From contig JBAXPK010000005.1 of the NCBI GenBank assembly GCA_037132275.1, forward strand, positions 3,122 to 67,121: DNA of 64,000 nucleotides. The letters are read 5' to 3'. Source of the stretch: a bacterium. Its GTDB lineage: Bacteria > Verrucomicrobiota > Kiritimatiellia > CAIKKV01 > CAITUY01. Position numbers and translations under genes: made by a program. Under the pieces are notes generated by a model that saw only the letters and a list, made by a program, of their open reading frames with translations, was not told the origin of the DNA and searched no databases. Below are positions 1-64,000 of the stretch, piece by piece. Numbering within the stretch: position 1 is the first letter of the stretch; every line of letters begins with the position of its first letter.

Positions 1-883
1 GTTGCCGCTGGCCCGGCCACCCGCGGCCAGGGAAGGAACGCCGGAGAAGGGGCAGGTACTCATGACCTCGCGGCTGTCGCTGACCCGCTCAGGTCGGCGG
101 CTCGACGTCGAAACCACGATCGACAACCCTTGCCGCGACCACCGCGTGCGGGTCTGTTTTCCCACCGGGATCGTGACCGACACCACCTACGCTGGCGGCC
201 AGTTCAACGTGGACGAGCGGCCCACAAAGCAGCCGGACATGTCCACATGGATCGAGACGGTGGACGGCTATCCGAATTTCGGTTTTGCCGGCCTGTCCGA
301 CGGGCGGTGCGGCCTGGCGATTCTCAATCTCGGTCTGCCCGAGTACTTTGTCGCGGGCGAAAAGAGCGATGTCCTGACCCTGACGCTGTTGCGGGCGATG
401 CAGCTCAGGCGCTGGCCGGAGGGAACCGGCGAGGCGCAGTGGGCTGGCGCCCAGCATCTGGGGCGGTTGACGGTGCGGTATGCGCTCTATCCGCATGCGG
501 GCGGCTGGCAACAAGGAAAACTGTGGCAGGCGTACCGCGACTTCTCGCGGCCGCTGGTCTGTTCAGAGATGATCGGCGCCGTGCGGACGGGTAAGGAGAG
601 CATGGTCGCGCTGAACGCCGCGGACCTGGAGGTGGCCTGCCTGAAGAAGGCGGAGAAAAACGACGGGTTGATCGTGCGGATCTGGAATCCGACGGGCGCG
701 GCGCAGGAAGGCAAACTGACGCTGGGCGTGCCGTTCAAGTCCGTGATCACGACGAATCTGAACGAAGACCCGCAGCCCGAGGCCGCAGTCAAACTACGCG
801 CGGTCGGTCGGCGCACCGCGCGCTTTACGGTTGGCGCCAAAAAGATTGTAACGCTGCTGTTCAGGCTGACTCCTGAACACTGA
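1..883 (+). CDS. 3' fragment (C-terminal ~293 aa) of a glycoside hydrolase, most consistent with the GH38 alpha-mannosidase C-terminal domain; 5' end lies outside the window
   Basis: ORF open from the window edge to TGA at 881-883. Segments 'GGQFNVDERPTKQP' and 'DGLIVRIWNPTGAAQEGKLTL' resemble the C-terminal beta-sandwich of GH38 mannosidases. Downstream genes are mannoside/N-glycan related. Confidence 0.45.
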   Translation, partial: LPLARPPAAREGTPEKGQVLMTSRLSLTRSGRRLDVETTIDNPCRDHRVRVCFPTGIVTDTTYAGGQFNVDERPTKQPDMSTWIETVDGYPNFGFAGLSDGRCGLAILNLGLPEYFVAGEKSDVLTLTLLRAMQLRRWPEGTGEAQWAGAQHLGRLTVRYALYPHAGGWQQGKLWQAYRDFSRPLVCSEMIGAVRTGKESMVALNAADLEVACLKKAEKNDGLIVRIWNPTGAAQEGKLTLGVPFKSVITTNLNEDPQPEAAVKLRAVGRRTARFTVGAKKIVTLLFRLTPEH

Positions 884-914
884 ACATTAAACACTGAACA
901 CTGAATACTGAGCA
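873..914. repeat. Six tandem heptanucleotide units CTGAACA/CTGAACA/TTAAACA/CTGAACA/CTGAATA/CTGAGCA overlapping the stop codon of the upstream gene and preceding the SD (AAGGAG at 917-922) of the next
   Basis: Read directly: 'ctgaacactgaacattaaacactgaacactgaatactgagca'. Five units contain TGA and one TAA, so with 7-nt periodicity stops fall in all three forward frames. Confidence 0.8.
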
Positions 915-930
915 CGGATAAGGAGACAAC

Positions 931-2133
931 ATGGCACATAAGTACGACATCATGGCGGCGGGGCATTTGTGTTTCGATGTGATTCCGAGTTTCCCGGACA
1001 CGGGGATTCTGGACATCGGCCACCTGCTGACGCCCGGCAAAATGCTGAACATGGGCGACGTCACCTTGAGCACCGGCGGGCCGGTATCCAATACGGGCAT
1101 CGGCCTTAAGATCCTGGGCAGCAAGGTGGTCTTCACCGCCCGCGTCGGCGACGACGATTTCGGCCGCATGACAATGGAGCGGCTGCGCCACAGCGGCAAT
1201 GCGGACGGCATCCGCGCGATGAAGAACGCCACCAGTTCCTACACGGTGGCGCTCGCGCCGCCCGGCATTGACCGCATCTTTCTGCACAACCCCGGCACGA
1301 ACGATCTGTTCGGCGCGGATGACCTTCAGCCGAAACTTATTGCCCAATGCCGGCACTTTCATTTCGGCTATCCCCCGCTCATGCGCCGCCTGTACTCCAA
1401 CGAAGGCCGTGAACTGGAGCGGATATTCCGGATCGCCAAGGACGCCGGAGTCACGACGTCGTGCGACATGTCCCTGCCCGACCCGGCAGCGCCCACCGGG
1501 AGAGCGCCCTGGAACAAGATCCTGAAGCGGATTTTGCCCTACGTGGACATGTACCTGCCCTCGGTGGAGGAGACCATGTTCATGCTGGAGCGGGAGGCGT
1601 ATCTTAAACTCAAGGCCAAGCATCGGAGCACGGATCTGCTCGACGTGCTGGGCGGCGCGGATTACTCGCGCCTGGCCGGCAAGGTGCTGGAGCTTGGCGC
1701 CAAAATGACCGCGCTCAAAGCGGGCCGCCGCGGGTTCTATTTCCGGACCCGGGAAAAGAGCGCCTTCAAGGGGTTGGGCGCGGCCCGGCCCGGGAACCCG
1801 GACAACTGGTCCTCGCGCGAGTTGTGGTGTCCGGCCTTCCTGTGCAAGAAGATGGGCAGCGCGACCGGCTCGGGCGACTCGGCCATTGCCGGGTTCCTGC
1901 ACGCCTATCTGAAGGGGATGGACCTCGAGCCGTGCCTCAAGGTCGCCAACTGCCTCGGCTGGCAGAATATCCAGGTGCTCGACGCGATCAGCGGCATCAA
2001 GACCTGGCAAGAGACCCAGGCCTTCCTGCGTCGCAACCCGCCGATGGAGGACTTGATCCTGGACAAGACGCCGGGCTGGACCTGGGACAAGACGTTTAAA
2101 CTGTGGCACGGCCCGAACGACGGGAAGCGGTAG
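931..2133 (+). CDS. PfkB-family carbohydrate kinase (ribokinase-like fold, 400 aa)
   Basis: C-terminal PfkB signature 'TGSGDSAIAGFL' (DTxGAGD-type). Length and overall pattern fit the sugar kinase superfamily. SD AAGGAG lies 9 nt upstream of the ATG. Confidence 0.6.
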   Translation: MAHKYDIMAAGHLCFDVIPSFPDTGILDIGHLLTPGKMLNMGDVTLSTGGPVSNTGIGLKILGSKVVFTARVGDDDFGRMTMERLRHSGNADGIRAMKNATSSYTVALAPPGIDRIFLHNPGTNDLFGADDLQPKLIAQCRHFHFGYPPLMRRLYSNEGRELERIFRIAKDAGVTTSCDMSLPDPAAPTGRAPWNKILKRILPYVDMYLPSVEETMFMLEREAYLKLKAKHRSTDLLDVLGGADYSRLAGKVLELGAKMTALKAGRRGFYFRTREKSAFKGLGAARPGNPDNWSSRELWCPAFLCKKMGSATGSGDSAIAGFLHAYLKGMDLEPCLKVANCLGWQNIQVLDAISGIKTWQETQAFLRRNPPMEDLILDKTPGWTWDKTFKLWHGPNDGKR

Positions 2134-2181
2134 AAAATGCCGTAAGGGCAAGAAGCAGTATCGTAAGCTCCTGGGGAGGGC

Positions 2182-3507
2182 ATGATGGTTAAGATGAAAA
2201 AAGCAGTTGCTGAATTCAAGTCGGCGGGAGCGGACACATCGTGGTTTGTCAGGGACCGGTTCGGGATGTTCATCCATTGGGGGCTCTATTCCATGGCCGC
2301 CCGCCATGAATGGGTCCGGCATAATGAGGCGATTCCCAACGAGGTCTATGATCGCAAGTATTTCAAGCGGTTCGAGCCCGATCTGTATGATCCGGACGCC
2401 TGGGCGGAGGCGGCGGCCGGCGCCGGGATGAAGTACTTTGTGATCACCACCAAGCATCACGAGGGGTTCTGCCTGTGGGACTCGAAGTTGACCAACTACA
2501 AGGCCACCAACACGCTGGCGGGGCGCGACCTGCTCAGGCCCATGATCGACGCCTTCCGGAAGCGGGGCATCCGGGTGGGGCTCTATCACTCGCTGATCGA
2601 CTGGCATCACCCCGATTACATTATCGACCCGCACATCGGCCCGTATAAGTCGCTCCCGGCCGAGGAGCGCGCCAAGATGAATGCAGGCAGGGATATGGCC
2701 CGCTATGCGGAATACCTGCGCGGGCAGACGCGTGAACTGCTCACCCAGTTCGGCGACATTGATATCCTCTGGTACGATTTCAGCTACCCGAAAGACGATG
2801 GCACGGGCAAGGGCCGGAACGACTGGCAGAGCGAGAAGTTGGTGAAGATGATCCGGAAGCTGCAGCCCCGCGTCATTCTTGACGACCGCCTCGACCTGCC
2901 GGGATCGGGCGATGTCAAGACGCCGGAGCAGGTTCAGCCCCGCGAGTGGCCTTGCGTGGACGGCAAGCCGGTCGTGTGGGAGGCCTGCCAGACCTTTTCC
3001 GGGTCCTGGGGGTATCACCGCGACGAACAGTCGTGGCGGGATACCGACGAACTGATCCGCACGCTGATCGACTGCGTGAGCAAGGGCGGCAACCTGCTTT
3101 TGAACGTGGGACCGACCGCGCGCGGGGAGTTCGACGAGCGGGCTGTGGCGCGGCTCAAGGGCATCGGCGAGTGGATGCGCCGCCACAGCCGGAGCATATA
3201 CAGCTGCACTCAGGCGCCTGCCGGGTTCCGGTGTCCTGAAGGCTGCAAACTCACCTACAACCCAGAACGGAAGCGGCTCTATGTGCATATTCTGAACTGG
3301 CCGTACAAGCATCTGTTCCTGGACGGCGGGGACTACGCGAACCGCGTGGAATATGCGCAACTGCTCCACGACGGCTCGGAGGTCCAGATGGGGATCGATG
3401 AGTGGCATGGGCGCCAACTCGGCGTCGGCAAGGAAACGACCTGTCTCATGCTGCCGCAGACCAAGCCCAATGTCCAGATTCCTGTCGTGGAACTGTTTTT
3501 GAAGTAA
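2182..3507 (+). CDS. alpha-L-fucosidase, GH29; no signal peptide, so predicted cytoplasmic
   Basis: 'RFGMFIHWGLYS', 'KYFVITTKHHEGFCLWDS' and 'RVGLYHSLIDWHHPDY' are classic GH29 motifs. Confidence 0.8.
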   Translation: MMVKMKKAVAEFKSAGADTSWFVRDRFGMFIHWGLYSMAARHEWVRHNEAIPNEVYDRKYFKRFEPDLYDPDAWAEAAAGAGMKYFVITTKHHEGFCLWDSKLTNYKATNTLAGRDLLRPMIDAFRKRGIRVGLYHSLIDWHHPDYIIDPHIGPYKSLPAEERAKMNAGRDMARYAEYLRGQTRELLTQFGDIDILWYDFSYPKDDGTGKGRNDWQSEKLVKMIRKLQPRVILDDRLDLPGSGDVKTPEQVQPREWPCVDGKPVVWEACQTFSGSWGYHRDEQSWRDTDELIRTLIDCVSKGGNLLLNVGPTARGEFDERAVARLKGIGEWMRRHSRSIYSCTQAPAGFRCPEGCKLTYNPERKRLYVHILNWPYKHLFLDGGDYANRVEYAQLLHDGSEVQMGIDEWHGRQLGVGKETTCLMLPQTKPNVQIPVVELFLK

Positions 3508-3553
3508 GGATGACCCTCAAGCGGGACTTGGAGATGAGCGTTCCGGTAAAACT

Positions 3554-6052
3554 ATGAAAACGATCAATCTGAATGGCACCTGGCAACTTCTTGAAAAACC
3601 CTTGTCCGTCAACGACGCAACCCGGCCTGCCGCCTTGAACTGGGACGGGGCTCTCGAGGCGGTCGTTCCCGGCGAGGTGCATCTGGATCTGCTGCGCCAC
3701 GGCCGCATTGCCGAGCCCCTGTACGACCGCAATGCCCCGGCCTGCGCCTGGGTTGAGGACCGGTTCTGGTGGTTCCGGCGGAGCTTTACGTTCGAGGGCG
3801 ATACCGGGTCGCGTGTCGAGTTGGTCTGCGAGGGACTGGATCTGAACGCCGTGCTGTGGCTGAATGGCGTGGAAATTGGTCGGTCCTCCAACGCGCTGAT
3901 CGTGCACCGCTTTGAGGTAACCCCGGCCCTGCGCAAGGGCGACAACGAACTGGTCGTCCGGCTCGACGCCGGCGTGGCCGAGGCGAAGAGCAAGCCGTTG
4001 GCGAAATACGGCAAGGGAACCCATGAGAGCATCTGGGTGCGCAAGGCGGCGTTCACCTTCGGATGGGACTGGGCGCCGCGGCTGGTCAATTGCGGCATTT
4101 GGCGCCCCGTGCGGCTGGAAATCCTCGAGGCCGTCACCCTGCGCGATGTGTGGGTCCGTACCCGGCTCACCGGCAAGGGCAGGGGGGCGGTCGTCACCGT
4201 CGTGACCGACGTTGAGAACGTTACGGATACGTCTAGGGAGTCCGCGCTGACGCTCTCCATCCCTGGAATCGGCAAGCGGACTCTGGCCTTGAAGGCGCTT
4301 CGGCCGGGACGCACGCGCGTCGAGGCGGTGTTCAAGGTCGCGCGGCCGCGCCTGTGGTGGCCGCGGCCCATGGGCGAGCCGCATCTCTACACACTCGATG
4401 CACGGCTGACGAGCGGACGGATGCTGGGCGCGACCCGGACCGTGCGTTTCGGCATCCGCGAGATCGCGCTCCTGCAGGAACCGCTCGCCGGTGTGCCCAA
4501 GGGGAAGTCGTTCACGTTCGTGGTCAACGGCGAGAAGTGCTTCGTCAATGGCGCCAACTGGGCGCCGCTCGACGGCATCATTGCGCGCGTGACACCGGAG
4601 AAACGCGAGCGGGTGCTTTCCCTGGTGAAGGATGCCAACCTGAATATGTTGCGCGTGTGGGGCGGCGGCATCTATGAAGAGGATGATTTCTACGACTTCT
4701 GCGACGCCAACGGTATTCTGCTGTGGCACGACTTTATGATGGCCTGCTTCATCTATCCCGGCGACGACGCCGGCTTCCGACGCCGGCTTGCCGATGAAAT
4801 CGAGGCGGCGGTGCCGCGGCTGCGCAACCATCCTTCGATTGCGCTGTGGTGCGGCAGCAACGAATCCGATTGGGCTTTCGACAACAACTGGTATCCCGGG
4901 TGCGAGTCGAACACCAGTCTGGTCCTCGAACACGAGTTGATCCCCCGTTTGCTCAAGGGCCTTGACCCCGACCGGCCCTACCGGCCGACGAGCCCGTGGG
5001 GCGGGGCAGATGTGAACGATGAAGATCAGGGCGACCAGCACTGGTGGTCCATCAGCATTGCCTCGGGCGGCAACGATCAAATCGACTACCGAAATTACCG
5101 GCGCGCACACTGCACGTTCAATTCTGAATATGGCTACTTCGGGATGCCGGCGTTGGAATCCATCGCCGACTACCTGCCCGAAAGCCAGCGCGCGGTTGAC
5201 TCCGAGGGTTTTCGTTTCCACACCAACGCCCACGGCTTCATGGAAAAAGGACGGACCGGCAACCTCAAGGTGCTGGCGGCAATCGATTTGTTGGCCGGGG
5301 ACTCGGCGGCCATGTCGCTGGAGCAGCTTGTGGACGCCTCCCAACTCCTGCAGGCCGAGGCGCTCAAGACGGCCATCGAACAGTCCCGGCGGCGCAAGTT
5401 CGATTGCGGCGGTAGCATGTTCTGGATGTTCCCGGACGCCTGGGGCGAGATCGGCTGGTCGGTCGTGGACTACTACCTGCGCAAGAAGGCCGCCTTTGAG
5501 GCGGTGCGCCTGGCCAGCGCACCGGTGCTGGTGTCCATCAAAGAAGAAGAATGCGGCGTCTCGACCTGGGTCGTCAATGACACGCGCCAGCGGATCCGGG
5601 CGACCCTCGAATGCTCCTTGATGTCGTTCGAGGGAAAGGTCCGTTCACGGACCGGGAAGTCGGTCAATATACCGCCGAACGCCTCGGTGCGCTGTGTCAT
5701 GGAGCGGATGAACCTGATGCGCAGCGGCGACTTCTACCATGCGCGGCTGAGCGGTCCGGACGGTGTGATCACGGAGAACGTCTTCTTCTTCATGAACTTC
5801 AAGTCGGTGAAGATGCCGCCCGCGAAGGTGAGTGTCAGGGTGGTCAAGCGCAACAAGGGGAGGGCAGTGCTGCGGCTGTCCACGGATGTCTTTGCCCACT
5901 TTATCCGGGTTGATCCGCCCGCGGGACTCGATACCGACGACCGCGGCTTCGATCTGTTGCCGGGCGGCTCGCGGGACATTGTTCTGCGGGGCGATCTTGC
6001 AGGGCTGGACGCCGTCCGCGTGCGCTGGCGCAACCGGGACGCCGCGGGTTGA
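3554..6052 (+). CDS. GH2 beta-mannosidase-like glycoside hydrolase (832 aa), no signal peptide
   Basis: GH2 sugar-binding/TIM-barrel hallmarks: 'WWFRRSF', 'NGANWAPLD', 'NMLRVWGGGIYE', 'GILLWHDFMMAC' and 'WCGSNE' (catalytic acid/base region). Confidence 0.7.
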   Translation: MKTINLNGTWQLLEKPLSVNDATRPAALNWDGALEAVVPGEVHLDLLRHGRIAEPLYDRNAPACAWVEDRFWWFRRSFTFEGDTGSRVELVCEGLDLNAVLWLNGVEIGRSSNALIVHRFEVTPALRKGDNELVVRLDAGVAEAKSKPLAKYGKGTHESIWVRKAAFTFGWDWAPRLVNCGIWRPVRLEILEAVTLRDVWVRTRLTGKGRGAVVTVVTDVENVTDTSRESALTLSIPGIGKRTLALKALRPGRTRVEAVFKVARPRLWWPRPMGEPHLYTLDARLTSGRMLGATRTVRFGIREIALLQEPLAGVPKGKSFTFVVNGEKCFVNGANWAPLDGIIARVTPEKRERVLSLVKDANLNMLRVWGGGIYEEDDFYDFCDANGILLWHDFMMACFIYPGDDAGFRRRLADEIEAAVPRLRNHPSIALWCGSNESDWAFDNNWYPGCESNTSLVLEHELIPRLLKGLDPDRPYRPTSPWGGADVNDEDQGDQHWWSISIASGGNDQIDYRNYRRAHCTFNSEYGYFGMPALESIADYLPESQRAVDSEGFRFHTNAHGFMEKGRTGNLKVLAAIDLLAGDSAAMSLEQLVDASQLLQAEALKTAIEQSRRRKFDCGGSMFWMFPDAWGEIGWSVVDYYLRKKAAFEAVRLASAPVLVSIKEEECGVSTWVVNDTRQRIRATLECSLMSFEGKVRSRTGKSVNIPPNASVRCVMERMNLMRSGDFYHARLSGPDGVITENVFFFMNFKSVKMPPAKVSVRVVKRNKGRAVLRLSTDVFAHFIRVDPPAGLDTDDRGFDLLPGGSRDIVLRGDLAGLDAVRVRWRNRDAAG

Positions 6053-6101
6053 CGGAGCAAGCGTCCAGACACAAGCCTACCTATTCCTGATGGATGACCA
6101 G

Positions 6102-7052
6102 TCAGCCCCTGATGGCCCCGCACAACAGGGGTTGGCGATGGACCTTGAGGCCGCGCAGAAACCAGTCCGTGGTCATGTCGGCGCTTCCCTTTGGGGGGAC
6201 CAGGTTCTTCGCATAGCAAGGCTTCACGGGTGGCTTGGCGATGACGAGATCGAGCGGGACGGCTGAGTTCTCGTTTACGGCTGCCATCTCGCGATTGTCG
6301 GTATGCAGGTTCGACCACGCATGCTCGCACGGACCGAAATCCGTCCTTGCGACATAAAGCTTCTCGCCGCGATTGAGCATCACCGGGACCAATCCGTCCA
6401 CTTCACCGGCCAGTCCCGCGGGAATCGTGAACTCGCCCACGTGCCGGTCGCCCCGGGCCCGGGCGGCGGCCAGATACGGGCGCGAGCGGTTGACGGGGTG
6501 GTCGAAGGCGGCCGGGTCGATGAAGGTGCAGAGCCGGCTGATGGTGGGGTCGGAGAGCATGGTAAAGTCCTCGAACTTGGCCGGCACCATGTCAATGTAA
6601 CCCTTCTCGGCCCAGAGGCTGGCGAAGGTCCGCGACGGGTCCGCCACCATGACGTAGGTCCAGGCGCGTGACCATGACGTGTTGGGCGGTTCGAATCCCG
6701 CCAACAAACGCTTGGCATCCCGGGTCCCTGCGGGCACATCCTCGCCGCCCGCATACACCTCTGGATCGAATACGAACACGTTGTTGTGGCCATGCCGAAG
6801 AAGGAACGGCGATACCAGTCCCTTGTTGCAGGCGGCATCGTTGATGCCAAGGTAGATGGCCAGAACCGTCTCCGGGACGGACGGCGCCAGGTGGGCCAAC
6901 TCCAGCGCGTCGATGCCTTCGCTCGGCGCCAGGTACTGCGAATGCCTGCCCAGGACACGGAACGCGTCTTCCATAAACCGCTTATACGCCTCTGCCGTTA
7001 GTGCGGACCCCGCTGGTATTTGCAATGTTCGTCCCAAAGTATTGTCTGTCAT
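6102..7052 (-). CDS. hypothetical protein (316 aa) of unknown function, on the opposite strand inside the glycan-catabolic gene set
   Basis: Long clean ORF with coding-like composition and no recognisable family motif. The in-frame ATG at 7052 faces a relatively AT-rich divergent region (7053-7207). Confidence 0.35.
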   Translation of the reverse strand: MTDNTLGRTLQIPAGSALTAEAYKRFMEDAFRVLGRHSQYLAPSEGIDALELAHLAPSVPETVLAIYLGINDAACNKGLVSPFLLRHGHNNVFVFDPEVYAGGEDVPAGTRDAKRLLAGFEPPNTSWSRAWTYVMVADPSRTFASLWAEKGYIDMVPAKFEDFTMLSDPTISRLCTFIDPAAFDHPVNRSRPYLAAARARGDRHVGEFTIPAGLAGEVDGLVPVMLNRGEKLYVARTDFGPCEHAWSNLHTDNREMAAVNENSAVPLDLVIAKPPVKPCYAKNLVPPKGSADMTTDWFLRGLKVHRQPLLCGAIRG

Positions 7053-7207
7053 GGCTATAGACCTCCTTTAGCGCTTACGTCACCAAGAACTTGGGCAATT
7101 TCCCAGACTTCATCCCGCTTGACAATATCAAAAACGTTCGTGTAACGTTTGAAGATGATTTTATCCGAAGTCCGGGATCGTGACGGAGAGAAAGTTGGCG
7201 CGCCAGT

Positions 7208-9226
7208 ATGACCCCCTGTTTGCTCACGTTTGAAACCGTTGTTCATGATCACAGCAATAGCGCCGCTGTTGCGTACGCCGCGGCCGCGTTGCGGCACGAT
7301 CTGCGCCGTAAACTCGGATGGGAACATGGCGGTGGGCGTGCGGATCGAGCGGGGCGGATTGAATTGGGCTTGGATTCCTCAGGCGGCGTCTTCGACTCCC
7401 ATTCCATCGAAGTGCGGTCCGACCGCGTCACTATTACCGGAACCGATGAACTCGGGCTGATCCACGGCCTCTACGCCTTTAGTGAGCGTTGGCTCGATGC
7501 TGATCCCTGCCGCTATTTCACCGAGATCGTTCCCGCGCTTGCGGAGCGGATCGAGATCCCCTGCGGAACCACAGTCTCCAAGCCCTACACCTTCCGCCAT
7601 CGGGGGTTTTTCTTTAACGACGAGGATCTGCTGGTGGGCTTTCATATGGAGAAGCCCGAGCATGGGTTCTCGATGGAGGTGTGGCGCGAACTATTCGAGC
7701 TGGCCCTGCGCATGCAGTGCACCTGCGTGATCCCGGGTACGAACATCCTTCCCGACGAACCCCAGATCAAACTCGCGTCCGACATGGGGCTCTACATCGC
7801 CCAGCACCACGCCGAGCCGCTCGGGTCCGCGCCGTTCTTCTGGCCGCGCGGCACCCCTTTCTCGTGGTCCACCGACCGCGCCGCGATCATCGCCTACTGG
7901 CGCAAGGCCCTCGAGCGCCAGGCGGGAAAGAAGGTTCTGTGGACCCTCAATTTCCGCGGACTGCTCGACCGCCCGTTCTGGGTGGACGATCCGAACCTGA
8001 CGCCGGACGCGCCGGCGGAACAGAAGGCGCGGATTATCAACGAGGTGCTCGCCGCCCAGTATGAGTTGATTCGCGAGGTCCGCAGGGAAGACAAGCCCGA
8101 GGTATTCGGTTATCTCTGGGGTGAACTCTACGACCTCTACAATGCCGGCCTGCTACGCTACCCCGCGACGACAACGATCGTTCACACGGACGACGGCGAC
8201 GCCTGCCTGCGCCGGAACCTGGAGGATCTGGTGCGTAAGTCGCCGTATACGACCGGTGTCTATGAGCACATTTCAATGTTTAACGGCGCCCAGTCCATGC
8301 GCGTGACCAGTTATGCGCCCCGCGTTTTCGCCCGCGAACTGAAGCGCGCCGTCGATCTGGGTATGAACCGCATCTTCATTCTCAACGTCGGCAACCTGCG
8401 CGAGAAAATCTTCAATCTGCGCCAGGTTATGGGCTATGCCAATGATTATGAGGCCATGACCGCGATTGCCGGCGGGGACGGCGGAGGGTATTTCGACTGG
8501 TATACCCGTTGGGTGCTGGGTACGGAACAGCGGGAGGTGGCGGACGCGTACCGGGCGCTGACCGGAATACCTTTTGCCGCTAACGACGAACGGCCCGACA
8601 ACACGGTGGGCGACAATTTCTACCCGATGGTTGTGCGGTTCACCCTCCAGCGCGTCTATAACCGCGAGGACAAGCCGCTGGGCATCTGGGGCTTGAAACG
8701 GTTCGCCACCTTGCGCGAGTCACTGGCGTGGCTCATCACACATCTGGCCGCCGCCGAACCGAAGTGGGAGATCGCCGCGGAGCGTGCCCGCGATGCCGTG
8801 CGGCACCTGCAAGGCAACCGCCGGACGTTCTTCGAGCACGACGCCGTGGCGCAACTCGACAAGATGCTGTCTCTGACGCGCATGACGCTGGCCTTTTGCC
8901 GCTCGGCGACACATTACCTGGACGGCCGCGGCCATGACGCTTATCTCGAAGCCTGGCAGGCGCTACGCCATGTTGAGGACGCACTGGCGGTCGAGAAGCG
9001 TCTCGAAACCGGGAAATTCAAAGGCTGGCACCGCAACGATCTCAACTGCCGTAACTGGAAGTGCAGGGATTTCCTGACCACGTGGCACGCGATGCTTGAT
9101 GACCAGCGCTGGCTGAATCTCGAAGGCATGGCCGAAGGACCTCAGCCCTGCTACGCGGCCTACAAATACAACCCGAACTTTCCGACCGCCTACCGGTCGG
9201 ATCTGTTCCTGCAGACGGAGCGTTGA
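7208..9226 (+). CDS. putative glycoside hydrolase-like protein (672 aa), family unassigned (GH20/GH115/DUF4838-like TIM-barrel suspected)
   Basis: Long ORF with no signal peptide. Composition and motifs such as 'RGFFFNDEDLL' and 'GMNRIFILNVGNLRE' suggest a TIM-barrel GH. The assignment is by resemblance only; the start codon is uncertain. Confidence 0.3.
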   Translation: MTPCLLTFETVVHDHSNSAAVAYAAAALRHDLRRKLGWEHGGGRADRAGRIELGLDSSGGVFDSHSIEVRSDRVTITGTDELGLIHGLYAFSERWLDADPCRYFTEIVPALAERIEIPCGTTVSKPYTFRHRGFFFNDEDLLVGFHMEKPEHGFSMEVWRELFELALRMQCTCVIPGTNILPDEPQIKLASDMGLYIAQHHAEPLGSAPFFWPRGTPFSWSTDRAAIIAYWRKALERQAGKKVLWTLNFRGLLDRPFWVDDPNLTPDAPAEQKARIINEVLAAQYELIREVRREDKPEVFGYLWGELYDLYNAGLLRYPATTTIVHTDDGDACLRRNLEDLVRKSPYTTGVYEHISMFNGAQSMRVTSYAPRVFARELKRAVDLGMNRIFILNVGNLREKIFNLRQVMGYANDYEAMTAIAGGDGGGYFDWYTRWVLGTEQREVADAYRALTGIPFAANDERPDNTVGDNFYPMVVRFTLQRVYNREDKPLGIWGLKRFATLRESLAWLITHLAAAEPKWEIAAERARDAVRHLQGNRRTFFEHDAVAQLDKMLSLTRMTLAFCRSATHYLDGRGHDAYLEAWQALRHVEDALAVEKRLETGKFKGWHRNDLNCRNWKCRDFLTTWHAMLDDQRWLNLEGMAEGPQPCYAAYKYNPNFPTAYRSDLFLQTER

Positions 9227-9333
9227 TCGTCCCTCTGCGAAAGGAGCGCCATGGTCTATGTTTCGACGCGTGAATTGATGCAGCGGGTCCCGTTGGGTCC
9301 GCTGGCGTAATTGAAGACAGGGAGGAACAAACA

Positions 9334-10611
9334 ATGGATCCAGTGATATCCGGGCACGTCAAGAGAATCGTCCAATTTGTAGGCAAGGATTATCGCCTCA
9401 TGTATCGCGAGCCGGGCGGGGAGATCAGGCACCCCTTTCTGACCCCAGGCAGCGACCAGTACAGCGACATTCTCTGGGACTGGGATTCGTGGCTGACAGA
9501 CATCGCCTTGCGCCAGATCGTGCGGCGGCAGGCCGATTCCGCGACTGAGGCCCGCCAGCTAACGATCTACGAGCAGGGGTGTATCATGAATTGGCTGGAG
9601 TTTGCCAAGAAGAGCTCCTGCGTTGGCTGGGTGCCCATCTGGGTGAACCGGACCGGGAACACCATGCCGGAGGATGTCTATGCTCAGAACATGCACAAAC
9701 CCTGCCTGGTCCAGCACGCCGCGTTCATTGTGCGCGAGAATGGCGGCGATATTGAATGGCTGCGCGAAGGTCTGATGCATCTCCAGTACTTCGTGAACAA
9801 CTACCGCAACCACCACCGCCACGCCTGCGGCCTCTACTTCTGGCAGAACGACACCGCCATCGGTGTCGATAACGACCCCTGCACCTTTGGCCGGCCCCCG
9901 CGCAGCAGCGGCTCAATCTACCTCAACTGCCTGATGTACAAAGAGTTGCTGGCGCTCGTGTACCTGCTGGAACGGGCGGGACTGGACGAGGTTGCCGCGC
10001 AGTACCGGGCCGACGCCGACGCGCTGCTTAAAGCGATCCGGGAGCACTGTTGGGACGAGCGCGACGGCTTCTACTACAGCGTGGACTTGAATCTCACGGC
10101 GCCCGAACTCCAGAAGTGGGCCGCGCATTCCGGGCAGCCGCGGGACTGGCCGTGCCTGATCCAGCGGATCGGCGTCTGGTCGGGTTTCCTCGCCATGTGG
10201 GCGGGCATTGCCACCCCGGAGCAGGCGGAGCGGATGGTACGGGAGCACTACCGGGATCCGCGCACCTTCAATGCGCCGTACGGCGTCCGGACACTTTCGC
10301 GGATGGAGAAGATGTACAACCTCCGCGCTTCCGGCAATCCATCCTCCTGGCTGGGACCCATCTGGGGAATCTCGAACTACATGGTGTTCCGCGGTCTGAT
10401 CCGGTACGGCTTCGTCGAGGAGGCGCGCGAACTGGCCGGCAAGACCATAGCGCTGTTCGGTTCGGACCTGGAGAAAAGCGGTGCTTTGCACGAGTATTAT
10501 CAACCCGAGAATGGCGCCCCTCTGCTCAACATCGGCTTCCAGAACTGGAACTACCTGGTCCTCAACATGATCGCCTGGCTGAACGGTGAACCGGTGGTCG
10601 AGGAATTTTAA
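9334..10611 (+). CDS. (alpha/alpha)6-barrel glycoside hydrolase-like protein (425 aa), GH125/GH63-like; candidate exo-alpha-mannosidase
   Basis: Size and W/Y-rich helical-hairpin pattern ('ILWDWDSWLTD', 'GLYFWQNDTAIGVDND', 'WSGFLAMWAGIA') are typical of six-hairpin GHs. Context has GH38/GH2/GH29 neighbours. Family not verifiable without an HMM. Confidence 0.35.
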   Translation: MDPVISGHVKRIVQFVGKDYRLMYREPGGEIRHPFLTPGSDQYSDILWDWDSWLTDIALRQIVRRQADSATEARQLTIYEQGCIMNWLEFAKKSSCVGWVPIWVNRTGNTMPEDVYAQNMHKPCLVQHAAFIVRENGGDIEWLREGLMHLQYFVNNYRNHHRHACGLYFWQNDTAIGVDNDPCTFGRPPRSSGSIYLNCLMYKELLALVYLLERAGLDEVAAQYRADADALLKAIREHCWDERDGFYYSVDLNLTAPELQKWAAHSGQPRDWPCLIQRIGVWSGFLAMWAGIATPEQAERMVREHYRDPRTFNAPYGVRTLSRMEKMYNLRASGNPSSWLGPIWGISNYMVFRGLIRYGFVEEARELAGKTIALFGSDLEKSGALHEYYQPENGAPLLNIGFQNWNYLVLNMIAWLNGEPVVEEF

Positions 10612-10640
10612 CGGAGTTGATTTAGTAAAGGAGCACAGGG

Positions 10641-13016
10641 ATGGCGAAATACGGACGGTTCGACGAGCAAGCGCGAGAGTATGTGATCACCCGGCCCGAT
10701 ACGCCGGCACCGTGGATCAACTATCTCATGGGCCGGGACGTGAATGCGATCGTGTCGCAGGCTGCCGGCGGGTTGGCATTTTACAAGGAGCCTTCCGAGG
10801 GCCGGCTTACGCGGTACCGGTTCAACGGCCTGCCCGTGGACAGCCCGGGATTCTACCTCTACATCCAGGACGGCGAGACCACGTGGAACCCGTCATTCCG
10901 GCCCACCTGCACGCCGCTCGACCGGTTCGAGTGCCGGCACGGGCTCGGATACACCCGGTTCGACTCCGAGCGGAACGGCATTCGAGCGGACGTGACCTAC
11001 CTGGCGCCGCTCGAGGACGACGTCCTGTTGTGGTCCGTCCGGCTGACCAACAACAGCCGGTCGCCGCGCCGGCTCAAACTGACGAGCTACATGGAGTTCT
11101 CGCTCCATGAATACGTCAAGGATGCGCTGTGGTACCTGGTCTGCGGCAACCAGTGGCGGTTGACGTTCGACCGGAAGGCGAACGGCATCAAGTCCCGGTA
11201 TTTCGCGTTCCAGAGTGTTTTCAAGGGGCAGTGCATCTTCGCCTCCACTGCTCCGGTGCGGGCATTTGAAATTGACCGGGACCGGTTCATCGGTTTTGGC
11301 CGTTCGGAAGCCAATCCGGTTGGACTGGAGCGCGGTCTGTGCAATTCCGAGATTCCCGATGGCGGACGCCACGCCTGCGGCGCACTGCAAAGCGCGATTG
11401 TGCTGGCTCCGGGCCAGACCCGTCACGTGCTCTACCGCTACGCGGTGAGCAAGACGTTCGCCGAGAGCGCGCGGATCCTGGCCCGGTATCGGACCGAGCG
11501 GGACGTCGAGCGGGCGAAGGCCGGAATCGCCCGATTCTGGGATGGGGCCTTGGGAAGCGCCCAGGTGCGGACCCCGGATCGGGCCGCCAACGTGATGCTG
11601 AACACCTGGCTGCCCTATAACATTCGCGTCACGTTCCGTTTGGGCCGTTCGGTTTCGAGCCGCCATACCGGCACGGCCGGCGCGCTGCGCTATCGCGACT
11701 CCATGCAGGATGCCATGCCGGCGCCCCAATTGTTCCCGGTCGACGCCCGCGAGCGGATCGAGCGGATCCTGCACACCATGTACGCCGACGGCCACTGCGC
11801 CATGGGCGTCAATCCGGAAACGCTCAAGCCGTCCCCTGAAGAAAAAGACCTCAACCGCAGCGATGCCGCCGTGTGGGGCGTGTTTACGGTGTACCAGTAT
11901 CTCGCCGAGTCCGGCGACCTGGCGTTTCTTAACCGCGTCCTGCCGTATCTGGACAAGGGCGAGGGGAGCGTGTTCGAGCATCTTCTCCGCAGCCTGACGT
12001 TCATCGCCGAACACACCGGCAAGGACGGACTGCCGCAACTTTTCACCGTGGACTGGAACGACTTCCTGCAAATCTTCACGGTGTCCTACACGGGGTGCCA
12101 GAGCGTGATGGTGGCCCAGCAGTTCATCTACGCCACGCGCCTGCTGACGGAAATGGCGGAACAACTCGGGCGCGGGAAGGACGTCGCGAAACTGCGCGCG
12201 GCCTGCACCCGGTTCACCCGGGTTCTCGAGTCGAAGAAATGCTGGGACGGCGATTGGTATCGCCGGCTTCTCGGGGACAATCTGGTCATGGGATCCAAGC
12301 AGAACCGGGATGCCAAGATATTCCTCAATACGCAGTCGTGGGCGGTGATCGCGGGGACGCTTGACGGTAAGCGTGTGACCCGGGCCATGAACTCTGCGTA
12401 CAAGCGCCTCAACACGGAATTCGGCCTGCGTATCTTTTCTCCCGCCTTCTGGACCATGCCCGACGGCAAGACTGAGGTTCCGTCGAACACGCCTGGCGCC
12501 GGCGAGAATGGCGGAATCTTTGTGCATGCCAACATGTGGGCGATCATGGCCGAAGCGCTGTTGGGCCGGGGTGACAGGGCATGGCAGTACTTCTCGCAGG
12601 TTCTGCCGCCGAAGCAATCGGAGCGGGATCCGGATCGCTATGCCAACGAACCGTACGCGTTTACCTCGTGGATCTATGGGCCGGATCACGAACGCTATGG
12701 GACCGCACAGCTCTCCTGGCTGACCGGCGGGACGGCGTGGATGTACCTGGTGGGGCTGGAGTACATTCTCGGCGTACGGCCGACCCTGGCGGGGCTCCGG
12801 ATAGACCCCTGCATTCCGGCGCGGTGGAAACGGTACTCGGTCCGCAGGCGTTGGCGGGGTACGCTTTACGACATTACGGTCGAAAATCCGTCCGGGATCT
12901 GCAAGGGCGACGTGGCCTTGCAGGTCGATGGCGAGCCCATCGAGGGCAACCTCCTCGCGCCCACGGAATCCCGGTATGTGAAGGTGCGGGCAGTGCTTCG
13001 CCGGCGTGAAGTCTGA
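10641..13016 (+). CDS. GH94-family glycoside phosphorylase (cellobiose/N,N'-diacetylchitobiose phosphorylase-like, 791 aa)
   Basis: N-terminus 'GRFDEQAREYVITRPDTPAPWINYL' matches the characteristic GH94 N-terminal motif (MKFGYFDD..EYVIT.P.TP.PWINYLG). Length of about 790 aa fits. The (alpha/alpha)6 region carries 'WNDFLQ'. Confidence 0.65.
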   Translation: MAKYGRFDEQAREYVITRPDTPAPWINYLMGRDVNAIVSQAAGGLAFYKEPSEGRLTRYRFNGLPVDSPGFYLYIQDGETTWNPSFRPTCTPLDRFECRHGLGYTRFDSERNGIRADVTYLAPLEDDVLLWSVRLTNNSRSPRRLKLTSYMEFSLHEYVKDALWYLVCGNQWRLTFDRKANGIKSRYFAFQSVFKGQCIFASTAPVRAFEIDRDRFIGFGRSEANPVGLERGLCNSEIPDGGRHACGALQSAIVLAPGQTRHVLYRYAVSKTFAESARILARYRTERDVERAKAGIARFWDGALGSAQVRTPDRAANVMLNTWLPYNIRVTFRLGRSVSSRHTGTAGALRYRDSMQDAMPAPQLFPVDARERIERILHTMYADGHCAMGVNPETLKPSPEEKDLNRSDAAVWGVFTVYQYLAESGDLAFLNRVLPYLDKGEGSVFEHLLRSLTFIAEHTGKDGLPQLFTVDWNDFLQIFTVSYTGCQSVMVAQQFIYATRLLTEMAEQLGRGKDVAKLRAACTRFTRVLESKKCWDGDWYRRLLGDNLVMGSKQNRDAKIFLNTQSWAVIAGTLDGKRVTRAMNSAYKRLNTEFGLRIFSPAFWTMPDGKTEVPSNTPGAGENGGIFVHANMWAIMAEALLGRGDRAWQYFSQVLPPKQSERDPDRYANEPYAFTSWIYGPDHERYGTAQLSWLTGGTAWMYLVGLEYILGVRPTLAGLRIDPCIPARWKRYSVRRRWRGTLYDITVENPSGICKGDVALQVDGEPIEGNLLAPTESRYVKVRAVLRRREV

Positions 13017-13017
13017 T

Positions 13018-16000
13018 TTACATCCCGGGGTTCATAATGGGAAATGAACCCAGGTTCTGATTCTTCGGGGGTGGAACAAGGGCTTTAAAGGGCGGGGCGT
13101 CGCGCAGGGGTGTGAATCGCGGGTCATCCCGGAGAAGTGCCCGCGCCACTTCGCCGCCCACTTCGATGGCCTTCCGCAGGGATCCGAATGCCTCTTGAGG
13201 TTTATTGATCATGAATTGGGTATAAGCCAGATCAATCCAGCTCTTAAAGGCATTGGGGTCGCGCGTCAGGTACTTCTGAAGCGCATAGACGCGCAGATCC
13301 CAACGTTTGTTCGCCTCAAATAACCGGGCGACCGCCAGACAGGTTTCAGGCGGAAGGTTGGTGCTGTCCACCAAACCGCGGGTCAGCCCCTGGAACGGCC
13401 CTTCCATCCCAAGGCGGAGATAGACGGTGGCCAATTCCATGGCGTTTCCGAAATCCAACTTCCCGCTGGCCATCTGTTTTTCAAGATCGGTTCGGCGGGT
13501 GTTGTCTCGCTCCGCGCTCTTGATGGACTCGAGAAAATTGGCGGCATTGGCGTTGAGGGGATCGAGTTTTTTGTACGCCGTCATGACCACGGCGGCGTCG
13601 GCGTAGCGCTGCTGGCGCATGTAGAGATCAGCCAACCGGAAGCAGGCCTCGGGACTCTCGGGGCATAACTCGCGTGATTGCTTGAAGGCATATTCTGCCT
13701 CGGAAACCAGCCCGCGCGCCGCATACAGGCCGGCAATGGCTGACCGCATTTTCGAGAAGGATTTCTTGGCATCGGAGTTGCGCAGGAAGTCCTCGCGGGC
13801 AATAAACTCCCGTGTGAGTTTGTCCCAGTAACCGCGATCCCGCGCTATGATATCGGTCCATAGTTGTGGATTCTCCTGCGGGGACGGCACGGGATCTTTT
13901 TCGATCTTCATGATCACCCCGTAGGGGGTCAGGAAGGCATACATCCAGGGGATGACATAACTTTCCTCCACATAGAAGGCATGTTTGTCCTTGTTGCGGT
14001 CGAAGATCCAGCGGGCCAGGATGCCGTTGATGGTCATCACGCCGCCCACGCCCTGGACACTGACCCGTCCGTTTTCGATCTTGATGTCGGCGCTGGCGGG
14101 GATTTTCCCGGTTTGAACGTCGCGGACATATTCCTGGAACGCCCGGTTGTTGTCCTCGGCGCTGGGGATATAAATGGGCTGAACCGGATAGGTATGATCA
14201 CGGTGGAGAAGGCGTTGGAAGGGACCGTTATTGGCCGGCCGCGAGTAGTCGTAATGATCGCGGATATAACTCATGTAGGTGTTGTCGGCCAGGGCGTTCT
14301 GGGTAATGATATACACGTCGGAACGGTCAAAGTCTTTGTCGCGGAAGCGATCCTTGGGCGCCACGCGGCTTTCGCAGAAGATCATGTAGGTCGGCACGAA
14401 ACGGCCCGGGTCGGTGCCGCCGTAAAGAACCGAGTCTTTTTCCATAGGCTGATAGCCGTTGCCCGGGTTGAACATCAGGTACCCGAAAAGGTACCCGAAA
14501 TCATAGCCGCGCAGGTTGCACAGCGACCAGTTCTGTTTCCAGGTCACGAGGGGCATGGCGAGGAGGGCGATACAGGCCACGCGAACCACGATGGGGCCGA
14601 TGATCTTGTTTTTCCAGGCCAGGATGCTGAACAGAACGGCGAGTCCGTAGCCGATCAGCATGGCGTAGAATCCATGGGCGGGGGCGAAGAACTTGATGTT
14701 GATCTCCTGATCCTGCCGATCCAACTTCGGATTGATGATCGTCAGAAGACCCAGGCTGGTGATCAGGAAGGCAACCCAGATAAACGCCAGCCAAGCGCGG
14801 CCGCGGGGTTTGAATCCTTTCCACCAGTACAGGATCACCACAGGAGTGAGCAGACCCATGCTCAGTATTGTGATCGCGAAAAACACAATCCATTCAAGGG
14901 TACTAGGTTGGGTGCGCATCCAGAGCAGGGACATGAATATCGCAATGAGCAGGACAAGTCCCAGCAAGGGAAGTGACCAGGCGTTGATGGTTTCCAAGAG
15001 AGGGCGTAAGGCGGCGGGAAAGTGATTGAAGACGGTATCAGGGAACGAGTACTGATTGATCAGCGCCTGAATGAACAGCTTGATCTTGATGAAAAACTCC
15101 TCGCTGAAAAAACTGGCCGTGTGGATTTTTTCGTATTGGCCCCGGGTGACGGCGTGGACAAAGCCCTCCTTGGTAGCGGCGTAGCCCCAATTCATGGGCG
15201 GATTGGTGGCGGCGGCGAACGGCATATAGATGTACACACTGACCCCGGCCATGAAGCACGCCGCGCAGGTGAGCGCCCGGCGGGTATCCCACCAGCCGGT
15301 CATTCTTGCGATGATGACTGCGGCAATTCCGAGTGCCCCGCAGGCGATTCCCTGCCAGAAGGTGGAACTGTTGAACATGGCCGATGTGGTGGGTTCGGTA
15401 AGCCAGGCCCAGATGAGGAGACCCACCAGCAGACTGAAGAAGCCGGCCGTGGCCAGTTCAAGGAAATTGAACTGGGTTTTCATGAACAGGCTCACCTGAT
15501 TCGGGGCCGTCGGAGATTTCTGGCGCGCGGCCAGGAATTGCTCGAGACCAACTAGAAAAACACCGATCGCAATAGGCGCGCCCATGACGACAATAGTCTG
15601 GTGATTGGAGAGGCTGAGCCCGAAGATCAGCAGCATTGCGTAAAGGAAGCCACGGCGGTGGGGTTGCATCATCCAGGCGAAGAAGATGCAACTGATCAGG
15701 ACAAAGGAAAAGACGTTGAGCACGCGCATTTCCGAAACGCAGGCCCACAGCCAGACCCCGCGATTGAAGCCGAAGAGAAGCGCGCAGCTTGAGCCGATAA
15801 ATAAGGCCATCCAGTGCTGAAGTCGTTCGCTGAGGGAGTCGCCCCAGGGAAGCGAATGAAGCAGCAACCGCAAGCTTCGGGTCATGATGATGGTGGTAAA
15901 ACCAACCGTTAGGGCGCCTGTGACGACGGACATCAAAGCCATACGCCAGGCAGGATTACCGAAAGGCACAATAAAATGGCACCAGATATAGCCCAGCAAC

Positions 16001-16263
16001 GCCCAGAGGGGGTAACCGGGCGGATGCGGGACCCCGAAGGAAAAGGCGCCGGTGACTAATTCGCCGGAATCCTGCAAGGTGACTTCCGGGGCCATGTAAT
16101 AGAAGAAGGCCAGGCCGGAGATGAGTGTTGTGAGCACCGCGGCAATCCAATCTTCCGGCTTGAAGAAGTGTTGGAGGCTCTCGGTGGGTTCTTCGATGAT
16201 GTCAGGAGCCGACACGCCGGATCCTGTTTTGTTTACGGTTTGAGATACGGTATTGGATGACAT
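13018..16263 (-). CDS. DUF2723/PMT-like (GT-C fold, protein O-mannosyltransferase-related) polytopic membrane protein with C-terminal TPR repeats (~1080 aa)
   Basis: N-terminal 'PPGYPLWALLGYIW' loop motif as in PMT/ArnT-type GT-C enzymes, followed by at least 15 predicted TM helices. The C-terminal ~250 aa have TPR-like repeats ('ACFRLADLYMRQQRYADA', 'LATVYLRLGM'). Start chosen at the ATG at 16263, which has a GGGAGAG SD-like element upstream. An alternative upstream ATG lies at 16371. The stop is 1 nt from the stop of the convergent GH94 gene. Confidence 0.6.
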   Translation of the reverse strand: MSSNTVSQTVNKTGSGVSAPDIIEEPTESLQHFFKPEDWIAAVLTTLISGLAFFYYMAPEVTLQDSGELVTGAFSFGVPHPPGYPLWALLGYIWCHFIVPFGNPAWRMALMSVVTGALTVGFTTIIMTRSLRLLLHSLPWGDSLSERLQHWMALFIGSSCALLFGFNRGVWLWACVSEMRVLNVFSFVLISCIFFAWMMQPHRRGFLYAMLLIFGLSLSNHQTIVVMGAPIAIGVFLVGLEQFLAARQKSPTAPNQVSLFMKTQFNFLELATAGFFSLLVGLLIWAWLTEPTTSAMFNSSTFWQGIACGALGIAAVIIARMTGWWDTRRALTCAACFMAGVSVYIYMPFAAATNPPMNWGYAATKEGFVHAVTRGQYEKIHTASFFSEEFFIKIKLFIQALINQYSFPDTVFNHFPAALRPLLETINAWSLPLLGLVLLIAIFMSLLWMRTQPSTLEWIVFFAITILSMGLLTPVVILYWWKGFKPRGRAWLAFIWVAFLITSLGLLTIINPKLDRQDQEINIKFFAPAHGFYAMLIGYGLAVLFSILAWKNKIIGPIVVRVACIALLAMPLVTWKQNWSLCNLRGYDFGYLFGYLMFNPGNGYQPMEKDSVLYGGTDPGRFVPTYMIFCESRVAPKDRFRDKDFDRSDVYIITQNALADNTYMSYIRDHYDYSRPANNGPFQRLLHRDHTYPVQPIYIPSAEDNNRAFQEYVRDVQTGKIPASADIKIENGRVSVQGVGGVMTINGILARWIFDRNKDKHAFYVEESYVIPWMYAFLTPYGVIMKIEKDPVPSPQENPQLWTDIIARDRGYWDKLTREFIAREDFLRNSDAKKSFSKMRSAIAGLYAARGLVSEAEYAFKQSRELCPESPEACFRLADLYMRQQRYADAAVVMTAYKKLDPLNANAANFLESIKSAERDNTRRTDLEKQMASGKLDFGNAMELATVYLRLGMEGPFQGLTRGLVDSTNLPPETCLAVARLFEANKRWDLRVYALQKYLTRDPNAFKSWIDLAYTQFMINKPQEAFGSLRKAIEVGGEVARALLRDDPRFTPLRDAPPFKALVPPPKNQNLGSFPIMNPGM

Positions 16264-16439
16264 GAAAACACTCTCCCTGGAAACAATGACTGCTCCAAAT
16301 ATCTTGCGGAATCTATCAGAATCGCCTTGTGATGCGCAATGACTAAGAGTCTGCAATAAATGGCGGGACAACCCGTGAACTCAATGGACAGTTATTTCGC
16401 CATCCGTTATAACTTCAGCCCTATCAAGGAGCATAGGTT

Positions 16440-16697
16440 ATGGATGTCAGATCAGTTATTGACGTTGAGCAGAGGTTAATTCAGGAGGTGGCACTCATCT
16501 TGTGCAAGGAGCCTGCCGCCATCAAGCCGGATGTTTCCCTGCCGTCGCTGGGGTTGGACTCCATGGGATTTGTGGAATTGCTGGTGGTGATTGAAAAAGC
16601 TTTTGGCCTCCGCCTGATCGAATCCGGACTCACCCGCGAGGATTTTGAGACCATTCATGCGCTTGCCGCCCGTATCAGCAAGGAAGCCCCGGGATGA
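16440..16697 (+). CDS. acyl carrier protein (85 aa, stand-alone)
   Basis: Phosphopantetheine-attachment motif 'LGLDSMGFVELL'. The stop overlaps the next start (ATGA). Confidence 0.7.
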   Translation: MDVRSVIDVEQRLIQEVALILCKEPAAIKPDVSLPSLGLDSMGFVELLVVIEKAFGLRLIESGLTREDFETIHALAARISKEAPG

Positions 16698-18013
16698 GGG
16701 TCAGTCTTCCGTATTCCAAAAACCGGCGCTACCTGACAGGCATCGACTGGACCATCGGCGCGCTCGATGCCATGACTCGTCGCGCCACCGGCGGAAGCAA
16801 TACCTTTCAGATAGTTCTGGAAATTAAGGGACCCCTTGAGCCAGCCCGATTTCAGGAGGTGATCGCAGCGTTTGTCCGGCAGTTCCCGGTGTTGGGGGGG
16901 CGCCCGTCGCGGGATTGGACGCTGGCGCCGTATTGGAAAATGCCGAGACCGGGCAGTCGGGTTCCTGTTTCCGTAGAGTTCACCCAGGTTGAGGGACAAG
17001 ATAGTGCCGCTCTTCTCGAAGAAAGCGCCAACCGGTGTCTGCCTGATCGTCAGTCGCATGTGGCGTTCCGGGTATTCCATGTCAACGTCTCCCATCATTT
17101 CATTGCCGTACAATTTGATCACCGGCTGTTTGATGCGACCGGCGCGGAAACCTTCCTTGGGCTTCTCCACCGCTGGGCCATCGGAGAAGACTGCAGTGCG
17201 CAAATCCGGCAAATTTCGCTCAAAGAGCCGGCGCATCTCTGTGATTGGATGAAAAAATTCGAGGCGGGGAAATTGCTGGTCCGGCTGTTGCGCAAATTTG
17301 CGGAGTCGCCACTGGCTGTGCTTCCACGTCCGGCGGCCTTGAAAGGGCGTCGTACCCGGTTCAGCATCATGGAGTTCAGCGCGGAAGAGACGAAGGCGAT
17401 TTCCATGCGGGCCTCGCAGGAGGCGGGATTCCTGATGTTCATGCCCTACACGCTGGCGGTTTCTCTTGAGGCGCTCGCGCCAGCCTTTGCCCGGCGGGGC
17501 ACCGGGGGAGGCGATTATCTGGTTTCGGTCTCGGTTGATCTGCGCCCGCCTGAAGCGGCGCCCGCCTGTATGTTCTTCAATCATGTGTCGTTTATCTTTT
17601 TCCAGATTCCTGCGGCGATCCTCCCGGATCGGAAGGCCTTGCTGAAGGCCCTGCGACTGCAGATGTACGAGCAGATTCAATGCGGATTCCCCAAAGCCTT
17701 GTATGAATCCAGTATGGTGATGCGTATTCTGCCCCTGAGCGTGTTGAGCCGCTTGATGTTGAAACCGCTTCGCGGCGAATTTGCCTCACTGGGCTTTACC
17801 TGTGTGGGGAAGAGCGGTTATGCTTTTGACCGTTTTATGGGGGCTGAACTGGTGAACCTGATTCACATGCCGCTGGTTCCCGTTCCGCCCGGCATCGGCT
17901 TTTTTATCAGTCAGTCCGGCCCGAAAATGAATGCCGTGCTGTCTTTTGTGGAGGGCATGTTGACCGATGAGGAGGCGCGGCGCTTTCAGGATGATGTGCG
18001 GCGTCTACTGTAA
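16694..18013 (+). CDS. condensation-domain/PapA/WS-DGAT-like (CAT superfamily) acyltransferase, 439 aa
   Basis: Size and region 'VSHHFIAVQFDHRLFDATGAE' resemble the HHxxxDG catalytic motif of C-domain/PapA5/WS-DGAT acyltransferases, in a degenerate form. Translationally coupled to the ACP. Confidence 0.4.
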   Translation: MRVSLPYSKNRRYLTGIDWTIGALDAMTRRATGGSNTFQIVLEIKGPLEPARFQEVIAAFVRQFPVLGGRPSRDWTLAPYWKMPRPGSRVPVSVEFTQVEGQDSAALLEESANRCLPDRQSHVAFRVFHVNVSHHFIAVQFDHRLFDATGAETFLGLLHRWAIGEDCSAQIRQISLKEPAHLCDWMKKFEAGKLLVRLLRKFAESPLAVLPRPAALKGRRTRFSIMEFSAEETKAISMRASQEAGFLMFMPYTLAVSLEALAPAFARRGTGGGDYLVSVSVDLRPPEAAPACMFFNHVSFIFFQIPAAILPDRKALLKALRLQMYEQIQCGFPKALYESSMVMRILPLSVLSRLMLKPLRGEFASLGFTCVGKSGYAFDRFMGAELVNLIHMPLVPVPPGIGFFISQSGPKMNAVLSFVEGMLTDEEARRFQDDVRRLL

Positions 18014-18015
18014 CG

Positions 18016-19191
18016 ATGAAGTTCACCTGTGATGTGTTGATTGTGGGCGGCGGTGTGGCTGGTGTTCCGGCCGCCGTGGCGGCGGCCAGGGCTGGCGCGG
18101 ATACCCTGTTATTGGAGAAGCGGGACTTTCCGGGCGGAACCGGGGTAATCGGTCTCCATAGGACGATTTGCGGCCTCTATTGGAATGGCGAAGCCGTGGG
18201 GACACCTCTCCCGTTACTCAACGGTGGGCTGGTGCGGGAAGTGTGTGTGCGTCTGCATGACCTCGCGCCGGAACGGCGGCCGGTCAGGCTCGGTAAAGTC
18301 GACGTGCTGCCCTATGACTCCGAGCACCTCCGGGCGATCTATAGTCAATTGATGGGCGCCGAGGCCCGGTTGCGCGTCTTGTTGGGTGTTGAAGTCACCG
18401 GCGTTTGCCTTGAAGGGGGGCGCGTGTTGACCGTGGCGGCGGGGGAGCACACGATCATTCCGCAGGTCGTGGTGGATGGTTCGGGCGACGGGGTTGTCAT
18501 TCGGGGCGATCCGGCCTTGCATGAGCCGCCGCCGCTAATCGGGCGTCAATTGGCGGGTTACGTTATTCATTTGGACGGGCTCAGCGGCAGCGACGATATG
18601 CTGCCCATCAAGGTGCCCTATGCCATCCGGCAGGGGGTTGACGCGAAGACCCTTCCTGCGTGTCTTCGGTTTACAACGTTTGTGGCGGGAGGGGGCCGGA
18701 ATGAGGGCTGGTGCAAGTTGAGTGTTCCTTCGGGAACGCCCCTTGCGACGGCGCAGGAACTGGCGCAGCGGTTGCATGACGCGCTTCAGGAGGCCTTGCC
18801 TTCGGCCCGGGAGTCGCGGATCATCGGCAGTTCACCGGACGTGCTCGAGCGTGAGGGCGCGCGGCTCAAGGGGCTGTATACCCTTACGGCGGAGGATGTA
18901 TTAGGGGCGCGTCAATTCCCGGATGCTATTGCCCGGAGCGCCTGGCCGATTGAATTATGGGATCCGGAACGGGGGCCCACATATCGTTATCTTGAACCGG
19001 GAAAGGCCTGCGGCATTCCTGCGGGGTGCCTGAAAGCGGCGGCTGCCAGTAATTTATATTGTGCTGGACGCTGTATTTCGGCTACGCATGAGGCCTTGGC
19101 GGCAACCCGTGTGATGGGAACCTGCATGGCGCTCGGTGAAGCGGCCGGCCGGGAAGCGGCTTTGCAAAGTGGTGGCGGTGAACAGAGTTAA
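18016..19191 (+). CDS. FAD-dependent oxidoreductase (FAD_oxidored/PF12831-like)
   Basis: N-terminal dinucleotide-binding motif 'DVLIVGGGVAGVPAAVAAARAGADTLLLEK'. Confidence 0.6.
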   Translation: MKFTCDVLIVGGGVAGVPAAVAAARAGADTLLLEKRDFPGGTGVIGLHRTICGLYWNGEAVGTPLPLLNGGLVREVCVRLHDLAPERRPVRLGKVDVLPYDSEHLRAIYSQLMGAEARLRVLLGVEVTGVCLEGGRVLTVAAGEHTIIPQVVVDGSGDGVVIRGDPALHEPPPLIGRQLAGYVIHLDGLSGSDDMLPIKVPYAIRQGVDAKTLPACLRFTTFVAGGGRNEGWCKLSVPSGTPLATAQELAQRLHDALQEALPSARESRIIGSSPDVLEREGARLKGLYTLTAEDVLGARQFPDAIARSAWPIELWDPERGPTYRYLEPGKACGIPAGCLKAAAASNLYCAGRCISATHEALAATRVMGTCMALGEAAGREAALQSGGGEQS

Positions 19192-20620
19192 CATAGTTGA
19201 TGTCATCCGTCGGGAGACGGGGGCGGTTCATGGAAACGTGGCGATCGTGGATGGTGCGATCGAGCTTTCCTATGGGCGGCTTCTGGATGCTGTAGACGGG
19301 GTTGTGGCGGCTTTGAAGCAGCAGGGTGTCCAGCCCCTGGATCGTGTCGCTTTCCTGTGTGAGGACTGCGCCGATTATATCATCGGCAGCCTCGCCATTC
19401 TCCAGTTGGGCGCCGTGGTGGTTCCGGTGTCGCCTTCCCTGATGGGGGACGAATTGGCGGAGTTGCTCGAACGCATGGATGTGACGGCTGTGCTGAGCGA
19501 CGCGTCGGTCGATCAAGAAAAGGGCGGTATTCTGTTGACCGGTTGCGGCTTTATGGCCCGTGAGTTTGTGATGCATGGTCGTGTGGCCCGGAACGATTTT
19601 CCGGAAGACTATAAAAGCCTGAATCCGGCCTTTATCCGCTTCTCTTCCGGGACCACCGGCTCAAGCAAAGGGGTGTTGCTGTCGCATGAAACGATCCTGG
19701 CTCGCACGGAAGCCGCTGACCAGGGACTTCGGATTACCAGCGTCGATACCGTGATCTGGGTGCTCTCGATGAGTTTTCATTTTGTCGTCACTATTCTACT
19801 CTACCTGCGCCGGGGGGCGACGGTGGTGATTTGCCGCCAACCCTTTCCTGAATCATTTCTTGAGGCGGCCAAGGGACGGAAGGGGACCGTATTTTATGCC
19901 GCTCCTTTCCACTACCATGTTCTTGCCACATCGCCGTTGGTGTCGGCAGATTGTCTCAATGGGGTCCGGTTGGCGGTCTCGACGGCGATGAAACTGTCGC
20001 GCGAGACGGCGGTGGCGTTCAAGACAAAGTTCGGGTTTGATCTGGCCGAGGCCTATGGGATCATTGAGCTCGGATTGCCCTTTATCAATACGGAGGACCG
20101 CCCGAAGAAGCCGGGTTGTGTCGGGCATCTCCAGCGGGGCTATGAGGTCAGGATTGAGTCGCCTGGCACAGATGGCGCGGGGGTGATTTTGATCCGTGGG
20201 CCGGGGCTGTTTGATGCCTATGTATCGCCTTGGAAAAGCCGTCGGGATGCGGTGCAGGACGGCTGGTTCAATACCGGGGATGTGGGGCGGCTGGATGCCG
20301 ATGGCGATTTGACCCTCCTTGGACGTGAGAAAAACGTCATCAACTTTGTTGGCATGAAAATATTCCCTTATGAAGTTGAGGATGTGCTGGCCTCCCATCC
20401 GGCGATTCAGGAATGCCGGGTGTACGGCGAGGCTCATCCGCTTTTTGGGCAGATGCCGTGTGTGGATGTGGTGGTGAAACCAGGCTTGGCGGCGCCCGGC
20501 GCGACGGATCTGCGGCGATATTGTTATCAGCGGCTGGCCGCGCATAAAGTTCCCAAGGAATTCCGGTTTGTCGGGCATCTGGCTCGAACAGTGAGCGGCA
20601 AAATCAAGAGGGCCGGGTGA
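19136..20620 (+). CDS. AMP-binding (adenylate-forming) enzyme, fatty-acyl-AMP/CoA ligase-like
   Basis: AMP-binding motif I 'FSSGTTGSSKGVLLSHE'. The C-terminal 'GWFNTGD' and 'GREKNVINFVGMKIFPYEVE' fit the ANL superfamily. The track start at 19136 overlaps the upstream gene by 56 nt. An in-frame GTG at 19238 (after the upstream stop at 19189-19191) is a more likely start. Confidence 0.75.
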   Translation: MKRPAGKRLCKVVAVNRVNIVDVIRRETGAVHGNVAIVDGAIELSYGRLLDAVDGVVAALKQQGVQPLDRVAFLCEDCADYIIGSLAILQLGAVVVPVSPSLMGDELAELLERMDVTAVLSDASVDQEKGGILLTGCGFMAREFVMHGRVARNDFPEDYKSLNPAFIRFSSGTTGSSKGVLLSHETILARTEAADQGLRITSVDTVIWVLSMSFHFVVTILLYLRRGATVVICRQPFPESFLEAAKGRKGTVFYAAPFHYHVLATSPLVSADCLNGVRLAVSTAMKLSRETAVAFKTKFGFDLAEAYGIIELGLPFINTEDRPKKPGCVGHLQRGYEVRIESPGTDGAGVILIRGPGLFDAYVSPWKSRRDAVQDGWFNTGDVGRLDADGDLTLLGREKNVINFVGMKIFPYEVEDVLASHPAIQECRVYGEAHPLFGQMPCVDVVVKPGLAAPGATDLRRYCYQRLAAHKVPKEFRFVGHLARTVSGKIKRAG

Positions 20621-21342
20621 ACATGAAGCCGACGCTCACACAAGACGAGGAGCAGGTCACCGCGCATGAATACGACCAATGGCTTGCCCGGGATTCGCTG
20701 AGCGCGCGATGGGTCAGATTCTGGTTTTCACCCAAGCGGACGCTCTGGCTAAACACACAAATCCCCAAACTTCCTGCCGCCATTTCACTCAAACCCGGGG
20801 ATTCCATACTGGATATTGGTTGTGGATATGGGGGATTGCTGATCTATCTGCATCGGCGGCTCGCGGCGACCGCAGGCAGGCTTCAGTTAGAGGGGGTGGA
20901 TAGTTCCCCGTTGATGGTCCAGCGAGCCAGAGACGAGATTCAGCAGCGTGGACTGGAGTCCGCCATTCGTATCGAGCAGGGAGTCGCAACGCAACTGCCT
21001 TATGAAGACCATTCCTTTGACGTTATTTTATGTGCCTATGTGATCAAGCACCTGTCTGATGAGTCACTCCGGCACATGCTACGGGAGGTAAAGCGGGTTC
21101 TGAAGCCCGGGGGCAGGTTCTGCCTTTGGGAGGCGACGCCCTCCCGATTCGGGTTCATGAATGTGTGGAATCTGATGCTGTTACGAATCGGGATTTCAGT
21201 GATTCATTTGCGCTCCGCTGAGGACGTCGGTAGAATTCTGGAAGAAGAGGGCTGGGTGATTCAGCAACCCTTTGGCCACGGCCTGTATTATTTCTATCCG
21301 CCGCTCCCCCGCGCGGGGTTCATTGTGAGACGTAAGGCGTGA
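20617..21342 (+). CDS. class I SAM-dependent methyltransferase (241 aa)
   Basis: Motif I 'ILDIGCGYGGL', post-I acidic 'LEGVDSS' and motif 'LKPGGRF'. The start overlaps the ligase stop (ATGA). Confidence 0.7.
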   Translation: MNMKPTLTQDEEQVTAHEYDQWLARDSLSARWVRFWFSPKRTLWLNTQIPKLPAAISLKPGDSILDIGCGYGGLLIYLHRRLAATAGRLQLEGVDSSPLMVQRARDEIQQRGLESAIRIEQGVATQLPYEDHSFDVILCAYVIKHLSDESLRHMLREVKRVLKPGGRFCLWEATPSRFGFMNVWNLMLLRIGISVIHLRSAEDVGRILEEEGWVIQQPFGHGLYYFYPPLPRAGFIVRRKA

Positions 21343-21436
21343 GACGCAAGAGGTGAGACGTAAGACGTAAGACATTTCGAATTTCACGTTTCACATCTTG
21401 CGTCTCACGTCTTACCTCTCACGTCTCACCTCTTAC
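21325..21436. repeat. ~110-bp imperfect palindrome built from heptanucleotide units: 7 forward units (GTGAGAC/GTAAGGC/GTGAGAC/GCAAGAG/GTGAGAC/GTAAGAC/GTAAGAC), a 28-nt spacer, then 5 reverse-complement units (GTCTCAC/GTCTTAC/CTCTCAC/GTCTCAC/CTCTTAC). Likely a bidirectional terminator or REP-like element.
   Basis: Read directly. The stop codons of both convergent genes (methyltransferase TGA 21340-21342; XRE regulator stop at 21426-21428) lie inside the repeat arms. The last residues of both proteins (..VRRKA, ..GKRKR) are encoded by the repeat units. Confidence 0.8.
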
Positions 21437-21782
21437 GCTTTCCTCCCCATCCGGTGGGGCCGTCGGCGGCTTTGAGTGCCCCGTACTGATTTTGGCTGTG
21501 TGAGGACAGGTTGGTTACGACCAAATCCAGACCCTTGGAGGGATCCAGGCCGAGGGCGAAACAAAGGCTCACGAAATCGATAACCTCAAGGCGGCGTTCA
21601 CCATTTTCGGTTTTGGCGACCCAGGTATGCGATACGCGCAAACGGGCCGCTACGGTGCGCATGGAAAGATGTCTGGCAAGGCGATTGGTTCGTAGCCAGT
21701 TCCGCAGGGAATCCCTCGCCTCGCTCTGGAGTGTTTTATCCATGACTTGAAGACAATACCGCACCAAGCGCCTATTCTCCAA
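21426..21782 (-). CDS. XRE-family helix-turn-helix transcriptional regulator (118 aa)
   Basis: HTH_3-like segment 'LRNWLRTNRLARHLSMRTVAARLRVSHTWVAKTENGER'. Confidence 0.6.
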   Translation of the reverse strand: MENRRLVRYCLQVMDKTLQSEARDSLRNWLRTNRLARHLSMRTVAARLRVSHTWVAKTENGERRLEVIDFVSLCFALGLDPSKGLDLVVTNLSSHSQNQYGALKAADGPTGWGGKRKR

Positions 21783-21944
21783 AACGGGAACACTATGATT
21801 AAGTCATAACTGCATCGTGATAAGGATCATAAAAAAGTTATCATGATATTAAAGCGTTCCCAAAACAGGAACATCAATTAGAGCGCAGCGGCCCGTTAAT
21901 AAAGGATACTTGCTTAGTAAAGGCATCTTTGTCATGTTCCCGAT
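21783..21944. promoter_or_regulatory. AT-rich divergent promoter/operator region between the XRE regulator and the ABC transporter operon, with several short palindromes
   Basis: Markedly AT-rich in a GC-rich genome. Palindromes: 'GTTCCcaaaacaGGAAC' and flanking 'GGGAACA...TGTTCCC' copies; 'TGATAAGGATCA' and 'TTATCATGATA'. Confidence 0.4.
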
Positions 21945-23024
21945 ATGGTTGAAAACAGAACGAAAAGAGATGCCCAGTCCGGTCCGACGGCAATTGAGAT
22001 CCGTAATGTGAGCAAGCGGTTTGGCGCGGTAGCCGCGCTCGATGAAGTGTCGTTTGCGGTGCAGCCGGGCGAAATGTTTTTTCTCATCGGGCCGTCAGGC
22101 TGCGGGAAAACCACGCTGCTTCGTATTCTGGCCGGCTTGGAGACGCCGGATTCCGGGACGGTTTTTTTTAATGGCCGGGATGTGGCCTCGCTTCCGGCGC
22201 ATGAGCGCGGGGCGCCGATGGTGTTTCAGAATTATGCCCTTTGGCCACACCTGAATGTCCGCGACAACGTGGCCTTTGGGTTGGTGGAGCGACATGTTTC
22301 CAAAAGCGAGGTTTCGACCAGAGTTGAGGATGTTCTGAAGCGAGTGGGACTTGAGGGGATGGGAACACGCCTGCCAGGGCAACTCTCCGGAGGACAGCAG
22401 CAGCGGGTGGTTTTGGCGCGTGCCCTGGTTCTGAATCCCTCCGTGATCCTGCTTGATGAACCGCTCTCCAACCTCGACGCCAAATTGCGCGTCGAGATGC
22501 GGCAGGAGATTGAAAAACTCCGGCGCGATACCGGCATCACGTTTGTCTATGTGACCCATGACCAGACGGATGCGCTGGCCCTGGCTGACCGGATGGCGGT
22601 GATGGTGGCGGGAAAGGTGTCCGCCATCGGAACCCCGCTTGACCTTTATGCCCGCCCGCCGAATCTTTTTTGCGCTGATTTTCTGGGAGAGGCGAATTTT
22701 ATCGAGGGTCTGGCGAATGAGGGGACGGTTCAGACGAAGCTGGGCACGTGGAGGGTGGGAGAGTACTCCTTGTCTGGTTCGGTTGTCTGTCTGGTGCGGC
22801 CGGAGAATATCCAAGGCGTGGAGGGGGATGGTTCCGGGATGAATGTATTTGAGGCGGACGTGACCGGGGTGCGGATCAATGGCGCCACGGTGACGGTATC
22901 GTTGGCAGTGGCCGGGCAGGCCCTGAAGGCGACCCTCCTGACGCAGCGTAGTCTGGGGATCAGGTCGGGAGATCGCCGCATGTGGGGGATTGCGCCGGAG
23001 AATGTGGTGCTGTTGCATCCATGA
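21945..23024 (+). CDS. ABC transporter ATP-binding protein (PotA/FbpC/MalK-type importer ATPase with a C-terminal TOBE-like domain)
   Basis: Walker A 'GPSGCGKTT', signature 'LSGGQQQRVVLARAL', Walker B 'ILLDEPLSNLD', H-loop 'YVTHDQ'. Confidence 0.85.
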   Translation: MVENRTKRDAQSGPTAIEIRNVSKRFGAVAALDEVSFAVQPGEMFFLIGPSGCGKTTLLRILAGLETPDSGTVFFNGRDVASLPAHERGAPMVFQNYALWPHLNVRDNVAFGLVERHVSKSEVSTRVEDVLKRVGLEGMGTRLPGQLSGGQQQRVVLARALVLNPSVILLDEPLSNLDAKLRVEMRQEIEKLRRDTGITFVYVTHDQTDALALADRMAVMVAGKVSAIGTPLDLYARPPNLFCADFLGEANFIEGLANEGTVQTKLGTWRVGEYSLSGSVVCLVRPENIQGVEGDGSGMNVFEADVTGVRINGATVTVSLAVAGQALKATLLTQRSLGIRSGDRRMWGIAPENVVLLHP

Positions 23025-24715
23025 AAGCTCGCTTCGGAACATCCGTCATCGTCGCGCTCATTGTGGCCACGCTGGGAGTTTTTCTGGTTTGGCCGATGGC
23101 TCATGTATTCTCCCGGTCGTTTTGGGATCCGCAGGGCTTTACTCTGGTCTATGTTGCCGGACTTTTCACCCATGCCGTTCACCTGGAGTCGGCCTTCACG
23201 AGTTTTATCATCGCCACCAGTGTCACGGCCTGTTGTGTATTGGTCTCCCTGCCGATGGCCTGGCTGTTTGCCCGCCGGTCGTTCCCCGGCAAGGCGGTCT
23301 GGTCGGGGCTGCTTCTGCTTCCCATGATCCTTCCGCCCTTTGTAAGCGCGGTCGGTATGAAAATCATCTTTTCGCGTGCCGGGGCCTTGAGCACCCTCTT
23401 GATGAACCTTGGGCTGGTGGACGGGCCGGTGGACTGGCTGGGGCATTTTCCCCTGTTCGGGATTGTGCTGCTTGAGACGCTGCATCTCTTTCCGATTCTT
23501 TTCCTGAATCTGGTGGCCTCGCTGGCAAATATTGATCCCTCGCTTGAAGAGGCGGCCATGAATCTCGGGGCTTCCCCGGCGCGTGTCTTTCGTCGCGTTA
23601 CGTTACCGCTGGCGATGCCCGGATTGTTTGCGGGAATGACGCTGGTGTTCATCTGGTCTTTCACGGAACTGGGGACGCCCCTGGTTTTCGGGTTGCGACG
23701 GGTGTTACCGGTGGCGATCTACGACAGCGTGGCCGAGATCGGCACCAATCCCTCGGGTTATGCGATGGTCACGTTCGTTTTGGTGATTTCGGCCATCGGG
23801 TTCTGGATCAGTAAACGCCTGTTGTCCCGCCAGCGATCGGTCGCCACGCTGGGCCGGTTAAGCCAGGCCCGCCGGGAAATTCCCTTATCGTTCCGCGGTT
23901 CCCTCCTGGTCTATCTGTTGGTGGGCGGGGTATTGTTTGCGGCCATTCTTCCCCAGCTTAGCGTGGTGCTGTTATCGGTCAGTCACCGTTGGTTTCTTAC
24001 GGTTTTACCCCAGGGCTTCACGGTGGAGTTCTTTGGCCGGGCGCTCAATTCCGAACTCACCCGGACGGCGTTGGTGAACAGCCTCTCATTTTCCTTGTGT
24101 GCGACCGTCCTGGATCTTCTGCTCGGCTTTGGCATTGCGTGGCTGTGCGTCCGGAAGCGGATCTGGGGAAGCGACTGGCTGGATGCGCTGGCGATGCTGC
24201 CGTTGGCGGTGCCGGGGCTGGTGATTGCGTTTGGCTACATGGGGTGTTTTTCAGGGACGTTTCCGAATACCCTGCTCGACCCGCGCATGAATCCGATGAT
24301 TCTGCTGTCGGTCAGTTATGCCATACGCCGGCTGCCCTACATGGTGCGTGCGGCGCATGCCGGGCTGGAGCAGGTCAGTTCCACCTACGAGGAAGCCGCG
24401 GCCAATCTTGGGGCCACACCGTTCCGGGTGGTCTGGCGCGTCACGCTTCCTTTGATTTCAGCCAACTTGCTGGCGGGCGCCATCCTGTGTTTCTCCTTTT
24501 CCATGCTGGAGGTGTCGGACAGTCTTATCCTGGCACAATCCGAAAACTTCTATCCCATCACCAAAGCCATTTATGTGCTTCTGGAGAGTCTGGAAAACGG
24601 GTTGAATGTGGCCTCGGCACTCGGGGTGTGGGCCATGGCGCTGTTAGGCGCGGGTATCCTGCTCGCCGCCGCCCTAATGGGAAAGCGACTGGGGCAGATG
24701 TTCCGGGCCGGGTAA
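23021..24715 (+). CDS. ABC transporter permease with two fused transmembrane domains (FbpB/ThiP-like iron(III)/thiamine-type importer permease)
   Basis: About 565 aa with duplicated BPD-transporter EAA-like loops ('EEAAMNLGASPARVFRRVTLP' and 'EEAAANLGATPFRVVWRVTLP'). The ATG overlaps the ATPase stop (ATGA at 23021-23024). Confidence 0.75.
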   Translation: MKARFGTSVIVALIVATLGVFLVWPMAHVFSRSFWDPQGFTLVYVAGLFTHAVHLESAFTSFIIATSVTACCVLVSLPMAWLFARRSFPGKAVWSGLLLLPMILPPFVSAVGMKIIFSRAGALSTLLMNLGLVDGPVDWLGHFPLFGIVLLETLHLFPILFLNLVASLANIDPSLEEAAMNLGASPARVFRRVTLPLAMPGLFAGMTLVFIWSFTELGTPLVFGLRRVLPVAIYDSVAEIGTNPSGYAMVTFVLVISAIGFWISKRLLSRQRSVATLGRLSQARREIPLSFRGSLLVYLLVGGVLFAAILPQLSVVLLSVSHRWFLTVLPQGFTVEFFGRALNSELTRTALVNSLSFSLCATVLDLLLGFGIAWLCVRKRIWGSDWLDALAMLPLAVPGLVIAFGYMGCFSGTFPNTLLDPRMNPMILLSVSYAIRRLPYMVRAAHAGLEQVSSTYEEAAANLGATPFRVVWRVTLPLISANLLAGAILCFSFSMLEVSDSLILAQSENFYPITKAIYVLLESLENGLNVASALGVWAMALLGAGILLAAALMGKRLGQMFRAG

Positions 24716-24803
24716 ATTCCGCCTGAGCGTCCCTTGTGACTAATCGCTCGACATAAGGCGGTGTTTAATGAGAATAAGAGACATTTAGGAGGATGCAAGA
24801 ATC

Positions 24804-25370
24804 ATGGCGTTACAGGTTATTTCCCAGGCGATTCCCGAGGTCAAATTGATCATTCCGGATGTGTTCGGCGATTCCCGGGGGTTCTTCCAGGAAACCTTTC
24901 ATAGGGAGAAATACAGTGCCGCCGGTATTGCCGTGCCATTTGTCCAGGATAACTGGTCCCGCTCCATAAAAGGAACCCTGCGCGGGCTCCATTACCAGCT
25001 CGACAATCCGCAGGATAAACTGGTCTGGGTGGTTCGCGGTGAAATTTATGATGTCGCCGTGGACATTCGGCGTGACTCGCCCACCTTCGGAAAATGGGTG
25101 GGCGCCGTATTGTCCGAAACCAATCACCACCGCTTTTTTATTCCCGTCGGCTTCGCGCACGGGTTCTGTGTGTTGAGTGATGGGGCCGATTTCATGTATA
25201 AGTGCAGCAACTATTATTCCCCCAAGGATGAGAAGGGAATACTATGGTCCGATCCGGCCCTGGCCATTCCCTGGCCGATCGAGAGCCCGATCCTCTCGAA
25301 ACGGGACATCGGCCTGCTCCCTCTTAAGGATATGAGGCCGGAAGATCTTCCCGTCTATCCGACGTCATGA
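24804..25370 (+). CDS. rfbC: dTDP-4-dehydrorhamnose 3,5-epimerase
   Basis: 'RGFFQETF', 'LRGLHYQ' and 'KLVWVVRGEIYDVAVDIR' are RmlC cupin hallmarks. No rfbA/B/D nearby. Confidence 0.8.
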   Translation: MALQVISQAIPEVKLIIPDVFGDSRGFFQETFHREKYSAAGIAVPFVQDNWSRSIKGTLRGLHYQLDNPQDKLVWVVRGEIYDVAVDIRRDSPTFGKWVGAVLSETNHHRFFIPVGFAHGFCVLSDGADFMYKCSNYYSPKDEKGILWSDPALAIPWPIESPILSKRDIGLLPLKDMRPEDLPVYPTS

Positions 25371-26332
25371 ACTATTATCCTACAGCGTCCCTTTCTCCCG
25401 AGGCCCGAAAGCGGCTGGAGGAGCGGGTGGGGAGGGCGCTTCTGGCACATCGGCTTCACATGGAAGCCCATTGGGTATCCCGGGCGAGGAGAGTCGGGGT
25501 AACCACTTTCCATATCGGGGGCTTGCTGTGGTACCACTGGTTCATGAGGGTGGGATTCAAGATGCTGGGACTGTATGGGTGGGGTCAACACAATACGCTT
25601 AAGATAAGGGTGCGGCTTAACCGGCTTCCCCTTCATGGACTACCCCCTGAATTTGAAGGCTTCACGATTCTTCAACTATCCGATCTGCATCTCGATGCGA
25701 ATCCCAAATTGGTGGACGCCGTGGTGGCGGCCATCCAGCCGCTGGCGTACGACATCGCGGTCATTACCGGCGATTTCCGGGTCAGCACGTTTGGCGGAAC
25801 CGATCCCGTCCTGGCCGCCCTCGCGCGGCTTCGCCCGGCGATTAAAGGCGACGTGTATGCCGTCATGGGTAACCATGATTTTATTGAGATGTTGCTCCCG
25901 GTGGAGGCCCTGTCCATCCGATTCCTGATGAATGAGCATGTGATGCTGCGGCGCGGGAACGGGTCGCTTTGCCTCGCCGGCGTGGATGATCCCCATTACT
26001 ATGAGACTGACAACATTCAGGCGGCCGCGGCGCACTTGAACCATGATGTGCCGTCGATTCTGTTGTCCCACTCTCCTGAGATATACAAGAAGGCGGCGGC
26101 ATGCGGGTTTGATGCCCTGCTGTGCGGTCACACGCATGGCGGCCAGATTTGTCTGCCCGTCGGCATTCCCGTTTTGCAGAATTCCCGGGCCCCGTGGCGA
26201 ATGGCGCAAGGCGCCTGGGACTACCAGGGGATGCGGGGCTACACCTCTTCAGGGACCGGCAGTTCAGGCGTGGATGTCCGCTTCTGGTGCCCCCCGGAGA
26301 TCACGCTGCATACGCTGACGGCAAACAGGTAG
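25367..26332 (+). CDS. membrane-anchored calcineurin-like metallophosphoesterase (YkuE-like)
   Basis: N-terminal hydrophobic segment 'VTTFHIGGLLWYHWFMRVGFKMLGLYGW'. MPE motifs 'QLSDLHLD', 'ITGDFRV', 'VMGNHDF' and 'LCGHTHGG'. The start overlaps the rfbC stop (ATGA). Confidence 0.65.
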   Translation: MNYYPTASLSPEARKRLEERVGRALLAHRLHMEAHWVSRARRVGVTTFHIGGLLWYHWFMRVGFKMLGLYGWGQHNTLKIRVRLNRLPLHGLPPEFEGFTILQLSDLHLDANPKLVDAVVAAIQPLAYDIAVITGDFRVSTFGGTDPVLAALARLRPAIKGDVYAVMGNHDFIEMLLPVEALSIRFLMNEHVMLRRGNGSLCLAGVDDPHYYETDNIQAAAAHLNHDVPSILLSHSPEIYKKAAACGFDALLCGHTHGGQICLPVGIPVLQNSRAPWRMAQGAWDYQGMRGYTSSGTGSSGVDVRFWCPPEITLHTLTANR

Positions 26333-26374
26333 GGCGCTCGCGGCGGCCAGCGGCGTGGCCGCCCTACCCTCCTA
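26330..26374. terminator. GC-rich hairpin between convergent genes (stem GGCGGCCA / loop gcggcg / TGGCCGCC, extended by TAGGGC...GCCCTA); bidirectional terminator candidate
   Basis: Read directly: 'tagggcgctcgcggcggccagcggcgtggccgccctaccctccta'. Both convergent stop codons flank or lie in the stem. Confidence 0.5.
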
Positions 26375-29300
26375 TTCCAGATCCGTGCGCGGCTTGAAGA
26401 ACTTGTCCTGAACCTTCTCCATGTAGAGATAGATTCCAGGGGTGACGAAGAGGGTGATAACCTGCGCGAAAATCATGCCGCCGACGATGACCAGGCCGAG
26501 GGGTTTTCGGCTGGACGCATCGGCGCCGAAGCCCATGGCGATCGGCATGGCGCCCAGGATGGCGCACAGACCAGTCATCAGGATCGGGCGGAACCGCACC
26601 ACGCAGGCGTTGTGAATGGCATCATAACTGTTCATCCCCTCCACTTTCCGTTGCAGGGCAAAATCCACCATCAGAATGCCATTCTTGGTAATCAATCCGA
26701 GCAGGACGAAGACTCCAATGTAGGCATAAAGCGAAAGTTGACTGCCGAAAATGAAGAGCGTCAGAAACCCGCCGAAGAGCGCCACTGGCAGGGTGGTAAG
26801 AATGGTGAACGGGTGGATATAACTCTCATAAAGCATGCCCAGCACGATGTATTTCAGGAAAATGGCAATCAATAGCAGAATGCCGAGACTGGCGATGGAT
26901 TTTTTGAACTCCACGGCATCCCCGATGAAGGAGCCTTGCACGGTGGGGGGGAGTACGGCGGCGGCCTTCGCCTCGATCACAGCCGTGACAACACCGAGCG
27001 GAACCCCGGGAAAGGGGCTGAATGAAATGGTGGCGGCTTCATGCTGTTGGGCATGGGGAATATTCTGGGGACCGGCTTCCTCGGTCCATTTGATGAGCGA
27101 TTTAACGGGAACCAAAGGCCCATACGTGGATCGCAGGAAGAGCAGCGCCAGGTCGTCAGGAAGGCGCTGGTTGGATTTCTGAATTTCAGGGATTACCTGG
27201 TATTGATCCTGGTCGGTGGTGAACTGGGTCGCATAGCCACCGGCAAAAGAAAGAGCCAGTGCCTGTTCAATGGACGTGGCTGTGACGCCCAGCGCCGAGG
27301 CGCGGGTACGGTCAATGGTCACGTTCAAGCGGGGCATGTTCAGTTTAACGCTGTTCTGGGTGTTGAACGGATTCAGGAAGGGGATCGTCCGGATTTCCCG
27401 CTCCAGAAGAAAGGCTGTTTTATAGACCGTCTCCCGGTCCAATCCCTTGAGGAGATATCCATAATCGCTTCCCTGGGCCGTGGAGTCGACGCCGGAACTG
27501 ATCTTGAGAACCGGCATCGCCTTCATGGCGCAGAGTCCATCGGGGATCATCATCGCTTTCATCATTAGCTTGAAGGAAATTTGGTCAATAGGTTCGCGGG
27601 GTTCACGTTCACGCGGTGATTTCAGGCGGACGAAGACAAATCCCATGCTCTGGTCCGCACCCGGGAAAATGCCGGTGACGCTACCCACGCGGGCGACCGC
27701 AGGTTCCTTCCGTAACAAGCCCATGACCTTGGTCTGATAGGCCTGCATCTGTTCCGTGGAGGATCCTTGCGGCATGATCATGGCGCCGAAGATGAAACTG
27801 CTGTCGCCGGGCGGCAGAAAGTCCCCTGGCAGCACAAAATAGAGGATGCCGGCGCCGAGAATGCAGACGACCCAGGCGACAAGCGCCAACCATTTGTGGC
27901 GGAGTTGGAAGTGCAGTGCCCTGGCGTATTGCCTGATCATGCCCTGGATAAAGGTGGTGATGCCGCGTTGGACAGCATTGGGGGCCTTTTCGTGGTGGAG
28001 GATGCGGGCGCACATCATGGGGGAAAGCGTCAGGGCGAGCAGGGTGGAGACAATAATGGCAAAGATGACGGTAAGCGCGAATTCCCGCAAATTGCGGCCA
28101 ACGGCCCCGCTCATGAATACCAGCGGCAGGAAGACGATGATCAGCGCGGCGCTGGTCGACAGAACGGTGAACGAAATTTCCTTCATGCTTTGCAGGGCGG
28201 CAGGGATGGGCTTTTTTCCTTCCTCGAGATGGCGCACGGTGTTTTCCAGAACCACGATGGCGTCATCCACCAGAAAGCCAACCGCCAGAATGATTCCCAT
28301 CAGGGACAGGATATCGAGGCTGAAGTTGGAGGGCAGCATCAGGAGGAAGGTGCCCAGCAGGGAGATGGGGAGGACGATACTGGGAACGACAGTTTCACGG
28401 ATGCGGCCCAGGAAGAAGAAAATAACCAGAATCACCATCAGAAGGGCAATGCCCACGGTGAGTTGCACGTCGCGAAGGGACTCTTTGATGGGTTCAGAGC
28501 CATTGTACATGGTCACCATGGTGATTGTGGAGGGAAGTTCACGGCGGGATTCCTCCAACGCCTGGGTGACCCGGTTTGCGACGGCAACAGTATTGGCGCC
28601 GCTGACACGCGAGAGGCGCATCACGACGCACTGGCTGTGGATGGGTTCGTCCGCAGTTGTATACCGGATATTCACCAGGTCGTTCGCGATGCTATCCACG
28701 CACCGGGCCACATCCTTTACCCGGATGGGGGCATTGTTGCGGGTGGTAATGATGAGTTCACCGTATTCCCGGGCCGTACGCAGTTGCCCCTGAGGTTCAA
28801 TCACAAACGTGCGTTGGGCTCCATTTAAACTGCCCCCGGGGATATTGGCGGTACCGGCTTTCAGCACCAGGGCCAGTTCATCAACCCCGATTTGATAAGC
28901 GGCCAGTTTCTCGGGGCTGAATTGAATGCGCACGGCGTTCTTGGCGCCAAAGGCCTCAACCTTGGAGACCCCCTCAATCATGCTTAATTTCCGGGCGACC
29001 ACGTGGTTCGCATAGTCGTACAGTTCGCCATGCGGCATAATATCGGAATAGAGGAGCACATAATAAATGGGGGCGTCCGAGGGGTTGAACTTCTGATAGG
29101 TGGGGGGGCTCGGCAAATCGGTAGGCAGGTTTCGCGTAGCCCGGGTGATGGCCGCCTGGACATCCGGTGCCACCAGGTCCACATTGCGATTCAGGCTGAA
29201 TGACAACGTGAGGGTGCTGATACCCTGCCGGTTGTCCGAATACATGGATTCCAGTCCGCTGATCTGGGTGAATTCATTCTCGAGCGGGGTGGCAACCGTG

Positions 29301-29482
29301 GAGGCCATGGTGGCCGGGCTGGCGCCCGGATAGGCGACGGTCACCTGGATGACGGGATAATCCACGGTGGGCAGGCTGTTTACAGGAAGTTGGAAATAAG
29401 CCCACACGCCGCCGACCACCATCAGGGTGGTGAGCAGAATCGTCATAACAGGACGCCGGATAAATACTTCTGAAAAGCTCAT
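26372..29482 (-). CDS. RND efflux transporter permease, HAE1/AcrB-CusA family (1036 aa)
   Basis: 12-TM RND architecture, N-terminus 'MSFSEVFIRRPVMTILLT...', two large periplasmic loops, length ~1036 aa. Confidence 0.9.
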   Translation of the reverse strand: MSFSEVFIRRPVMTILLTTLMVVGGVWAYFQLPVNSLPTVDYPVIQVTVAYPGASPATMASTVATPLENEFTQISGLESMYSDNRQGISTLTLSFSLNRNVDLVAPDVQAAITRATRNLPTDLPSPPTYQKFNPSDAPIYYVLLYSDIMPHGELYDYANHVVARKLSMIEGVSKVEAFGAKNAVRIQFSPEKLAAYQIGVDELALVLKAGTANIPGGSLNGAQRTFVIEPQGQLRTAREYGELIITTRNNAPIRVKDVARCVDSIANDLVNIRYTTADEPIHSQCVVMRLSRVSGANTVAVANRVTQALEESRRELPSTITMVTMYNGSEPIKESLRDVQLTVGIALLMVILVIFFFLGRIRETVVPSIVLPISLLGTFLLMLPSNFSLDILSLMGIILAVGFLVDDAIVVLENTVRHLEEGKKPIPAALQSMKEISFTVLSTSAALIIVFLPLVFMSGAVGRNLREFALTVIFAIIVSTLLALTLSPMMCARILHHEKAPNAVQRGITTFIQGMIRQYARALHFQLRHKWLALVAWVVCILGAGILYFVLPGDFLPPGDSSFIFGAMIMPQGSSTEQMQAYQTKVMGLLRKEPAVARVGSVTGIFPGADQSMGFVFVRLKSPREREPREPIDQISFKLMMKAMMIPDGLCAMKAMPVLKISSGVDSTAQGSDYGYLLKGLDRETVYKTAFLLEREIRTIPFLNPFNTQNSVKLNMPRLNVTIDRTRASALGVTATSIEQALALSFAGGYATQFTTDQDQYQVIPEIQKSNQRLPDDLALLFLRSTYGPLVPVKSLIKWTEEAGPQNIPHAQQHEAATISFSPFPGVPLGVVTAVIEAKAAAVLPPTVQGSFIGDAVEFKKSIASLGILLLIAIFLKYIVLGMLYESYIHPFTILTTLPVALFGGFLTLFIFGSQLSLYAYIGVFVLLGLITKNGILMVDFALQRKVEGMNSYDAIHNACVVRFRPILMTGLCAILGAMPIAMGFGADASSRKPLGLVIVGGMIFAQVITLFVTPGIYLYMEKVQDKFFKPRTDLE

Positions 29483-29527
29483 AGTCGTCTCACTTTTTGC
29501 ATCTCACATTTCACGTCTCACGTCTTA
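29483..29527 (-). repeat. GTGAGAC-family heptanucleotide tandem array filling the 42-nt intercistronic spacer between the MFP and RND genes
   Basis: Minus-strand reading: GTAAGAC GTGAGAC GTGAAAT GTGAGAT GCAAAAA GTGAGAC GACT then the ATG of the RND gene. The MFP stop codon TAA is inside the first unit. Confidence 0.7.
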
Positions 29528-30658
29528 CTTTTTCGATGCGCCTTGTGGCGGTAGTTTCGAGGCATCCATGACGGTGGCGCCGGGCCGCATCATCACCAGC
29601 CCAGTGGTGATAACTGATTCGCCAGCGCCAACTCCCTCGGTAAGTTGGAGCAGGGTGTTGTGGCGCAGTCCCGCCTTTACGTGGCGGAGTTCCGACACAT
29701 TGTTCGAATTGACGACATACAGGTAGGCGCCATCTTTCCCAAACTGAACGGCGCTTTCCGGAACGAGAATGGCATTGGGGATGAAGTTCACAACGATCCG
29801 GATATCGATGAACTGTTTTGCCCAAAGCGCCCGATTGGGATTCGGCGCCTCGCCGCGGAGCAGGATGGTGCCGGTCATCGGATCCACGGCGTTGTCTATG
29901 AATGAGAGGGTTCCCGGGTAGCTGTTGGTGTCGCCGCGCGGCGTGATCTCGACCGGAATGGGGCCAGCCGACAGGGCGCTCCGGATTGCGGGGAGGTATT
30001 GCTCCGAGAGGGTACACTCCAGCCGGAGCGGGTTATTGTTCCGGATATTGGTCAGGCGCGTCATGCCCGCTGCCACCAGGTTCCCGGCATCCACATAACG
30101 CTTGGAACAAATTCCCTCGATGGGCGACACGAGCGTACAGCGGGACAAGTTGAGCAGCGCCTGCTCAAGGGCCGCCTGGTCAATGGCCAGTTGCGCCTCA
30201 AGGGCGGTGACCTTGTTTTTGATGGTATCAAACAGCTCCTGTGAGATGAGCCGTTTTTCCAGCAGTGGCTGGTTGCGATCGAGGGTGATCCGGGCGAGTT
30301 CCAAGGAGGATTTGTCAGCCGCGATCATGCCTCCGGCCTGTTGGACGCGCGTTTGGTAATCCCGCGGATCGATTTGGAAGAGCGGCTGGCCATTGGTGAC
30401 AATCGCGCCTTCCTGGAACAGCACATGGGTCAGTTGGCCCGAGACTTGGGGAACCATGTCCACGCTCTCTTTGTCCTGTGTCGTTCCATAGGTGGTGATA
30501 ACGACGGGTAAATCCGCCTTGATGGCAGGCGCCATCAAGACCATGAGCGGGGGTGCGGAAGGGGGGCCGCCCGCCTGTTTCTTACCGCAGGCGCTGGCGA
30601 AAAGCGCAAGGGCGGTGAGGGTGAAGAGTGTGGTGGTGAAACGTGTGCTGCTATTCAT
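29525..30658 (-). CDS. RND efflux periplasmic adaptor (membrane fusion protein, AcrA/HlyD-like), lipoprotein
   Basis: Start set at 'MNSSTRFTTTLFTLTALALFASACGK' (lipobox-like 'FASAC') rather than the upstream ATG at 30736. Coiled-coil/lipoyl/beta-barrel pattern typical of MFPs. Confidence 0.75.
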   Translation of the reverse strand: MNSSTRFTTTLFTLTALALFASACGKKQAGGPPSAPPLMVLMAPAIKADLPVVITTYGTTQDKESVDMVPQVSGQLTHVLFQEGAIVTNGQPLFQIDPRDYQTRVQQAGGMIAADKSSLELARITLDRNQPLLEKRLISQELFDTIKNKVTALEAQLAIDQAALEQALLNLSRCTLVSPIEGICSKRYVDAGNLVAAGMTRLTNIRNNNPLRLECTLSEQYLPAIRSALSAGPIPVEITPRGDTNSYPGTLSFIDNAVDPMTGTILLRGEAPNPNRALWAKQFIDIRIVVNFIPNAILVPESAVQFGKDGAYLYVVNSNNVSELRHVKAGLRHNTLLQLTEGVGAGESVITTGLVMMRPGATVMDASKLPPQGASKK

Positions 30659-32078
30659 GTTGTGGTCCTTTTTCGATTGCTCCCGTGGCATGCGCCAACT
30701 GCGCCAATGCCGTGAATACGTCTTGTCGTGCAACAATATGTTGGCCGCGGGCTTGCGCCAGTTGGGTTTCGGCGGTCAAGACATCGAGGATGCTTTTGAC
30801 GCCGGCCTTGTAGCTGTCCAAGGCCAGTTGCCAGGCGGCGGTGGCGCTCGTGAGGGCGGAGAGGCTGAAGTCGTATTTGTGCAAGGCCGTCTCGTAGTTC
30901 TGGAATCGTGACCAGATTTCGGCGCTGGCGCCCAGTTCAACCAGTTTAACCTGGGCCCGCATGGCCTCGGCCTGAGCTTCAGCGATGCGCTTGGAACTCA
31001 AAGTCTGAAAGCCGTCAAAAAGATTCCATTTCAAACTGAGGCCGCCCGTGTACGCCCAATCGTTGGCGGCGGCGGCGCGGTTGTTCAGTCCGTAGAGTTC
31101 GTAGTAGTCGCGGGCCACCGAACCGTTAAGATAAAGGGAAGGCCAGCGGGTGGCATTGGCCACCTTGATGGCAGCCTCGCGGGCGGCCAGCGTAGACCGC
31201 AACGCGGAGAGATCCGGACGCCGTGCCAGGGCGGCGTCGATGAAACGCCGCAAATCTGTCTTGGAGAGCGAGGCGGGCATGTTGGTTGCGGGCATGGCGA
31301 TTTGGAGTTGGGTGTCGGCCGGCAGTCCCACGGCTTGGGCCAGCAAGCCCCAGCCGATTTGCTGCTGGCCCTGGGCGCTGGCCAAGGCGTAGAGGGATTG
31401 ATCGTAAATGGTCCGGGCCTGGAGCACGTCCAGATCCACGCCGACGCCCGCGTTGCGGCGCTCGGTGGCAGCGTCAAGAATCACCCTGGCATCCAGGGAA
31501 TTCGTGGCGGCGGTTTCCACGCCAGCCTGGGCGCTGATGACGTTATAGTAAGCCAGTTGCGCTGAAAGGAGCGTGTCTTGCACCGCCTGGTTGAAGGCAA
31601 AGTTGGCGGCATACACGGTTTGGAGCGCCTGTTCCACGGCGGCGCTGCGGCCGCCGCCGAAGTTACAAACCAGATAGCTCAACTGCAGACCGGGGCCGTA
31701 GGTCAGGCTGTTCTGGTCAAAACTGTCCGGGTGTGCCGCCGTGGTGACGCGGGTCATACCGACACCGGCGGTGAGATTGGGTATGAAATAACCTTCTGTG
31801 AAACGAACCTGCTCCGAGGCGGCGCGAGCTTCGTGCCAGGCCCTGCGGGTGGCGGCATTGTTTTGTAGCGCAAGATCGGCAAGCTCGAAGAGGGTTAACG
31901 GTTTCGTAAGATCCGGCTTCTCAGCCCGGACTGTGTCCCAGACTCGATCCTGCTTTTTTGCGTCATTTGGCGCGTTCCATTGGGTTGTCAGAGAAGACGG
32001 TGGCGGCGCCTCCACGCAGCCGGCCATCAGGAGAACCAGCGTGGCGAAGGAGAGGAGTTGTAGTGCGGCTATTTTCAT
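30651..32078 (-). CDS. outer-membrane efflux protein (TolC/NodT-family OMF lipoprotein)
   Basis: Start set at 'MKIAALQLLSFATLVLLMAGC' (lipobox LMAGC). Two OEP repeats with 'LDV..A...Y' patterns. Overlaps the MFP start by 8 nt. Confidence 0.75.
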   Translation of the reverse strand: MKIAALQLLSFATLVLLMAGCVEAPPPSSLTTQWNAPNDAKKQDRVWDTVRAEKPDLTKPLTLFELADLALQNNAATRRAWHEARAASEQVRFTEGYFIPNLTAGVGMTRVTTAAHPDSFDQNSLTYGPGLQLSYLVCNFGGGRSAAVEQALQTVYAANFAFNQAVQDTLLSAQLAYYNVISAQAGVETAATNSLDARVILDAATERRNAGVGVDLDVLQARTIYDQSLYALASAQGQQQIGWGLLAQAVGLPADTQLQIAMPATNMPASLSKTDLRRFIDAALARRPDLSALRSTLAAREAAIKVANATRWPSLYLNGSVARDYYELYGLNNRAAAANDWAYTGGLSLKWNLFDGFQTLSSKRIAEAQAEAMRAQVKLVELGASAEIWSRFQNYETALHKYDFSLSALTSATAAWQLALDSYKAGVKSILDVLTAETQLAQARGQHIVARQDVFTALAQLAHATGAIEKGPQHE

Positions 32079-32680
32079 GCTTTGGACCTCGGTCGATGGG
32101 GGTTGGTTGCCTTCACAAGGGTGTCCACAACATTGCGGACATACGCATCCGGGGATGAGGGTTTGTATTTGAATAGGATTTCGCACCAGGCGTAGTGGGA
32201 GAGCGCCCCGAGAAAAGCCTGGGCCTGGATTTCAGGAGACGTCATCACCATCCGGCCCGCCTTGATTTCCTGTTTAAAAAAGCGGCACATCACCTCCATG
32301 TTCTGGATGGGGGGAGGCCGCCGGCCCGGGTGATGATGCTTGGGGATGGTAACCCCGCTCGAGGTTACCATCATGATGCACGGCAAAATCAGGCGGAGCC
32401 GGTTGAGCAAAAGGATGCCCGCCGATTCCAGGGTGTCGCGGATATTACCGGCGCCGATCGACGCCATGAGGAGATCTTCCCAGGATTGTTTTCCCGCCTC
32501 CACGTCCATGGCGGCGAGGAAAAGGTTGCATTTGCTTTTGTAATGCTTGAACAGCGAGCCTTCCGAAACCCCCGCTTCCCGGGCAATCAGGGCGGTGCCG
32601 GCCTTGTAGCCATGTTTGATGAACACCCGGCGGGCCGCCTTCAGGATAGCGTCAGGTTGTATGGATGCCGGTCTTGCCAC
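32075..32680 (-). CDS. TetR/AcrR-family transcriptional regulator, first gene of the RND efflux operon
   Basis: N-terminal HTH 'ILKAARRVFIKHGYKAGTALIAREAGVSEGSLFKHYKSK'. The stop overlaps the OMF start. Confidence 0.75.
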   Translation of the reverse strand: MARPASIQPDAILKAARRVFIKHGYKAGTALIAREAGVSEGSLFKHYKSKCNLFLAAMDVEAGKQSWEDLLMASIGAGNIRDTLESAGILLLNRLRLILPCIMMVTSSGVTIPKHHHPGRRPPPIQNMEVMCRFFKQEIKAGRMVMTSPEIQAQAFLGALSHYAWCEILFKYKPSSPDAYVRNVVDTLVKATNPHRPRSKA

Positions 32681-32700
32681 GTGAAAATCCTATTCCCCGA

Positions 32701-32724
32701 ATAAGTAAGTGCTCACTCATTAAT
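32701..32724. promoter_or_regulatory. imperfect palindrome 'ATAAGTAAGTGctCACTCATTAAT' immediately upstream of the tetR start; candidate TetR operator
   Basis: 8 of 11 symmetric positions around the central 'ct'. Position is typical of TetR autoregulatory operators. Inference only. Confidence 0.3.
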
Positions 32725-32805
32725 AAATCGCCGGGGAATTGTCAAGGGGAAGGTTGCTTCTGTGTCCCCGCGCCGTTGCGTTGCGGGACGCAGAAATTTG
32801 AGGCG

Positions 32806-32826
32806 CCTGCCGCCCAAGGCGGCAGG
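32806..32826 (-). terminator. perfect 9-bp stem hairpin (CCTGCCGCC-caa-GGCGGCAGG) 12 nt downstream of msrB stop; terminator candidate
   Basis: Read directly. Only a weak T-tract follows on the minus strand. Confidence 0.4.
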
Positions 32827-32837
32827 GAGCCCCCGCG

Positions 32838-33371
32838 TCAGCGACCTCCTGCCTGCTGCGCCGTGAACACCAGAGCCGCCGAATTCAGACAGTAGCGGAG
32901 GCCTGTGGGTTTGGGACCATCCTCGAAGACGTGGCCGAGATGGGCGTCGCAGCGGGCGCAGAGAATCTCGGTGCGGGTCATTCCTAAGCTTGTGTCCTTG
33001 TGCTCGATGATGTTCTCAGGGGCGATGGCCTTGAAGAAGCTCGGCCACCCGGTGCCGGAATGGAATTTGGCATCGGAACTGAAAAGAGGCAGTCCGCAGC
33101 AGAGGCAGGAATAATGGCCGGGTTCCTTTTGATCCGTCAACAGGCCGCAGAATGGCGATTCGGTCCCTTTCCCGCGGGTGATCCGATACTGTTCGGGGGT
33201 GAGCTGTTTCTTCCATTCCGTATCGGTCTTGATTATCTTGTTCATAAGGGTTGCCTCTTTCAGCGTGCTATTTTTATCGAATTCACGGACGCGAACAATG
33301 GGAACCGGTTCAGCGGCCAGTAATGCCATGCTGGTTGCCAGCAGGCAGGGAAGGATGATGTGTTTCTTCAT
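32838..33371 (-). CDS. msrB: peptide-methionine (R)-S-oxide reductase MsrB with N-terminal signal peptide (secreted/periplasmic)
   Basis: '[27 protein letters not shown]' and '[30 protein letters not shown]' (SelR Zn-Cys4 and catalytic Cys). Start set at '[22 protein letters not shown]'. Confidence 0.8.
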
Positions 33372-33416
33372 ACTGGTGACTTTATCGCAATTCTGTACAA
33401 TGCGCGACCCAATATC

Positions 33417-35222
33417 ATGAGCGCTGTAAAGACCCATAACTATGACGAGAGCAAGATCAAGACGCTCTCCTCGCTGGAGCATATCCGCAAGCGGACCGGG
33501 ATGTACATCGGCCGCATTGGGGATGGCTCCCATTACGACGACGGCCTCTATGTGCTGGTCAAGGAAGTGGTCGATAACGCCATCGATGAGTTTATCATGG
33601 GGTACGGGGATCGTGTGGTGGTGGCCGTGGAGGGAGCGCGGGTGACGGTGCGGGACTTCGGGCGCGGCATCCCGCTCGGCAAGGTCGTGGAATGTGTGTC
33701 ACGCATCAATACCGGTGCCAAGTATAATGACGATGTCTTTCAGTTCAGCGTCGGGCTGAACGGAGTGGGCACCAAGGCGGTGAACGCGCTGTCCTCGGCG
33801 TTCCGGGTGTGCAGTCACCGGGGCGGTGAATTTTCTGCCGCCGAGTTCAAGCGCGGCAAACTGACCCATGAATCCAAGGGGAAAACCGATGAGCCCGACG
33901 GGACGCTAGTCGTGTTTGAGCCGGACGCCGGCATCTTCGGCGCAGCGGCATTTCTTCCTGAACACCTGAAGCGACGGTTTCAACTCTATACGTTTCTCAA
34001 TGCCGGTCTGAAAATCGAGTTTAACGGGGTGGCCTTCCATTCCAAGGATGGGCTTAAGGATCTGGTGGATGACGAGGTCGGCGATGAGGCGCTTTATCCC
34101 ATTCTTCACTATCGTTCCAAGACGCTGGAACTGGCTTTCACGCATACCAACCGGTTCGAGGAAGTGTTCATGTCTTTCGCGAACGGCCAATACACCAGCG
34201 ATGGCGGAACGCACCTGAGCGCCTTTCGGGAAGGCCTGGTCAAGGCGTTTAACGAATATTCCAAGGGCAAGTTTGAGGGGGATGATGTCCGGGAAGGCAT
34301 GGCTGGCGCCATGGCGATCCGATTGAAAGATCCGGTCTTCGAGTCGCAGACGAAGAATAAGCTTGGGAATACCGAAATTCGGAGCGACCTGGTTCAGCAC
34401 GTAAGGGAGGTGGTGGTGGATTTATTGCACCGCGATCCCAGGGCGGCCGAAAAGGCGATCCTGAAGATTGAGGAAACGGTCAAACTGCGCAAGGAGTTGC
34501 AATCCATCAAGAAGATGGCCCGCGAGCGTTCCCGCGCCACCTCCATCAGGGTGCCGCAGTTGAAGGATTGCAAGATTCATTTTGACAAGAGCGATGGAAT
34601 CGGCGAAGGCTCGATGTTGTTCATTACCGAAGGGCAGTCGGCGGCGGGCTCGATCACCAGTTGCCGCGATGTGTCCAATCAGGCCGTCTTTACGCTGCGT
34701 GGTAAACCGCTCAATACCTGGGGGCTCAACCGCGACGTGATGTATAAGAACGAGGAACTCTACAACCTCATGCGCAGCTTGGACGTCGAGGAGTCGGTTG
34801 AGCGGATCCGCTATAACAAGGTGATCCTGGCCACCGATGCCGACGTGGATGGGCTCCATATCCGCAACCTGTTGCTGACCTTCTTCCTCCGGTTCTTCGA
34901 GCCAATCGTGCATGGCGGGCATATCCACATCCTGGAAACACCCTTGTTTCGAGTGCGCAATGCCAAGCGGACGGTGTACTGCTACTCCGAGCAGGAGCGG
35001 GACGCTATGGTAAAGGAGATCGGGCGCGGGGCGGAAGTGACCCGGTTCAAGGGCCTGGGCGAAATCTCGCCGGGCGAATTCAAGCAGTTTATCGGGCCGG
35101 ACATGCGGTTGACCCCGGTCGAGGTGGAGAATCGGCACAGCATTCCCGCCATCCTGAGTTTCTATATGGGGAGGAATACGCCCGAGCGCCGGCAGTACAT
35201 CATGGACAACTTGACCCTCTAG
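33417..35222 (+). CDS. parE: type IIA topoisomerase B subunit (ParE/GyrB-like, 601 aa, short form lacking the GyrB insertion)
   Basis: GHKL ATPase '[12 protein letters not shown]', '[14 protein letters not shown]', TOPRIM '[12 protein letters not shown]' and '[13 protein letters not shown]'. Start set at '[17 protein letters not shown]'. Confidence 0.8.
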
Positions 35223-35247
35223 CCGGATTTCGGCATAATTTCGGAAA

Positions 35248-38200
35248 TTGAACACTACCCCGCGCATCGATAATTGGGCTCGATTTTCCGTGATGGCCTG
35301 TACGATCATGACGGGCCTAGTGGCCTTGTTTATAGCAGGGGCTTGGGCCGTTGGCCGGTGGTCTCTTGCCACCTTTGGGGCCGGATACATCCCGATGGCA
35401 CCCACCACGGCTTGGTTGTTTGTCCTGTTCAGCACCGCATTGTTCGCCCGGGTTTTCCGTTCCGAACACCCCGCAACCCGCCTCGTCACCGTCCTCGCCG
35501 CATCCCTTCCCTGCCTGATCGGCTTGTTTGTGATCTGGAATAGCGATATGGGCGTTGGCGCGATCGAGACAAACGGGGTGTACCCCGTGATCAACGGGAC
35601 CGTGAATCCGGGCGAGGGCAGGATGTCGTTCCTGACGGCCGTCGCGTTTATCGTATGTTCCGTCGCCTTGGGTCTGCCCCTGGTCGCCGGAACGCGGTAC
35701 CCGTGGATGCGGCAGGTCGCCTCGCGATTGGGAGCGGCCGTGAGCCTGTTGGGTCTGACCGTGCTGCTGGGCTACATGGTCGGGGCTCCATTGTTTTACG
35801 GAACCTCCATCATTCCCATGGCGCTCCCGACGGCCATCGAGTTTATCCTGCTGGGCTGGGTCTTGGCGGTTACTCCGAACCCGCTGGACTGGATGTTCCG
35901 GGGCATCGTCGGTGAGAGGACTCTTCAGGACGATGCCAGCACCCGTACCATAAGGCTGACCCGCATCACGTTGGTGCTGGTTGTGTTCGCGGTAATCGCG
36001 ATTGTCGGCGTGATGTTTATGAAGCGTGAGATCATGTCCGCCAAAACAACCGCCGGGAACGAGCTGCAGACCATTGCACAGGTCAAGTCCGACCAAATTT
36101 CCGCATGGTATCGCGAACGGCTGGTCGATGCCGATCTCTGTTCGACGATGGCGCCCTTGTTTCTCGGGTTTGTTCCCCCCGGCGAAAAACAGGATCACCT
36201 CCAAGTCTGGATGGACATACTTCAACGACACGGATTTTATGGCAGGGTTGTGTTGATGGACTCGAACTTGAACGTGATCTCGTCGTCCCCGGTGGGTGAG
36301 ACCCAACTGGGCAGTTTGACGCTAACTCGATCCGCCGAGGCGCTTCAATCAGGGAAAAGCATTGTGTCGGATCTGCACTTGAGCAGTGTGAAAGCGGACT
36401 TTCCGCACATGGATATAATCATCCCGCTGTCCCTGCCGGGCCGCCCGCCCCGGGGGGTGATGCTTATGGAAATTTCCGCCGCGTTGAGCTTGTACCCCGT
36501 GGTGGATATATGGCCGATCTTCAGCCAGACGGCCGAAACGCTTCTCATTCGGGCCGAGGGTAAAGAGGTGCTCTTTCTCAACAGGCTGCGGCACCGCCCG
36601 GATGCGGCCCTCAAATTCAAACTTCCGCTCGATACCCCGGGTTTGCCGGCGGCGGTGGCGTTGCGCGGGAAACCGGGCATCATTGAGGGTTTGGACTATC
36701 GGAGGGTTCCCGTATTGGCGGCATTCCAACCCGTGCCGGGGACTCCCTGGACCATGGTGGTAAAAATAGATCAGGCGGAAGTGTATGGGGCGGCCCAGCG
36801 ACAAACATGGCTTCTGACCCTTATCCTCATGATCCTGTCCATGACGGTGTATTTGGGATTGGGCCTGATCTGGCAACGCCACTCCACCCATCTCCTCCGT
36901 GCCCGCCTGGCTGCCGAGGAATCTCAACGCCGTAGCGAATTTCTTGTCACCAGCATTATCGAAAACACCGCCGCCGTGGTGTTTGTCAAGGATCTCGCCG
37001 GGCGCTATATGATGGTTAATCGTCGTTATGCGGATTTGTTTCACGTTACCCAGGAAGGCGTCATCGGAAAAACGGACTATGACATCTTCCCCGCCGAGTA
37101 TGCTCGCCGATTCCAGAAAGCCGATCAGCGGGCGATTGCCTCGGACAGTCATATCGAGACCGAGGAGCGTGTGCCCCATGATGACGGGATCCACACCTAT
37201 CTTGACGTTAAATTCCCGATACCGGGATCTGACGGAAAACCCTGCGCCGTCTGCGGGATCTCCACCGACATCACGGAGATCAAGCGGCTGCAGGAAGATT
37301 TGGACCAGGCTCATAAAATGGAGACCGTTGGTCAACTCGCCGGCGGTATCGCCCACGACTTCAACAATCTCCTGCAGATCCTGTTCGGCCACACCGAGAT
37401 GCTGCTGGAACAGTTGACCCCGGGGAAGCCGCAGCACGAGTCAGTTTCAGAAATCCAGCGTATCGGGAAACGCGCTGCGGCCCTGACCCGGCAACTACTG
37501 GCCTTCGGCCGCCGGCAAGTCCTGACGCCGACGGTAATGGATTTGAACGAATTGGTGTCCAATGTGTCATCCATGCTCGTCCGCTTGATCGGGGAAAACA
37601 TACGGCTCACATTCGAGCCGGTACCCGGCTTGTGGCGGGTAAAAGCCGATGTCTCCCAGATTGAACAAGTTCTCATCAATCTGGTCGTCAATTCCCGCGA
37701 CGCCATGCCCAGCGGCGGTACGATTTTTATCCGGGCCGAGAACATTGAAAGGGCGGAAGGGGATCCGGCGCTTCAATCTGACCGACATGCCGGGCGGGTC
37801 GTCCGCCTCTCCGTAGCCGACACCGGCATCGGCATGGCGCCCGACATCCGGGCTAGAATTTTCGAGCCGTTTTTCACCACGAAGGAACGGGGTAAGGGAA
37901 CCGGCATGGGTCTGGCCTCCGTCTACGGCATCATCAAGCAACACGGGGGGGTGATCACCGTGGACAGTGAGCCGGGAAAGGGTACTGTTTTCACGATCGA
38001 CCTGCCCGCCGCGGATGGGGAGGCCGTGACGTTCGCTCCCGCCTTTGTCGTTCCGGCTTCAGGGGGGCGCAATGAGCGTATTCTTGTTGTTGAGGACGAG
38101 ATATCGGTATGCCGCCTGATTACGCAGACGCTGGTACGGAACGGATATCGGGTAACGGCCGTGGAAACGTGCGCCGAGGCGGAAGCCCTGAACGCCGGGA

Positions 38201-38427
38201 ACTTTGATTTGGTGTTGAGCGACGTCGTGCTATCCGACGGGAACGGCGTGGATCTCGTCCGGTCGCTTAGACGGAAGCACCCCCTGTTGCGTTGCGTGCT
38301 GACCAGCGGCTACGCTGATATTCATGCGCGGCGCCCGGAAATTACGCAGCAGCCATTCCTGGTCAAACCGTTCAGCAGCGCCGATCTCCTTAACACCCTT
38401 GCGGCCGCGTTGGGGCACTCCTCGTGA
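35248..38427 (+). CDS. hybrid sensor histidine kinase/response regulator (multi-TM N-terminal sensor, PAS, HisKA, HATPase_c, C-terminal REC; 1059 aa)
   Basis: About 8 N-terminal TM helices. PAS '[23 protein letters not shown]'. H-box '[14 protein letters not shown]'. G-boxes '[22 protein letters not shown]' and '[11 protein letters not shown]'. REC '[13 protein letters not shown]...[14 protein letters not shown]'. Confidence 0.8.
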
Positions 38428-40478
38428 GCGATCAACCGGAATTGTTTGGCGATGAGGAGTTGGTGACGCCCATCCCTTCAGAGGCGCGGGGTGGGGCCAA
38501 GGATAGCCTTGTGATCCGGGATATCGCCGCCGTGGCCGATGGCCCGCTCAAGGGGCTGGTGAACGGAAACTTCCTGACGTATGCGTCCTATGTTATTCGC
38601 GACCGAGCCATCCCCGATATCGAAGACGGCTTGAAACCGGTTCAGCGCCGTATCCTTCATTCGCTGGGCGAAAACGATGACGGGAAGTTTATCAAGGTGG
38701 CCAACATCGTCGGGTATACCATGCAGTTTCATCCGCACGGGGATGCCTCCATCGCGGACGCCCTGGTCACGCTGGCGAACAAGCAGTACCTGATTGAAGG
38801 ACAGGGGAACTTTGGAAATCTCTTTACCGGCGACCCGGCGGCGGCGTCCCGCTATATCGAATGCCGCCTGACGTCACTGGCCCGGGATGAGATATTCGAT
38901 TCCGATCTGACCGACTATGTTCCTTCCTATGATGGGCGCAAAGAAGAGCCCGTAACGCTGCCTGCCCGCATTCCCCTGCTGTTGCTTCTTGGCGCGGAGG
39001 GCATTGCCGTGGGGTTGTCCACCCGCATTCTGCCGCACAACTTTAACGAATTGCTGGAAGCCCAGGTAGCGATCCTCCAGAAGCGGCCTTGCGAGGTCTA
39101 TCCCGATTTCATACAGGGCGGGATGATGGATGTGACTGGCTACGACAAGGGCAGGGGATATGTCCGGGTGCGGGCTGCCATCGAGATCCGCGACGTCCAG
39201 ACACTGGTGGTGCGTTCAGCCCCCTTCGGCACGACCACCGATTCCCTGATCGCGTCCATTGAGGAGGCGGGACGCAAGGGAAAGGTCAAACTTCGCGGCA
39301 TCAGCGACTACACGGCGGAGGCGGTTGAGGTGGAGGTTCAACTGCAGCCTGACGAGGACGCCGCGCGGGCTGTTGAGACCCTTTACGCCTTTACCCAGTG
39401 CGAGGTGCAGGTGGCGAGCCGAATCATGGTTATTCGCGCCGGTCGACCGACCGAGATGAATGTGGAAGAAGTACTGCAGTATAACACCGATCGGCTTCTG
39501 GAGTTACTCAAGCGCCGGTTGAAGGTTCAGCAGAAGCGGCTGACCGAAGATCTGCATCGCAAGACACTGATCCAGATTTTTGTGCAGAACCGGCTCTATA
39601 CGCCCATCGAGGCCTGTCAATCCCATGACGAAGTCGAGCAGGTGGTGCGAACGGGACTGGGCCCCTTTCTCACGCAACTTCAACGTGATATCACGAATGG
39701 TGACATCGAACTGCTGCTAGGTATTCCCATCCGGCGTATTTCGCTGTTCGATGTGGCGAAGAATCAGCAGGAGATGGAGTCGCTACGGACGGAACTGGCT
39801 GAGTCCCGCGAGAATATGGCCAACTTAACCGGCTATGCCGTACGGTATCTGCGTCAGCTCCAAAAGAAATACGGCCCGAACTTTCCGCGCCGGACGCAAA
39901 TGGCCCGGTTCCAGGCGGTCGGGGTTCGTGAACTGACGGCCTCTGAACTCACCATCAACCAGGATCGCGCCAAGGGATACCTGGGGTATAAGATCGCCGG
40001 AACGACTCTGTTCGAATGTTCCTCGCTCGACAAACTCCTGCTGGTCTGGAAGGACGGCCGGTACAAGGGCGTGCCGCCGCCCGAGAAACTATTCGTGGAC
40101 TCCACCCTGATCCACTGCGCCATCCTGGATCGGGAGCGGGTTCTGACGGTGGTGTATCATGAGGACGGCTTTACGCGCATCAAGCGGTTTTCCGGCGCCC
40201 TGGTGACAAACCGCGAGTACCACTGTATCCCGCGCGGGGCGCATATCCTGTTCTTTTCCGATCAGGATGTGCCAACCCTGTACGTGCAGTATGATGTGCC
40301 CGAGACGGCGGCCATCCGGCAACAGGAATTCGACACCACCACTCTGCCCATAGGCGTGCGGGAGGGGAAAGCCTCCCTGATGTCCTCCAAGAAAATCGCC
40401 AGCATCGGTTCATCAAAGCCCAAAAAATGGGATGACGCCCAGACTGGCCCCAAGGGCGTCTACATGAACTTTGGGTAA
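38424..40478 (+). CDS. parC: type IIA topoisomerase A subunit (ParC/GyrA-like, 684 aa, short C-terminal domain)
   Basis: 'LKPVQRRILHSL', 'GKFIKVANIVGYTMQFHPHGDASIADALVTLA' and catalytic-Tyr region 'RYIECRLT'. GTG start overlapping the stop of the sensor kinase (GTGA). Confidence 0.8.
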   Translation: MSDQPELFGDEELVTPIPSEARGGAKDSLVIRDIAAVADGPLKGLVNGNFLTYASYVIRDRAIPDIEDGLKPVQRRILHSLGENDDGKFIKVANIVGYTMQFHPHGDASIADALVTLANKQYLIEGQGNFGNLFTGDPAAASRYIECRLTSLARDEIFDSDLTDYVPSYDGRKEEPVTLPARIPLLLLLGAEGIAVGLSTRILPHNFNELLEAQVAILQKRPCEVYPDFIQGGMMDVTGYDKGRGYVRVRAAIEIRDVQTLVVRSAPFGTTTDSLIASIEEAGRKGKVKLRGISDYTAEAVEVEVQLQPDEDAARAVETLYAFTQCEVQVASRIMVIRAGRPTEMNVEEVLQYNTDRLLELLKRRLKVQQKRLTEDLHRKTLIQIFVQNRLYTPIEACQSHDEVEQVVRTGLGPFLTQLQRDITNGDIELLLGIPIRRISLFDVAKNQQEMESLRTELAESRENMANLTGYAVRYLRQLQKKYGPNFPRRTQMARFQAVGVRELTASELTINQDRAKGYLGYKIAGTTLFECSSLDKLLLVWKDGRYKGVPPPEKLFVDSTLIHCAILDRERVLTVVYHEDGFTRIKRFSGALVTNREYHCIPRGAHILFFSDQDVPTLYVQYDVPETAAIRQQEFDTTTLPIGVREGKASLMSSKKIASIGSSKPKKWDDAQTGPKGVYMNFG

Positions 40479-40483
40479 GCGTC

Positions 40484-41581
40484 CTAGTCGTCCAGCACGC
40501 CCGGAGGCAACCCTTGCGGAAAGGGTTTGGGCTGGGCGCACGGGTTCTTGATGTCCACCCAGGACCGTGTTTGGCCGGATTCCTCAAATGCCAGCATCAC
40601 TTCCAGTGCGTGTAACGCCAGGCTCACATCGCATCGATGCGGCCGCCCTGATTGGATCGCATAGGCCATATCGGCTACGCCGATTCCCCTCGAGTTGTCA
40701 TGATATCCGTACGCAAAAGGCATCTCCCGCCATGCCTCATTGCCAGGCCTGAAAACCGAGACTGGCCCGCCAAAGGTGTTTGGATCCGGTACAGCCAGAC
40801 TGCCTTCCGTCCCGTAAATCTCGATCGGGCTGTGGTGATGCCGTTGCACGTCAAAACTGACAACCAAGGTGACAATAGCCCCGCTTTCAAAAAGCAGACT
40901 CCCGCTGTTGTGGGTCGGGATCTCCACGGGAATCATCTCGCCGAAATGTTCCTTACACGTCGCCAACCGCTGTTCAAGTCCCTTGCCTGTCATCGCTGAG
41001 ACAGCCTTGATCGGCCCCAGCAAATGAACGAGCGCGGTAATGTAATAGGGTCCCATGTCGAGCATGGGTCCGGCACCCCGTTGATAGAAGAAAGCCGGAT
41101 TGGGATGCCAGGACTCGGGCCCCTGTGACATCATGAATGCAGTTCCCGACAGCGGGCGCCCGATCCACCCGTCGTCTATGAGTTTGCGGCAGGTCTGGAG
41201 CCCCGCCCCCAGGAACGTATCCGGAGCGCAGCCCATACGGAGTCCCCTTTTTTTGGCATAATCCAAAACCTTCCGGCCCTCGCCCACATCCAGCGCCAGC
41301 GGTTTTTCGCTGTACACATGCTTCCCGGCCCGGAGCGCCTTCAGGCTTACCTCGGCGTGGACTTTGGGTACGGTCAGATTGATGACAAAGTCAATGGACG
41401 GATCCGCCAGCAACTTGTCAACCGTCATGGCCTTGAGCTTGAATTCCGTCGCCTTGGCCTTGGCAACATCCATGTTAATATCAGCACAGGCCACAACTTT
41501 GACTGCCCGGAACATCGCGCAGCCTTTGATGTAGGCGCTGAAAATATTACCACACCCGATAATTCCTATATTTTTTGTCAT
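40484..41581 (-). CDS. Gfo/Idh/MocA-family NAD(P)-dependent oxidoreductase
   Basis: Rossmann 'IGIIGCGNIFSAYIKG' and 'EKPLALD' motif. Confidence 0.8.
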   Translation of the reverse strand: MTKNIGIIGCGNIFSAYIKGCAMFRAVKVVACADINMDVAKAKATEFKLKAMTVDKLLADPSIDFVINLTVPKVHAEVSLKALRAGKHVYSEKPLALDVGEGRKVLDYAKKRGLRMGCAPDTFLGAGLQTCRKLIDDGWIGRPLSGTAFMMSQGPESWHPNPAFFYQRGAGPMLDMGPYYITALVHLLGPIKAVSAMTGKGLEQRLATCKEHFGEMIPVEIPTHNSGSLLFESGAIVTLVVSFDVQRHHHSPIEIYGTEGSLAVPDPNTFGGPVSVFRPGNEAWREMPFAYGYHDNSRGIGVADMAYAIQSGRPHRCDVSLALHALEVMLAFEESGQTRSWVDIKNPCAQPKPFPQGLPPGVLDD

Positions 41582-41590
41582 TGTCCTGCC

Positions 41591-42421
41591 TCACTTTCTA
41601 TTTCCCACCGCCAGCCCGTTTTCAATCAGGTAGCGATAACTTTTCTCGACACATTCAAGCATATCGGTGTCACTATTGTCCTGTTCCACCACCAGCCACT
41701 CGGTCACGGCCGGATCCATGGCGCCGATCACGCCTTTGATGTCCATCTTGCCGCTTCCCACCGCCAGAAGCGAGGCGCTCTGAGCGCCTGCCTTCAGTTC
41801 CAAAGTACTTGTGGCAGCATTATAAACCTCTATCGGTCGAACCAGTGGGCCGTCCTTGATATGAAGGAGGGGAGACCGCTGGGCAAAACGGCGCACCATT
41901 TCAATGGCGTTGTTCTCCCCGAAATTGGCCGCCCAATAGGTGTCGAGCTCGAATTTCACCTTTGGGCAGAGTTCGGCGAAAATCTCGTGTTTGATCCGCC
42001 CGTTCAGTTTTTCGAATTCCCAGGCGTGGTTGTGAAGGGTGAGAGTGATCCCGGCCTTCGAGAGCGTCGCCTCCATCCCGGCGGTAATGGCGGCGGTTTG
42101 CTTGATGGCGTCCAGATCCTTGAATTCATTCCGGCTCCAGCCGCCCGCGACCTTGTTCACACCCAACTCTTCGCAGGTCGCAATCGTCGCCTCAAGATTG
42201 TCAGGTTTCGCCCAAGGGCTATGGGTCGAGGAAATCACCATGCCCAGATCTTCAACCGCCTTGCGAAACTCCAGCGGCGTATAATTATAAAACCCTGCCG
42301 GTTCCACCCCCTTGTAGCCGATTGCGGCCACCCGCTTTAACACCGCTGCAAAATCCTTTTTCGACGCTTCCCTCAGCGTGAATAACTGAATGGCAATGGG
42401 CTTCATCGTAACACTCCTCAT
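41591..42421 (-). CDS. sugar phosphate isomerase/epimerase (xylose-isomerase-like TIM barrel, AP_endonuc_2)
   Basis: 276 aa; 'IAIQLFTLRE', 'LTLHNHAWEF', 'LHIKDG'. Located 10 nt from the oxidoreductase, a common pairing. Confidence 0.7.
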   Translation of the reverse strand: MRSVTMKPIAIQLFTLREASKKDFAAVLKRVAAIGYKGVEPAGFYNYTPLEFRKAVEDLGMVISSTHSPWAKPDNLEATIATCEELGVNKVAGGWSRNEFKDLDAIKQTAAITAGMEATLSKAGITLTLHNHAWEFEKLNGRIKHEIFAELCPKVKFELDTYWAANFGENNAIEMVRRFAQRSPLLHIKDGPLVRPIEVYNAATSTLELKAGAQSASLLAVGSGKMDIKGVIGAMDPAVTEWLVVEQDNSDTDMLECVEKSYRYLIENGLAVGNRK

Positions 42422-42488
42422 CGATTAACGTTTTCCAAAGGCATGCCTATCACTCTTCGCCGTGGATCGAGCCCCATCCACTCCCCGA

Positions 42489-43565
42489 TCACTTCATCCA
42501 GATAGGCAGGAGCGCCCGCTCGATCCAGTAGGACAATACGGCTGTGATCGGGATAGTGAGCACCCATGCCCAGACGATGCGGCCCACAATACCCCATTTT
42601 ACGGCGCTGAGGCGTTTGGTGGCTCCGACCCCCATAATGGAGGTTGAGATGACGTGGGTGGTGGAGAGCGGGATGCCCCAATGGGTGGCTAGGGAAATCA
42701 CGGCGGCCGCCGTCGTTTGTGCCGCAAATCCGTGAATGGGCTGCATCCGCACAATCTTGTGTCCCATAGTTCGTATGATCCGCCAGCCGCCCGCAGCGGT
42801 TCCGGCCGCCATGGTCAGGGCGCATGTCACCTTGATCCAGGTGGCCACGGTAAACTCGGGGGTTCTCAGGAACTCCAGCCAAGGTGGTAGGGCCCCGAAG
42901 GAAGTGCTTTTGGTTGTGGCGGTGAAGAGGATGAGGGCGATGATCCCCATGGTCTTCTGGGCATCGTTTGTGCCATGACTGAAACTGATCCACGCGGCGC
43001 TCACCAGTTGGAGTTTGGAAAACACCTTGTTGATCAGCAGGGGGCGCATCTTGTGAAGCAGCACGACCAGCAGCGCCATCAGCAGGGCGCCAAAAACAAA
43101 CCCGACGGCGGGCGAGATAAACATAGGCATGATCACCTTGGGCCAGAGGCCTTCCATGTGCCCCGAGGCGGTGTTGGGAACGGCCCACCGGATGACGTGC
43201 CAGTTATCATGGGAGGACGCCAGGGTGGCGCCGCAGAGTCCGCCAATCAGGGCATGACTCGAACTGGATGGCAAACATAACCACCAGGTCAGCAGGTTCC
43301 ACACGATGGCGCCCAGCAGCGCGGCCAGAATGGTGTCAATGCCCACAAACTGGGTATCCACCAGTCCCTGGCCGATGGTCTTGGCCACAGCCACCCCAGC
43401 CATGGCGCCCAGCAGGTTGAAGCAGGTGGCCATGGCCACCGCCTGGCGCGGCGTTAACACTTTGGTTGAAACGGTGGTGGCGATAGAGTTGGCGGTGTCG
43501 TGGAAGCCGTTGATATACTCGAAGGCTAACGCGATCAGCAGCACTGTCAGGATAAGGATCAGCAT
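42489..43565 (-). CDS. pitA: inorganic phosphate transporter, PiT family
   Basis: PHO4 signature repeats 'GFHDTANSIATTV' and 'SFSHGTNDAQKTMGII'. Confidence 0.85.
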   Translation of the reverse strand: MLILILTVLLIALAFEYINGFHDTANSIATTVSTKVLTPRQAVAMATCFNLLGAMAGVAVAKTIGQGLVDTQFVGIDTILAALLGAIVWNLLTWWLCLPSSSSHALIGGLCGATLASSHDNWHVIRWAVPNTASGHMEGLWPKVIMPMFISPAVGFVFGALLMALLVVLLHKMRPLLINKVFSKLQLVSAAWISFSHGTNDAQKTMGIIALILFTATTKSTSFGALPPWLEFLRTPEFTVATWIKVTCALTMAAGTAAGGWRIIRTMGHKIVRMQPIHGFAAQTTAAAVISLATHWGIPLSTTHVISTSIMGVGATKRLSAVKWGIVGRIVWAWVLTIPITAVLSYWIERALLPIWMK

Positions 43566-43596
43566 GCGTGTATTTTTCGGGGTGCGGGTTTAAGCG

Positions 43597-44247
43597 TCAG
43601 GAATACTTGAGCACGACCTGGAAAATGATGTTGCCGACATCCCGGCAACGGTCGATGATTTTCTCCAGGGTTTCGTGGAGGTCAAGGATGATAATCACCT
43701 TCAAGGGATCATGTTTTCCACTATAGAGATCCTTGACAAGATCAAGCATCAGTTTGTCGGCCTCGCCCTCGAGATAATGGAGGCGGATATTGTATTCCTT
43801 CATTTCTTCGAGATGCGCCCGGGTTCGCAGTTTGGTCACCATTTGGGACACGGTCTCGGTGGTTTGCTCGAGAATGGTCGCCTGATCCAGGAAATTGGCG
43901 TCCTTCAGCATATCGGTGCAGAGCATGTACTTTTCGCTGAATTTCTCGGCGGTTTTCGGGATTTTGTAGAGTGCCAGGGAGAGGGACTCGATGTCCTCGC
44001 GCTCCAGCGGGGTCACGAAAGTTTTGCAAAGTTCTTCCGTGATCTGCTCCGTGATCCGCTTATCTTTCCGGCGGGAATGAATGAAATCGCCCATGGAGGT
44101 GATCCCCTCCGGCTTTTTTAGCAAGGTCAGCAGAAGCTGAACACTGGCTTTGGCCTCATCGGCACTGGCTTCAAGGAGGTCGAAAAACTTGTCGTCATAC
44201 CCGAGTAGTCGTCTGATAGCAGTTATCATGGGAAGAATTAATGCCAT
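43597..44247 (-). CDS. DUF47/TIGR00153-family protein (PhoU-like Pit accessory protein)
   Basis: 216-aa helical protein directly upstream of pit (31-nt gap), the canonical DUF47-PiT pairing. Confidence 0.7.
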   Translation of the reverse strand: MALILPMITAIRRLLGYDDKFFDLLEASADEAKASVQLLLTLLKKPEGITSMGDFIHSRRKDKRITEQITEELCKTFVTPLEREDIESLSLALYKIPKTAEKFSEKYMLCTDMLKDANFLDQATILEQTTETVSQMVTKLRTRAHLEEMKEYNIRLHYLEGEADKLMLDLVKDLYSGKHDPLKVIIILDLHETLEKIIDRCRDVGNIIFQVVLKYS

Positions 44248-44344
44248 AGAGCGTCAAAATAATCACGTCAATTCCGTGAATGAAAACGAAATTCTCATCA
44301 AACGCTCATTTTCCCCTTACAAAGATTGGTGATTATTCTGGAGT
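44248..44344. promoter_or_regulatory. AT-rich divergent promoter region (DUF47-pit <-> PHP-GT4) containing 11-bp-spaced direct repeats 'CTCATCAaacgCTCATTT' (44294-44311) and 'CGTCAA..CGTCAA'; weak Pho-box-like candidate
   Basis: Read directly. Two 7-nt half-sites separated by 4 nt mimic Pho-box geometry (CTGTCAT-N4-CTGTCAT), 34-51 nt upstream of the ATG at 44345. Sequence similarity to the consensus is partial. Confidence 0.3.
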
Positions 44345-46750
44345 ATGAAGCCAACATCATCAGGTTACACAAGCTCCATGAAGGCGGATCTTCATGTGCA
44401 CAGTAAGTATTCCGACCGGCCGACCGAATGGTTTCTGCGGCGGATCGGTGCGCCGGAATGTTTTGCCGAGCCGGAGGATGTGTATCGTGTCTGTCGGGAA
44501 AAGGGGATGGATTACGTTACCATATCGGATCACAACTGTATTGACGGAGCTCTTGAAATCGCCCATCTTCCGGGTACCTTTATCTCGGCGGAGTTGACCA
44601 CGTATTTCCCCGAGGATGGGTGCAAAATCCATTGCCTGGTACAGGATATCACCGAGCGGCAGTTTTCGGACTTACAGATCATCCGGAAGAATATCTACGA
44701 CCTGCGGAAATATCTGGCCGATGAAGCCATCCTCCATGTTATTGCGCATCCGTTGTTTCGGGTGAACGACGTGCTGACCGTCGAGCATGTTGAAAAACTG
44801 CTTTTGCTATTCGAGCGCTTTGAAGCCATCAACGGGTCACGCCACCCCAGGGCAGGGGATTTGACTGTAGCGCTGTTTTCCCAGCTTACCGAGGAGCAGA
44901 TTTGGGCCATGTCTGACCGGCATGGAATCCAGCCCTATGGCAAGACTACGTGGGTGAAACGTTTCACGGGAGGCAGCGATGATCACAGTGGTCTATACGC
45001 CGCCAGCGCTTATACGGTCACCCCCCCTGCCGATTCGGTGCAGGAATTCCTGGCGCATTTGCGTGCGGGGCGTCATGAACCCCGTGGAACTCCGGGCACC
45101 AGTTTACGCCTGGCACATAGTCTCTATCACATCGCTTACCAATATTATCGCAGCCGCCTTTTGAACCATGGGGCGGGATCCTCGGTACTTGGCGAATTAT
45201 TTAAGCGCCTGTTGAGCGGTTACGAAGAGCCGGAAAAAACGTCCGGGCCGGTCCGCGCCTGGGCGGAACGGGTCATCAAGAAATATCGTGTCCGAAAACT
45301 GAGTCCTGGGGAGCGGTTGATGGTGGAGTCATTTTCGAAATTGCGTGGGAATTCGGCTCCGGGTGGAGGATTGGTAGGTCGGCGTGTGGGGCCTGACGTC
45401 GAAAACTTTGCCACGGCCAGCCGGATCAGCCACGAACTCGGGTATGCGTTCCTGCAACAATTCCTCGGTCATGTGGAGGAAGGACGCCTGGTTGACGGAT
45501 TCCAGTCGCTGGCGTCGATGGGCACCGTGATGCTGGGGATCGCCCCCTATTTAACGGCGTTCGGGGTTCAGCATAAGGACGAGCGATTTCTGCAGGAAGC
45601 CGCCACCCGTCTCGGGGGAGGTCTCGTCTGTCCCGAGCGCAGTCATCGTCGCGCGTGGGTCACGGATACCTTCAGCGATGTGAACGGGGTGTCCCACACC
45701 ATCCGGATGCTCACTGAAAAAGCCCGTGGCCGCGGCTGGCCCATCACCGTCATGACAGCCATGGAATCCCCGCCCGACACCGGGACGGAAGCGGTCAATT
45801 TTCCTCCTTTGGGAACGTTTTCCCTGCCGGAGTATGATTCCCAAAAAATGGTATTCCCTCCCTTTCTGGATGTGATCGAAGCCTTGGAGCGGGGAAACTA
45901 TTGCGAGGTGATCATCTCGACTCCCGGCCCCATGGGGTTGACGGCGTTGATGGCCGCTCGACTTTTAGGCATCAAGTCTGCGGGTATCTACCACACGGAT
46001 TTTCCGAAATATGTCAAGTGCCTCACTCAGGATGAGTCGCTTGAGCAACTGGCCTGGAGATACATGGTGTGGTTTTATGGACAGATGGATCGGATTCATG
46101 TCCCGAGCGAGTATTACAGGAATCTTCTGGCCGAAAATGGCTTTGACAAGGCCCGGCTTAAAGTGTTGCCGAGAGGTGTGGATCTGACCCGTTTTAACCC
46201 CGGGAAACGCGATGGGAATTTCTGGAAGCGATATGGCCTCAATGGGAACCTCAAATTGCTGTATGTGGGGCGCGTCTCGAGAGAGAAGAACATCAAGACC
46301 CTGATCGACGCCTTCCAGATTGCGCGGACCACTACGCCCAATCTGGATTTGATCGTGGTTGGGGATGGCCCTGAACTCGCGACGTTCCGCCATCAACACA
46401 AGGACAGCAATATTTGTTTCACGGGTGTTCTTCACGGGGAGGAGCTGGCCACCGCGTACGCGAGCGCAGACCTGTTTGTGTTTCCGAGCGCGAGCGATAC
46501 CTTCGGCAACGTGGTGCTGGAAGCCCATGCGTCCGGTTTGCCGGCCATCGTTTCAACGCAGGGTGGTCCCGCCGAGATTGTTGCGCGAAATGGATCGGGC
46601 CTTGCCGTGGATGTGAGAACCCCGGCTCCCCTATGTGCCGGTATCCGGGATCTCGTTTGGGACGGCAATCGACGGGCTGATATGGGGCGAAGCGCTTTGA
46701 AAACGGCGCTTGAGATGAGTTGGGACAAGGCTCTCGATCAATTATTCTGA
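44345..46750 (+). CDS. fusion protein: N-terminal PHP (polymerase/histidinol-phosphatase family) phosphoesterase domain + C-terminal GT4 glycosyltransferase (801 aa)
   Basis: PHP motifs 'ADLHVHSKYSD', 'ISDHN', 'HPLF' and 'GGSDDHSG' in the first ~250 aa. GT4/GT-B motifs 'LLYVGRVSREKNIKTLIDAF', 'LIVVGDGPE' and 'FVFPSASDTFGNVVLEAHASGLPAIVS' in the last ~330 aa. Confidence 0.6.
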   Translation: MKPTSSGYTSSMKADLHVHSKYSDRPTEWFLRRIGAPECFAEPEDVYRVCREKGMDYVTISDHNCIDGALEIAHLPGTFISAELTTYFPEDGCKIHCLVQDITERQFSDLQIIRKNIYDLRKYLADEAILHVIAHPLFRVNDVLTVEHVEKLLLLFERFEAINGSRHPRAGDLTVALFSQLTEEQIWAMSDRHGIQPYGKTTWVKRFTGGSDDHSGLYAASAYTVTPPADSVQEFLAHLRAGRHEPRGTPGTSLRLAHSLYHIAYQYYRSRLLNHGAGSSVLGELFKRLLSGYEEPEKTSGPVRAWAERVIKKYRVRKLSPGERLMVESFSKLRGNSAPGGGLVGRRVGPDVENFATASRISHELGYAFLQQFLGHVEEGRLVDGFQSLASMGTVMLGIAPYLTAFGVQHKDERFLQEAATRLGGGLVCPERSHRRAWVTDTFSDVNGVSHTIRMLTEKARGRGWPITVMTAMESPPDTGTEAVNFPPLGTFSLPEYDSQKMVFPPFLDVIEALERGNYCEVIISTPGPMGLTALMAARLLGIKSAGIYHTDFPKYVKCLTQDESLEQLAWRYMVWFYGQMDRIHVPSEYYRNLLAENGFDKARLKVLPRGVDLTRFNPGKRDGNFWKRYGLNGNLKLLYVGRVSREKNIKTLIDAFQIARTTTPNLDLIVVGDGPELATFRHQHKDSNICFTGVLHGEELATAYASADLFVFPSASDTFGNVVLEAHASGLPAIVSTQGGPAEIVARNGSGLAVDVRTPAPLCAGIRDLVWDGNRRADMGRSALKTALEMSWDKALDQLF

Positions 46751-46751
46751 C

Positions 46752-48470
46752 ATGGATCTCTTCATGATTGACGGGATCGGGCCCTTCTTTCTAGGGCATC
46801 CCAAGCGAACTGTAAACTGGTCCAAGATTCCCTTTTCCGCCCTGGAACGCAATGGCCATGTCAAAGCGGACGTGTTCAGGGAGATCCGGGAAGCCTTCAC
46901 CCGTTTTGCAGGCACGGCGGCCTCCCTTGGGTTCAATGCCATCTCGCTCGATGACCTGGCGCACTTGACCGACTCTTTCGCCTACCCGCCGCCCCTCCGG
47001 GACAGGATCGCCGCCTATCGGTATGAATTCGCGGCCCTTTTTGAAATTGCCCGGGCAGCGGGACTCCAGGTCTACATGACCACCGATATCTCGTTCTTTA
47101 ACCGGGAGTTGGATGAGCGACTGGGACGGGATGACAGCAAGATCATTCGGTTTCTGGGCGATGCTGTCGATGCCTTATTCCGGGATTTCCCCTCAGTCCA
47201 GGGGATTATCGCCCGTTTCGGGGAATCCGACGGACTGGATGTCCATGGCGATTTTCTGAGTCGGCAGATCTTGAGGACTCCCCGTCAGGCCCGCTGTTAT
47301 GTGGAGGCGCTATTGGCGGTGTGTGAAACCCGTCGCCGCACCCTGATCATGCGCACCTGGAGTCTGGGGGCCTATCGCATCGGAGATTTGATGTGGAACA
47401 GGAAAACCTACGAGGCGGTATTCACAGGGCTTGAACATCCCCGGTTGATTCTTTCCCTGAAATACGGGGAGACGGATTTTTTCAAATACGTTCCCCTCAA
47501 TCGCCATTTTCACGATGATTCCCGACACAACAAAATGATCGAACTTCAGGCCCGCCGCGAATACGAGGGGGGCGGGGAATACCCTTCTTTCATCGGCTGG
47601 GATTATGAGCGGTACGAAAAGGAACTGGCTTCCTGTCGCAATGTGGTGGGGGCTTGGATCTGGTGCCAGACGGGAGGATGGACGACATCGCGCCGGATTA
47701 CCTTTGTGAAGGATTCATCCCTCTGGAATGAGATCAATGTGGCGGTGACCATCAGGGTGTTCAAGGAGCACCAGGGGGTGGAGTCGGCGGTGCGGCAGTA
47801 TTGCGCCATTCATATGCCCGGTGTCCCTGCCGTGTCCCTGCTCGAATTACTCCGCCTTTCCTCTGAAGTGGTGTCCGAGTTACTATATGTGGATGACTAC
47901 GCCCGTTGTGCGGTCTATTTCAGGCGATTGAGGTTGCCTCCCCTCATGCATGTCTTGTGGGACGCCGTGTTCATCACTGATACGATGCGCATCTTTTTGC
48001 GTCACTTTGTGCGGGATTTGGAAGGGAAAATAAGTCAGGGGTACGAGGCTCTCCGCAAAATTCAGAGGATGATCGCGCTGGCGGAGGAGATGGGACTCCC
48101 TGCGGAGGGATTGAAAGCCCAGTATGCAGTCTATGAGGTTCTTGCGGTGGCGCGCGAATACTTCTTCAGGCCCGCCAATCCGGCGGTTGAAAGCCGGTTG
48201 CGCGGGCTCATCCGACGAATCCATCAATCCCCGGCGGAGAACCATTATGTGTTTGTCGTACGGTTCAACAGATCCTGGATGGGCGCCGGACTGATCCGCT
48301 TTGTTTTAAGGCATTTGCTTCGGCACCGACGGGCCTATCGTCTTGCAGATCGGCTTGTGCTGCTGCGGGTGCTGGCTTGGGTGGGGTGGGGACTCAAGTT
48401 TGTCCCGGCACACCGGCTTCCCCGGGTGGCGGTTTCGCAAGGGATGGGTCTTCGTCATTTCCTGAAATAG
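46752..48470 (+). CDS. conserved hypothetical protein (572 aa), function unknown; cytoplasmic
   Basis: Starts 1 nt after the PHP-GT4 stop (tight coupling). No recognisable family motif and no TM segment. Arg/Trp-rich C-terminus. Confidence 0.45.
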   Translation: MDLFMIDGIGPFFLGHPKRTVNWSKIPFSALERNGHVKADVFREIREAFTRFAGTAASLGFNAISLDDLAHLTDSFAYPPPLRDRIAAYRYEFAALFEIARAAGLQVYMTTDISFFNRELDERLGRDDSKIIRFLGDAVDALFRDFPSVQGIIARFGESDGLDVHGDFLSRQILRTPRQARCYVEALLAVCETRRRTLIMRTWSLGAYRIGDLMWNRKTYEAVFTGLEHPRLILSLKYGETDFFKYVPLNRHFHDDSRHNKMIELQARREYEGGGEYPSFIGWDYERYEKELASCRNVVGAWIWCQTGGWTTSRRITFVKDSSLWNEINVAVTIRVFKEHQGVESAVRQYCAIHMPGVPAVSLLELLRLSSEVVSELLYVDDYARCAVYFRRLRLPPLMHVLWDAVFITDTMRIFLRHFVRDLEGKISQGYEALRKIQRMIALAEEMGLPAEGLKAQYAVYEVLAVAREYFFRPANPAVESRLRGLIRRIHQSPAENHYVFVVRFNRSWMGAGLIRFVLRHLLRHRRAYRLADRLVLLRVLAWVGWGLKFVPAHRLPRVAVSQGMGLRHFLK

Positions 48471-48502
48471 AGGCGGTCACATTATTCTAACCAACCGCTC
48501 GC

Positions 48503-50371
48503 ATGGTTTTAACAGAAGCCGTCTATGATGACGGCATTATGCAAACTACTCATGCCCTTGACTGTCAGGTTATTCCGTCTGCCGCGTGGCCGTTGCCCGG
48601 CAGGGGAATAGCTCCAATGGCCAACCGTATTCTGGGAGGTGTTTTCCAGTTGGACAGGTTGGCCGGCCTGTATGAGGAAATCCGGGAGGACAATACGTCC
48701 CAGTCCTTTGTTGATCGGGCATTGGCCTGCCTTGACGTAAGCCACAACATTGTCCATGGCGGCCTTGAGGCCATTCCCCGGGAAGGCCCCCTTCTGGTGA
48801 TAGCCAATCACCCCTTTGGCGGAGTTGAGGGCCTGGTGTTGCTGAGCCTTCTGGCGGCCGTTCGACCGGATGTCAAAGTAATGGCCAACCAGCTGCTATC
48901 GGCCATTCCAGAGCTTCACAAGCATATGATCCTGGTGGATCCTTTTGGTGGTTCCAGGGCGACGGGAAATAATCTAGCCCCTGTACGGCAGAGTTTGCGA
49001 TGGCTCAAAAACGGCGGCGCGCTGGGCGTGTTTCCCTCGGGCGAAGTGGCGCATTTCGATTTGGCCCGAAGGCGGATTTGCGAATCCGAGTGGTCTCTGA
49101 CTATTGCCCGTCTGATGCGGCATAGCGGGGCGGCCGTGCTTCCCGTCTTTTTCGACGGGGCGAATGGCCCGCTCTTCCAGATGGCAGGCCTCATTCATCC
49201 CCGGTTGCGGACGGCAATGCTCATCCGGGAGATGGTCAACAAGACGGGCCACTCGCTGAAGGTGAGTATTGGCAGGGTTCTTCCGCATGCCAAATTGGAA
49301 ACTATTCAGGATGATGCGGAACTTACCCGTTACCTGAGGATGCGTGTCCAATTGCTCGGGCAGGTCGGGGTGGTGACCCGTATCCGGAAGACTGGGCGGG
49401 CATGGGGTGGGCGCACGGCGCCCGTGGCCTCTGCCGGAGCGGCCGGAGATCTAGCGCGGGAAGTGGCCTGGCTTTCGCCGGAACAGAAATTAGCGGAAAC
49501 GAGCGGTTACCAGGTGTATATCGCCGGTGCCAACCAGATTCCCGGCGTGCTCCGCGAAATCGCGCGTTTACGCGAGGTGACGTTCAGGGCTGTCGGGGAG
49601 GGAACAGGGCACGCCCAAGATATGGATGTATTCGACAGGTTCTACCAGCACTTGTTTGTATGGAACGAAAATAAATCAGAAGTGGTTGGGGCGTATCGCC
49701 TGGGTCTGACAGATAAAATTCTTTCCCAATTCGGAGTGGATGGGCTCTATACCAGCACCCTTTTCAAGTATAAATGGAATACGATCGAAGCGTTGAGTCC
49801 CGCGATTGAAATCGGGCGATCCTTTGTCCGCCAGGAATACCAACGCAAACATCTTCCCCTCCTTCTGCTTTGGAAGGGGATTGGCGCGTATGTGGCCAGG
49901 AATCCGAAATACCGGAACCTGTTCGGAACGGTCAGCATGAGTAATCAGTATAACGAGACCTCGCGTCAATTGGTGGCCCATTTCTTCGAGCAGGAGAAGC
50001 TCAACCAACCCATCCAATTGTCGGTGCGTCCGAGAAATCCATTAAGAATGAAAGGGACGCCTGTGGGGGACGCGAGGGGGCCTGTCTGTCGTATCCCCGG
50101 TTTGGAAGCCCTCTCCGAGATGGTAAGCGAAATCGAGGAGGATGGAAAAGGAATCCCCGTGCTGATGCGGCAGTATATGAAACTGGGGGGGCGGGTATTG
50201 GCCTGCAATGTGGATCCCAAATTTAACATGGCGCTCGATGCGCTTCTGGTGGTGGATTTGACCCGCACCGATCCCCGGTTTCTTGAACTCTACATGGGGA
50301 CGATGGCGGCAGGGTATCTCCGCCATCATGGGGTGGGGGCCAGCGAGGAAAGGCAGGCCCAATGTGCCTGA
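48503..50371 (+). CDS. OlsF-like bifunctional acyltransferase: N-terminal lysophospholipid-acyltransferase (PlsC/LPLAT) domain + C-terminal OlsB-like GNAT (Acetyltransf_5) N-acyltransferase domain; candidate aminolipid (ornithine/lysine/glycine lipid) synthase
   Basis: LPLAT motifs 'LVIANHPFGGVEG' (block I-like) and 'GVFPSGEV' (FPEGT-like block III). C-terminal ~250 aa ('YRLGLTDKIL...YTSTLFKY...IEIGRSFVRQEYQRK..LLLLWKGIGAYV') resembles OlsB/hemolysin-like GNATs. The combination equals the OlsF architecture. Confidence 0.5.
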   Translation: MVLTEAVYDDGIMQTTHALDCQVIPSAAWPLPGRGIAPMANRILGGVFQLDRLAGLYEEIREDNTSQSFVDRALACLDVSHNIVHGGLEAIPREGPLLVIANHPFGGVEGLVLLSLLAAVRPDVKVMANQLLSAIPELHKHMILVDPFGGSRATGNNLAPVRQSLRWLKNGGALGVFPSGEVAHFDLARRRICESEWSLTIARLMRHSGAAVLPVFFDGANGPLFQMAGLIHPRLRTAMLIREMVNKTGHSLKVSIGRVLPHAKLETIQDDAELTRYLRMRVQLLGQVGVVTRIRKTGRAWGGRTAPVASAGAAGDLAREVAWLSPEQKLAETSGYQVYIAGANQIPGVLREIARLREVTFRAVGEGTGHAQDMDVFDRFYQHLFVWNENKSEVVGAYRLGLTDKILSQFGVDGLYTSTLFKYKWNTIEALSPAIEIGRSFVRQEYQRKHLPLLLLWKGIGAYVARNPKYRNLFGTVSMSNQYNETSRQLVAHFFEQEKLNQPIQLSVRPRNPLRMKGTPVGDARGPVCRIPGLEALSEMVSEIEEDGKGIPVLMRQYMKLGGRVLACNVDPKFNMALDALLVVDLTRTDPRFLELYMGTMAAGYLRHHGVGASEERQAQCA

Positions 50372-50414
50372 GTTGCGTCACAGGCGAAATCGTGATCTAC
50401 GCAATCTGACAGGC

Positions 50415-50906
50415 TTGCTGGCAACGCTCGGTGTGTTGGCGACGGTTTTCGCGAAAGTTGAAATTCAGATTGAAGGAGCTGCAGGGTGGGCGGCCAACCT
50501 GCCCACATGGCGGCTTGAACACCATTGGGTGCTCGATCTTATCTGGGGTGGACGTCCTTTGACCGGGTATCACGTTTGGGTTTTTCTGTTCATGGCCCTG
50601 GTTTTTCACCTGATGTTTTTTATTCATGGCCGCTATGCCATTCGTCTTGAACTCCGGGTGCTGGGGAGTTTGGCGGTATTCTGGATATTGGAAGATTTTC
50701 TCTGGTTTGTGATGAATCCCGCCTACGGTTTGTCAAGATTCAACCCGCAGTGCATTCCTTGGCACCACCATTGGATGTTGGGTATTCCTGTGGATTATGT
50801 CGTGTATCTGGCCGTGGGGATCCTGATGCTCTGGCTTTCCATCCGGCGGCGCAAGCTGGCGTCACGCCCTGTAGCGGTTCGTGATGCCATTCCGGGGAAA
50901 TTATGA
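50415..50906 (+). CDS. small polytopic membrane protein (about 4 TM, unknown function), translationally coupled to the downstream GT28
   Basis: The track ORF (50283) overlaps the upstream gene by 89 nt, and the first in-frame ATG would delete TM1. Start placed tentatively at in-frame TTG 50415 (alternatives GTG 50433, TTG 50436). Hydrophobic, W/H-rich helices. Stop overlaps the next ATG (ATGA). Confidence 0.35.
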   Translation: MLATLGVLATVFAKVEIQIEGAAGWAANLPTWRLEHHWVLDLIWGGRPLTGYHVWVFLFMALVFHLMFFIHGRYAIRLELRVLGSLAVFWILEDFLWFVMNPAYGLSRFNPQCIPWHHHWMLGIPVDYVVYLAVGILMLWLSIRRRKLASRPVAVRDAIPGKL

Positions 50907-52024
50907 AGATCCTGATTCTCCATGCCTCGGCCGGGGCCGGGCATCGGCGTGCGGCGGAGGCCCTCGCGGCAGCCTGTCTACAGGAAGGGATTCAGCCTAT
51001 CGTGCATGACATTTTGGAATTCACCCCACCGCTCTTTCGGACCACTTATGCTGCGGGATATTTGAACATGGTGCGATCCGCCCCTGAGCTTTGGGGCTAC
51101 CTCTATTCGCTGACGGATCGGAAAAGCCAGACACCTTGGCACCGGCGAATCCGAACCACATTCAATAAGCTAAACACCAAGTCATTTGAACGCTTCCGCC
51201 GGGAACTCCAGGCGGATGCGGTGATCTGTACCCATTTTCTCCCCTTGGAAATACTGGGGCGGCGTCGTCCGAAGGACGCAGGTAAGGTGCCTCTGTTTGG
51301 GGTGGTCACGGATTTTGCGGCCCATTCATTGTGGTCATGCCCAAACGTGGACGGATATTTTACTGGATGCGAAGAGGCACGTCGGCAGTTAATTCGGATG
51401 GGCCAGCCGCCTGGACGTGCCTGGGTGACAGGGATTCCGATTTCCCCCGAGTTCGTCCCCCCGGCCGATGTCGTTAATTTGCGTATTCGCATGGGCTTGG
51501 CTCCCGATCTCCCGGTCATCCTAATATTGTGCGGCGGATTCGGTGTCGGAGCGATTGTGGATGTATTGGGTGCTTTTGCCAAAGAGCCGCTTCAGGCACA
51601 ACTGGTGGTGGTGACCGGCAATAATGAAGCGTTACGGGATCGGGCGGCCCGGAAGGCCAGGGAGTTGACGATGCCAGTGATGTTGCATGGATTCGTCTCG
51701 AATATTCATGAATTGATCGGTGTGGCCGATGTGGTCATCAGCAAGCCGGGCGGTTTGACTTCGGCGGAGGTTCTGGTGATGGGGTGCCCGCTTGTGATCA
51801 TGGATCCCATTCCCGGACAGGAGCAGAGGAATGGGGAATATCTGCTTGAAAACGGGGCGGCGGTTCGATTGGTGGATCCCTGGGATGCCCCGTTCAAGGT
51901 TTGGCCGATTCTGGAAAATCATGAACGCCGCCGCTCTATAAGTGCGGCCGCCCTACGTCTGGCCAAGCCGGATGCCGCCCGGGTGATTGTGCGGGAGGTG
52001 GCGAGGCAGGTTGGCAGAGTCTAA
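50903..52024 (+). CDS. MGDG-synthase-like GT28 glycosyltransferase (diacylglycerol glycosyltransferase; UgtP/MGD-type)
   Basis: N-terminal 'KILILHASAGAGHRRAAEAL' (MGDG_synth) and C-terminal GT28 'VISKPGGLTSAEVLVMGCPLVIM.PIPGQEQRN'. Confidence 0.7.
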   Translation: MKILILHASAGAGHRRAAEALAAACLQEGIQPIVHDILEFTPPLFRTTYAAGYLNMVRSAPELWGYLYSLTDRKSQTPWHRRIRTTFNKLNTKSFERFRRELQADAVICTHFLPLEILGRRRPKDAGKVPLFGVVTDFAAHSLWSCPNVDGYFTGCEEARRQLIRMGQPPGRAWVTGIPISPEFVPPADVVNLRIRMGLAPDLPVILILCGGFGVGAIVDVLGAFAKEPLQAQLVVVTGNNEALRDRAARKARELTMPVMLHGFVSNIHELIGVADVVISKPGGLTSAEVLVMGCPLVIMDPIPGQEQRNGEYLLENGAAVRLVDPWDAPFKVWPILENHERRRSISAAALRLAKPDAARVIVREVARQVGRV

Positions 52025-52104
52025 GGATTTACGCCTGGTTCGTCTCACCAATTTCTAACAATAAATCCGTTTCCTTTTCGCTGACGGTTGCTTACGATGA
52101 GGCC

Positions 52105-52791
52105 ATGGTCAAGAAACATATCGTGTTCGTTGAAGATGAGCCGGATATTGCCGATTTGCTTTCCTATAACCTGACCCGGGATGGGTATGAGGTTACGGGG
52201 CTTTCCAATGGGGAACAGGCGATGCAAATCATTCCCCGGAAGAAGCCCCATCTTGTTTTGCTGGATCTGATGTTACCCGGTATGAGCGGCTTGGAAATTT
52301 GCCGCTTGCTCAAGGCCAAGCCTGAAACGGCAACGATCCCCATTATCATGGTCACCGCCAGGGGCGAGGAAACGGATGTGGTGGTCGGATTGGAGATGGG
52401 GGCGGACGATTATGTTGCCAAGCCTTTCAGCATGAAGGTGCTCCTGGCCCGGATTCACAGCGTGCTTCGGCGGCGCGAAAAGGGACCCGCCAAGACAGAT
52501 GATGTGCTTAAAGTTCATGACATCATGATCAATCCCGGGCGTCACGAGGTCGTGTGCGGGAAAGCCTCGATCGAGTTGACGGCCTCGGAATTCCGGCTGC
52601 TCCATTTCCTGGCGCAGCGGCCGGGATGGGTGTTTACCCGCGAACAGATTGTAGATGGCGTGAAGGGGGAGGATTATGCGGTGACCGATCGGGCGGTGGA
52701 TGTTCAGGTGGTTTCCCTGCGGCGCAAGCTCGGGAAACGCGGGGATTATGTCGAGACGGTGCGCGGGGTGGGGTATCGCTTCAAGGAGTGA
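52105..52791 (+). CDS. phoB: OmpR/PhoB-family response regulator (REC + winged-helix)
   Basis: REC 'IVFVEDEPDIADLL...LDLMLPGMSGLE...ARGEETD...GADDYVAKPFS' and wHTH '...VGYRF'. Assignment as PhoB is by context (PiT/DUF47 upstream, PhoR-like kinase downstream). Confidence 0.7.
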   Translation: MVKKHIVFVEDEPDIADLLSYNLTRDGYEVTGLSNGEQAMQIIPRKKPHLVLLDLMLPGMSGLEICRLLKAKPETATIPIIMVTARGEETDVVVGLEMGADDYVAKPFSMKVLLARIHSVLRRREKGPAKTDDVLKVHDIMINPGRHEVVCGKASIELTASEFRLLHFLAQRPGWVFTREQIVDGVKGEDYAVTDRAVDVQVVSLRRKLGKRGDYVETVRGVGYRFKE

Positions 52792-54581
52792 TGATGCGGT
52801 CTAAACGTTTATTCTGGCGAATCTATGCTTATTTTTTGATGGCGACCCTCGGTGCCTTGGTGGCGACCGCCTGGTATGCCGACCATTTATTGTACACCTT
52901 TCATCAAAATCAGGTTACCGCTGATCTTCTGGCCCGCGCCCAGATCATCGCGCGGGAACTGACGCCTCCCTTGGATCATGGCGATGATCCGGTTGCCTTG
53001 GATAAAATGTTCAAGGAGTTGGGGCGGCTGACGATGTCTCGTATCACGATCATCCTGCCCGATGGCCGGGTTATCGCGGATTCTTCGGAGAATCCGGCGA
53101 CGATGGAAAATCATCGTAACCGGCCTGAAGTCGATGCCGCGCTGGCCGGGAGGACGGGGCAATCCTTGAGGTATAGCGATACGCTTCGGCGGCGGTTGAT
53201 GTATCTGGCCATTCCGGTATGGAAAGACGGGTCAGTGGCTGGCGTGGTACGCGTCTCGCTTCCGCTGGCGGTTGTGGATGAAACCATCAGAACCCTGTAT
53301 CGCGACATTGCCCTTGGCGGCCTTGTGGTGGCCGGGGTGTTTGCCGTGTTGGCTCTGGCCATTTCCCGCCGGATCACCCGGCCGTTGGAATATATGCGGC
53401 AGGTTTCCGAGCAATTTGCACAGGGGGAGTTGGCGGCCCGTATCCCTGTGCCTGATACGGACGAAATGGCGTCTCTGGCGCGCACGATGAACCAGATGGC
53501 GGCGCAGCTTCATGAAAGGGTGCGTACCGTGGCCCTTCAGCACAACGAGCAGCGCGCCGTTCTGGCCAACATGGTCGAGGGGGTTCTGGCGGTGGATGTG
53601 GCGGAACATATCCTGCACATCAATCCCGCCGCCTGCCGGTTGCTGGGCCTCAAGCCGGACGAGGGCCGGGGGCGCCATATCCTCGAAATAGTGCGCAATA
53701 TAGACCTGCAGGAGTTCCTGGTTGAAACCTTGAGCGCCGCCGGTCCCACGGAGCGGGAAATTGTGCTTCGCGGCGATGCCGAACTGGTTATCCAACTGCA
53801 TGGTGCCGTCCTGAAAAATGCGGATGGCGCCAACATTGGGGCGCTGGTGGTGATGAACGATATCACCCGCATGAAGCGGTTGGAATCGATGCGCCGTGAT
53901 TTTGTCGCCAACGTTTCGCATGAACTCAAGACCCCGATCACAACCTTGAAGGGCTGTGTCGAGACCCTGTCCGAGGGGGCGGTGCATAACCCTGAGGAAT
54001 CAAGGCATTTTCTGGAGATGATGGGCCGCCATGTGCATCGCCTGGAAGCCATGGTCGAGGATCTCCTGGTTCTATCGCGTCTGGAGTATGAGTCGGAGCG
54101 CGGCGACATTGTGTTGGAACCCGGAGCCATTCAAGATGTTTTGGCGCGTGCCGTTCAGGCTTTTGCGAAGCGGGCGGAGGCCCGGGGGATTCTGCTGGTC
54201 ATGGATTGCCCGGATTCCTTGAGGGCCTTGATCAATGCGCCGCTCCTGGAGCAGGCGGTTGGAAATCTGTTGGATAACGCGATCAAGTACAGTTCAGAAG
54301 AGACGCGTATCAACGTGACAGCGGTTCAGGCGGATACCTGTATTGAGATTCGCGTAGCCGACCAGGGACCGGGTATCGAGAAGAAACACTGGGGCCGAAT
54401 TTTTGAGCGATTCTACCGCGTGGATCAGGCCCGCAGTCGCGCCATGGGTGGCACCGGCCTCGGACTGGCGATCGTAAAACATATTGCCATTGCCCATCAC
54501 GGTAGCGTTTCCTTGGAAAGTGTTCCCGGGCAGGGCAGTACATTCATGCTGCGCGTGCCGACCCACGCCGCTCCGTCATGA
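52791..54581 (+). CDS. phoR: PhoR-like sensor histidine kinase (2 TM, HAMP, PAS, HisKA, HATPase_c)
   Basis: Start at 'MMRSKRLFWRIYAYFLMATLGALVA' overlapping the phoB stop by 1 nt. H-box 'FVANVSHELKTPITTLKG'. N/G-boxes 'LLDNAIKYS', 'DQGPGIEKKHWGRIFERFYRVD' and 'GTGLGLAIVKHIA'. Confidence 0.75.
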   Translation: MMRSKRLFWRIYAYFLMATLGALVATAWYADHLLYTFHQNQVTADLLARAQIIARELTPPLDHGDDPVALDKMFKELGRLTMSRITIILPDGRVIADSSENPATMENHRNRPEVDAALAGRTGQSLRYSDTLRRRLMYLAIPVWKDGSVAGVVRVSLPLAVVDETIRTLYRDIALGGLVVAGVFAVLALAISRRITRPLEYMRQVSEQFAQGELAARIPVPDTDEMASLARTMNQMAAQLHERVRTVALQHNEQRAVLANMVEGVLAVDVAEHILHINPAACRLLGLKPDEGRGRHILEIVRNIDLQEFLVETLSAAGPTEREIVLRGDAELVIQLHGAVLKNADGANIGALVVMNDITRMKRLESMRRDFVANVSHELKTPITTLKGCVETLSEGAVHNPEESRHFLEMMGRHVHRLEAMVEDLLVLSRLEYESERGDIVLEPGAIQDVLARAVQAFAKRAEARGILLVMDCPDSLRALINAPLLEQAVGNLLDNAIKYSSEETRINVTAVQADTCIEIRVADQGPGIEKKHWGRIFERFYRVDQARSRAMGGTGLGLAIVKHIAIAHHGSVSLESVPGQGSTFMLRVPTHAAPS

Positions 54582-54670
54582 TAAATATGTAGGTGAGCGC
54601 CCCGCCAAGGGCTTTTGGGGACAAACCCGGCTTGCCCAATCCCTGTCCACCCTATATTCTGCCCTGTGTG

Positions 54671-55615
54671 ATGACTGTAGAACAGACAGGTGAAGACAGC
54701 TTAATCCGCCGGCTGAAACGTCTGGCGCCCGGGCGTGGCGATATCGTTGCCGGAATCGGGGATGATTGTGCCGTGGTCCGCACAGGACGGCGCGACGCTT
54801 TTGATCTCCTATTGAAAAGCGATCCTGTCATTGAGGGGATTCATTTTCGCCCGGATGCGACGGCCTCTGCAATCGGGCATAAAGCCGTGGGGCGGGTATT
54901 GAGTGACCTGGCCGCCATGGGCGGCGAGCCGTTGTGGATTCTGGTTGATCTTGTGTCGCCGCCGGAAACACAGGTGGCCCATATCGAGGCGATCTACCGG
55001 GGAATAGCGCGGCTGTCCCGCCGTTATGGCGCAGCCATTGTCGGTGGAGATACTTGTTGCGGAAACGTCCTTGAGTTGCATGTCTTTGCTGTGGGCCGTG
55101 TGAAACGCGGAAACGCCGTCCTCCGGTCGGGCGCCAGGCCCGGCGACGGGATCTACGTGACGGGTGCCCTGGGAGGCAGCGGGCTGGGCCGCCATTTGCG
55201 GTTTGAGCCCCGATTGGCTGAGGGACAATGGCTATCCGGTCAGGGCTGGGTGACCGCGATGATGGATGTTAGTGACGGTCTCGCCACGGATTTGCGACGC
55301 CTGAATACTGCGAGTGGAACGGGATCGGTGTTGGATATTGGTAAAATTCCCATCGCGGCTGCGATCCGCCGGTTGCGGGACGGTAAATCGGCGCTGGAAC
55401 ATGCGCTTGCCGATGGCGAGGATTTTGAATTATTGTTCACCGTTCCGAGTCGGAAAACAGCGGCATTTGAAACCGCATGGCGGAAGGCCTTCAGTCTGCG
55501 CTGTACCCGGATCGGGGAGATGACGGAGAAGACGGGTGAGGTAAAGCTGCGTGACGGACTGTGCTGTCATGAATTGACGTTCCATGGTTATGAACACTTT
55601 CGAACTGACCCTTGA
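54671..55615 (+). CDS. thiL: thiamine-monophosphate kinase
   Basis: AIR-synthase-related fold: 'GIGDDCAVV', 'GIHF', 'AIGHKAVGRVLSDLAAMGGEP', 'IVGGDT'. Start set at 'MTVEQTGEDSLI' rather than the Pro-rich upstream extension. Confidence 0.7.
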   Translation: MTVEQTGEDSLIRRLKRLAPGRGDIVAGIGDDCAVVRTGRRDAFDLLLKSDPVIEGIHFRPDATASAIGHKAVGRVLSDLAAMGGEPLWILVDLVSPPETQVAHIEAIYRGIARLSRRYGAAIVGGDTCCGNVLELHVFAVGRVKRGNAVLRSGARPGDGIYVTGALGGSGLGRHLRFEPRLAEGQWLSGQGWVTAMMDVSDGLATDLRRLNTASGTGSVLDIGKIPIAAAIRRLRDGKSALEHALADGEDFELLFTVPSRKTAAFETAWRKAFSLRCTRIGEMTEKTGEVKLRDGLCCHELTFHGYEHFRTDP

Positions 55616-56036
55616 ATCCCACAGCGTGGGTGATACCCACAAGCTGGCGCGGCATCTTCTTAAGCAGGTGCCAGGATCTATGGTGCTGGCCCTGCATGGA
55701 GACTTAGGAAGTGGGAAAACCTGCTTTGTCCAGGGCTTGGCGGCGGCGTTGGGTATTGACCGCCCGGTAACCAGTCCCACATTTACACTGGTGCATGAAT
55801 ACAAGGGCACCCGCCCGCTGGTTCATGTCGATCTCTATCGCTTGCGCGATTCGCTCGATGCCCTGATGCTGGGCCTTGAGGAATATTTCGATTCCAGCGG
55901 CATCACCGCCATCGAATGGGCCGAACGGGCCGATGATATATTCCCGGCGCAGACGATCCATATTTTCTTCGAAACGATGGCCGCGTCCCATTCCCGGCGG
56001 ATAACAATCAAATCGCCAATGACGTTGTGCGAATGA
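55590..56036 (+). CDS. tsaE: tRNA threonylcarbamoyladenosine biosynthesis ATPase TsaE (YjeE)
   Basis: P-loop 'LHGDLGSGKTCFVQG', 'SPTFTLVHEY' and 'HVDLYRL'. Confidence 0.7.
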   Translation: MNTFELTLESHSVGDTHKLARHLLKQVPGSMVLALHGDLGSGKTCFVQGLAAALGIDRPVTSPTFTLVHEYKGTRPLVHVDLYRLRDSLDALMLGLEEYFDSSGITAIEWAERADDIFPAQTIHIFFETMAASHSRRITIKSPMTLCE

Positions 56037-56047
56037 GCAGACGGGCA

Positions 56048-56076
56048 TTGCATCCCGCCATGGGCTTCGCTAGCAT
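56048..56076 (+). promoter_or_regulatory. candidate sigma70-type promoter for serS: -35 TTGCAT (56048-56053), 17-nt spacer, -10 TAGCAT (56071-56076)
   Basis: Read directly, 37 nt upstream of the serS ATG. Consensus match is partial. Confidence 0.3.
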
Positions 56077-56112
56077 GACTCCACTTTTATGAACCAACCT
56101 GCGGGGTGAGTT

Positions 56113-57387
56113 ATGCTGGATATCAAATTGATTCGGGATCATGAGGAAACAGTGCGGCAGGGGCTGACAGCTCGTGGCGCCAGTATGGAATTCCTGGATG
56201 CGGTGGTGGCGGATGACGGCGTGCGCCGCAGGCTGGTCACCGAAGTCGAGAACCTGAAAAACCAGCGCAATGTGGTTTCAAAGGAAATCGGCATGCTCAA
56301 GAGCAAGGGGCAGGATACCGCAGCGACGCAGAAATCCATGCGCGAACTGGGCGACTTGATCGTTCAGAAGGATAATGAGGTGCGAGAGTTGGAGTCGCGT
56401 CTCAAGGATAATCTGCTCCGTATCCCGAATCTTCCTCACTCGAGCCTCCCGGACGGCCTGGATGCCGCGGCAAATGTTGTCGCCCGTGTCCATGGCGAGC
56501 CGCGGTCATTTGTCTTCCAGCCGAAGGGACATGTCGAGGTGGGAGAGCGGCTGGGAATTTTTGACTTCACCCGTGCGGCCCGCATGACCGGATCCGGCTT
56601 TCCGCTGTATCTCGGCATGGGCGCCAAACTTCAGCGTGCGCTTATCCAATTCATGCTCGATCTCCACACGACCAAGCATGGCTATACCGAAATGCTGCCC
56701 CCGTTTGTGGTGAATACGGCCTCCATGACCGGTACCGGCCAGTTGCCGAAAATGGCGGAGGATATGTATCACGCCACCGATGATCTCTGGCTGATCCCCA
56801 CGGCTGAGGTGCCGGTCACAAATTATTATCGGGACGATATCATTGATAAACCCCTGCCTGTTTACCTGACGGCCTATACTCCCTGTTTCCGCCGCGAGGC
56901 GGGCGCCGCCGGCAAGGAAACCCGTGGCATCATTCGCGTCCACCAGTTCGATAAGGTTGAGATGGTGAAGTTTGTCGAGCCCTCCACCTCCTATGCCGAA
57001 CTGGAGTCGCTGGTTGTGAATGCCGAGGAGGTGCTCAAGCGGCTGGGGCTGCATTACCGAGTCTTGTCGCTCTGCAAGGGGGATATCAGTTTTGCGGCGG
57101 CGAAATGTTATGATTTGGAATTGTGGGCCCCGGGCCAGAACGGGTGGCTTGAAGTATCGTCTTGCAGTAATTTTGAATCGTTCCAGGCGCGGCGTGCGAA
57201 TATCCGGTACCGTCGTGCGGATGGTAAACTCGACTTTGTCCACACCCTGAACGGCTCCGGTGTTGCCTTGCCACGGTTAATGGTCGCCATCCTTGAGAAC
57301 GGCCAGGAAGCCGACGGTTCGGTGACCCTGCCGGAAGCCATCGTGCCCTACATGGGCGGCATCCGGCGTATTGAACCAGTGGGGTGA
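56113..57387 (+). CDS. serS: seryl-tRNA synthetase
   Basis: N-terminal coiled-coil arm 'MLDIKLIRDHEETVRQGL'. Class II motifs 'FRREAG...TRGIIRVHQFDKVE' and 'GSGVALPRLMVAILENGQ'. Confidence 0.9.
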   Translation: MLDIKLIRDHEETVRQGLTARGASMEFLDAVVADDGVRRRLVTEVENLKNQRNVVSKEIGMLKSKGQDTAATQKSMRELGDLIVQKDNEVRELESRLKDNLLRIPNLPHSSLPDGLDAAANVVARVHGEPRSFVFQPKGHVEVGERLGIFDFTRAARMTGSGFPLYLGMGAKLQRALIQFMLDLHTTKHGYTEMLPPFVVNTASMTGTGQLPKMAEDMYHATDDLWLIPTAEVPVTNYYRDDIIDKPLPVYLTAYTPCFRREAGAAGKETRGIIRVHQFDKVEMVKFVEPSTSYAELESLVVNAEEVLKRLGLHYRVLSLCKGDISFAAAKCYDLELWAPGQNGWLEVSSCSNFESFQARRANIRYRRADGKLDFVHTLNGSGVALPRLMVAILENGQEADGSVTLPEAIVPYMGGIRRIEPVG

Positions 57388-57418
57388 GATGTGAGATGTG
57401 AGGCGTGAGACGTGAGTT
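57384..57418 (+). repeat. five tandem heptanucleotide units GTGAGAT/GTGAGAT/GTGAGGC/GTGAGAC/GTGAGTT spanning the serS stop codon and the tilS start codon
   Basis: Read directly: 'gtgagatgtgagatgtgaggcgtgagacgtgagtt'. The serS TGA (57385-57387) and the GTG start of tilS (57405) are both inside the array. The first tilS residues (M-R-R-E-L) are encoded by the units. Confidence 0.75.
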
Positions 57419-58838
57419 AGCCATTAACCAGGCTTCCCTCCCGACGGGGGGGCATATCCTTGTGGCCGTGTCTGGCGGGGCGGATTCGGTGGCGCTGCTT
57501 CATGGTCTTCACTCGGTGGCGAAACGCAACCGGTGGCGGTTGACGGTGGCACATCTTGAGCATGGCATTCGGGGACAGGCTTCCCTGGCAGATGCCGCAT
57601 TTGTACGGGCATTGGCCCGGCGCTTGAAAATTTCCTGCATTGTGGGGAAGGTTAAAGTACCCGCATTGGCGAATAAAAAGGGAATTTCGCTTGAGATGGC
57701 CGCCCGGCAGGCTCGGTATGCCTTTCTGGCGCGGACGGCTCGCCGGGTAAGTGCGGACGTGATGGCAACGGCCCACACGGCCGATGATCAAGTTGAAACG
57801 ATGTTGATCAAGTTTCTTCGCGGGGCGGGACGGGGTGGCCTCTCCGGAATGGAGGCGACGGCATCTGTTTCCGGAATACCGATTATCCGGCCCCTGCTTC
57901 ACTCCACACGCGCTGAAATCGAGACGTATCTGCGTGCCCGGAAATGCCCTTGGCGTGAGGATGAAACGAACACCGACAGGGCTTTCCTGCGAAATCGCAT
58001 CCGGCATGAATTGCTTCCCCAACTGGAGCGGGATTTCAATCCGGGAATCCGCCAGACGTTACTGCGCACCCGTGATGTGCTGGCGACGGAAGACGAGTGG
58101 ATGGATGCCGTGGCGAGGGGAATCATGGCGGAGTGCCTTGACGAGGGGGATTCCAGGGCCGTGACGTTAAGAAGTGAGCGCTTAAAGGGATACCCCCTGG
58201 CCGCCAGGCGGCGAGTGGTTCGTCTATGGCTGTTTGGGCAGGGTGTCCCGGAACTGTGTCTGGACTTTGATGCCGTGTCGCGAGTGGAACGGCTTGCGGG
58301 AAAAACTTCAGGAAGTGGAACCGTCGTGTTGTCGGCTGGCTGGCGTGTGAGGCGGCACTATGGGTGCTTAACGGTTAGCGAGGATACACGTTTAGCGGAT
58401 GCCGTTATACGAGTGCCGTTGAAAATCCCCGGAATAACGGTGATTCCGGAATGGGGGATAGTGATGACAACGACGCTGGGGCCGGGGGTTGAAAAAGAAA
58501 GGGGCGGCGGCCCGGGAATATATCCGGCGAAGGCCAGCTTGAATGCCGCCATATGGGCGAAACGGACGATGTGGATCCGGGGTTGGCAGCCTGGTGACAA
58601 GATGATTCCATTTGGTATGAAGGGATCCCGAAAGGTGCAGGATATTCTGGGGGATGCGAAAATTCCGCGTTCAGAGCGCGTCAAAGTTCCGGTTGTGGAG
58701 TGTAACGGGGAGATCGTCTGGATTCCCGGATACCGGATTGCCGCCAGGTGGGCCATTGAGAAACCCGGCCAGATGAATGTGCAGGCGACTGTTGCTCCCC
58801 TGCATAATCCACTTGTGCGGAATAGGGGGCGGGGATAG
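57405..58838 (+). CDS. tilS: tRNA(Ile)-lysidine synthetase
   Basis: PP-loop 'ILVAVSGGADSVALLH' and TilS C-terminal domain. GTG start. Confidence 0.75.
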   Translation: MRRELAINQASLPTGGHILVAVSGGADSVALLHGLHSVAKRNRWRLTVAHLEHGIRGQASLADAAFVRALARRLKISCIVGKVKVPALANKKGISLEMAARQARYAFLARTARRVSADVMATAHTADDQVETMLIKFLRGAGRGGLSGMEATASVSGIPIIRPLLHSTRAEIETYLRARKCPWREDETNTDRAFLRNRIRHELLPQLERDFNPGIRQTLLRTRDVLATEDEWMDAVARGIMAECLDEGDSRAVTLRSERLKGYPLAARRRVVRLWLFGQGVPELCLDFDAVSRVERLAGKTSGSGTVVLSAGWRVRRHYGCLTVSEDTRLADAVIRVPLKIPGITVIPEWGIVMTTTLGPGVEKERGGGPGIYPAKASLNAAIWAKRTMWIRGWQPGDKMIPFGMKGSRKVQDILGDAKIPRSERVKVPVVECNGEIVWIPGYRIAARWAIEKPGQMNVQATVAPLHNPLVRNRGRG

Positions 58839-58880
58839 ACTTTATGTCGGTGATTTCAAACCTTAGTACGAGGAGTTAGC

Positions 58881-59477
58881 ATGAATATGATGCGTTCGAT
58901 TGTGGGTGCGGTAACGGTGTCTTTGTCGGCGATCATGGCGCATGCCGCCGGGGAAGCGGCTTATTTGGTGAAGATCACCGGTTTTGATCGAAAGCCGGAG
59001 GTGCAAGTGATGTCGGCGGCGGATTACAAGGCGTTCGAAAAGACGATCAAGGCCGAGCAAAGATACTTCTCTGAGGCCGTCTCTCAGGTTGCCAAAGAAT
59101 GGCGTGCTGATGAACTCAATAAGGGCATACCTTTCGCGGGAAACAAGTTGGTGCCTCGCGCCATTGTGGGGACCGCCGAAAAGTATATTTCATTGGACAG
59201 GGCAAACGAGGCTCTTTCGAAGATTGAGGAGCAGCAGGCAAAGCGAGAAGAGCGCGAGCTTAAAACCAAAAAGAATAAAACGCCATCCAAAGATCAGTTA
59301 AAGAAAGACTCTGAGTTAAGCCAGGCGGCGGAGTTGGTTAAAGTGAAATTGGATGATATGATCGCCAAAGGAACTACCCCTGGGACCGGAGTCCAAAATG
59401 CGGCCCCCGGCGCTAATAATATGGAGGCTGGCGGCGTCAAGTTGAATGCCGCAGCAAACAAAGCCGGAAATAAATGA
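58881..59477 (+). CDS. secreted lysine/glutamate-rich hypothetical protein (198 aa) with signal peptide
   Basis: Signal peptide 'MNMMRSIVGAVTVSLSAIMAHAAG'. Low-complexity charged C-terminal half. The stop overlaps the next start (ATGA). Confidence 0.4.
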   Translation: MNMMRSIVGAVTVSLSAIMAHAAGEAAYLVKITGFDRKPEVQVMSAADYKAFEKTIKAEQRYFSEAVSQVAKEWRADELNKGIPFAGNKLVPRAIVGTAEKYISLDRANEALSKIEEQQAKREERELKTKKNKTPSKDQLKKDSELSQAAELVKVKLDDMIAKGTTPGTGVQNAAPGANNMEAGGVKLNAAANKAGNK

Positions 59478-60796
59478 ATCCCCTTGTTTTTGATGCGATT
59501 CTCGCCGCCGCGATATTTCTTGGGGTGTTAGTCGTCCTGAAATGTATTGATGTGCTTCTTTTTGACCTGATGGCCAAGTGGCGAAAGAGGCCGCAGGTTC
59601 CTCGACTTTTGCGGGATATCGGGCGTTGGGGGCTGTCGCTGCTCGCGCTCGTATTGATTGTTCGCGGGTTTTTTCCCGGAGTGAACCTCAATATTCTGGC
59701 CATGTCTTCCCTGGTCGTGGGATATATCCTCGGGAATGCGACACAGGATACCCTTGGCAACCTGATTGCCGGCCTGGCGTTGAATACGGAGCGGCCGTTT
59801 TACATCGGGGACTGGGTGACGGTCAGCGGAAACACCGGGGTGGTGGTGGATACCACCTGGCGTGCGACGCGTTTGCGAACCAAGACCGAGGATTACATTG
59901 TCATCCCGAATGCCTCGATCGCCCGCGAACCGATTGTGAATTATTCGCGCCCTACTGCCTGCCATGGCTGTAATCTTCCCATCGGCGTGGATTATGAGAC
60001 TCCCCCCAACGTTGTTCGCAACGCCATCAAGGGGGTCTTGGCCGATGCGCCCGATGTGTTGAAAGATCCCCCGCCGATGGTCTATCTCACCGGCTACGGC
60101 GATTTTTCAATGAACTTCACCATGAAGTTTTTCATTGAGGATTATGCGAAGTTGGATCTGATTCAGAGTACGGTTCTGGACCGTCTCTGGTATGTGTTCA
60201 AACGCGAGGGGATCGGGATTCCCTATCCGATTCAAGATGTACGGGTCAGCAACCGGTTGGCCTGTGAACGGCGCGTCCTTGAATCGAATCGGGAGGCCGT
60301 GGCGGCGCTGTTCAAACGGGTGGATATATTTCAGTCGTTGTCCGATGCCGAATGCGAGCGTCTGGTGTCAGTTGTGAATACGGTGCCCTATGCCGCGGGT
60401 GAAATCCTCTGTCGTGAAGGCGAGCCGGGCGATTCGTTTTATGTCATTCGGTCCGGCACGGTTGAGGTGCGGATCCGGGGCGCCGATGGGGCCTTGGCAA
60501 CGGTGGCGCGGCTTTCAAGTGGCCAATTTTTCGGCGAAATGTCCCTCCTCACGGGCGAACGGCGTTCGGCGACGGTGGTGGCGGAAGGCGATGTGGAAGT
60601 GGTGCGGGTCGCGAAGCAGGATTTTGCCGCCTTGTTGCAGGCAGATGCCGAACTGGCGGGACAACTGGCCATTGTGCTCGAAAAGAGACTGGCGCAACGG
60701 AAGGAGCTTAGCGCGACTTTGACGACAGAGGGGGTCGTCCCTGAAAATCGTTCCATACTGGCCATGCGTATCCGCCGTTTTTTTGGACTTGCGTAG
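59474..60796 (+). CDS. MscS-family mechanosensitive channel with C-terminal cyclic-nucleotide-binding (cNMP) domain
   Basis: MscS core 'NLIAGLALNTERPFYIGDWVTVSGNTGVVVDTTWRATRLRT'. cNMP domain 'FFGEMSLLTGERRSATVVA' with the canonical GE..L..R.A motif. Confidence 0.75.
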   Translation: MNPLVFDAILAAAIFLGVLVVLKCIDVLLFDLMAKWRKRPQVPRLLRDIGRWGLSLLALVLIVRGFFPGVNLNILAMSSLVVGYILGNATQDTLGNLIAGLALNTERPFYIGDWVTVSGNTGVVVDTTWRATRLRTKTEDYIVIPNASIAREPIVNYSRPTACHGCNLPIGVDYETPPNVVRNAIKGVLADAPDVLKDPPPMVYLTGYGDFSMNFTMKFFIEDYAKLDLIQSTVLDRLWYVFKREGIGIPYPIQDVRVSNRLACERRVLESNREAVAALFKRVDIFQSLSDAECERLVSVVNTVPYAAGEILCREGEPGDSFYVIRSGTVEVRIRGADGALATVARLSSGQFFGEMSLLTGERRSATVVAEGDVEVVRVAKQDFAALLQADAELAGQLAIVLEKRLAQRKELSATLTTEGVVPENRSILAMRIRRFFGLA

Positions 60797-60819
60797 TTTA
60801 AGGATAGAAGAGCTGCCTT

Positions 60820-63800
60820 ATGATGATCGTATGGATCGTTTGCCTGGCCATGCTGGCCGCCCCCTTCTCCCGTGCCGACGGCTTTCTAAGCCAGGCTTCC
60901 CAGCGCGGTGTTTTTCAGATCGCTGGCGCTCAAGCCACGCTCCTTCAATCCAATCAGACGTGGCAGTTGCGGTTTTCCCTGCCCCCCGGTGCGGCGGCGG
61001 GAGTGTGGGCGAAATACGGGCACGCCGATGGTCTTCCCGCGCAGGCACAGGCTCTGCGCTATGATTTTGAACTGGCGCCTGAAACGCCGGTTCCGCTTTC
61101 CGTGAGTTGGGAGATAAAGGGCGAATCGGGTGTCCAAGCCGTTCCTCTGGTCCTGCGCGCGAGAAGCGGACGAGGGGAAGTCTTTCTCGATGAGTCACGC
61201 CTTGGCGTTTGGCACGAAACGGTGCTGGTGGTGGCCCATCCCGGCGGTGTCGCCAACCTTTCCGGGCAACTCGATATCAGGGCGGAGTTTGTGCAGTGGG
61301 CTCCGTGGCGTCGGGTCGTTTTCAGCCCCTGGGGCCGCTGGCTCGGTCTGCTGGTTGCCGCGTTTCTGTCGGCGGCCGTGGCCGGCAGGGCATGCCGAAG
61401 ACCGGTAAGGGTGGCGATGACGGGATGGGCTCGTGATCTGGCCGCAGGCTTTGCCTGCGTCCTGGGCGTGGGGTCGGTCTTGGCCATTTTGGGAACGGCG
61501 GAGACAAGTCCGGGCCGGTTCCCATTCACTCCCATGCTGGCCGCGCTGGCGGGCGCGTGGATGGCGGGGATATTCACCCGCCTTTGGGCCGGTCGTGGCC
61601 CGACGGTCTCGGAAACTTTCCAGCATGCCTTGCTTCCCGGTGTTCTGGCGATGGCGGCCGGTGATGTGGCTATTTGGACTGCGGCTGGCCAATGGACAGC
61701 TTTGGGCCAGATGACCCGTTTGGGCGCTGTCGTGTTCTGGGCGCTGTATCATGTTGCGAATGCGCGTCGTCTGGCCACGGCGCGGCGGCCGCTGGAAGCC
61801 GCCGTGGGGGCGCGGATGGTGGCGATCCCCTTTATATTCGGCATTCTGCTCCTGCTGCCGAATCGCGACTTGATGCTGCAAGCCGGCGCGATTCTCGTGC
61901 CCCGCGCTTGGGCGGCACCGGAACTTCTGGTGTTCACGGGGCGGGCTCTGATATTGGTGGTTTTTAATCTGGCGGCAGCGTTGGCGTGTGGCGGACGATG
62001 GACTGTAGGACATATCAAAGTGTTGATCCCGGTCGCGGTGGCCGCCGTGGGTTCGCCCCTGATCGCCAATGCAGGGTCAGGGACGTTCGCCGTGCCGGCC
62101 TTATTGCAGCCGCTGGTTGCCATCGTTGCCACGATGCTCTCGCAAGGTCTTCTATGGGCCGAGGCTTACCTGTTAACCGGCATGATGCTGGATGCGATGC
62201 ACGGCAGGCAGTTTCAGAGTACGACGCTGTCTGATTATGCGCGGAAGGGATTGCGTAACGGCGTGGTGTTCAGCGGCTGGTTCATGGGTTTGTTGCATGC
62301 GGGCCTTTTACTTTATAGCTCCCCGCTCTGGATACAGGCCTATAAGACTGCTCCACTTCTGGCATGGGCCTGTCTCGGTGCCATGATTTTCCCGCTCATC
62401 AAAACTATCATTGAAAGTTTCGATGGAAGCCCTGCCTTTGACCAGCGGTTGCTCCGCAATTACCGCCGACCCACCCTGGCGCTCAGGGGCGCTATCGCCG
62501 GTGCCTGCATGGCTTGGGCTTGGAACCATCACTTTATTGAATGGACGCTGCCGGATCGAGCGGGATGGGGGTTTGCGGCGGGCGTGGCGATTTATGCCGG
62601 GATGAGTTGGGTGAGCGACGCCGCACGGGCGGTGACCGGGCATGGACGAGTGGCTGGCTGGCGACTCTATGCGGTAGAGGCGTTGCTGGGCGGGATGGTG
62701 GGTGCGGCCTTGGGATTTTATTTCGATGCGTCCCAAACGCCGGTGGTGGCGAATAAACTAACGGTTTATCTGGGTTTCGGGTTGCCCCCGTTGCCCTACG
62801 ATGTCACGCCGCTGTTGAGCCGCTGGGGGTTGCTCAGTCTCGGCCATTACACCGGGGGGGCGCGGCTATTATGGAACGAGGCGTTGGCGGGCGTTATTTC
62901 GTGGGGTGTGGCGGCATGGCTGTTCGCGCTTAACAAGTCGTTCCTGATGGCCTTGTTTCAACGGGAGTGGGCGCCTGTCCGCCGCCTGTTCTCCCGGGAT
63001 GGCATGGCGGAGTTGGCGGATGGCACGATCTTCGTCCTGCGCTGGGGATTATGGATGGCCCCGATCATCTTCACGTTTCTCCGCCAGATGTCGGTGCCCA
63101 CCTGGTACAATCAGGATGGCGCGATTCACACACTCTGTTGCATCGTACAAAACGGGTTTTCGGATGCCCATGCCTTTGAAGCGTGGAGCCTGAAGGTGTT
63201 CATGTGGGTGCTGGCATACGATGCTTTCCGCACGCTGATCTGGCTGGACCACATGGGTTTACGGGTGGCCACGCTGGTCAATCTCAGCTTTCTCGGCATG
63301 GACCGTCTTGATGATCGTGTGGCCCGTTTTCTGGGGCCCCATGCCGCTGCCCGTTTCATTCCCGAGGGAATCAAGCGCTTCACTACCTGGGCTCCATTGC
63401 TGCTGCCGTTCTATATTCCCGCCGGTGCGGCGTGGAATCAGGTGTGGGATGAATCGAAAGCCGTTCAATTGGCTACCGCACCCTGGATTGAGCGGGTATG
63501 GGCGCAATCCCTGGCCTGGGGTGTGAGCGAGGCGGTAGGGCTGTTGCTGGGGGTGACTCTGATCGCGGCTTTGGTACGGCAGCGGGGGCGGCGGGGCGGG
63601 GCGGCCGCGGTGGAATTGCGGAATAGCGTCTATGCGTTTTCCCTGCAACCCGGTGGGGCGCCCCGCGCCGAGTTCCTGCCGCAACGGTTAGATGTCCACC
63701 GCCGTTCGTATGAGGGACGGGACCCCGCGGGCCGCGCCTTGTTTCTGGCCGAGGCCGATCCGGTGCAGGCCGGGCGATGGAACGTCTGGCCGGTGCTGGG

Positions 63801-64000
63801 GAACTTCCCCGCCGAAATCGGGCCGCAACCCACCGTGGTGGCGGAAGGGGATGGTCTGAGGGCGAAGCACAACCTTGCCGGCATCGAAACGGATATTCAT
63901 ATCGCGTTGCCCGAGGCGGGACTGGCGCTTGAGGCTTGGACAGTGACGCTGCGCAATACCGGATCCCAGGCCCGTTCATTGTGCATGGCCCCCTATGTCG
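60820..64000 (+). CDS. 5'-complete, 3'-truncated ORF of more than 1060 aa, absent from the supplied ORF track: signal peptide + large polytopic membrane domain (~900 aa) + beginning of a GH94-like glycoside-phosphorylase domain (continues beyond the window)
   Basis: Translated manually codon by codon in frame 1 from the ATG at 60820 ('MMIVWIVCLAMLAAPFSRADG...') to position 64000 with no stop. An in-frame TAG at 60805 closes the frame upstream. The last ~100 aa ('GIETDIHIALPEAGLALEAWTVTLRNTGSQARSLCMAPYV') align with the GH94 N-terminal region of the gene at 10641 ('GIRADVTYLAPLEDDVLLWSVRLTNNSRSPRRLKLTSYME'). Confidence 0.65.
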   Translation, partial: MMIVWIVCLAMLAAPFSRADGFLSQASQRGVFQIAGAQATLLQSNQTWQLRFSLPPGAAAGVWAKYGHADGLPAQAQALRYDFELAPETPVPLSVSWEIKGESGVQAVPLVLRARSGRGEVFLDESRLGVWHETVLVVAHPGGVANLSGQLDIRAEFVQWAPWRRVVFSPWGRWLGLLVAAFLSAAVAGRACRRPVRVAMTGWARDLAAGFACVLGVGSVLAILGTAETSPGRFPFTPMLAALAGAWMAGIFTRLWAGRGPTVSETFQHALLPGVLAMAAGDVAIWTAAGQWTALGQMTRLGAVVFWALYHVANARRLATARRPLEAAVGARMVAIPFIFGILLLLPNRDLMLQAGAILVPRAWAAPELLVFTGRALILVVFNLAAALACGGRWTVGHIKVLIPVAVAAVGSPLIANAGSGTFAVPALLQPLVAIVATMLSQGLLWAEAYLLTGMMLDAMHGRQFQSTTLSDYARKGLRNGVVFSGWFMGLLHAGLLLYSSPLWIQAYKTAPLLAWACLGAMIFPLIKTIIESFDGSPAFDQRLLRNYRRPTLALRGAIAGACMAWAWNHHFIEWTLPDRAGWGFAAGVAIYAGMSWVSDAARAVTGHGRVAGWRLYAVEALLGGMVGAALGFYFDASQTPVVANKLTVYLGFGLPPLPYDVTPLLSRWGLLSLGHYTGGARLLWNEALAGVISWGVAAWLFALNKSFLMALFQREWAPVRRLFSRDGMAELADGTIFVLRWGLWMAPIIFTFLRQMSVPTWYNQDGAIHTLCCIVQNGFSDAHAFEAWSLKVFMWVLAYDAFRTLIWLDHMGLRVATLVNLSFLGMDRLDDRVARFLGPHAAARFIPEGIKRFTTWAPLLLPFYIPAGAAWNQVWDESKAVQLATAPWIERVWAQSLAWGVSEAVGLLLGVTLIAALVRQRGRRGGAAAVELRNSVYAFSLQPGGAPRAEFLPQRLDVHRRSYEGRDPAGRALFLAEADPVQAGRWNVWPVLGNFPAEIGPQPTVVAEGDGLRAKHNLAGIETDIHIALPEAGLALEAWTVTLRNTGSQARSLCMAPYV

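Follow-up and report, generated by a model that had tools for sequence, protein, structure and literature searches.

In the biosynthesis of vibriobactin, a siderophore made by an NRPS pathway, the aryl-acid ligase VibE loads the carrier protein VibB, which also harbors an isochorismatase domain, and the free-standing condensation enzyme VibH, with a canonical HHxxxDG motif, acylates the free amine norspermidine. PapA5, PapA1/2/3 and WS/DGAT, about 420-510 aa in length, also belong to the condensation/CAT superfamily and work as stand-alone enzymes, moving carrier- or CoA-bound acyl groups to the hydroxyls of lipids or sugars. In gut Clostridia (Coprococcus eutactus), the free-standing proteins OaaA, OaaACP and OaaC form fatty-acid amides, with a (D/H)HxxxD(S/A) motif (PMC13310621). 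In the cispentacin/coronafacic-acid type II PKS-like system, AmcH loads 2-oxoglutarate onto AmcB, which feeds a KS/CLF heterodimer (PMC10698177). Type II FAS/PKS clusters of a "ladderane-like" or aryl-polyene-like kind have also been described from non-anammox bacteria (Rattray 2009, PMC2649909), antiSMASH "ladderane" calls come from Verrucomicrobiota, Omnitrophota and Desulfobacterota (PMC9902471), and the genes listed for the anammox clusters include neither a condensation-like protein nor a PF12831-type flavoprotein (PMC2649909, PMC4790861).

The locus analyzed here lies in a 64 kb window (the whole stretch of DNA that was analyzed) and consists of five plus-strand genes, whose positions and tight packing, described in an earlier note on this DNA, were borne out by an ORF check. 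The first gene encodes an 85-aa ACP of the PP-binding family (PF00550; 16440..16697, +) with an LGLDSMG serine, or phosphopantetheine, site, and the second a free-standing condensation-superfamily enzyme of 439 aa from an unannotated family, assigned by fold and family profile (16694..18013, +). They are followed by the genes of an FAD-dependent oxidoreductase of 391 aa (PF12831; 18016..19191, +), an adenylate-forming acid ligase of up to 494 aa (PF00501, AMP-binding, and PF13193, AMP-binding_C; 19136..20620, +) and a class I SAM methyltransferase (Methyltransf_25, Methyltransf_11 and UbiE-type matches; 20617..21342, +). The methyltransferase is 241 aa long from a GTG at 20617 or 239 aa from an ATG at 20623, the latter, two bases past the ligase stop, being the start chosen by an independent gene call. 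These gene identities (for the second gene, a condensation-superfamily acyltransferase), also proposed earlier, were upheld. The ACP and condensation-like genes overlap in an ATGA at 16694, which suggests translational coupling, and a 2-nt gap (TAA, CG, ATG; 18014-18015) separates the latter from the flavoprotein gene, both as previously read; the junction of ligase and methyltransferase at 20617, previously read as a further ATGA, is in fact GTGA. If it starts at the GTG at 19136, the ligase gene shares 56 nt with the flavoprotein gene, and in-frame GTGs at 19169, 19172 and 19178 are other possible starts. Convergent with the operon is the gene of a small XRE-type regulator (HTH_31, PF13560; 21426..21662, -; 78 aa in an independent gene call), whose orthologues occupy the same position in four related loci (L006, L008, L011 and L012; E ~1e-36) and which belongs to the cassette of the PVC clade as a sixth, conserved gene.

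The five-gene cassette is a real, conserved operon. The ACP gene, the condensation-like gene, the flavoprotein gene where present and the ligase gene recur in the same order in ~80 independent loci from several phyla, all five ORFs of the window are intact with their catalytic motifs preserved, and dN/dS values of 0.07-0.23 across the five genes (window versus relatives) denote purifying selection.

The 439-aa protein has no match in Pfam or NCBIfam. It is unmatched by the Pfam Condensation family (PF00668) even at E<=1, let alone at the gathering threshold, and by the WS/DGAT families (PF03007/PF06974), and among 33 of its relatives 11 match PF00668 weakly (best E 2.8e-5) and 4 match WS_DGAT_C (best E ~0.004). 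The profile-HMM typing that had been recommended, Condensation versus WES_acyltransf versus PapA, placed it over no Pfam threshold, and so the "PapA-like" of the label "C-domain/PapA-like acyltransferase" came down to a fold-level resemblance only. We rejected a PapA-type acyltransferase, as no PapA5 chain was found among the PDB sequence matches at E<=10 (single sequence and profile) or the 50 best fold matches of the model, and no type I PKS or FAAL, the genomic pairing of the PapA type, was found near the cassette.

The family profile aligns with the NRPS C domain 8xjz_C (E 6e-7) and, at the motif, with E2 acyltransferases as well. The AF2 model (pLDDT 91.9) adopts the two-lobed, V-shaped, chloramphenicol-acetyltransferase-like fold of condensation domains, and a Foldseek search of the PDB returned 287 matches at E<=0.001, headed by NRPS C, Cy, E and X domains (E ~1e-17 to 1e-19). 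The motif F141-D-H143-x-x-x-D147-A-x-G-A-E152 (FDHxxxDAxGAE), invariant in 33 of 33 diverse aligned family members, retains the second His and the Asp of HHxxxDG (H143 and D147), with the first His replaced by Asp and the Gly by Ala. In the model it sits on the loop from strand 134-142 to helix 148-162, as in C domains, and counterparts of the C-domain motifs C1-C7 are recognizable in the family alignment. The earlier note had named the lack of a functional HHxxxDG-type site as grounds for giving up its reading, and the intact His and Asp of DHxxxDA predict that such a site is present. By its fold, then, the protein belongs to the condensation/CAT acyltransferase superfamily as a stand-alone enzyme, with its catalytic His and Asp intact. 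Its family counts 413 members at E<=1e-30 in a library of 1.84 billion representatives, all from MAGs or metagenomes, and since the best 150 of these are no longer than 472 aa, they are not fused to other domains.

The ACP matches PF00550 at 39.8 bits, and its gene adjoins the condensation-like gene in 82 of 84 loci. The ligase, whose gene lies within 5 kb of the condensation-like gene in 53 of 55 loci, has benzoate-CoA ligase and malonyl-CoA synthetase as its nearest solved relatives (E ~1e-41); its residues 154-492 are colinear with 165-515 of benzoate-CoA ligase, and 42-491 with 27-493 of 4gxq, a malonyl-CoA synthetase/benzoate-CoA ligase chimera. The ~20-residue insertion that marks a FAAL by blocking the CoA-ligase conformation, a feature that the earlier note had singled out for checking, is absent from these alignments, and the protein is at most 494 aa long; a FAAL was rejected. 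The core motifs SSGTTGSSKG, TGD and SGKIKR are intact, and the A4 position reads SFHF, of the acyl/aryl-CoA-ligase type, versus the FDxS of amino-acid-activating domains. A canonical NRPS module was likewise rejected, the parts all being free-standing and A4 lacking the FDxS aspartate; no NRPS genes were found among the scanned ORFs of the window or in the relatives. A loading pair of the cispentacin AmcB/AmcH type failed on the NCBIfam cutoffs: AmcB is the best NCBIfam match of the ACP, at 45.1 bits versus a cutoff of 80, and AmcH falls outside the 25 best families of the ligase. The ligase is presumed to load the dedicated carrier protein.

The flavoprotein matches PF12831 at 219.6 bits, has three invariant cysteines (Cys338, Cys353 and Cys370), and is encoded directly 3' of the condensation-like gene in 66 of 74 loci. 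Its AF2 model (pLDDT 92.3) matches only generic two-dinucleotide-binding flavoprotein folds (TM<0.53), the structure search returning no close solved analogue, and the protein is probably the tailoring enzyme of the cassette. The methyltransferase gene is present in relatives of the PVC clade (L006, L008, L011, L012 and L087), and in the cassettes of most other lineages HpnR-like B12-radical-SAM enzymes take its place. Among the window ORFs compared with Pfam (to about 48.5 kb) there was neither a thioesterase nor a phosphopantetheinyl transferase.

The most economical reading of this gene set, as had been proposed, leads from ligase to carrier protein to transferase, and we put the probability that the genes form a self-contained acyl-transfer cassette of this kind, with tailoring, at about 50%. 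The ligase would adenylate a carboxylic acid, an aryl, small or functionalized acid being likelier than an alpha-amino acid or a long fatty acid, and would itself load it as a thioester onto the small dedicated carrier protein, from which the condensation-type enzyme would probably pass the acyl group on. Before this transfer, the FAD oxidoreductase may tailor the tethered acyl group, with C-C or C-N dehydrogenation or reduction likelier than oxygenation in these mostly anaerobic lineages, and the SAM methyltransferase may methylate it on the carrier. His143 would then serve as the general base as the acyl group moves from the carrier to an amine or hydroxyl of a free metabolite or lipid, releasing the product. 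The claim that no described pathway matches the cassette was upheld.

We compared the genomic context of the cassette in 37 well-flanked relatives, all of them MAGs, from PVC/Verrucomicrobiota, Nitrospirota, Desulfobacterota and Omnitrophota. Along with the condensation-like gene, 36 have the carrier protein, 35 the ligase and 34 the flavoprotein. Within 10 kb, usually directly upstream, 33 of the 37 have a type II PKS/FAS-like KS or CLF gene (KS in 33, CLF in 28, and a second carrier protein, ACP2, in 31), PVC relatives of 66-70% identity being among them. The usual companions of KS/CLF are B12-radical-SAM enzymes, LPLAT, GT2 and deacetylase genes (a polysaccharide-deacetylase-family gene in 20 of the 37 relatives, a GT2/DUF2062 gene in 22), and some clusters also hold a phytoene-desaturase-like gene, HemN-like genes, LolA and MMPL. 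The absence of PKS/NRPS partners noted earlier is thus true of the window and a few PVC relatives, but not of the cassette generally, which may normally depend on a chain elongation that is missing from the window.

In the window, the cassette could accordingly do no more than load the starter and release the chain for a type II PKS/FAS-like lipid pathway ("ladderane-like" or aryl-polyene-like), the genes for KS/CLF, the second carrier protein and the radical-SAM enzymes being located at other sites of the genome and the product being the same elongated, methylated lipid or polyketide as that of the relatives. In relatives where the cassette directly follows a KS/CLF pair and a second carrier protein, the loaded acyl group would probably also be the starter unit, or else the condensation-like enzyme would offload the elongated chain. 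Besides the counts above, this reading draws on L006, the nearest long-contig relative (~69% identity), where the cassette comes straight after ACP2-KS-CLF and is followed by two B12-radical-SAM genes, and on the TIGR04072 gene (rSAM_ladder_B12, "lipid biosynthesis B12-binding/radical SAM") of the large clusters, which scores 620 bits versus a cutoff of 360 in L002. It also draws on a weak likeness of KS, CLF and ACP to AmcF, AmcG and AmcB, below the family cutoffs (228 bits of 325 for AmcF, reached by the relatives' KS, and 29 of 80 for AmcG), in a system where a ligase-loaded ACP feeds KS/CLF (PMC10698177). We nevertheless regard it as possible but doubtful, because all 64 kb are devoid of KS, CLF and radical-SAM genes, because cassettes lacking KS occur amid unrelated flanks in at least five PVC-type MAGs (the window, L008, L014, L087 and L088), and because such loci are interleaved with KS-containing ones in the tree. 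Three-gene versions, with carrier protein, condensation-like enzyme and ligase only, also lie amid unrelated housekeeping genes (L004/L014), which argues against it and marks the trio as the functional core. That the cassette is instead a decaying remnant of a larger cluster, whose product is no longer made, would explain why it lacks the upstream ACP2-KS-CLF and the downstream deacetylase and B12-radical-SAM genes when compared with L006, L008 and L087, but seems very improbable given the intact ORFs and motifs, the dN/dS values, and the overlapping or abutting junctions and conserved regulator that have been retained.

The condensation fold is no guarantee of acyl transfer, as AzeD, a dehydratase according to its depositors, has the best query-normalized TM-score (0.73) among the PDB matches listed. 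The condensation-like protein might hence be no acyltransferase and modify the tethered substrate by dehydration, epimerization or cyclization, or act as an X-domain-like platform on which the flavoprotein and methylases dock to reach it; the teicoplanin X-domain is among the top Foldseek matches, and tailoring genes nearly always flank the gene (besides the flavoprotein, a methyltransferase or B12-radical-SAM enzyme in 37 of 39 loci). We consider this unlikely, since the catalytic His and Asp are invariant throughout the alignment, whereas glycopeptide X-domains have lost the canonical motif. The three-gene versions, moreover, contain no tailoring enzyme to recruit, and the DHxxxD(S/A) variant is catalytically active in OaaC (PMC13310621). 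Scarcely probable, too, is that the acyl group goes to a sugar or glycoconjugate whose synthesis involves the DUF2723/TMEM260-like GT-C protein, a DUF2723/TPR protein transcribed divergently from the cassette, to which the earlier note had pointed as a sign of an acylated glycoconjugate. The deacetylase-family and GT2/DUF2062 genes of many relatives would make an amino-sugar acceptor chemically attractive in those clusters, but the window has no deacetylase or GT2 gene, and GT-C enzymes work on the outer face of the membrane while the cassette proteins appear to carry no export signals. The DUF2723 gene is, furthermore, adjacent in only 1 of the 37 loci, that of this organism, and the flanking genes of the window cassette are not common to close relatives; the neighbor therefore offers no basis for a glycoconjugate.

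Self-contained acyl transfer thus remains our preferred reading, and its proposed logic of ligase, carrier and free-standing condensation enzyme is that of VibE/VibB/VibH. The isochorismatase domain of VibB, the HHxxxDG motif of VibH and the siderophore NRPS setting are differences, and neither the 50 best Foldseek matches listed for the 439-aa protein nor its 13 sequence matches include VibH. With the mycobacterial PapA enzymes and WS/DGAT the protein shares its stand-alone condensation/CAT character, but their motif is HHxxxDG versus DHxxxDA here, there is no type I PKS or FadD-type FAAL partner, and sequence-level likeness to PapA5 or WS/DGAT does not go beyond the 4 relatives matching WS_DGAT_C. 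The Amc system likewise pairs a ligase with a dedicated ACP, but, unlike the cassette, has neither a condensation-like enzyme nor a PF12831 flavoprotein. The loci of most relatives resemble ladderane-like clusters in their KS and CLF-like genes, two ACPs, TIGR04072 enzyme, LPLAT and GT2/DUF2062; the combination of a KS and CLF-like pair with TIGR04072 is absent from the 64 kb window. As most relatives hold the cassette inside such orphan "ladderane-like" lipid or polyketide clusters, the stripped-down copy in the window offers a convenient route to study them.

The closest described analogue is the OaaA/OaaACP/OaaC system, which, like the cassette, has an adenylating ligase, an ACP and a condensation enzyme as three free-standing proteins and uses an ACP-bound donor, the Oaa acceptor being a free small-molecule amine. 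The invariant DHxxxDA of the 439-aa family fits the (D/H)HxxxD(S/A/G) motif by which the OaaC clade, C_FAA, is defined (PMC13310621), as do the free-standing A, ACP and C proteins, a trio linked in 35-36 of the 37 loci. Membership of C_FAA, a monophyletic clade, is not supported by sequence: hhalign of OaaC with the family profile gave a probability of 13.9% (E 0.002) over 108 columns of the N-lobe only, and OaaA, 25% identical to the cassette ligase (E 1e-21), is more distant from it than benzoate-CoA ligase. Beyond the three Oaa parts, the cassette has a flavoprotein and a methylase; it mostly occurs within KS/CLF clusters, and its hosts are environmental, mostly anaerobic phyla rather than gut Clostridia.

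An ORF and domain check found five consecutive + strand ORFs at 16440-21342, as the earlier note had described, encoding a carrier protein (16440-16697, 85 aa, a PP-binding domain with the serine site LGLDSMG), a condensation-like protein of 439 aa (16694-18013), an FAD oxidoreductase (18016-19191, 391 aa, PF12831), a ligase with AMP-binding and AMP-binding_C domains (19136-20620) and, by its domain matches, a class I SAM methyltransferase (20617-21342). The ATGA overlap at 16694 and the 2-nt spacer at 18014-18015 were seen in the sequence, and the second ATGA, read at 20617, is GTGA; with this one small correction the observation made from the sequence stands, while its interpretation is partly supported. 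An independent gene call (same organism, other assembly) starts the methyltransferase at 20623, at an ATG two bases past the ligase stop, and the ligase start carries an uncertainty of up to 14 codons. Right behind the methyltransferase gene, and convergent with it, lies a small HTH_31/XRE-type regulator gene (21426-21662, - strand), which was found in the same position in four relatives' loci (L006, L008, L011 and L012, E about 1e-36). As the close relatives have it in common at this place, it counts as the sixth gene of the PVC-clade cassette, and is likely a dedicated regulator there.

All five genes of the window are under purifying selection, with dN/dS ratios of 0.07-0.23 against relatives with and without a KS (type II PKS/FAS-like) gene alike, these ratios being rough because dS is near saturation. 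Antisense ORFs inside the cassette genes (e.g., 16655-17680, - strand) were rejected as shadow ORFs, which match "homologues" in relatives because the sense strand is conserved. A simple scan for promoter and terminator signals gave no more of them than shuffled sequence, and Rfam and tRNA scans of the window returned no Rfam family and no tRNA.

The 439-aa protein matched no model in Pfam or NCBIfam, and a single-sequence search of PDB sequences gave no match. A word-indexed protein collection held ~125-220 relatives, all from metagenomes or MAGs, those with a name being labelled "hypothetical" or, in JGI's wording, "NRPS condensation-like uncharacterized protein", and an exhaustive profile search of 1.84 billion representatives yielded 413 family members at E<=1e-30, the best 150 of which are unfused and <=472 aa long. 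One relative of 556 aa (P0104) looked like condensation-like protein and flavoprotein joined in one chain, and was rejected as evidence since its gene call is frameshifted.

In an alignment of 33 diverse members, the motif F-D-H-x-x-x-D-A-x-G-A-E (residues 141-152) was invariant and counterparts of the other C-domain core motifs were recognisable. The family profile matched the NRPS C domain 8xjz_C (E 6e-7) with the motif aligned on HHxxxDG, and the same motif also fell on the DHRxxDG site in the E2 acyltransferases of 2-oxoacid dehydrogenases. Scanned singly, the 33 members gave weak matches to PF00668 (11/33) and matches to PF00198 (6/33), WS_DGAT_C (4/33) and the BAHD family (3/33), all of which belong to one acyltransferase clan. 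The AlphaFold model (pLDDT 91.9) places the motif on a loop between strand 134-142 and helix 148-162, and its Foldseek matches included NRPS C, Cy, E and X domains, a LovB-type CON domain and TRI3 (E about 1e-17 to 1e-19). A further fold match of high TM, AzeD, led only to plant papers in a literature search under that name. By profile matches, motif, model and fold matches the protein is therefore a stand-alone condensation-superfamily enzyme whose catalytic site looks intact, in a family that lacks a curated model. The acyltransferase role first proposed for this protein is thereby upheld by a predicted condensation fold and an invariant DHxxxDA site; the protein itself fell outside PF00668, WS/DGAT and PapA when tested for membership. 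Hundreds of representative sequences in this family have no Pfam or NCBIfam model, an annotation gap.

The ligase is nearest to benzoate-CoA ligase, malonyl-CoA synthetase, 4-coumarate-CoA ligase and oxalate-CoA ligase (E 1e-41 to 1e-35). It aligns colinearly with these enzymes and so lacks the FAAL insertion, for which the earlier note had proposed a check, and membership tests placed it outside FAAL and the AmcH equivalog, and the carrier protein outside the AmcB equivalog. Its motifs A3, A7, A8 and A10 are intact, and its A4 position reads SFHF, as opposed to FDxS in amino-acid-activating domains, which speaks for a carboxylic acid that lacks an alpha-amino group as the predicted substrate; comparison of the pocket with those of benzoate-CoA ligase and MatB gave no substrate call. 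The flavoprotein model (pLDDT 92.3) resembled generic two-dinucleotide-binding flavoproteins at TM<0.53, among them a geranylgeranyl-reductase-like protein, MnmG, succinate dehydrogenase and class A monooxygenases. Since the fold search returned generic matches only, with no close solved analogue, we assign it no reaction type. Cys338, Cys353 and Cys370 are invariant in its family and, together with two near-invariant cysteines (C349 being another of the cluster), gather near the C-terminal FAD-contacting segment, where they could form a redox-active or metal-binding site.

The cassette is flanked in the window by genes for a membrane protein, glycoside hydrolases, an ABC importer, an RND efflux system and housekeeping functions, and the close relatives share none of these flanking genes except the small HTH_31 regulator. 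The divergent neighbour (13018-16371, - strand) encodes a DUF2723/TMEM260-like GT-C protein that is ~1100 aa long and carries TPR repeats in its C-terminal part. Its TTG start (16371) is in doubt; with the ATG at 16263 as start instead, ~176 nt of intergenic sequence would separate the divergent genes. Before it, on the + strand (2182-13016), runs a series of glycoside hydrolase genes (alpha-L-fucosidase, GH2, GH115, GH63/MGH1-like and GH94 phosphorylase) with a PfkB kinase gene ahead of it, which fits a polysaccharide-degrading PVC-type bacterium. Downstream lie the importer (21945-24715, + strand), consisting of a PotA/PhnT-like ATPase and a fused double permease of the PhnU2, ThiP or FbpB type, with no substrate-binding protein gene directly after it, and an RND efflux operon of an AcrB-type pump, membrane-fusion protein and outer-membrane factor (26372-32186, - strand). 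A tie between the importer and an imported amine is only a guess, because it is not conserved beside the cassette in relatives. Further on (33360-40478, + strand), GyrB/ParE-like and GyrA/ParC-like genes are set apart by one for a hybrid histidine kinase (1059 aa, PAS and receiver domains), an unusual insertion between topoisomerase subunit genes.

We scanned one genome per species for the condensation-like gene, using a 10-sequence subset because the first family alignment was too diverse for this, and obtained 130 relatives, of which 80 loci were kept. All ORFs of the loci compared were typed with seed proteins. The closest relatives (57-68% identity) were Verrucomicrobiota or PVC-group MAGs, and others came from Nitrospirota/Thermodesulfovibrionia, Desulfobacterota, Geobacterales, Omnitrophota, Kiritimatiellae, Victivallales and one spirochaete. 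A carrier protein adjoins the condensation-like gene in 82/84 loci, the flavoprotein lies directly downstream in 66/74, the ligase is found within 5 kb in 53/55, and 37/39 have either a class I methyltransferase or a B12-radical-SAM enzyme. Among the 37 best-flanked loci, the carrier protein (36), ligase (35) and flavoprotein (34) were accompanied by a KS in 33, a second carrier protein (ACP2) in 31, a CLF-like gene in 28, LPLAT in 23, GT2/DUF2062 in 22 and a polysaccharide-deacetylase family gene in 20; DUF2723 occurred in one, the window itself. The link to DUF2723, and with it the idea of an acylated glycoconjugate, is therefore not general.

The typical Nitrospirota cluster reads KS, a gene of unknown type, two B12-radical-SAM genes, GT2/DUF2062, LPLAT, ACP2 and deacetylase, followed by KS, CLF, ACP, the condensation-like gene, flavoprotein, B12-radical-SAM, ligase and B12-radical-SAM. 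One radical-SAM protein of this layout is a TIGR04072 member (rSAM_ladder_B12, "lipid biosynthesis B12-binding/radical SAM"; 620 bits, cutoff 360), and the one inside the cassette is HpnR-like. Some Nitrospirota clusters (L007, 15450-20702, L036 and L040) go on with genes for a pair of DUF2229/HGD-D-like proteins, for a fusion of a BcrAD/BadFG ATPase with an amine-oxidase-like flavoprotein and for a 4HBT thioesterase, a set that resembles radical enzymes of the benzoyl-CoA-reductase or 2-hydroxyacyl-CoA-dehydratase type. In a Desulfobacterota variant the cassette is divergent from a block of LolA, rSAM-SPASM, ACP, KS, phytoene-desaturase-like, KR and HemN-like genes that recalls the Kuenenia/Desulfotalea clusters compared by Rattray et al. 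(PMC2649909).

The fullest PVC-clade layout, taken from L006, L008, L087 and L089, reads ACP2, KS, CLF, ACP, condensation-like gene, flavoprotein, ligase and methyltransferase on one strand, with the HTH regulator, sometimes a deacetylase, and two B12-radical-SAM genes on the opposite strand. No KS, CLF, ACP2, radical-SAM, LPLAT, GT2 or deacetylase gene was found in the whole 64 kb, so that the window's cassette lost, or never had, both ends of this layout. The earlier description of an operon without PKS partners thus holds for the window and fails as a general trait, KS being present in most relatives. Cassettes lacking KS recur in PVC-type MAGs with unrelated flanks (L008, L014/L004, L087 and L088), and in a neighbour-joining tree they interleave with KS-containing loci of the clade. 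Three loci (L014, L015 and L016) keep only ACP, condensation-like gene and ligase, the L014/L004 version being surrounded by housekeeping genes. In a KS-containing locus (L089, 11435-20357), ~6 kb of SpoU, RtcB, PIN-domain and other small genes separate the flavoprotein from the ligase and methyltransferase. In the L087/P0046 locus the carrier-protein gene is directly preceded, on its own strand, by an amino-acid permease gene, a possible hint at an imported amine acceptor, and a polysaccharide-deacetylase-family gene and two B12-radical-SAM genes lie convergent downstream.

Carrier protein, condensation-type enzyme and ligase are the invariant core of these loci. Beside the observed domain identities, intact motifs, linkage and selection, we infer ligase loading, an order of steps, a direction of transfer and two substrates, as follows. 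On the simplest reading, an acid would be adenylated by the ligase and loaded onto the carrier protein. The flavoprotein would then tailor the tethered acyl group together with a methylase, which is of the class I SAM type here and a B12-radical-SAM enzyme elsewhere, and the condensation-type enzyme would pass it to an amine or hydroxyl. Where KS/CLF and ACP2 precede the cassette, the loaded ACP is probably also a starter donor, as AmcH/AmcB provide for AmcF/AmcG (PMC10698177); alternatively, the condensation-type enzyme would offload the elongated chain. The deacetylase and GT2 genes frequent in KS/CLF clusters make a de-N-acetylated sugar lipid an attractive acceptor there, a speculation that does not apply to the window, which lacks those genes.

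A bolder reading, to which we tentatively give about one chance in four, is that the 439-aa family may be an unrecognised clade of carrier-protein-dependent amide or ester synthases, acting as the release or coupling enzyme of orphan "ladderane-like" clusters in Nitrospirota, Desulfobacterota, Omnitrophota and PVC bacteria and coupling an acyl chain that has been methylated and oxidised to some free amine, for instance that of a de-N-acetylated sugar lipid, and that the window's pared-down cassette alone would make a small N-acyl amide or ester. If so, the amide or ester would represent a class of environmental lipids or signals not described before. "Ladderane"-type calls with orphan products are documented in Verrucomicrobiota, Omnitrophota and Desulfobacterota, and mining of biosynthetic gene clusters repeatedly flags them in non-anammox phyla (PMC9902471). 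We add that carrier protein, condensation-type enzyme, flavoprotein and ligase form a near-constant module of many such clusters, built around a condensation-superfamily clade without annotation and found only in uncultured bacteria, and that PVC-type bacteria carry this module on its own. The main value of the cassette lies in offering a small, tractable handle on these widespread clusters: reconstituting its three to five soluble proteins is much less demanding than doing so for 20 kb of genes rich in B12-radical-SAM enzymes, and might show which starter acid and which acceptor the whole family of clusters uses.

We also considered whether the anammox ladderane clusters hold a homologue, given their order of an ACP (kuste3350) and a hypothetical protein (kuste3351); in a comparison by names and gene-table descriptions, neither homologue search contained a named anammox protein and the anammox gene tables describe no such protein. 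The KS and CLF of relatives showed a weak likeness, below cutoffs, to AmcF and AmcG of cispentacin biosynthesis. The best-matching described system is the fatty-acid-amide pathway of gut Clostridia, in which the ligase OaaA, the carrier protein OaaACP and the condensation enzyme OaaC are all free-standing, OaaC puts acyl groups on free amines with acyl-ACP as its only donor, and the OaaC clade has (D/H)HxxxD(S/A/G) in place of HHxxxDG (PMC13310621). The invariant DHxxxDA of the 439-aa family fits this pattern and would tie it mechanistically to these synthases, so that free-standing condensation enzymes that depend on a carrier protein may be commoner than an annotation centred on NRPSs would suggest. 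When compared with the sequences from the preprint supplement (PMC13310621), however, the family profile aligned with OaaC over the N-lobe only (probability 14%, E 0.002), the window ligase was 25% identical to OaaA, further off than the benzoate-CoA ligases, and OaaACP was barely similar to the window's carrier protein. Membership of any of these families is thus not supported, and it is in its way of working that the cassette may resemble Oaa, VibE/VibB/VibH or a PapA-type system.

Follow-up and report, generated by a model that had tools for sequence, protein, structure and literature searches.

The DNA analysed here is one 64-kb stretch of a contig (the window). Within it, a class I SAM-dependent methyltransferase gene and an HTH_31 (XRE-type) regulator gene converge on a palindrome, and tandem arrays of heptanucleotides lie at the ends of other genes. 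The features are as follows, in window coordinates.

873 to 915, plus strand: array of a second heptamer family, (CTGAACA)x6, running from the last codons of a GH38 C-terminal-domain gene
20617 to 21342, plus strand: class I SAM-dependent methyltransferase gene, of which the last five codons (VRRKA) and the TGA at 21340–21342 are array units 1–3
21325 to 21373, plus strand: seven forward heptamers, in sense orientation to the methyltransferase gene; left palindrome arm
21374 to 21383: loop between both arrays, ATTTCGAATT, with approximate limits, the first reverse units being degenerate
21384 to 21437, minus strand: reverse array of about eight units on the sense strand of the HTH gene; right palindrome arm
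21426 to 21782, minus strand: HTH_31 (XRE-type) regulator gene facing the methyltransferase gene, with its TGA (21428–21426) in reverse-array unit 2
29483 to 29528, minus strand: GTRAGAC-family array between a membrane-fusion protein gene (MFP) and an AcrB-type pump gene
57384 to 57418, plus strand: GTRAGAC-family array between serS and tilS

The 110-bp palindrome is two facing arrays of one heptanucleotide simple-sequence repeat (GTRAGAC and near variants) and not one element. Its forward units are, in order and exactly as a preliminary description of this DNA had listed them, GTGAGAC, GTAAGGC, GTGAGAC, GCAAGAG, GTGAGAC, GTAAGAC and GTAAGAC. That description had also placed TGA in each forward unit, which needs correction, since three units carry TAA and GCAAGAG has no stop at all. 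Its 28-nt spacer followed by five reverse-complement heptamers was right about the existence of reverse units, but there are about eight of them and the supposed spacer holds three degenerate ones (ATTTCAC, GTTTCAC and ATCTTGC), the real loop being about 10–14 nt. On the minus strand the reverse array reads GTAAGAG, GTGAGAC, GTGAGAG, GTAAGAC, GTGAGAC, GCAAGAT, GTGAAAC and GTGAAAT. Tandem Repeats Finder reports periods of 7/14 at 21325–21373 and 7/21 at 21384–21437, with 6.6 and 7.7 copies of the period-7 unit. An inverted-repeat search gives 49-nt arms (21325–21373 and 21388–21436) that are 78% complementary and 14 nt apart, and in a shifted register the arms reach 89% complementarity over 37 nt. 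Variant units come in a common order in both arms (GCAAGAG versus ATCTTGC), which had suggested inverted duplication of a single element, an idea that was dropped. Mirrored unit order in inverted pairs is not above chance (1 of 14 informative pairs; p = 0.43 for the window; permutation over 28 pairs), and hence there is no sign of compensatory maintenance of pairing.

Each array overwrites the last few codons of its gene and supplies the stop codon. In the methyltransferase, homologues end in GFIARRP or GFIAVRPSS and similarity ceases at GFI, where the array starts. As first described, the real stops of both genes fall inside repeat units (unit 3 of the forward and unit 2 of the reverse array) and both proteins end in repeat-encoded tails, VRRKA and KRKR. 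Because each sense unit carries a stop and 7 is not a multiple of 3, all three frames are closed within 21 nt. The forward array has stops in all three plus-strand frames and the reverse array in all three minus-strand frames, and read opposite to their own sense strands the arms contain none, so that the all-frame stops first described for both strands exist on each arm's own sense strand only.

The same unit recurs elsewhere in the window. Allowing at most one mismatch, GTRAGRYGTRAGRY matches 16 times in this 64 kb of one contig, compared with 0.53 expected and with none of 100 shuffles reaching 16, and all 16 matches are confined to the palindrome and the arrays at 29483–29528 and 57384–57418. 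Among periods 4–12, period 7 is the only one that yields tandem arrays. The units at 29483–29528 are GTAAGAC, GTGAGAC, GTGAAAT, GTGAGAT, GCAAAAA and GTGAGAC; the MFP stop TAA (29527–29525) lies in unit 1 and the ATG of the AcrB-type gene is at 29482. Between serS and tilS the units are GTGAGAT, GTGAGAT, GTGAGGC, GTGAGAC and GTGAGTT, with the serS stop TGA (57385–57387) in unit 1 and the tilS start called at a GTG in unit 4 (57405). In the CTGAACA array the stop of the GH38-domain gene (881–883) is in unit 2, and the array ends 16 nt before the ATG of a PfkB kinase gene. The preliminary description had proposed a dispersed family at gene ends rather than a one-off, and this is borne out by five arrays at three loci and a sixth of another unit within 64 kb, in addition to arrays in many other genomes. 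Tabulated against stop codons, all six window arrays lie at gene ends and supply stops; all six are in sense orientation to Pfam-confirmed genes and begin at these genes' stop region or inside it, and every sense array closes three frames within 21 nt, with no stops in the other direction. The arrays are a dispersed repeat family of this Kiritimatiellia-like genome. They sit at 3′ ends with the first in-frame stop within units 1–3, so unit number does not alter the protein, and a phase-variation (contingency) repeat, which would need a 5′ coding or promoter site, was rejected.

The MAGs and isolates with GTRAGAC arrays span more than 20 phyla; the arrays often lie at the ends of real genes and are 3 to more than 29 units long. 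Cultured carriers include Lutibacter agarilyticus DSM 29150, Halomonas eurihalina DSM 5720, Rufibacter sediminis H-1 and Sinimarinibacterium thermocellulolyticum HSW-8. A genome collection gave more than 120 GTRAGAC matches, on several contigs per MAG in some genomes of distant phyla. That number alone does not show GTRAGAC to be special, and in viral contigs three permuted heptamers are commoner (20–33 matches) than GTRAGAC (5). The placement of arrays in other genomes is asymmetric: of 150 arrays, 63 are entered from the sense side by an open frame of at least 100 codons, and 28 from the other side. Of 20 sense-side frames sampled at random, 8 are real genes whose Pfam profiles run complete to the C-terminal end, and the 19 other-side frames include one complete gene and three genes cut mid-domain. 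An earlier count, in which 59% of arrays ended a long sense ORF, was inflated because all-frame stops cut any open frame, real or spurious, and spurious open frames are numerous in high-GC genomes; the symmetric test and Pfam give lower values that are still asymmetric. An inverted partner lies within 200 nt of 46 of the 154 arrays (about 30%; median gap 37 nt), and a convergent gene is present at 39 of these 46. One 9-unit array is inserted in frame, in its stop-free orientation, within a DegT/ArnB-type aminotransferase. Among independently found arrays, 34% are of GTRA-type units (8.9% expected). Variation is lowest at position 1 of the unit, a G that is not part of the stop codon. Stop-destroying transitions (T2 to C, 11; A4 to G, 15) occur about half as often as transitions at positions 5 and 6 (31 and 26), and the G/A exchange at position 3, which keeps the stop, is common. 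Other heptamer arrays of the same loci lack a stop on either strand in 38 of 78 cases.

Relatives carry the same junctions in different states; for the serS–tilS and MFP–AcrB loci the identities given are those of the protein used as finder (SerS or AcrB). In a 69% relative (L123) the gene order is kept, there is no array, and the HTH regulator homologue (positions 1720–2070 of L123, minus strand) overlaps the methyltransferase gene by 17 nt. At serS–tilS, a 93% relative retains five decayed units, a 92% relative has a different unit, and relatives at 89% and 83% have no array; decaying units lose their stops. The MFP–AcrB junction consists of an ordinary hairpin spacer in two relatives, has another heptamer (TGAAATC) across the stop in a third, and in a fourth is an 18-nt spacer that includes a Shine-Dalgarno site. 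At these two loci unit number and sequence differ among relatives that are 80–93% identical, and the comparisons show the arrays to be lineage-specific and short-lived. A model in which the stop-codon context (NNG TGA G) seeds arrays locally fits the serS and MFP arrays and the TGAAATC array of L271, but fails for arrays that overwrite 8–15 nt of coding sequence and for the DegT insertion, and was rejected.

The long hairpin that had been expected on either strand is supported by RNA folding prediction: the palindrome transcript is predicted to form a stem of about 45 bp, at −70.7 kcal/mol on the plus strand (z-score −10.7) and −71.3 kcal/mol on the minus strand (z-score −9.9). Single arrays are predicted to fold no better than shuffles, as unstructured RNA. 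The palindrome resembles an intrinsic terminator in having a stable predicted hairpin between convergent genes on both strands, and differs in lacking a U-tract, in holding both stop codons (methyltransferase and HTH_31) within the stem and in building the stem from a dispersed repeat. Intrinsic terminator stems are usually 5–15 bp. Neither arm is followed by a T-run, no terminator-like site was called at the palindrome, and T-runs follow only 11 of 55 distal-arm tails of inverted pairs (7% by chance). A canonical bidirectional intrinsic terminator, as had been suggested, is thus not what the palindrome is: a predicted hairpin is there but the direct U-tract is not. With the stops inside the stem, a terminating ribosome would melt part of it. 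Rfam gave no match in the window at gathering thresholds; the hits below threshold were chance matches to microRNA-precursor hairpins (17–34 bits versus the 50–107 needed).

In kind, the GTRAGAC arrays match described coding-strand heptameric repeats that lie at or over stop codons, often in inverted pairs (PMC4692102, PMC4679880): they are tandem 7-nt units at multiple loci, placed at stop codons, in part as inverted pairs, and variable among relatives. The statement that this is not a named repeat family holds for the unit GTGAGAC, which appears in no paper of the literature searched, but not for the kind, which those two papers describe. In Xanthomonas and Nostoc, GGGAATC or GGGGA(C/T)T heptamers form about 180 tandem-unit loci per genome (Rehm et al. 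2015, PMC4692102). They are enriched in non-coding DNA, in co-directional and convergent gaps, and rare between divergent genes; 3′ of genes they lie on the coding strand, no more than 50 bp away from the stop codon or overlapping it; and 70–75 cases per genome are two convergent arrays able to form stem-loops. Their unit number and sequence differ between close relatives and they have no established function; the unit is G-tract-rich and quadruplex-forming, with four units preferred (PMC4692102). The GTRAGAC arrays share with them the coding-strand placement at stop codons, the convergent pairs and the variation between close relatives. Unlike GGGAATC, GTRAGAC has no G-tract, occurs here in a different host phylum and closes three frames, whereas inspection of GGGAATC finds no stop in either orientation; and 83% of the Xanthomonas arrays are common to two species (PMC4692102), whereas GTRAGAC arrays differ among relatives 89–93% identical in SerS or AcrB.

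A second precedent is the TAACTGA direct repeat of marine Beggiatoaceae, cyanobacteria and Bacteroidetes (MacGregor 2015, PMC4679880), amplified in a few genomes of distant phyla. Forward translation of TAACTGA gives stops and overlap with CDS ends is therefore at most 18 nt; the arrays are unstructured RNA, mostly intergenic in ‘forward’ orientation, and come in sets of 2–6 copies described mainly relative to the downstream start, the largest class ending 1 nt before it, with one inverted pair found (PMC4679880). The likeness lies in a stop-bearing heptamer, unstructured arrays and amplification in distant phyla; GTRAGAC differs in being anchored at the upstream stop, in reaching 5–29 units and in having about 30% of arrays in inverted pairs. 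As cited in PMC4679880 and PMC4692102, heptamers are also known as LSSR and cyanobacterial STRR sequences (Mrazek et al. 2007; Mazel et al. 1990), in many bacterial genomes no class of long tandem repeats is more abundant than heptanucleotides, which are mostly intergenic, and a bias of the replicative polymerase towards 7-nt slippage has been put forward for them. As represented in those two papers, the general LSSR/STRR surveys contain neither the GTRAGAC unit nor anchoring at stop codons nor inverted pairs.

We consider it probable that these are tolerated stop-bearing heptamer repeats, gained and decaying by lineage, whose facing pairs fold into a terminator-like or 3′-end-protecting hairpin. 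Arrays would arise in particular lineages through insertion, 7-nt slippage or both and then decay by point substitution, and their survival would be limited to sites of little harm. With a TGA or TAA per unit, a sense array could replace a gene end at the cost of few residues, while in the stop-free orientation an array would be tolerated only if it lay past a native stop or was inserted in frame. A single array would be present as unstructured RNA. Where both of two convergent genes carry arrays, each transcript would read its own purine-rich array and then its complement, giving the hairpin of about 45 bp; this would most likely be terminator-like or 3′-end-protecting without a U-tract, insulating both genes, and may be a by-product rather than the cause of the arrays' existence. 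Gain and decay, tolerance and the unstructured single array can for the most part be read from the observations above, and we infer the hairpin step. Slippage alone does not explain arrays that overwrite 8–15 nt of coding sequence, nor the DegT insertion, and a pure filter for arrays made harmless by their stops does not predict that the G at position 1 varies least. We found no ordinary mechanism of array spread, and the four window loci and the DegT insertion showed neither a flank signature nor a target duplication.

Several other explanations were weighed. That the low-complexity repeat produced an artefact of assembly or sequencing is hardly credible: the source is a short-read metagenome assembly and repeats and palindromes are prone to mis-assembly, but the independently made Logan assembly of run SRR7053541 gives an identical palindrome, both flanking genes run in frame into the arrays, related arrays occupy the homologous serS–tilS site in other samples, and such arrays are also contained in long-read MAGs and isolate genomes. 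A mobile element, with a palindromic unit placed at gene ends by a dedicated transposase, would account for dispersal in the genome, the palindrome at 21325–21437, homologous sites without an array in relatives, the in-frame array in a conserved aminotransferase and amplification on multiple contigs per MAG in distant phyla. REP/BIME sequences are intergenic at gene 3′ ends, often between convergent genes, with hairpin transcripts and hundreds of copies, and a REP unit is an imperfect palindrome of 20–40 nt that has a conserved GTAG head and is moved by a RAYT transposase. In the present family a 7-nt direct repeat is the unit, three of the four window loci are single arrays with neither palindrome nor structure, and a palindrome forms only where two arrays face. 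Arrays contain from 3 to more than 29 units, the two arms of a pair do not mirror each other, sister lineages have different heptamers at the same junction, and no transposase was noticed beside the arrays. A MITE would have a fixed length, terminal inverted repeats and a target-site duplication; length varies here, and neither terminal inverted repeats, target-site duplications nor shared flanks occur at the four window loci or the DegT insertion. The REP/MITE-like role once suggested fails on these points, and we regard a mobile element of this type as improbable.

A strand-specific RNA signal is given just as little weight. Its GUGAGAC units would be bound by a conserved factor (an oligomeric RNA-binding protein, ribosomal protein S1 or a cold-shock protein), or would form a UGA/GUG termination–reinitiation relay across intergenic gaps. 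GTGA is a start/stop overlap; at 29528–29482 three mini-ORFs connect the MFP stop to the AcrB start via GTGA, GTGA and ATGA; and the tilS start is called at an array GTG in two lineages. The low variability of the G of GTG and the excess of GTRA-type units point the same way. The MFP–AcrB chain is real, but such a relay is automatic in any pure (GTGAGAC)n array and is not conserved: in relatives the corresponding junctions are empty of arrays or occupied by another heptamer. GTG is absent from GTAAGAC units and from the CTGAACA, TGAAATC and AYAGACC arrays at like sites, and convergent gene ends offer no downstream gene for reinitiation. We know of no match for all unit variants among anti-Shine-Dalgarno pairing, an RNA polymerase pause consensus, Rho loading (C-rich antisense) and heptamer binding by cold-shock proteins. 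Protein binding has been proposed for TAACTGA repeats (PMC4679880). Somewhat less remote, though still unlikely, is that GTRAG-type arrays are the product or target of a specific activity common to more than 20 phyla, either machinery that writes tandem GTGAGAC units into DNA at gene boundaries and in frame within genes, or a conserved RNA signal read after the stop codon, such as the UGA/GUG relay or a periodic platform for protein binding; the amplification in unrelated genomes, the conserved position 1 and the clean insertion inside a conserved enzyme are the observations that bear on it. We give about the same low probability to a selected stop fence, that is, fail-safe stops in three frames that catch read-through or frameshifted ribosomes before they reach the neighbouring gene or the hairpin. 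As a description of the sequence the fence stands: every sense array has all-frame stops within 21 nt and none in the other direction, and a real stop is abutted or contained by all six window arrays. The scarcity of stop-destroying transitions and the common stop-keeping exchange at position 3 also fit selection. Against selection, stop-free units are tolerated (GCAAGAG, GCAAGAT, GCAAAAA and GGGAGTT) and decay loses stops, among other heptamer arrays of the same loci about half are stop-free on both strands, Xanthomonas GGGAATC arrays are equally placed at stops (PMC4692102) with a unit that on inspection holds no stop trinucleotide, the same junctions in close relatives have no arrays, and a single in-frame stop suffices, which leaves 5–29 units superfluous. 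A published survey reports having found no sign that bacteria are under selection for additional 3′ stop codons (PMC6764699).

Heptameric repeats are widespread in bacteria and their function was left open in PMC4692102 and PMC4679880. The present arrays add a new heptamer unit and a new host lineage (Kiritimatiellia), and the amplification of GTRAGAC in many phyla includes cultured, testable strains. Comparisons of filled and empty sites show arrays being gained at gene junctions, overwriting gene ends and decaying, with direct cases in which an array supplies a stop codon, a start codon or an in-frame protein insertion. For annotation this means that gene ends and starts in arrays are repeat-encoded and that gene callers put starts on the GTG of a unit. 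Should inverted pairs prove to end transcripts or make them more stable, they would offer an alternative to classical terminators that is derived from repeats.

The palindrome is built from a pair of facing arrays, each in sense orientation and both from one dispersed family of GTRAGAC-type heptamers, and in each arm the array supplies the stop codon of its own gene. The left array reads GTGAGAC GTAAGGC GTGAGAC GCAAGAG GTGAGAC GTAAGAC GTAAGAC (21325-21373), exactly as in the preliminary description, and the reverse-complement units that it placed after this array extend to 21437. Tandem Repeats Finder reports period 7 (super-periods 14 and 21) in both halves, and an inverted-repeat search gives arms of 49 nt, 14 nt apart and 78% complementary, or 37 nt at 89% in a shifted register. 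Three details needed correction. TGA had been assigned to each forward unit, but three units have TAA and GCAAGAG has no stop. Part of the supposed 28-nt spacer is made up of degenerate reverse units, three in number, leaving a loop of approximately 10-14 nt. Stops in all frames, proposed for both strands, are present on each arm's own sense strand, but in the opposite direction there are zero. The arrays lie at the ends of two convergent genes:

20617-21342, + strand: class I SAM-dependent methyltransferase gene, left array on its sense strand
21426-21782, - strand: HTH_31 regulator gene, right array on its sense strand

Both stops do fall inside units, as had been claimed: the methyltransferase has five array-encoded codons (VRRKA) and then a TGA in unit 3, and the regulator has the C-terminal residues KRKR and a TGA in unit 2 of the right array.

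Within the window the heptamer-family pattern matches 16 times, where shuffles predict 0.53, with all 16 matches at 21325-21436, 29501-29528 and 57384-57418, and period 7 alone among periods 4 to 12 yields arrays in the window. These three loci, together with arrays in other genomes, bear out the earlier view of a dispersed family rather than a one-off. The arrays beyond the palindrome include a second heptamer family:

29528-29483, - strand: MFP-AcrB array, opened by the TAA stop of the membrane-fusion protein (MFP) gene and ending 4 nt short of the ATG of an AcrB-type pump gene
57384-57418, + strand: serS-tilS array, opened by the serS TGA stop
873-915: (CTGAACA)x6, starting within the final codons of a GH38-family gene, with its end 16 nt upstream of a PfkB kinase gene

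From the stop positions at the individual arrays, all six arrays in the window are in sense orientation to the upstream gene, with its stop in unit 1, 2 or 3. In gene calls, tilS starts at the GTG of heptamer unit 4 (57405 in the window, 11293 in both L001 and L258, stretches from other genomes); the residues that come next (RELxIN) show conservation across lineages, and the array thus seems to provide the stop of serS as well as the start of tilS. The path from MFP stop to AcrB start (29528-29479, - strand) runs through three unbroken mini-ORFs of 4-5 codons with the overlaps GTGA, GTGA and ATGA, a chain that is an automatic outcome of the unit and lacks conservation in the relatives L270-L273. 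An ordinary G+C-rich hairpin, GGGCGCTCGCGGCGGCCAGCGGCGTGGCCGCCCTACCC, at 26333-26371 separates the AcrB gene from its convergent neighbour and illustrates the conventional form of a spacer between convergent genes in this genome.

Filled and empty sites were compared at three junctions in relatives, ranked by identity in the protein used to find them. SerS puts the organism close to Kiritimatiellia and Verrucomicrobia MAGs, and its relatives form a graded series. At serS-tilS, the 93% relative retains five decayed units in place (GTGAGAT GTGAGAA GTGAAAT GTGAGCC GGGAGTT), the 92% relative has another unit after serS (GTAGGCT GTGGGCA GTAGGCT; L261/L262 11281-11310), and the 89% and 83% relatives have spacers of 40 nt and 8 nt without repeat. 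At MFP-AcrB, an ordinary hairpin occupies a spacer of 76-78 nt in two relatives (92% and 89%), one 89% relative has the heptamer TGAAATC over the MFP stop (L271 9958-9987), and in the 80% relative the spacer is 18 nt long and contains a Shine-Dalgarno site. At the methyltransferase/HTH junction, the closest relative found (L123, 69%) has the same gene order with a 17-nt convergent gene overlap and no repeat. Methyltransferase homologues end in GFIARRP or GFIAVRPSS; the window protein matches them through GFI, and the array starts exactly there, where one relative reads GCC AGA CGG against GTG AGA CGT in the window, a short similarity. In this clade the arrays are therefore lineage-specific gains at gene junctions that differ between sister lineages and then decay by substitution, behaviour unlike that of conserved functional sites. 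The same relatives' stretches hold a CTGAATA/CTGAATC inverted pair (L271 5992-6098), with units related to the CTGAACA of the window, and an AYAGACC array directly after an outer-membrane-factor gene (L272 8713-8780). The acyl-CoA ligase/methyltransferase/HTH cluster that holds the palindrome (19136-21782) is absent beside the ABC-transporter genes in a 92% relative (L270 17469-20663), so that, judged from this comparison, the cluster itself is variable gene content.

The search beyond the locus that had been suggested was run across species as an exact scan for (GTRAGAC)x3, one genome per species, and gave at least 120 stretches. Among the matches listed, carriers span more than 20 phylum-level lineages and include several isolates, and several MAGs give two to four separate contigs each. 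In viral contigs, examined as a control, three permuted heptamers gave 20-33 matches against 5 for GTRAGAC, so the abundance of genome matches alone does not show that GTRAGAC is special. The 8-kb blocks around the matches listed contain many further period-7 arrays. Of the 70 arrays at a distance above 300 nt from every search-pattern match, 24 have GTRA-type units (34% against 8.9% expected), with no enrichment of NTRA units generally in these 70; among 78 arrays built from other units, 38 are free of stops on both strands, and position 1 is the least variable of the heptamer. Some arrays are very long, with between 22 and more than 40 units (L119 5589-5804, L039 6042-6224, L066 3770-3922 and L094 4637-5071), and in L094 a long (GTAAGAC)n array, in which GGGAGAC units are interspersed, comes immediately after a (TTGTCAG)n array.

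Array orientation is biased relative to real genes. An initial count, in which 59% of arrays ended a long sense ORF, was inflated because an all-frame-stop array also cuts spurious frames, and a symmetric test and Pfam samples were used instead. On the sense side, 63/150 arrays are entered by an open frame of 100 codons or more, and on the other side 28/150 (matches listed). Random sampling gave 8 real genes, with Pfam profiles complete to the C-terminal end, among 20 sense-side frames; on the other side 1 of 19 was a complete gene and three were genes cut mid-domain. One of these three shows that stop-free array copies are able to sit in frame within genes:

L083 (Candidatus Aerophobetes MAG) 2267-2330: 9-unit array, stop-free orientation, in frame within a DegT/ArnB-type aminotransferase gene (1717..3027, - strand)

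The insertion contributes FTSYVLRLTSHVSRLTSHLSPP to a loop, on either side of which one half of the protein aligns to a solved structure, and it adds approximately 32 residues at a place where the solved homologue 4lc3_A has 8; no target-site duplication is visible there. Opposite-strand genes also enter arrays mid-domain in L036 (Chitinophagaceae MAG; TilS, with Pfam ATP_bind_3 covered up to position 95 of 182) and L113 (Bdellovibrionales MAG; WecG, with Glyco_tran_WecG covered up to 74 of 168); these genes may be disrupted, or may represent additional in-frame insertions. An inverted partner lies within 200 nt of 46/154 arrays (median gap 37 nt; matches listed), 39 of these 46 with a convergent gene, and the arms share no order of variant units beyond chance.

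The palindrome is a real and striking feature that was rightly seen from the start; an artefact is highly improbable, given that a second assembly (Logan) of run SRR7053541 contains the identical palindrome. The long hairpin proposed for either strand is predicted for 21310-21450, at -70.7 kcal/mol (z -10.7 against shuffles) on the + strand and -71.3 (z -9.9) on the - strand. For single arrays, predicted folding is no better than that of shuffles. The palindrome, suggested to be REP/MITE-like, is neither a REP nor a MITE, and a mobile element of this type is quite unlikely. It is also not a canonical terminator, a bidirectional one having been suggested, with no terminator-like site with a T-run called at the palindrome; T-runs are uncommon after the distal arms of inverted pairs in other genomes, at 11/55 arms against 7% by chance. 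Rfam gives no match in the window at gathering score. A strand-specific RNA signal or termination-reinitiation relay seems just as improbable as a mobile element, and a stop fence maintained by selection is unlikely too.

The finding of opposed, lineage-specific, stop-supplying arrays, taken together with the following inferred steps, makes up a composite account that we consider probable. Insertion and slippage would generate the arrays and harm would act as a filter, the stop in each sense unit making an array tolerable at a gene end. Where two arrays meet, the hairpin could serve as a structure that resembles a terminator or protects 3' ends but has no U-tract. Any function for the predicted hairpin is a tentative suggestion, and the classification is held much more confidently.

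Comparable repeats are known. Xanthomonas genomes each carry approximately 185 GGGAATC heptamer arrays, over-represented in non-coding DNA between co-directional ORFs and, downstream of ORFs, located on the coding strand at most 50 bp away from the ORF's stop codon or overlapping it; in 70-75 cases two arrays are in convergent orientation, most arrays are transcribed and their length differs between species (Rehm et al., PMC4692102). TAACTGA arrays are known from Beggiatoaceae, cyanobacteria and Bacteroidetes; forward copies can overlap gene ends by at most 18 nt because their translation gives stop codons, and copies within ORFs are in reverse orientation (MacGregor, PMC4679880). As cited in both studies, Mrazek et al. 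(2007) identified heptanucleotides as the commonest class of long simple-sequence repeats in prokaryotes and suggested a slippage bias of 7 nt. We found no mention of a dimer of the GTRAGAC-type unit in the papers searched, and the window heptamer is very probably a new member, in unit and in host, of this known kind of bacterial repeat. GTRAGAC arrays are also carried by the cultured strains Lutibacter agarilyticus DSM 29150 (L037), Streptomyces sp. NPDC041068 (L055), Sinimarinibacterium thermocellulolyticum HSW-8 (L092), Rufibacter sediminis H-1 (L105) and Halomonas eurihalina DSM 5720 (L109), which could serve for experiments.

Follow-up and report, generated by a model that had tools for sequence, protein, structure and literature searches.

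The window analysed here is a 64-kb stretch of a metagenome-assembled genome from an uncultured bacterium of the PVC superphylum. It carries a divergent pit operon (pit and the DUF47 gene) followed by seven genes that are best explained as a chromosomal cluster of three transcription units, PHP::GT4–unk572, olsF–4-TM–GT28 and phoB–phoR:

42489..43565, minus strand: PiT-family inorganic phosphate transporter (Pfam PHO4, 321 bits, full length; partial match to NCBIfam PitA)
43597..44247, minus strand: PhoU_div/DUF47 Pit-accessory protein (Pfam PF01865, 33.9 bits against a cutoff of 24.4)
44345..46750, plus strand: PHP::GT4, 801 aa (GT4 from Pfam domains, PHP from the fold)
46752..48470, plus strand: unk572, 572 aa, of an uncharacterised family, starting 1 nt after the PHP::GT4 stop
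48539..50371, plus strand: OlsF-like bifunctional O-/N-acyltransferase, an aminolipid synthase (NCBIfam OlsF; Pfam)
50364..50906, plus strand: small 4-TM membrane protein of about 160–180 aa (four hydrophobic segments)
50903..52024, plus strand: GT28 diacylglycerol glycosyltransferase, UgtP/MGD1-like (Pfam MGDG_synth, 95 bits, and Glyco_tran_28_C)
52105..52791, plus strand: PhoB-type OmpR-family response regulator (best NCBIfam model TIGR02154, PhoB, 257 bits against a cutoff of 296)
52791..54581, plus strand: PhoR-type sensor kinase (Pfam domains)

All genes lie where the first-pass annotation had placed them, and the ATGA coupling it described between the 4-TM and GT28 genes is real, with an overlap at 50903–50906. 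The 4-TM gene (ORF 50283–50906; NCBI start GTG 50364, giving 180 aa) shares 8 nt with the end of olsF and 4 nt with the beginning of GT28, the olsF ORF opens at 48503 (48503–50371) with its conserved start at ATG 48539, and the phoR ATG at 52791 overlaps the phoB stop. Between the DUF47 gene and PHP::GT4 lies a divergent intergenic region of 97 bp. The flanking genes are housekeeping genes (topoisomerase IV, thiL, serS, tilS) and no step in GC content was seen at the cluster, which together rule out a mobile island. Several components are ordinary: the OlsF-like synthase, the UgtP/MGD1-like glycosyltransferase, PiT with DUF47, and PhoBR. The unusual ones are the PHP::GT4 fusion with its 572-aa partner, which form a conserved core, and the 4-TM partner of GT28.

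PHP::GT4 consists of a PHP phosphoesterase domain (residues ~10–260), a helical linker (260–430) and a GT4 glycosyltransferase domain (~440–801). Although a Pfam search did not detect the PHP domain, AlphaFold2 modelling followed by Foldseek matched it to the RNase AM PHP domain, TM0559 and BAD_1165 (structures 7ug9, at 3.5e-7, and also 2anu, 3o0f and 2yb1). Its metal ligands D62, H63, E83, H96, H135, D212, D213 and H214 are invariant, and H17 and H19 are at least 90% conserved; fold and ligands thus confirm the earlier assignment of the N terminus to PHP. For the GT4 domain no match is specific; the best is to a GlcNAc-phosphatidylglycerol synthase model, followed by MshA, PimB and BshA. The partner, unk572, has at least 1380 homologues and found no match in Pfam or NCBIfam. 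Its model (pLDDT 80) comprises a TIM barrel and a helical domain, closest in Foldseek to GH67 (1gql, 2.8e-12), then GH20, GH138 and GH84. The protein has a GH67-like fold and is predicted to be cytoplasmic. No TM segments are predicted in either protein; the C-terminal 67 residues of unk572 carry a net charge of +13, and this strongly basic and hydrophobic tail suggests membrane binding. The two genes adjoin in several gene orders across PVC, Acidobacteriota and Fibrobacterota, with lipid genes nearby: olsF in the window and in loci L001 and L002, LPG_synthase_TM in Pontiella, and PS decarboxylase plus LGT next to a paralogue.

The OlsF-like protein scores 400.8 bits over the whole NCBIfam OlsF profile, below the cutoff of 620, and contains Acyltransf_2/Acyltransferase and Acetyltransf_5 domains. 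GT28 matches the NCBIfam diglucosyl-DAG synthase model (212.7 bits, under its cutoff) and, among PDB sequences, a processive DAG beta-glucosyltransferase (9wde, 6e-39) and Arabidopsis MGD1 (4wyi, 3.5e-31). The 4-TM family comprises 558 representative clusters and 2329 proteins from several lineages, most of the matches listed being 55–77% identical; the gene adjoins an MGDG_synth GT28 in L081, L083 and L084, and its product is a conserved GT28 partner. The kinase has the layout TM, Cache-like, TM, HAMP, PAS, HisKA, HATPase, and its best NCBIfam models are PnpS (370 bits), WalK and phoR_proteo (299 bits), all under their cutoffs. PhoB, PhoR, OlsF and GT28 all fall below NCBIfam equivalog cutoffs.

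Pho control of this cluster, which the first-pass annotation had inferred from gene content alone, is supported by three independent computational lines.

First, Pho-box-like repeats precede PHP::GT4, olsF and phoB. The predicted operator is an 18-bp direct repeat, TTCTMAY-N4-NGCTMAY, with an 11-bp period, and all three copies lie on the plus strand:

44292..44309, plus strand: Pho-box-like operator P1, TTCTCATCAAACGCTCAT, PWM 19.6
48485..48502, plus strand: Pho-box-like operator P2, TTCTAACCAACCGCTCGC, PWM 17.2, outside the training set
52042..52059, plus strand: Pho-box-like operator P3, GTCTCACCAATTTCTAAC, PWM 17.9

P1 precedes the PHP::GT4 ATG by ~36 nt and, on the opposite strand, the DUF47 start by 45 nt; P2 lies 37 nt before the conserved olsF ATG and P3 ~46 nt before phoB, predicting autoregulation of phoB; a TWACAR −10-like element follows each operator by ~6–7 nt. 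The two regions singled out earlier for a Pho-box scan, 44248–44344 and 52025–52104, thus contain P1 and P3, respectively. With one mismatch allowed, the pattern occurs exactly three times in the 64 kb, at P1, P2 and P3, which also hold the top PWM ranks within the window, under a matrix built by hand and partly from sites that it later scored. At least three matches occurred in 20 of 100 shuffles, so the bare count of three is not significant; it is the position of the matches, not their number, that carries the weight.

Second, the pattern derived from the window lands upstream of orthologous genes elsewhere. In L001, orthologous sites correspond to P1 (TTCTCATCAAGGGCTCAC, at equal distance from PHP::GT4) and P2 (TTCTAACCGTCCCCTCAT), with box-to-ATG geometry and TWACAR element identical to those of the window, and in L002 the block CAATTTCTAACA.AAATCC is kept before phoB. 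When the pattern was fixed from the window alone and scanned over 1.28 Mb, it gave 10 matches, 3 of them upstream of PHP::GT4 or unk572 against ~0.07 expected and 2 more before a PHP::GT4-linked gene and before a TonB2 cluster. A refined pattern gave 7 matches in the 1.28 Mb, every one at 24–73 nt upstream of a gene on the same strand: PHP::GT4 (five), olsF (L001) and a porin gene after olsF (L002). The pstS and PHP::GT4 promoters of L076 each hold three repeats with an 11–12-bp period. In Prosthecobacter, where unk572 has no GT4 neighbour, the upstream element is different.

Third, the core pair adjoins canonical phoBR-pstSCAB-phoU genes in other phyla. The acidobacterial locus L076 reads phoB-phoR-pstS-pstC-pstA-pstB-phoU-PHP::GT4-unk572 and the verrucomicrobial locus L068 reads unk572-phoB-phoR-porin-pstS-pstC-pstA, with Pst and PhoU proteins scoring above NCBIfam cutoffs. 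The window PhoB shares 75% identity with the regulator of L002, 59% with that of L068 and 47% with that of L076, the latter two located in pst clusters, and the recognition helix is conserved among these regulators. Synteny across relatives holds in part: the core pair and its phoBR linkage recur, the latter in at least four different arrangements, but phoBR is variable (L001 has neither a 4-TM gene nor an adjacent phoBR) and the pit linkage is specific to the window genome, the pit/DUF47 neighbour being absent in L001 although the 572-aa proteins are 80% identical.

The gene content, the folds, the operators with their conservation and the pst/phoU linkage in relatives, all shown by computation, probably mark a Pho-regulon cluster in which predicted PhoB operators govern the replacement of phospholipids by an aminolipid and a glycosyl-diacylglycerol, with the PHP domain supplying diacylglycerol. 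PhoB binding, induction at low phosphate and all substrates are predictions of this reading. When phosphate is scarce, PhoR would phosphorylate PhoB, which would switch on its own operon via P3, olsF–4-TM–GT28 via P2 and PHP::GT4–unk572 via P1. The OlsF product would be an ornithine-type or other acyloxyacyl aminolipid, and GT28 with its small membrane partner would produce glycosyl-diacylglycerol. The PHP metallophosphoesterase domain may act on phospholipid or phosphatidate to free diacylglycerol, the part that PlcP plays for Agt in Proteobacteria, and the fused GT4 would add a sugar to this diacylglycerol; the GH67-like unk572 may trim or remodel the sugar head group at the cytoplasmic membrane face. 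The roles of PHP::GT4, unk572 and the 4-TM protein are putative, and no PHP enzyme is known to us with phospholipase C or phosphatidate phosphatase activity. P1 may also repress the low-affinity Pit system, because it lies within the divergent DUF47–pit promoter region; in S. meliloti, orfA(DUF47)-pit is repressed by PhoB. Of the complete aminolipid plus glycolipid programme proposed earlier, the lipid assignments of OlsF and GT28 stand at family level and the completeness is putative.

Co-expression of a glycolipid synthase and a hydrolase-like protein would seem wasteful, barring some different function of the latter, which speaks against the lipid-replacement reading.

It is possible, though unlikely, that the cluster is Pho-regulated while PHP::GT4 and unk572 act as a synthase, phosphatase and hydrolase trio that makes no membrane glycolipid: GT4 would glycosylate a phosphorylated soluble acceptor or envelope glycan precursor, PHP would dephosphorylate and the GH67-like protein would later degrade the product. 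Parallels are sucrose-phosphate synthase/phosphatase, MshA with its phosphatase and the glucosylglycerate GpgS/GpgP/GgH cycle. Among the GT4 enzymes nearest in sequence is MshA, whose acceptor is phosphorylated, the substrates of the nearest PHP folds are soluble nucleotides or small phosphoesters, both proteins are predicted to lack TM segments, and a GH-like partner fits soluble-glycoside turnover. Yet lipid genes accompany the pair in three independent settings (olsF; LPG_synthase_TM; PS decarboxylase plus LGT), the best curated GT4 match is a lipid glycosyltransferase, with diacylglycerol glucosyltransferase matching too, the unk572 tail points to the membrane, and to our knowledge there is no reason for producing such a solute during phosphate starvation.

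Two further readings dispense with phosphate. That the two-component pair is a generic OmpR-family system answering another signal, such as envelope or cell-wall stress (WalRK- or MtrAB-like), which the lipid genes follow, is improbable: WalK, MtrA and YycF models score nearly as high, the PhoB and PhoR equivalog cutoffs are not reached and the kinase has an extracytoplasmic Cache-like domain absent from E. coli PhoR, but the top models are PhoB and PnpS/PhoR, and homologous pairs (regulators 47–59% identical) stand directly upstream of pst genes in L076 and L068, near the same targets. Moreover, the L076 pstS is preceded by the same repeat type, and P1 agrees at 13 of 18 positions with the E. 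coli Pho-box consensus. We give very little credence to chance adjacency, with constitutive envelope-biosynthesis genes between pit and phoBR and an accidental motif. The missing pit and phoBR neighbours in L001 and the unremarkable count of three matches per 64 kb would fit it, but all three matches share the coding strand and a fixed spacing from the operon start that each precedes, the same motif recurs at orthologous promoters of distant taxa, and the phoBR linkage recurs in the various arrangements described above.

The preferred reading, a Pho-regulated lipid replacement, can be set against known systems. In E. coli and Sinorhizobium, the PhoBR site consists of two 7-bp direct repeats with an 11-bp period just before the −10 element, and phoBR is autoregulated. 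The window shares the repeat geometry, the predicted phoBR autoregulation and DUF47–pit beside a box, but its half-site is TTCTMAY/GCTMAY rather than CTGTCAT, Q and V occupy the positions of its PhoB recognition helix that are H and R in E. coli PhoB, and its kinase, unlike that of E. coli, has a Bacillus PhoR/WalK-like extracytoplasmic domain.

Like GH67 alpha-glucuronidase (1gql, 1l8n) and GH20/GH84 enzymes, unk572 is modelled as a (beta/alpha)8 barrel with a helical domain after it, and conserved acidic residues lie near the predicted strand ends. Identity, however, is only 12–14%, the TM-score is ~0.5 and there is no Pfam GH67 match; unk572 lacks a signal peptide, carries a basic C-terminal tail, and has as its context a cytoplasmic, predicted Pho-regulated operon instead of xylan degradation. 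GT28 has the MGDG_synth N-terminal and GT28 C-terminal domains of UgtP/YpfP and plant MGD1 and strongly matches the solved UgtP and MGD1 in sequence, but its partner is a small 4-TM protein instead of an LtaA-type flippase.

Pho-controlled olsF and PlcP–Agt remodelling provide the precedent (PMC12971839, PMC4796936, PMC5193443). The PlcP–Agt operon of Alphaproteobacteria, SAR11 and Pseudomonas (PMC4796936, PMC8528852) likewise joins a metal-dependent phosphoesterase to a GT4 under Pho control (here predicted) and replaces phospholipids with glycosyl-diacylglycerols (here proposed). PlcP, however, is a calcineurin-type metallophosphoesterase with a gene of its own, whereas the window has a PHP domain fused to GT4, likened to Agt by family and pairing, and its pair has an obligate GH67-like partner that PlcP–Agt lacks. 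OlsF makes ornithine or lysine lipids in Serratia proteamaculans, Flavobacterium johnsoniae, Vibrio cholerae (VC0489) and Desulfovibrio alaskensis (Dde_3661) (PMC12971839, PMC5193443), and its PVC homologues are putative counterparts. The window protein matches the whole profile, with an N-terminal O-acyltransferase and a C-terminal N-acyltransferase, but under the equivalog cutoff (401 against 620); Serratia olsF has a Pho box upstream, and a predicted one precedes olsF here. The olsF, agt and phoR genes of D. alaskensis G20 lie apart from one another, whereas in the window the candidate lipid-swap genes and the putative phosphate-sensing regulator stand side by side, with the same predicted site before all three operons.

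The gene order proposed in the first-pass annotation, which had read the locus as a phosphate-starvation lipid-remodelling island, was borne out by an open reading frame (ORF) map and profile searches.

Genes and intergenic region of the cluster
42489–43565, minus strand: pit (Pfam PHO4, 321 bits)
43597–44247, minus strand: DUF47 gene (PhoU_div)
97 bp intergenic: divergent promoter region between DUF47 and PHP::GT4
44345–46750: PHP::GT4, 801 aa, a predicted PHP phosphoesterase fused to GT4 (C-terminal 360 aa)
46752–48470: unk572, an uncharacterised 572-aa protein without a Pfam or NCBIfam match, starting 1 nt past the PHP::GT4 stop
48503–50371 (ORF): OlsF-like protein with two acyltransferase domains
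50283–50906 (ORF): 4-TM protein with four hydrophobic segments
50903–52024: GT28 (MGDG_synth), with an ATGA overlap with the 4-TM gene
52105–52791: phoB-type regulator, OmpR/PhoB family
ending at 54581: sensor kinase (Cache-like, HAMP, PAS, HisKA and HATPase domains)

Several starts lie inside these frames. The olsF start common to the window and to L001, the relative whose unk572 homologue is 80% identical, is ATG 48539; L001 does not share the ATG that opens the ORF, at 48503. NCBI places the 4-TM start at GTG 50364, giving an 8-nt overlap with the olsF stop, and the kinase starts at ATG 52791, overlapping the phoB stop (TGATG). The corrected starts therefore resolve three tight units: PHP::GT4–unk572, olsF–4TM–GT28 and phoB–phoR. 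On the minus strand, pit and DUF47 lie 31 nt apart with both Pfam matches above cutoff, a PHO4 permease preceded by PhoU_div/DUF47, as expected of a putative operon for a PiT transporter with its DUF47 accessory protein. Housekeeping genes on the flanks (topoisomerase IV subunits, thiL, serS and tilS) and a GC content without a step across the cluster place it in the core chromosome and rule out a mobile island. By its protein homologues, the source belongs to the PVC superphylum.

Elsewhere in the window, a 1059-aa hybrid histidine kinase (PAS, HisKA, HATPase and receiver domains) sits between two topoisomerase IV/gyrase-like subunit genes (33360–40478), its stop overlapping the start of the downstream subunit gene. 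As degraders of polysaccharides, the PVC bacteria (Verrucomicrobiota, Kiritimatiellota, Lentisphaerota and Planctomycetota) and the Acidobacteriota are abundant; a carbohydrate-active run at 931–13016 (PfkB kinase, GH29 fucosidase, GH2, GH115, GH63/MGH1-like hydrolase and GH94 phosphorylase) is a typical hallmark of polysaccharide-degrading PVC members, unconnected with the lipid cluster.

Direct repeats of 11-bp period occur in both promoters that had been singled out for Pho boxes: P1, TTCTCAT-caaa-CGCTCAT at 44292–44309 before PHP::GT4, and P3, GTCTCAC-caat-TTCTAAC at 52042–52059 before phoB. A position weight matrix (PWM) scan added a third site absent from the training set, P2, TTCTAACCAACCGCTCGC at 48485–48502. 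From P2 to the corrected olsF start is 37 nt, the same geometry as the 36 nt from P1 to PHP::GT4. These are the sole matches in the window at one mismatch, all on the coding strand. As a bare count three matches are not significant, being reached by 20 of 100 shuffles; what matters is where the sites are placed. A pattern derived from the window only, and fixed before any relative was examined, gave 10 matches in 80 genomic loci encoding unk572 homologues (1.28 Mb); three of them fall 5′ of PHP::GT4 or unk572, where about 0.07 would be expected. A refined pattern, TTCTMAYNNNNNNCTMAY, matched seven times in the 80 loci, each time on the same strand and 24–73 nt upstream of a gene: PHP::GT4 in five cases, olsF in L001, and a porin gene after olsF in a second close relative, L002. 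In the cultured Pontiella desulfatans F1 (GCA_900890425.1), whose PHP::GT4 occupies 15661–18057 of locus L086, TTCTAACGATCCGCCAAT stands at 15610, 34 nt 5′ of PHP::GT4, and in the window and L001 a TWACAR element follows 6–7 nt past the box. P1 agrees at 13 of 18 positions with the E. coli Pho-box consensus, CTGTCATAAAACTGTCAT. As direct repeats of 11-bp period just 5′ of the putative −10 region, all three window sites have the make-up of putative Pho boxes.

An unbiased 6-mer test 5′ of PHP::GT4 and unk572 enriched TAACAG and CTAACA; the Pho box itself did not emerge cleanly because the result was dominated by CACCACATCGTCACTTGCATCCCGC, a conserved element common to about a dozen closely related verrucomicrobial loci, including Prosthecobacter. 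Seven verrucomicrobial loci, Prosthecobacter again included (L037, L042, L045, L046, L049, L050 and L059), encode unk572 without a nearby GT4 and carry this element, near-identical and unlike a Pho box, 20–45 nt 5′ of the unk572 ORF start. A scan for sigma-70 promoters and terminators performed no better than on shuffled sequence and gave no match in the three promoter regions. A motif match at 29477, of low PWM score and between two minus-strand RND efflux genes, was treated as chance. A gene for a Porin_5-family outer-membrane porin was seen behind boxes in two relatives: 3′ of olsF in L002 (8745–9242), preceded by a strong box, TTCTAACTTGGCGCTCAT, and between phoR and pstS in the verrucomicrobial locus L068 (6350–7507), behind CCCTCAC-aatt-TCCTAAC. 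This porin is a candidate for a role in phosphate starvation in PVC bacteria.

Across the same 80 loci, unk572 has one recurrent partner only, a GT4, either within PHP::GT4 (22 loci) or free-standing; 35 loci have a GT4 of either kind. The order varies: PHP::GT4 then unk572, the reverse, divergent, or a few genes apart. OlsF and GT28 genes accompany the pair in the closest relatives only, L001 and L002, and are add-ons to a PHP::GT4/unk572 core; 4-TM homologues occur in none of the 80 loci. A PhoB-type regulator adjoins in 11 of the 80, in at least four arrangements. Pontiella-type genomes carry a TonB2-type cluster (TonB-dependent receptor, DUF3450, ExbB, ExbB, ExbD, TonB and a TPR protein) directly 5′ of unk572 or phoB–unk572 (823–9903 in the P. 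desulfatans locus L086; also L017, L021, L030, L031, L032 and L073). Box-like sites precede its receptor and DUF3450 genes, and it may therefore share the regulon.

Two loci join these genes to phosphate uptake genes. In an acidobacterial locus, L076, the order is phoB–phoR–pstS–pstC–pstA–pstB–phoU–PHP::GT4–unk572, and in L068 a GT4 on the opposite strand is followed by unk572–phoB–phoR–porin–pstS–pstC–pstA; all Pst and PhoU proteins of both loci score above NCBIfam cutoffs. The L076 pstS promoter contains three TCTTCAY repeats with an 11–12-bp period, and its PHP::GT4 promoter three similar repeats. The window regulator is 59% identical to that of L068 and 47% to that of L076, and has its recognition helix in common with PVC regulators. 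Its top NCBIfam match is PhoB (TIGR02154, 257 against a cutoff of 296), and the top matches of the kinase are PnpS/PhoR (370 against 400; 299 against 334). The Pho-regulated lipid remodelling first proposed for the locus is thus supported in silico by the boxes and by the pst/phoU linkage in L068 and L076, whereas the PhoB and PnpS/PhoR scores fall below their cutoffs.

The N-terminal 430 aa of PHP::GT4 gave no match in Pfam, PDB sequence search or profile search, and its PHP domain was recognised by fold search only. The AlphaFold2 model of this region has pLDDT >90 over most of residues 10–260 and matches PHP phosphoesterases in Foldseek: the RNase AM PHP domain, TM0559, BAD_1165 and Cv1693 (structures 7ug9, 2anu, 3o0f and 2yb1). 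The PHP superfamily is marked by a distorted TIM barrel with His/Asp/Glu metal ligands (HxH … E … H … H … DxH). Among 24 PHP::GT4 homologues, D62, H63, E83, H96, H135, D212, D213 and H214 never vary, while conservation of H17 and H19 is at least 90%; the modelled region, by fold and metal ligands, belongs to this superfamily and is predicted to be an active phosphoesterase. The best curated match of the GT4 domain is a GlcNAc-phosphatidylglycerol synthase model (133 bits), with MshA, PimB, BshA and diacylglycerol glucosyltransferases below it; the domain is assigned to the GT4 family but to no specific enzyme.

Widespread paralogues of ~610 aa, with no adjoining unk572, retain the PHP domain and helical linker but, of the GT4 fold, just the N-terminal half (L087 7001–8815, L088 7001–8881 and L089 7001–8869; proteins P0139, P0143, P0169 and P0170). 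They recur on long contigs, which rules out truncated gene calls and marks a real paralogous architecture. In L088, the genes next after such a paralogue encode a complete GT4, an uncharacterised 789-aa protein, phosphatidylserine decarboxylase and an LGT-family member. A conserved 225-aa protein without a Pfam family comes after PHP::GT4 in Pontiella, and DUF2334 and LPG_synthase_TM (flippase-like) genes lie nearby (these neighbours: L086 18081–18758 and 20743–21716; L028 6129–6809; L054 6437–8254); in addition, a ~523-aa choice-of-anchor I domain protein is encoded between unk572 and PHP::GT4 (L086 13601–15172; L031 12091–13662). The Pontiella neighbours and the top curated match of the GT4 domain hint at an amino-sugar lipid.

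Nothing meaningful matched unk572 in Pfam, NCBIfam or PDB sequence searches; its PDB sequence matches, nuclear receptors, were dismissed as chance. It belongs to a family of at least 1,380 members, matches one NCBI metagenome-assembled-genome entry over all 568 residues of that entry, and has relatives from Verrucomicrobiota, Victivallales, Kiritimatiellia and Pontiella. Modelling (pLDDT 80) gives a TIM barrel with a helical domain, closest to GH67 alpha-glucuronidases (E = 2.8e-12, TM about 0.5, 12–14% identity) and then to GH20, GH138 and GH84. Membership of GH67 is defined by sequence, with catalytic residues and an N-terminal beta-sandwich; with neither a Pfam match nor a PDB sequence relative, and a modelled likeness at the level of the fold, unk572 appears to lie outside the family. 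We found neither a signal peptide nor a TM segment in unk572, and its last 67 residues carry a net charge of +13.

The OlsF-like protein has Acyltransf_2/Acyltransferase at residues 85–280 and Acetyltransf_5 at 356–457 and aligns to positions 36–568 of the 570 in the NCBIfam OlsF profile, matching the OlsF build of a predicted N-terminal lyso-lipid O-acyltransferase and C-terminal N-acyltransferase. Its score of 400.8 bits does not reach the equivalog cutoff of 620; we therefore call it an OlsF-like, putative aminolipid synthase. GT28, also below its NCBIfam equivalog cutoff (212.7 against 500), combines an MGDG_synth N-domain (95 bits) with a GT28 C-domain (33.8 bits) and matches the solved UgtP-type processive diacylglycerol beta-glucosyltransferase 9wde (6e-39) and Arabidopsis MGD1 4wyi (3.5e-31), as expected of a putative MGDG synthase/UgtP-type enzyme. 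The 4-TM protein represents a large, well-conserved family without a Pfam model (at least 2,329 homologues; 55–77% identity in most matches listed), and its gene directly adjoins an MGDG_synth GT28 in the window and in deltaproteobacterial, Riflebacteria and third loci, in variable order and frequently with a 4-nt overlap:

4-TM/GT28 gene pairs
window, 50364–52024
L081, 3871–5504
L083, 3730–5498
L084, 5001–6682

By gene neighbourhood, the 4-TM protein is a conserved partner of GT28; bacterial diacylglycerol glycosyltransferases probably have in it a subunit or membrane partner that has gone unrecognised.

Taken together, a low-phosphate, Pho-controlled programme of aminolipid and glycolipid synthesis is, on this genomic evidence, the likely function of the cluster. 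At low phosphate, phosphorylated PhoB would bind P1, P2 and P3 and autoinduce phoBR; OlsF-type aminolipid synthesis would follow, and GT28 with its 4-TM partner would make glycosyl-diacylglycerol. The PHP domain, by analogy with PlcP–Agt, may release diacylglycerol from phospholipid or phosphatidate for glycosylation by the GT4 domain, and the GH67-like unk572 may have the sugar head group as its target at the surface of the membrane. With only 45 nt between P1 and the DUF47 start, P1 may also repress DUF47–pit; in Sinorhizobium, orfA–pit repression has reportedly been seen.

PHP::GT4 and unk572 might instead serve a soluble synthase/phosphatase/hydrolase cycle of the kind seen with sucrose phosphate, mycothiol precursors or glucosylglycerate. 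We consider this unlikely and favour a lipid role because lipid genes adjoin members of the PHP::GT4 family in three separate settings: with olsF, with LPG_synthase_TM, and with phosphatidylserine decarboxylase and LGT. More tentatively, and with somewhat less than even confidence, we propose that PHP::GT4 is a fused lipid phosphoesterase–glycosyltransferase that removes the phosphate or phospho-head group from phospholipid and glycosylates the diacylglycerol, all in a single polypeptide, as a non-orthologous replacement of PlcP–Agt; that unk572, its obligate GH67-like partner, represents a new enzyme family of lipid remodelling under phosphate starvation in PVC bacteria, Acidobacteriota and Fibrobacterota; and that both are governed by a lineage-specific Pho box, TTCTMAY-N4-NGCTMAY.

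Phosphorus-free lipids in place of phospholipids are a major microbial answer to phosphate scarcity, and this replacement shapes the lipid biomarkers of oceans, lakes and sediments. To our knowledge, its genetics comes nearly all from Proteobacteria, with a few Bacteroidota and one Desulfovibrio. Our literature search found no functional data on phosphorus-free lipid replacement in PVC bacteria or Acidobacteriota, no functional evidence for PVC OlsF homologues, no link of a PHP domain with glycolipid or phosphate limitation and, among the best matches, no Pho box tied to any PVC phylum; the description of Pontiella agarivorans holds no polar-lipid data. The candidate consensus could serve Pho-regulon prediction in PVC phyla and Acidobacteriota, the fusion may provide a new path leading from phospholipid to glycolipid, and two widespread uncharacterised families, one GH67-like with at least 1,380 members and one of 4-TM partners of GT28 with at least 2,300, gain a testable physiological context. 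Cultured carriers are Pontiella desulfatans, with the PHP::GT4/unk572 pair, and Prosthecobacter fluviatilis, with unk572.

Pho control of olsF and of glycolipid synthesis is already established (PMC12971839, PMC5193443, PMC4796936). The programme is therefore known and the novelty sits in its parts: the predicted PHP::GT4 fusion, its GH67-like partner, the putative 4-TM partner of GT28 and the candidate operator consensus. In D. alaskensis G20, agt, olsF and phoR are scattered. The PlcP–Agt operon is the precedent for lipid remodelling by a phosphoesterase and a GT4 (PMC4796936, PMC8528852); its phosphoesterase is a PlcP-type calcineurin-like metallophosphoesterase, a domain absent from PHP::GT4 by Pfam and by fold, whereas that of PHP::GT4 is a PHP domain. 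PHP::GT4 would accordingly stand outside the PlcP–Agt system, though it may work in like manner.
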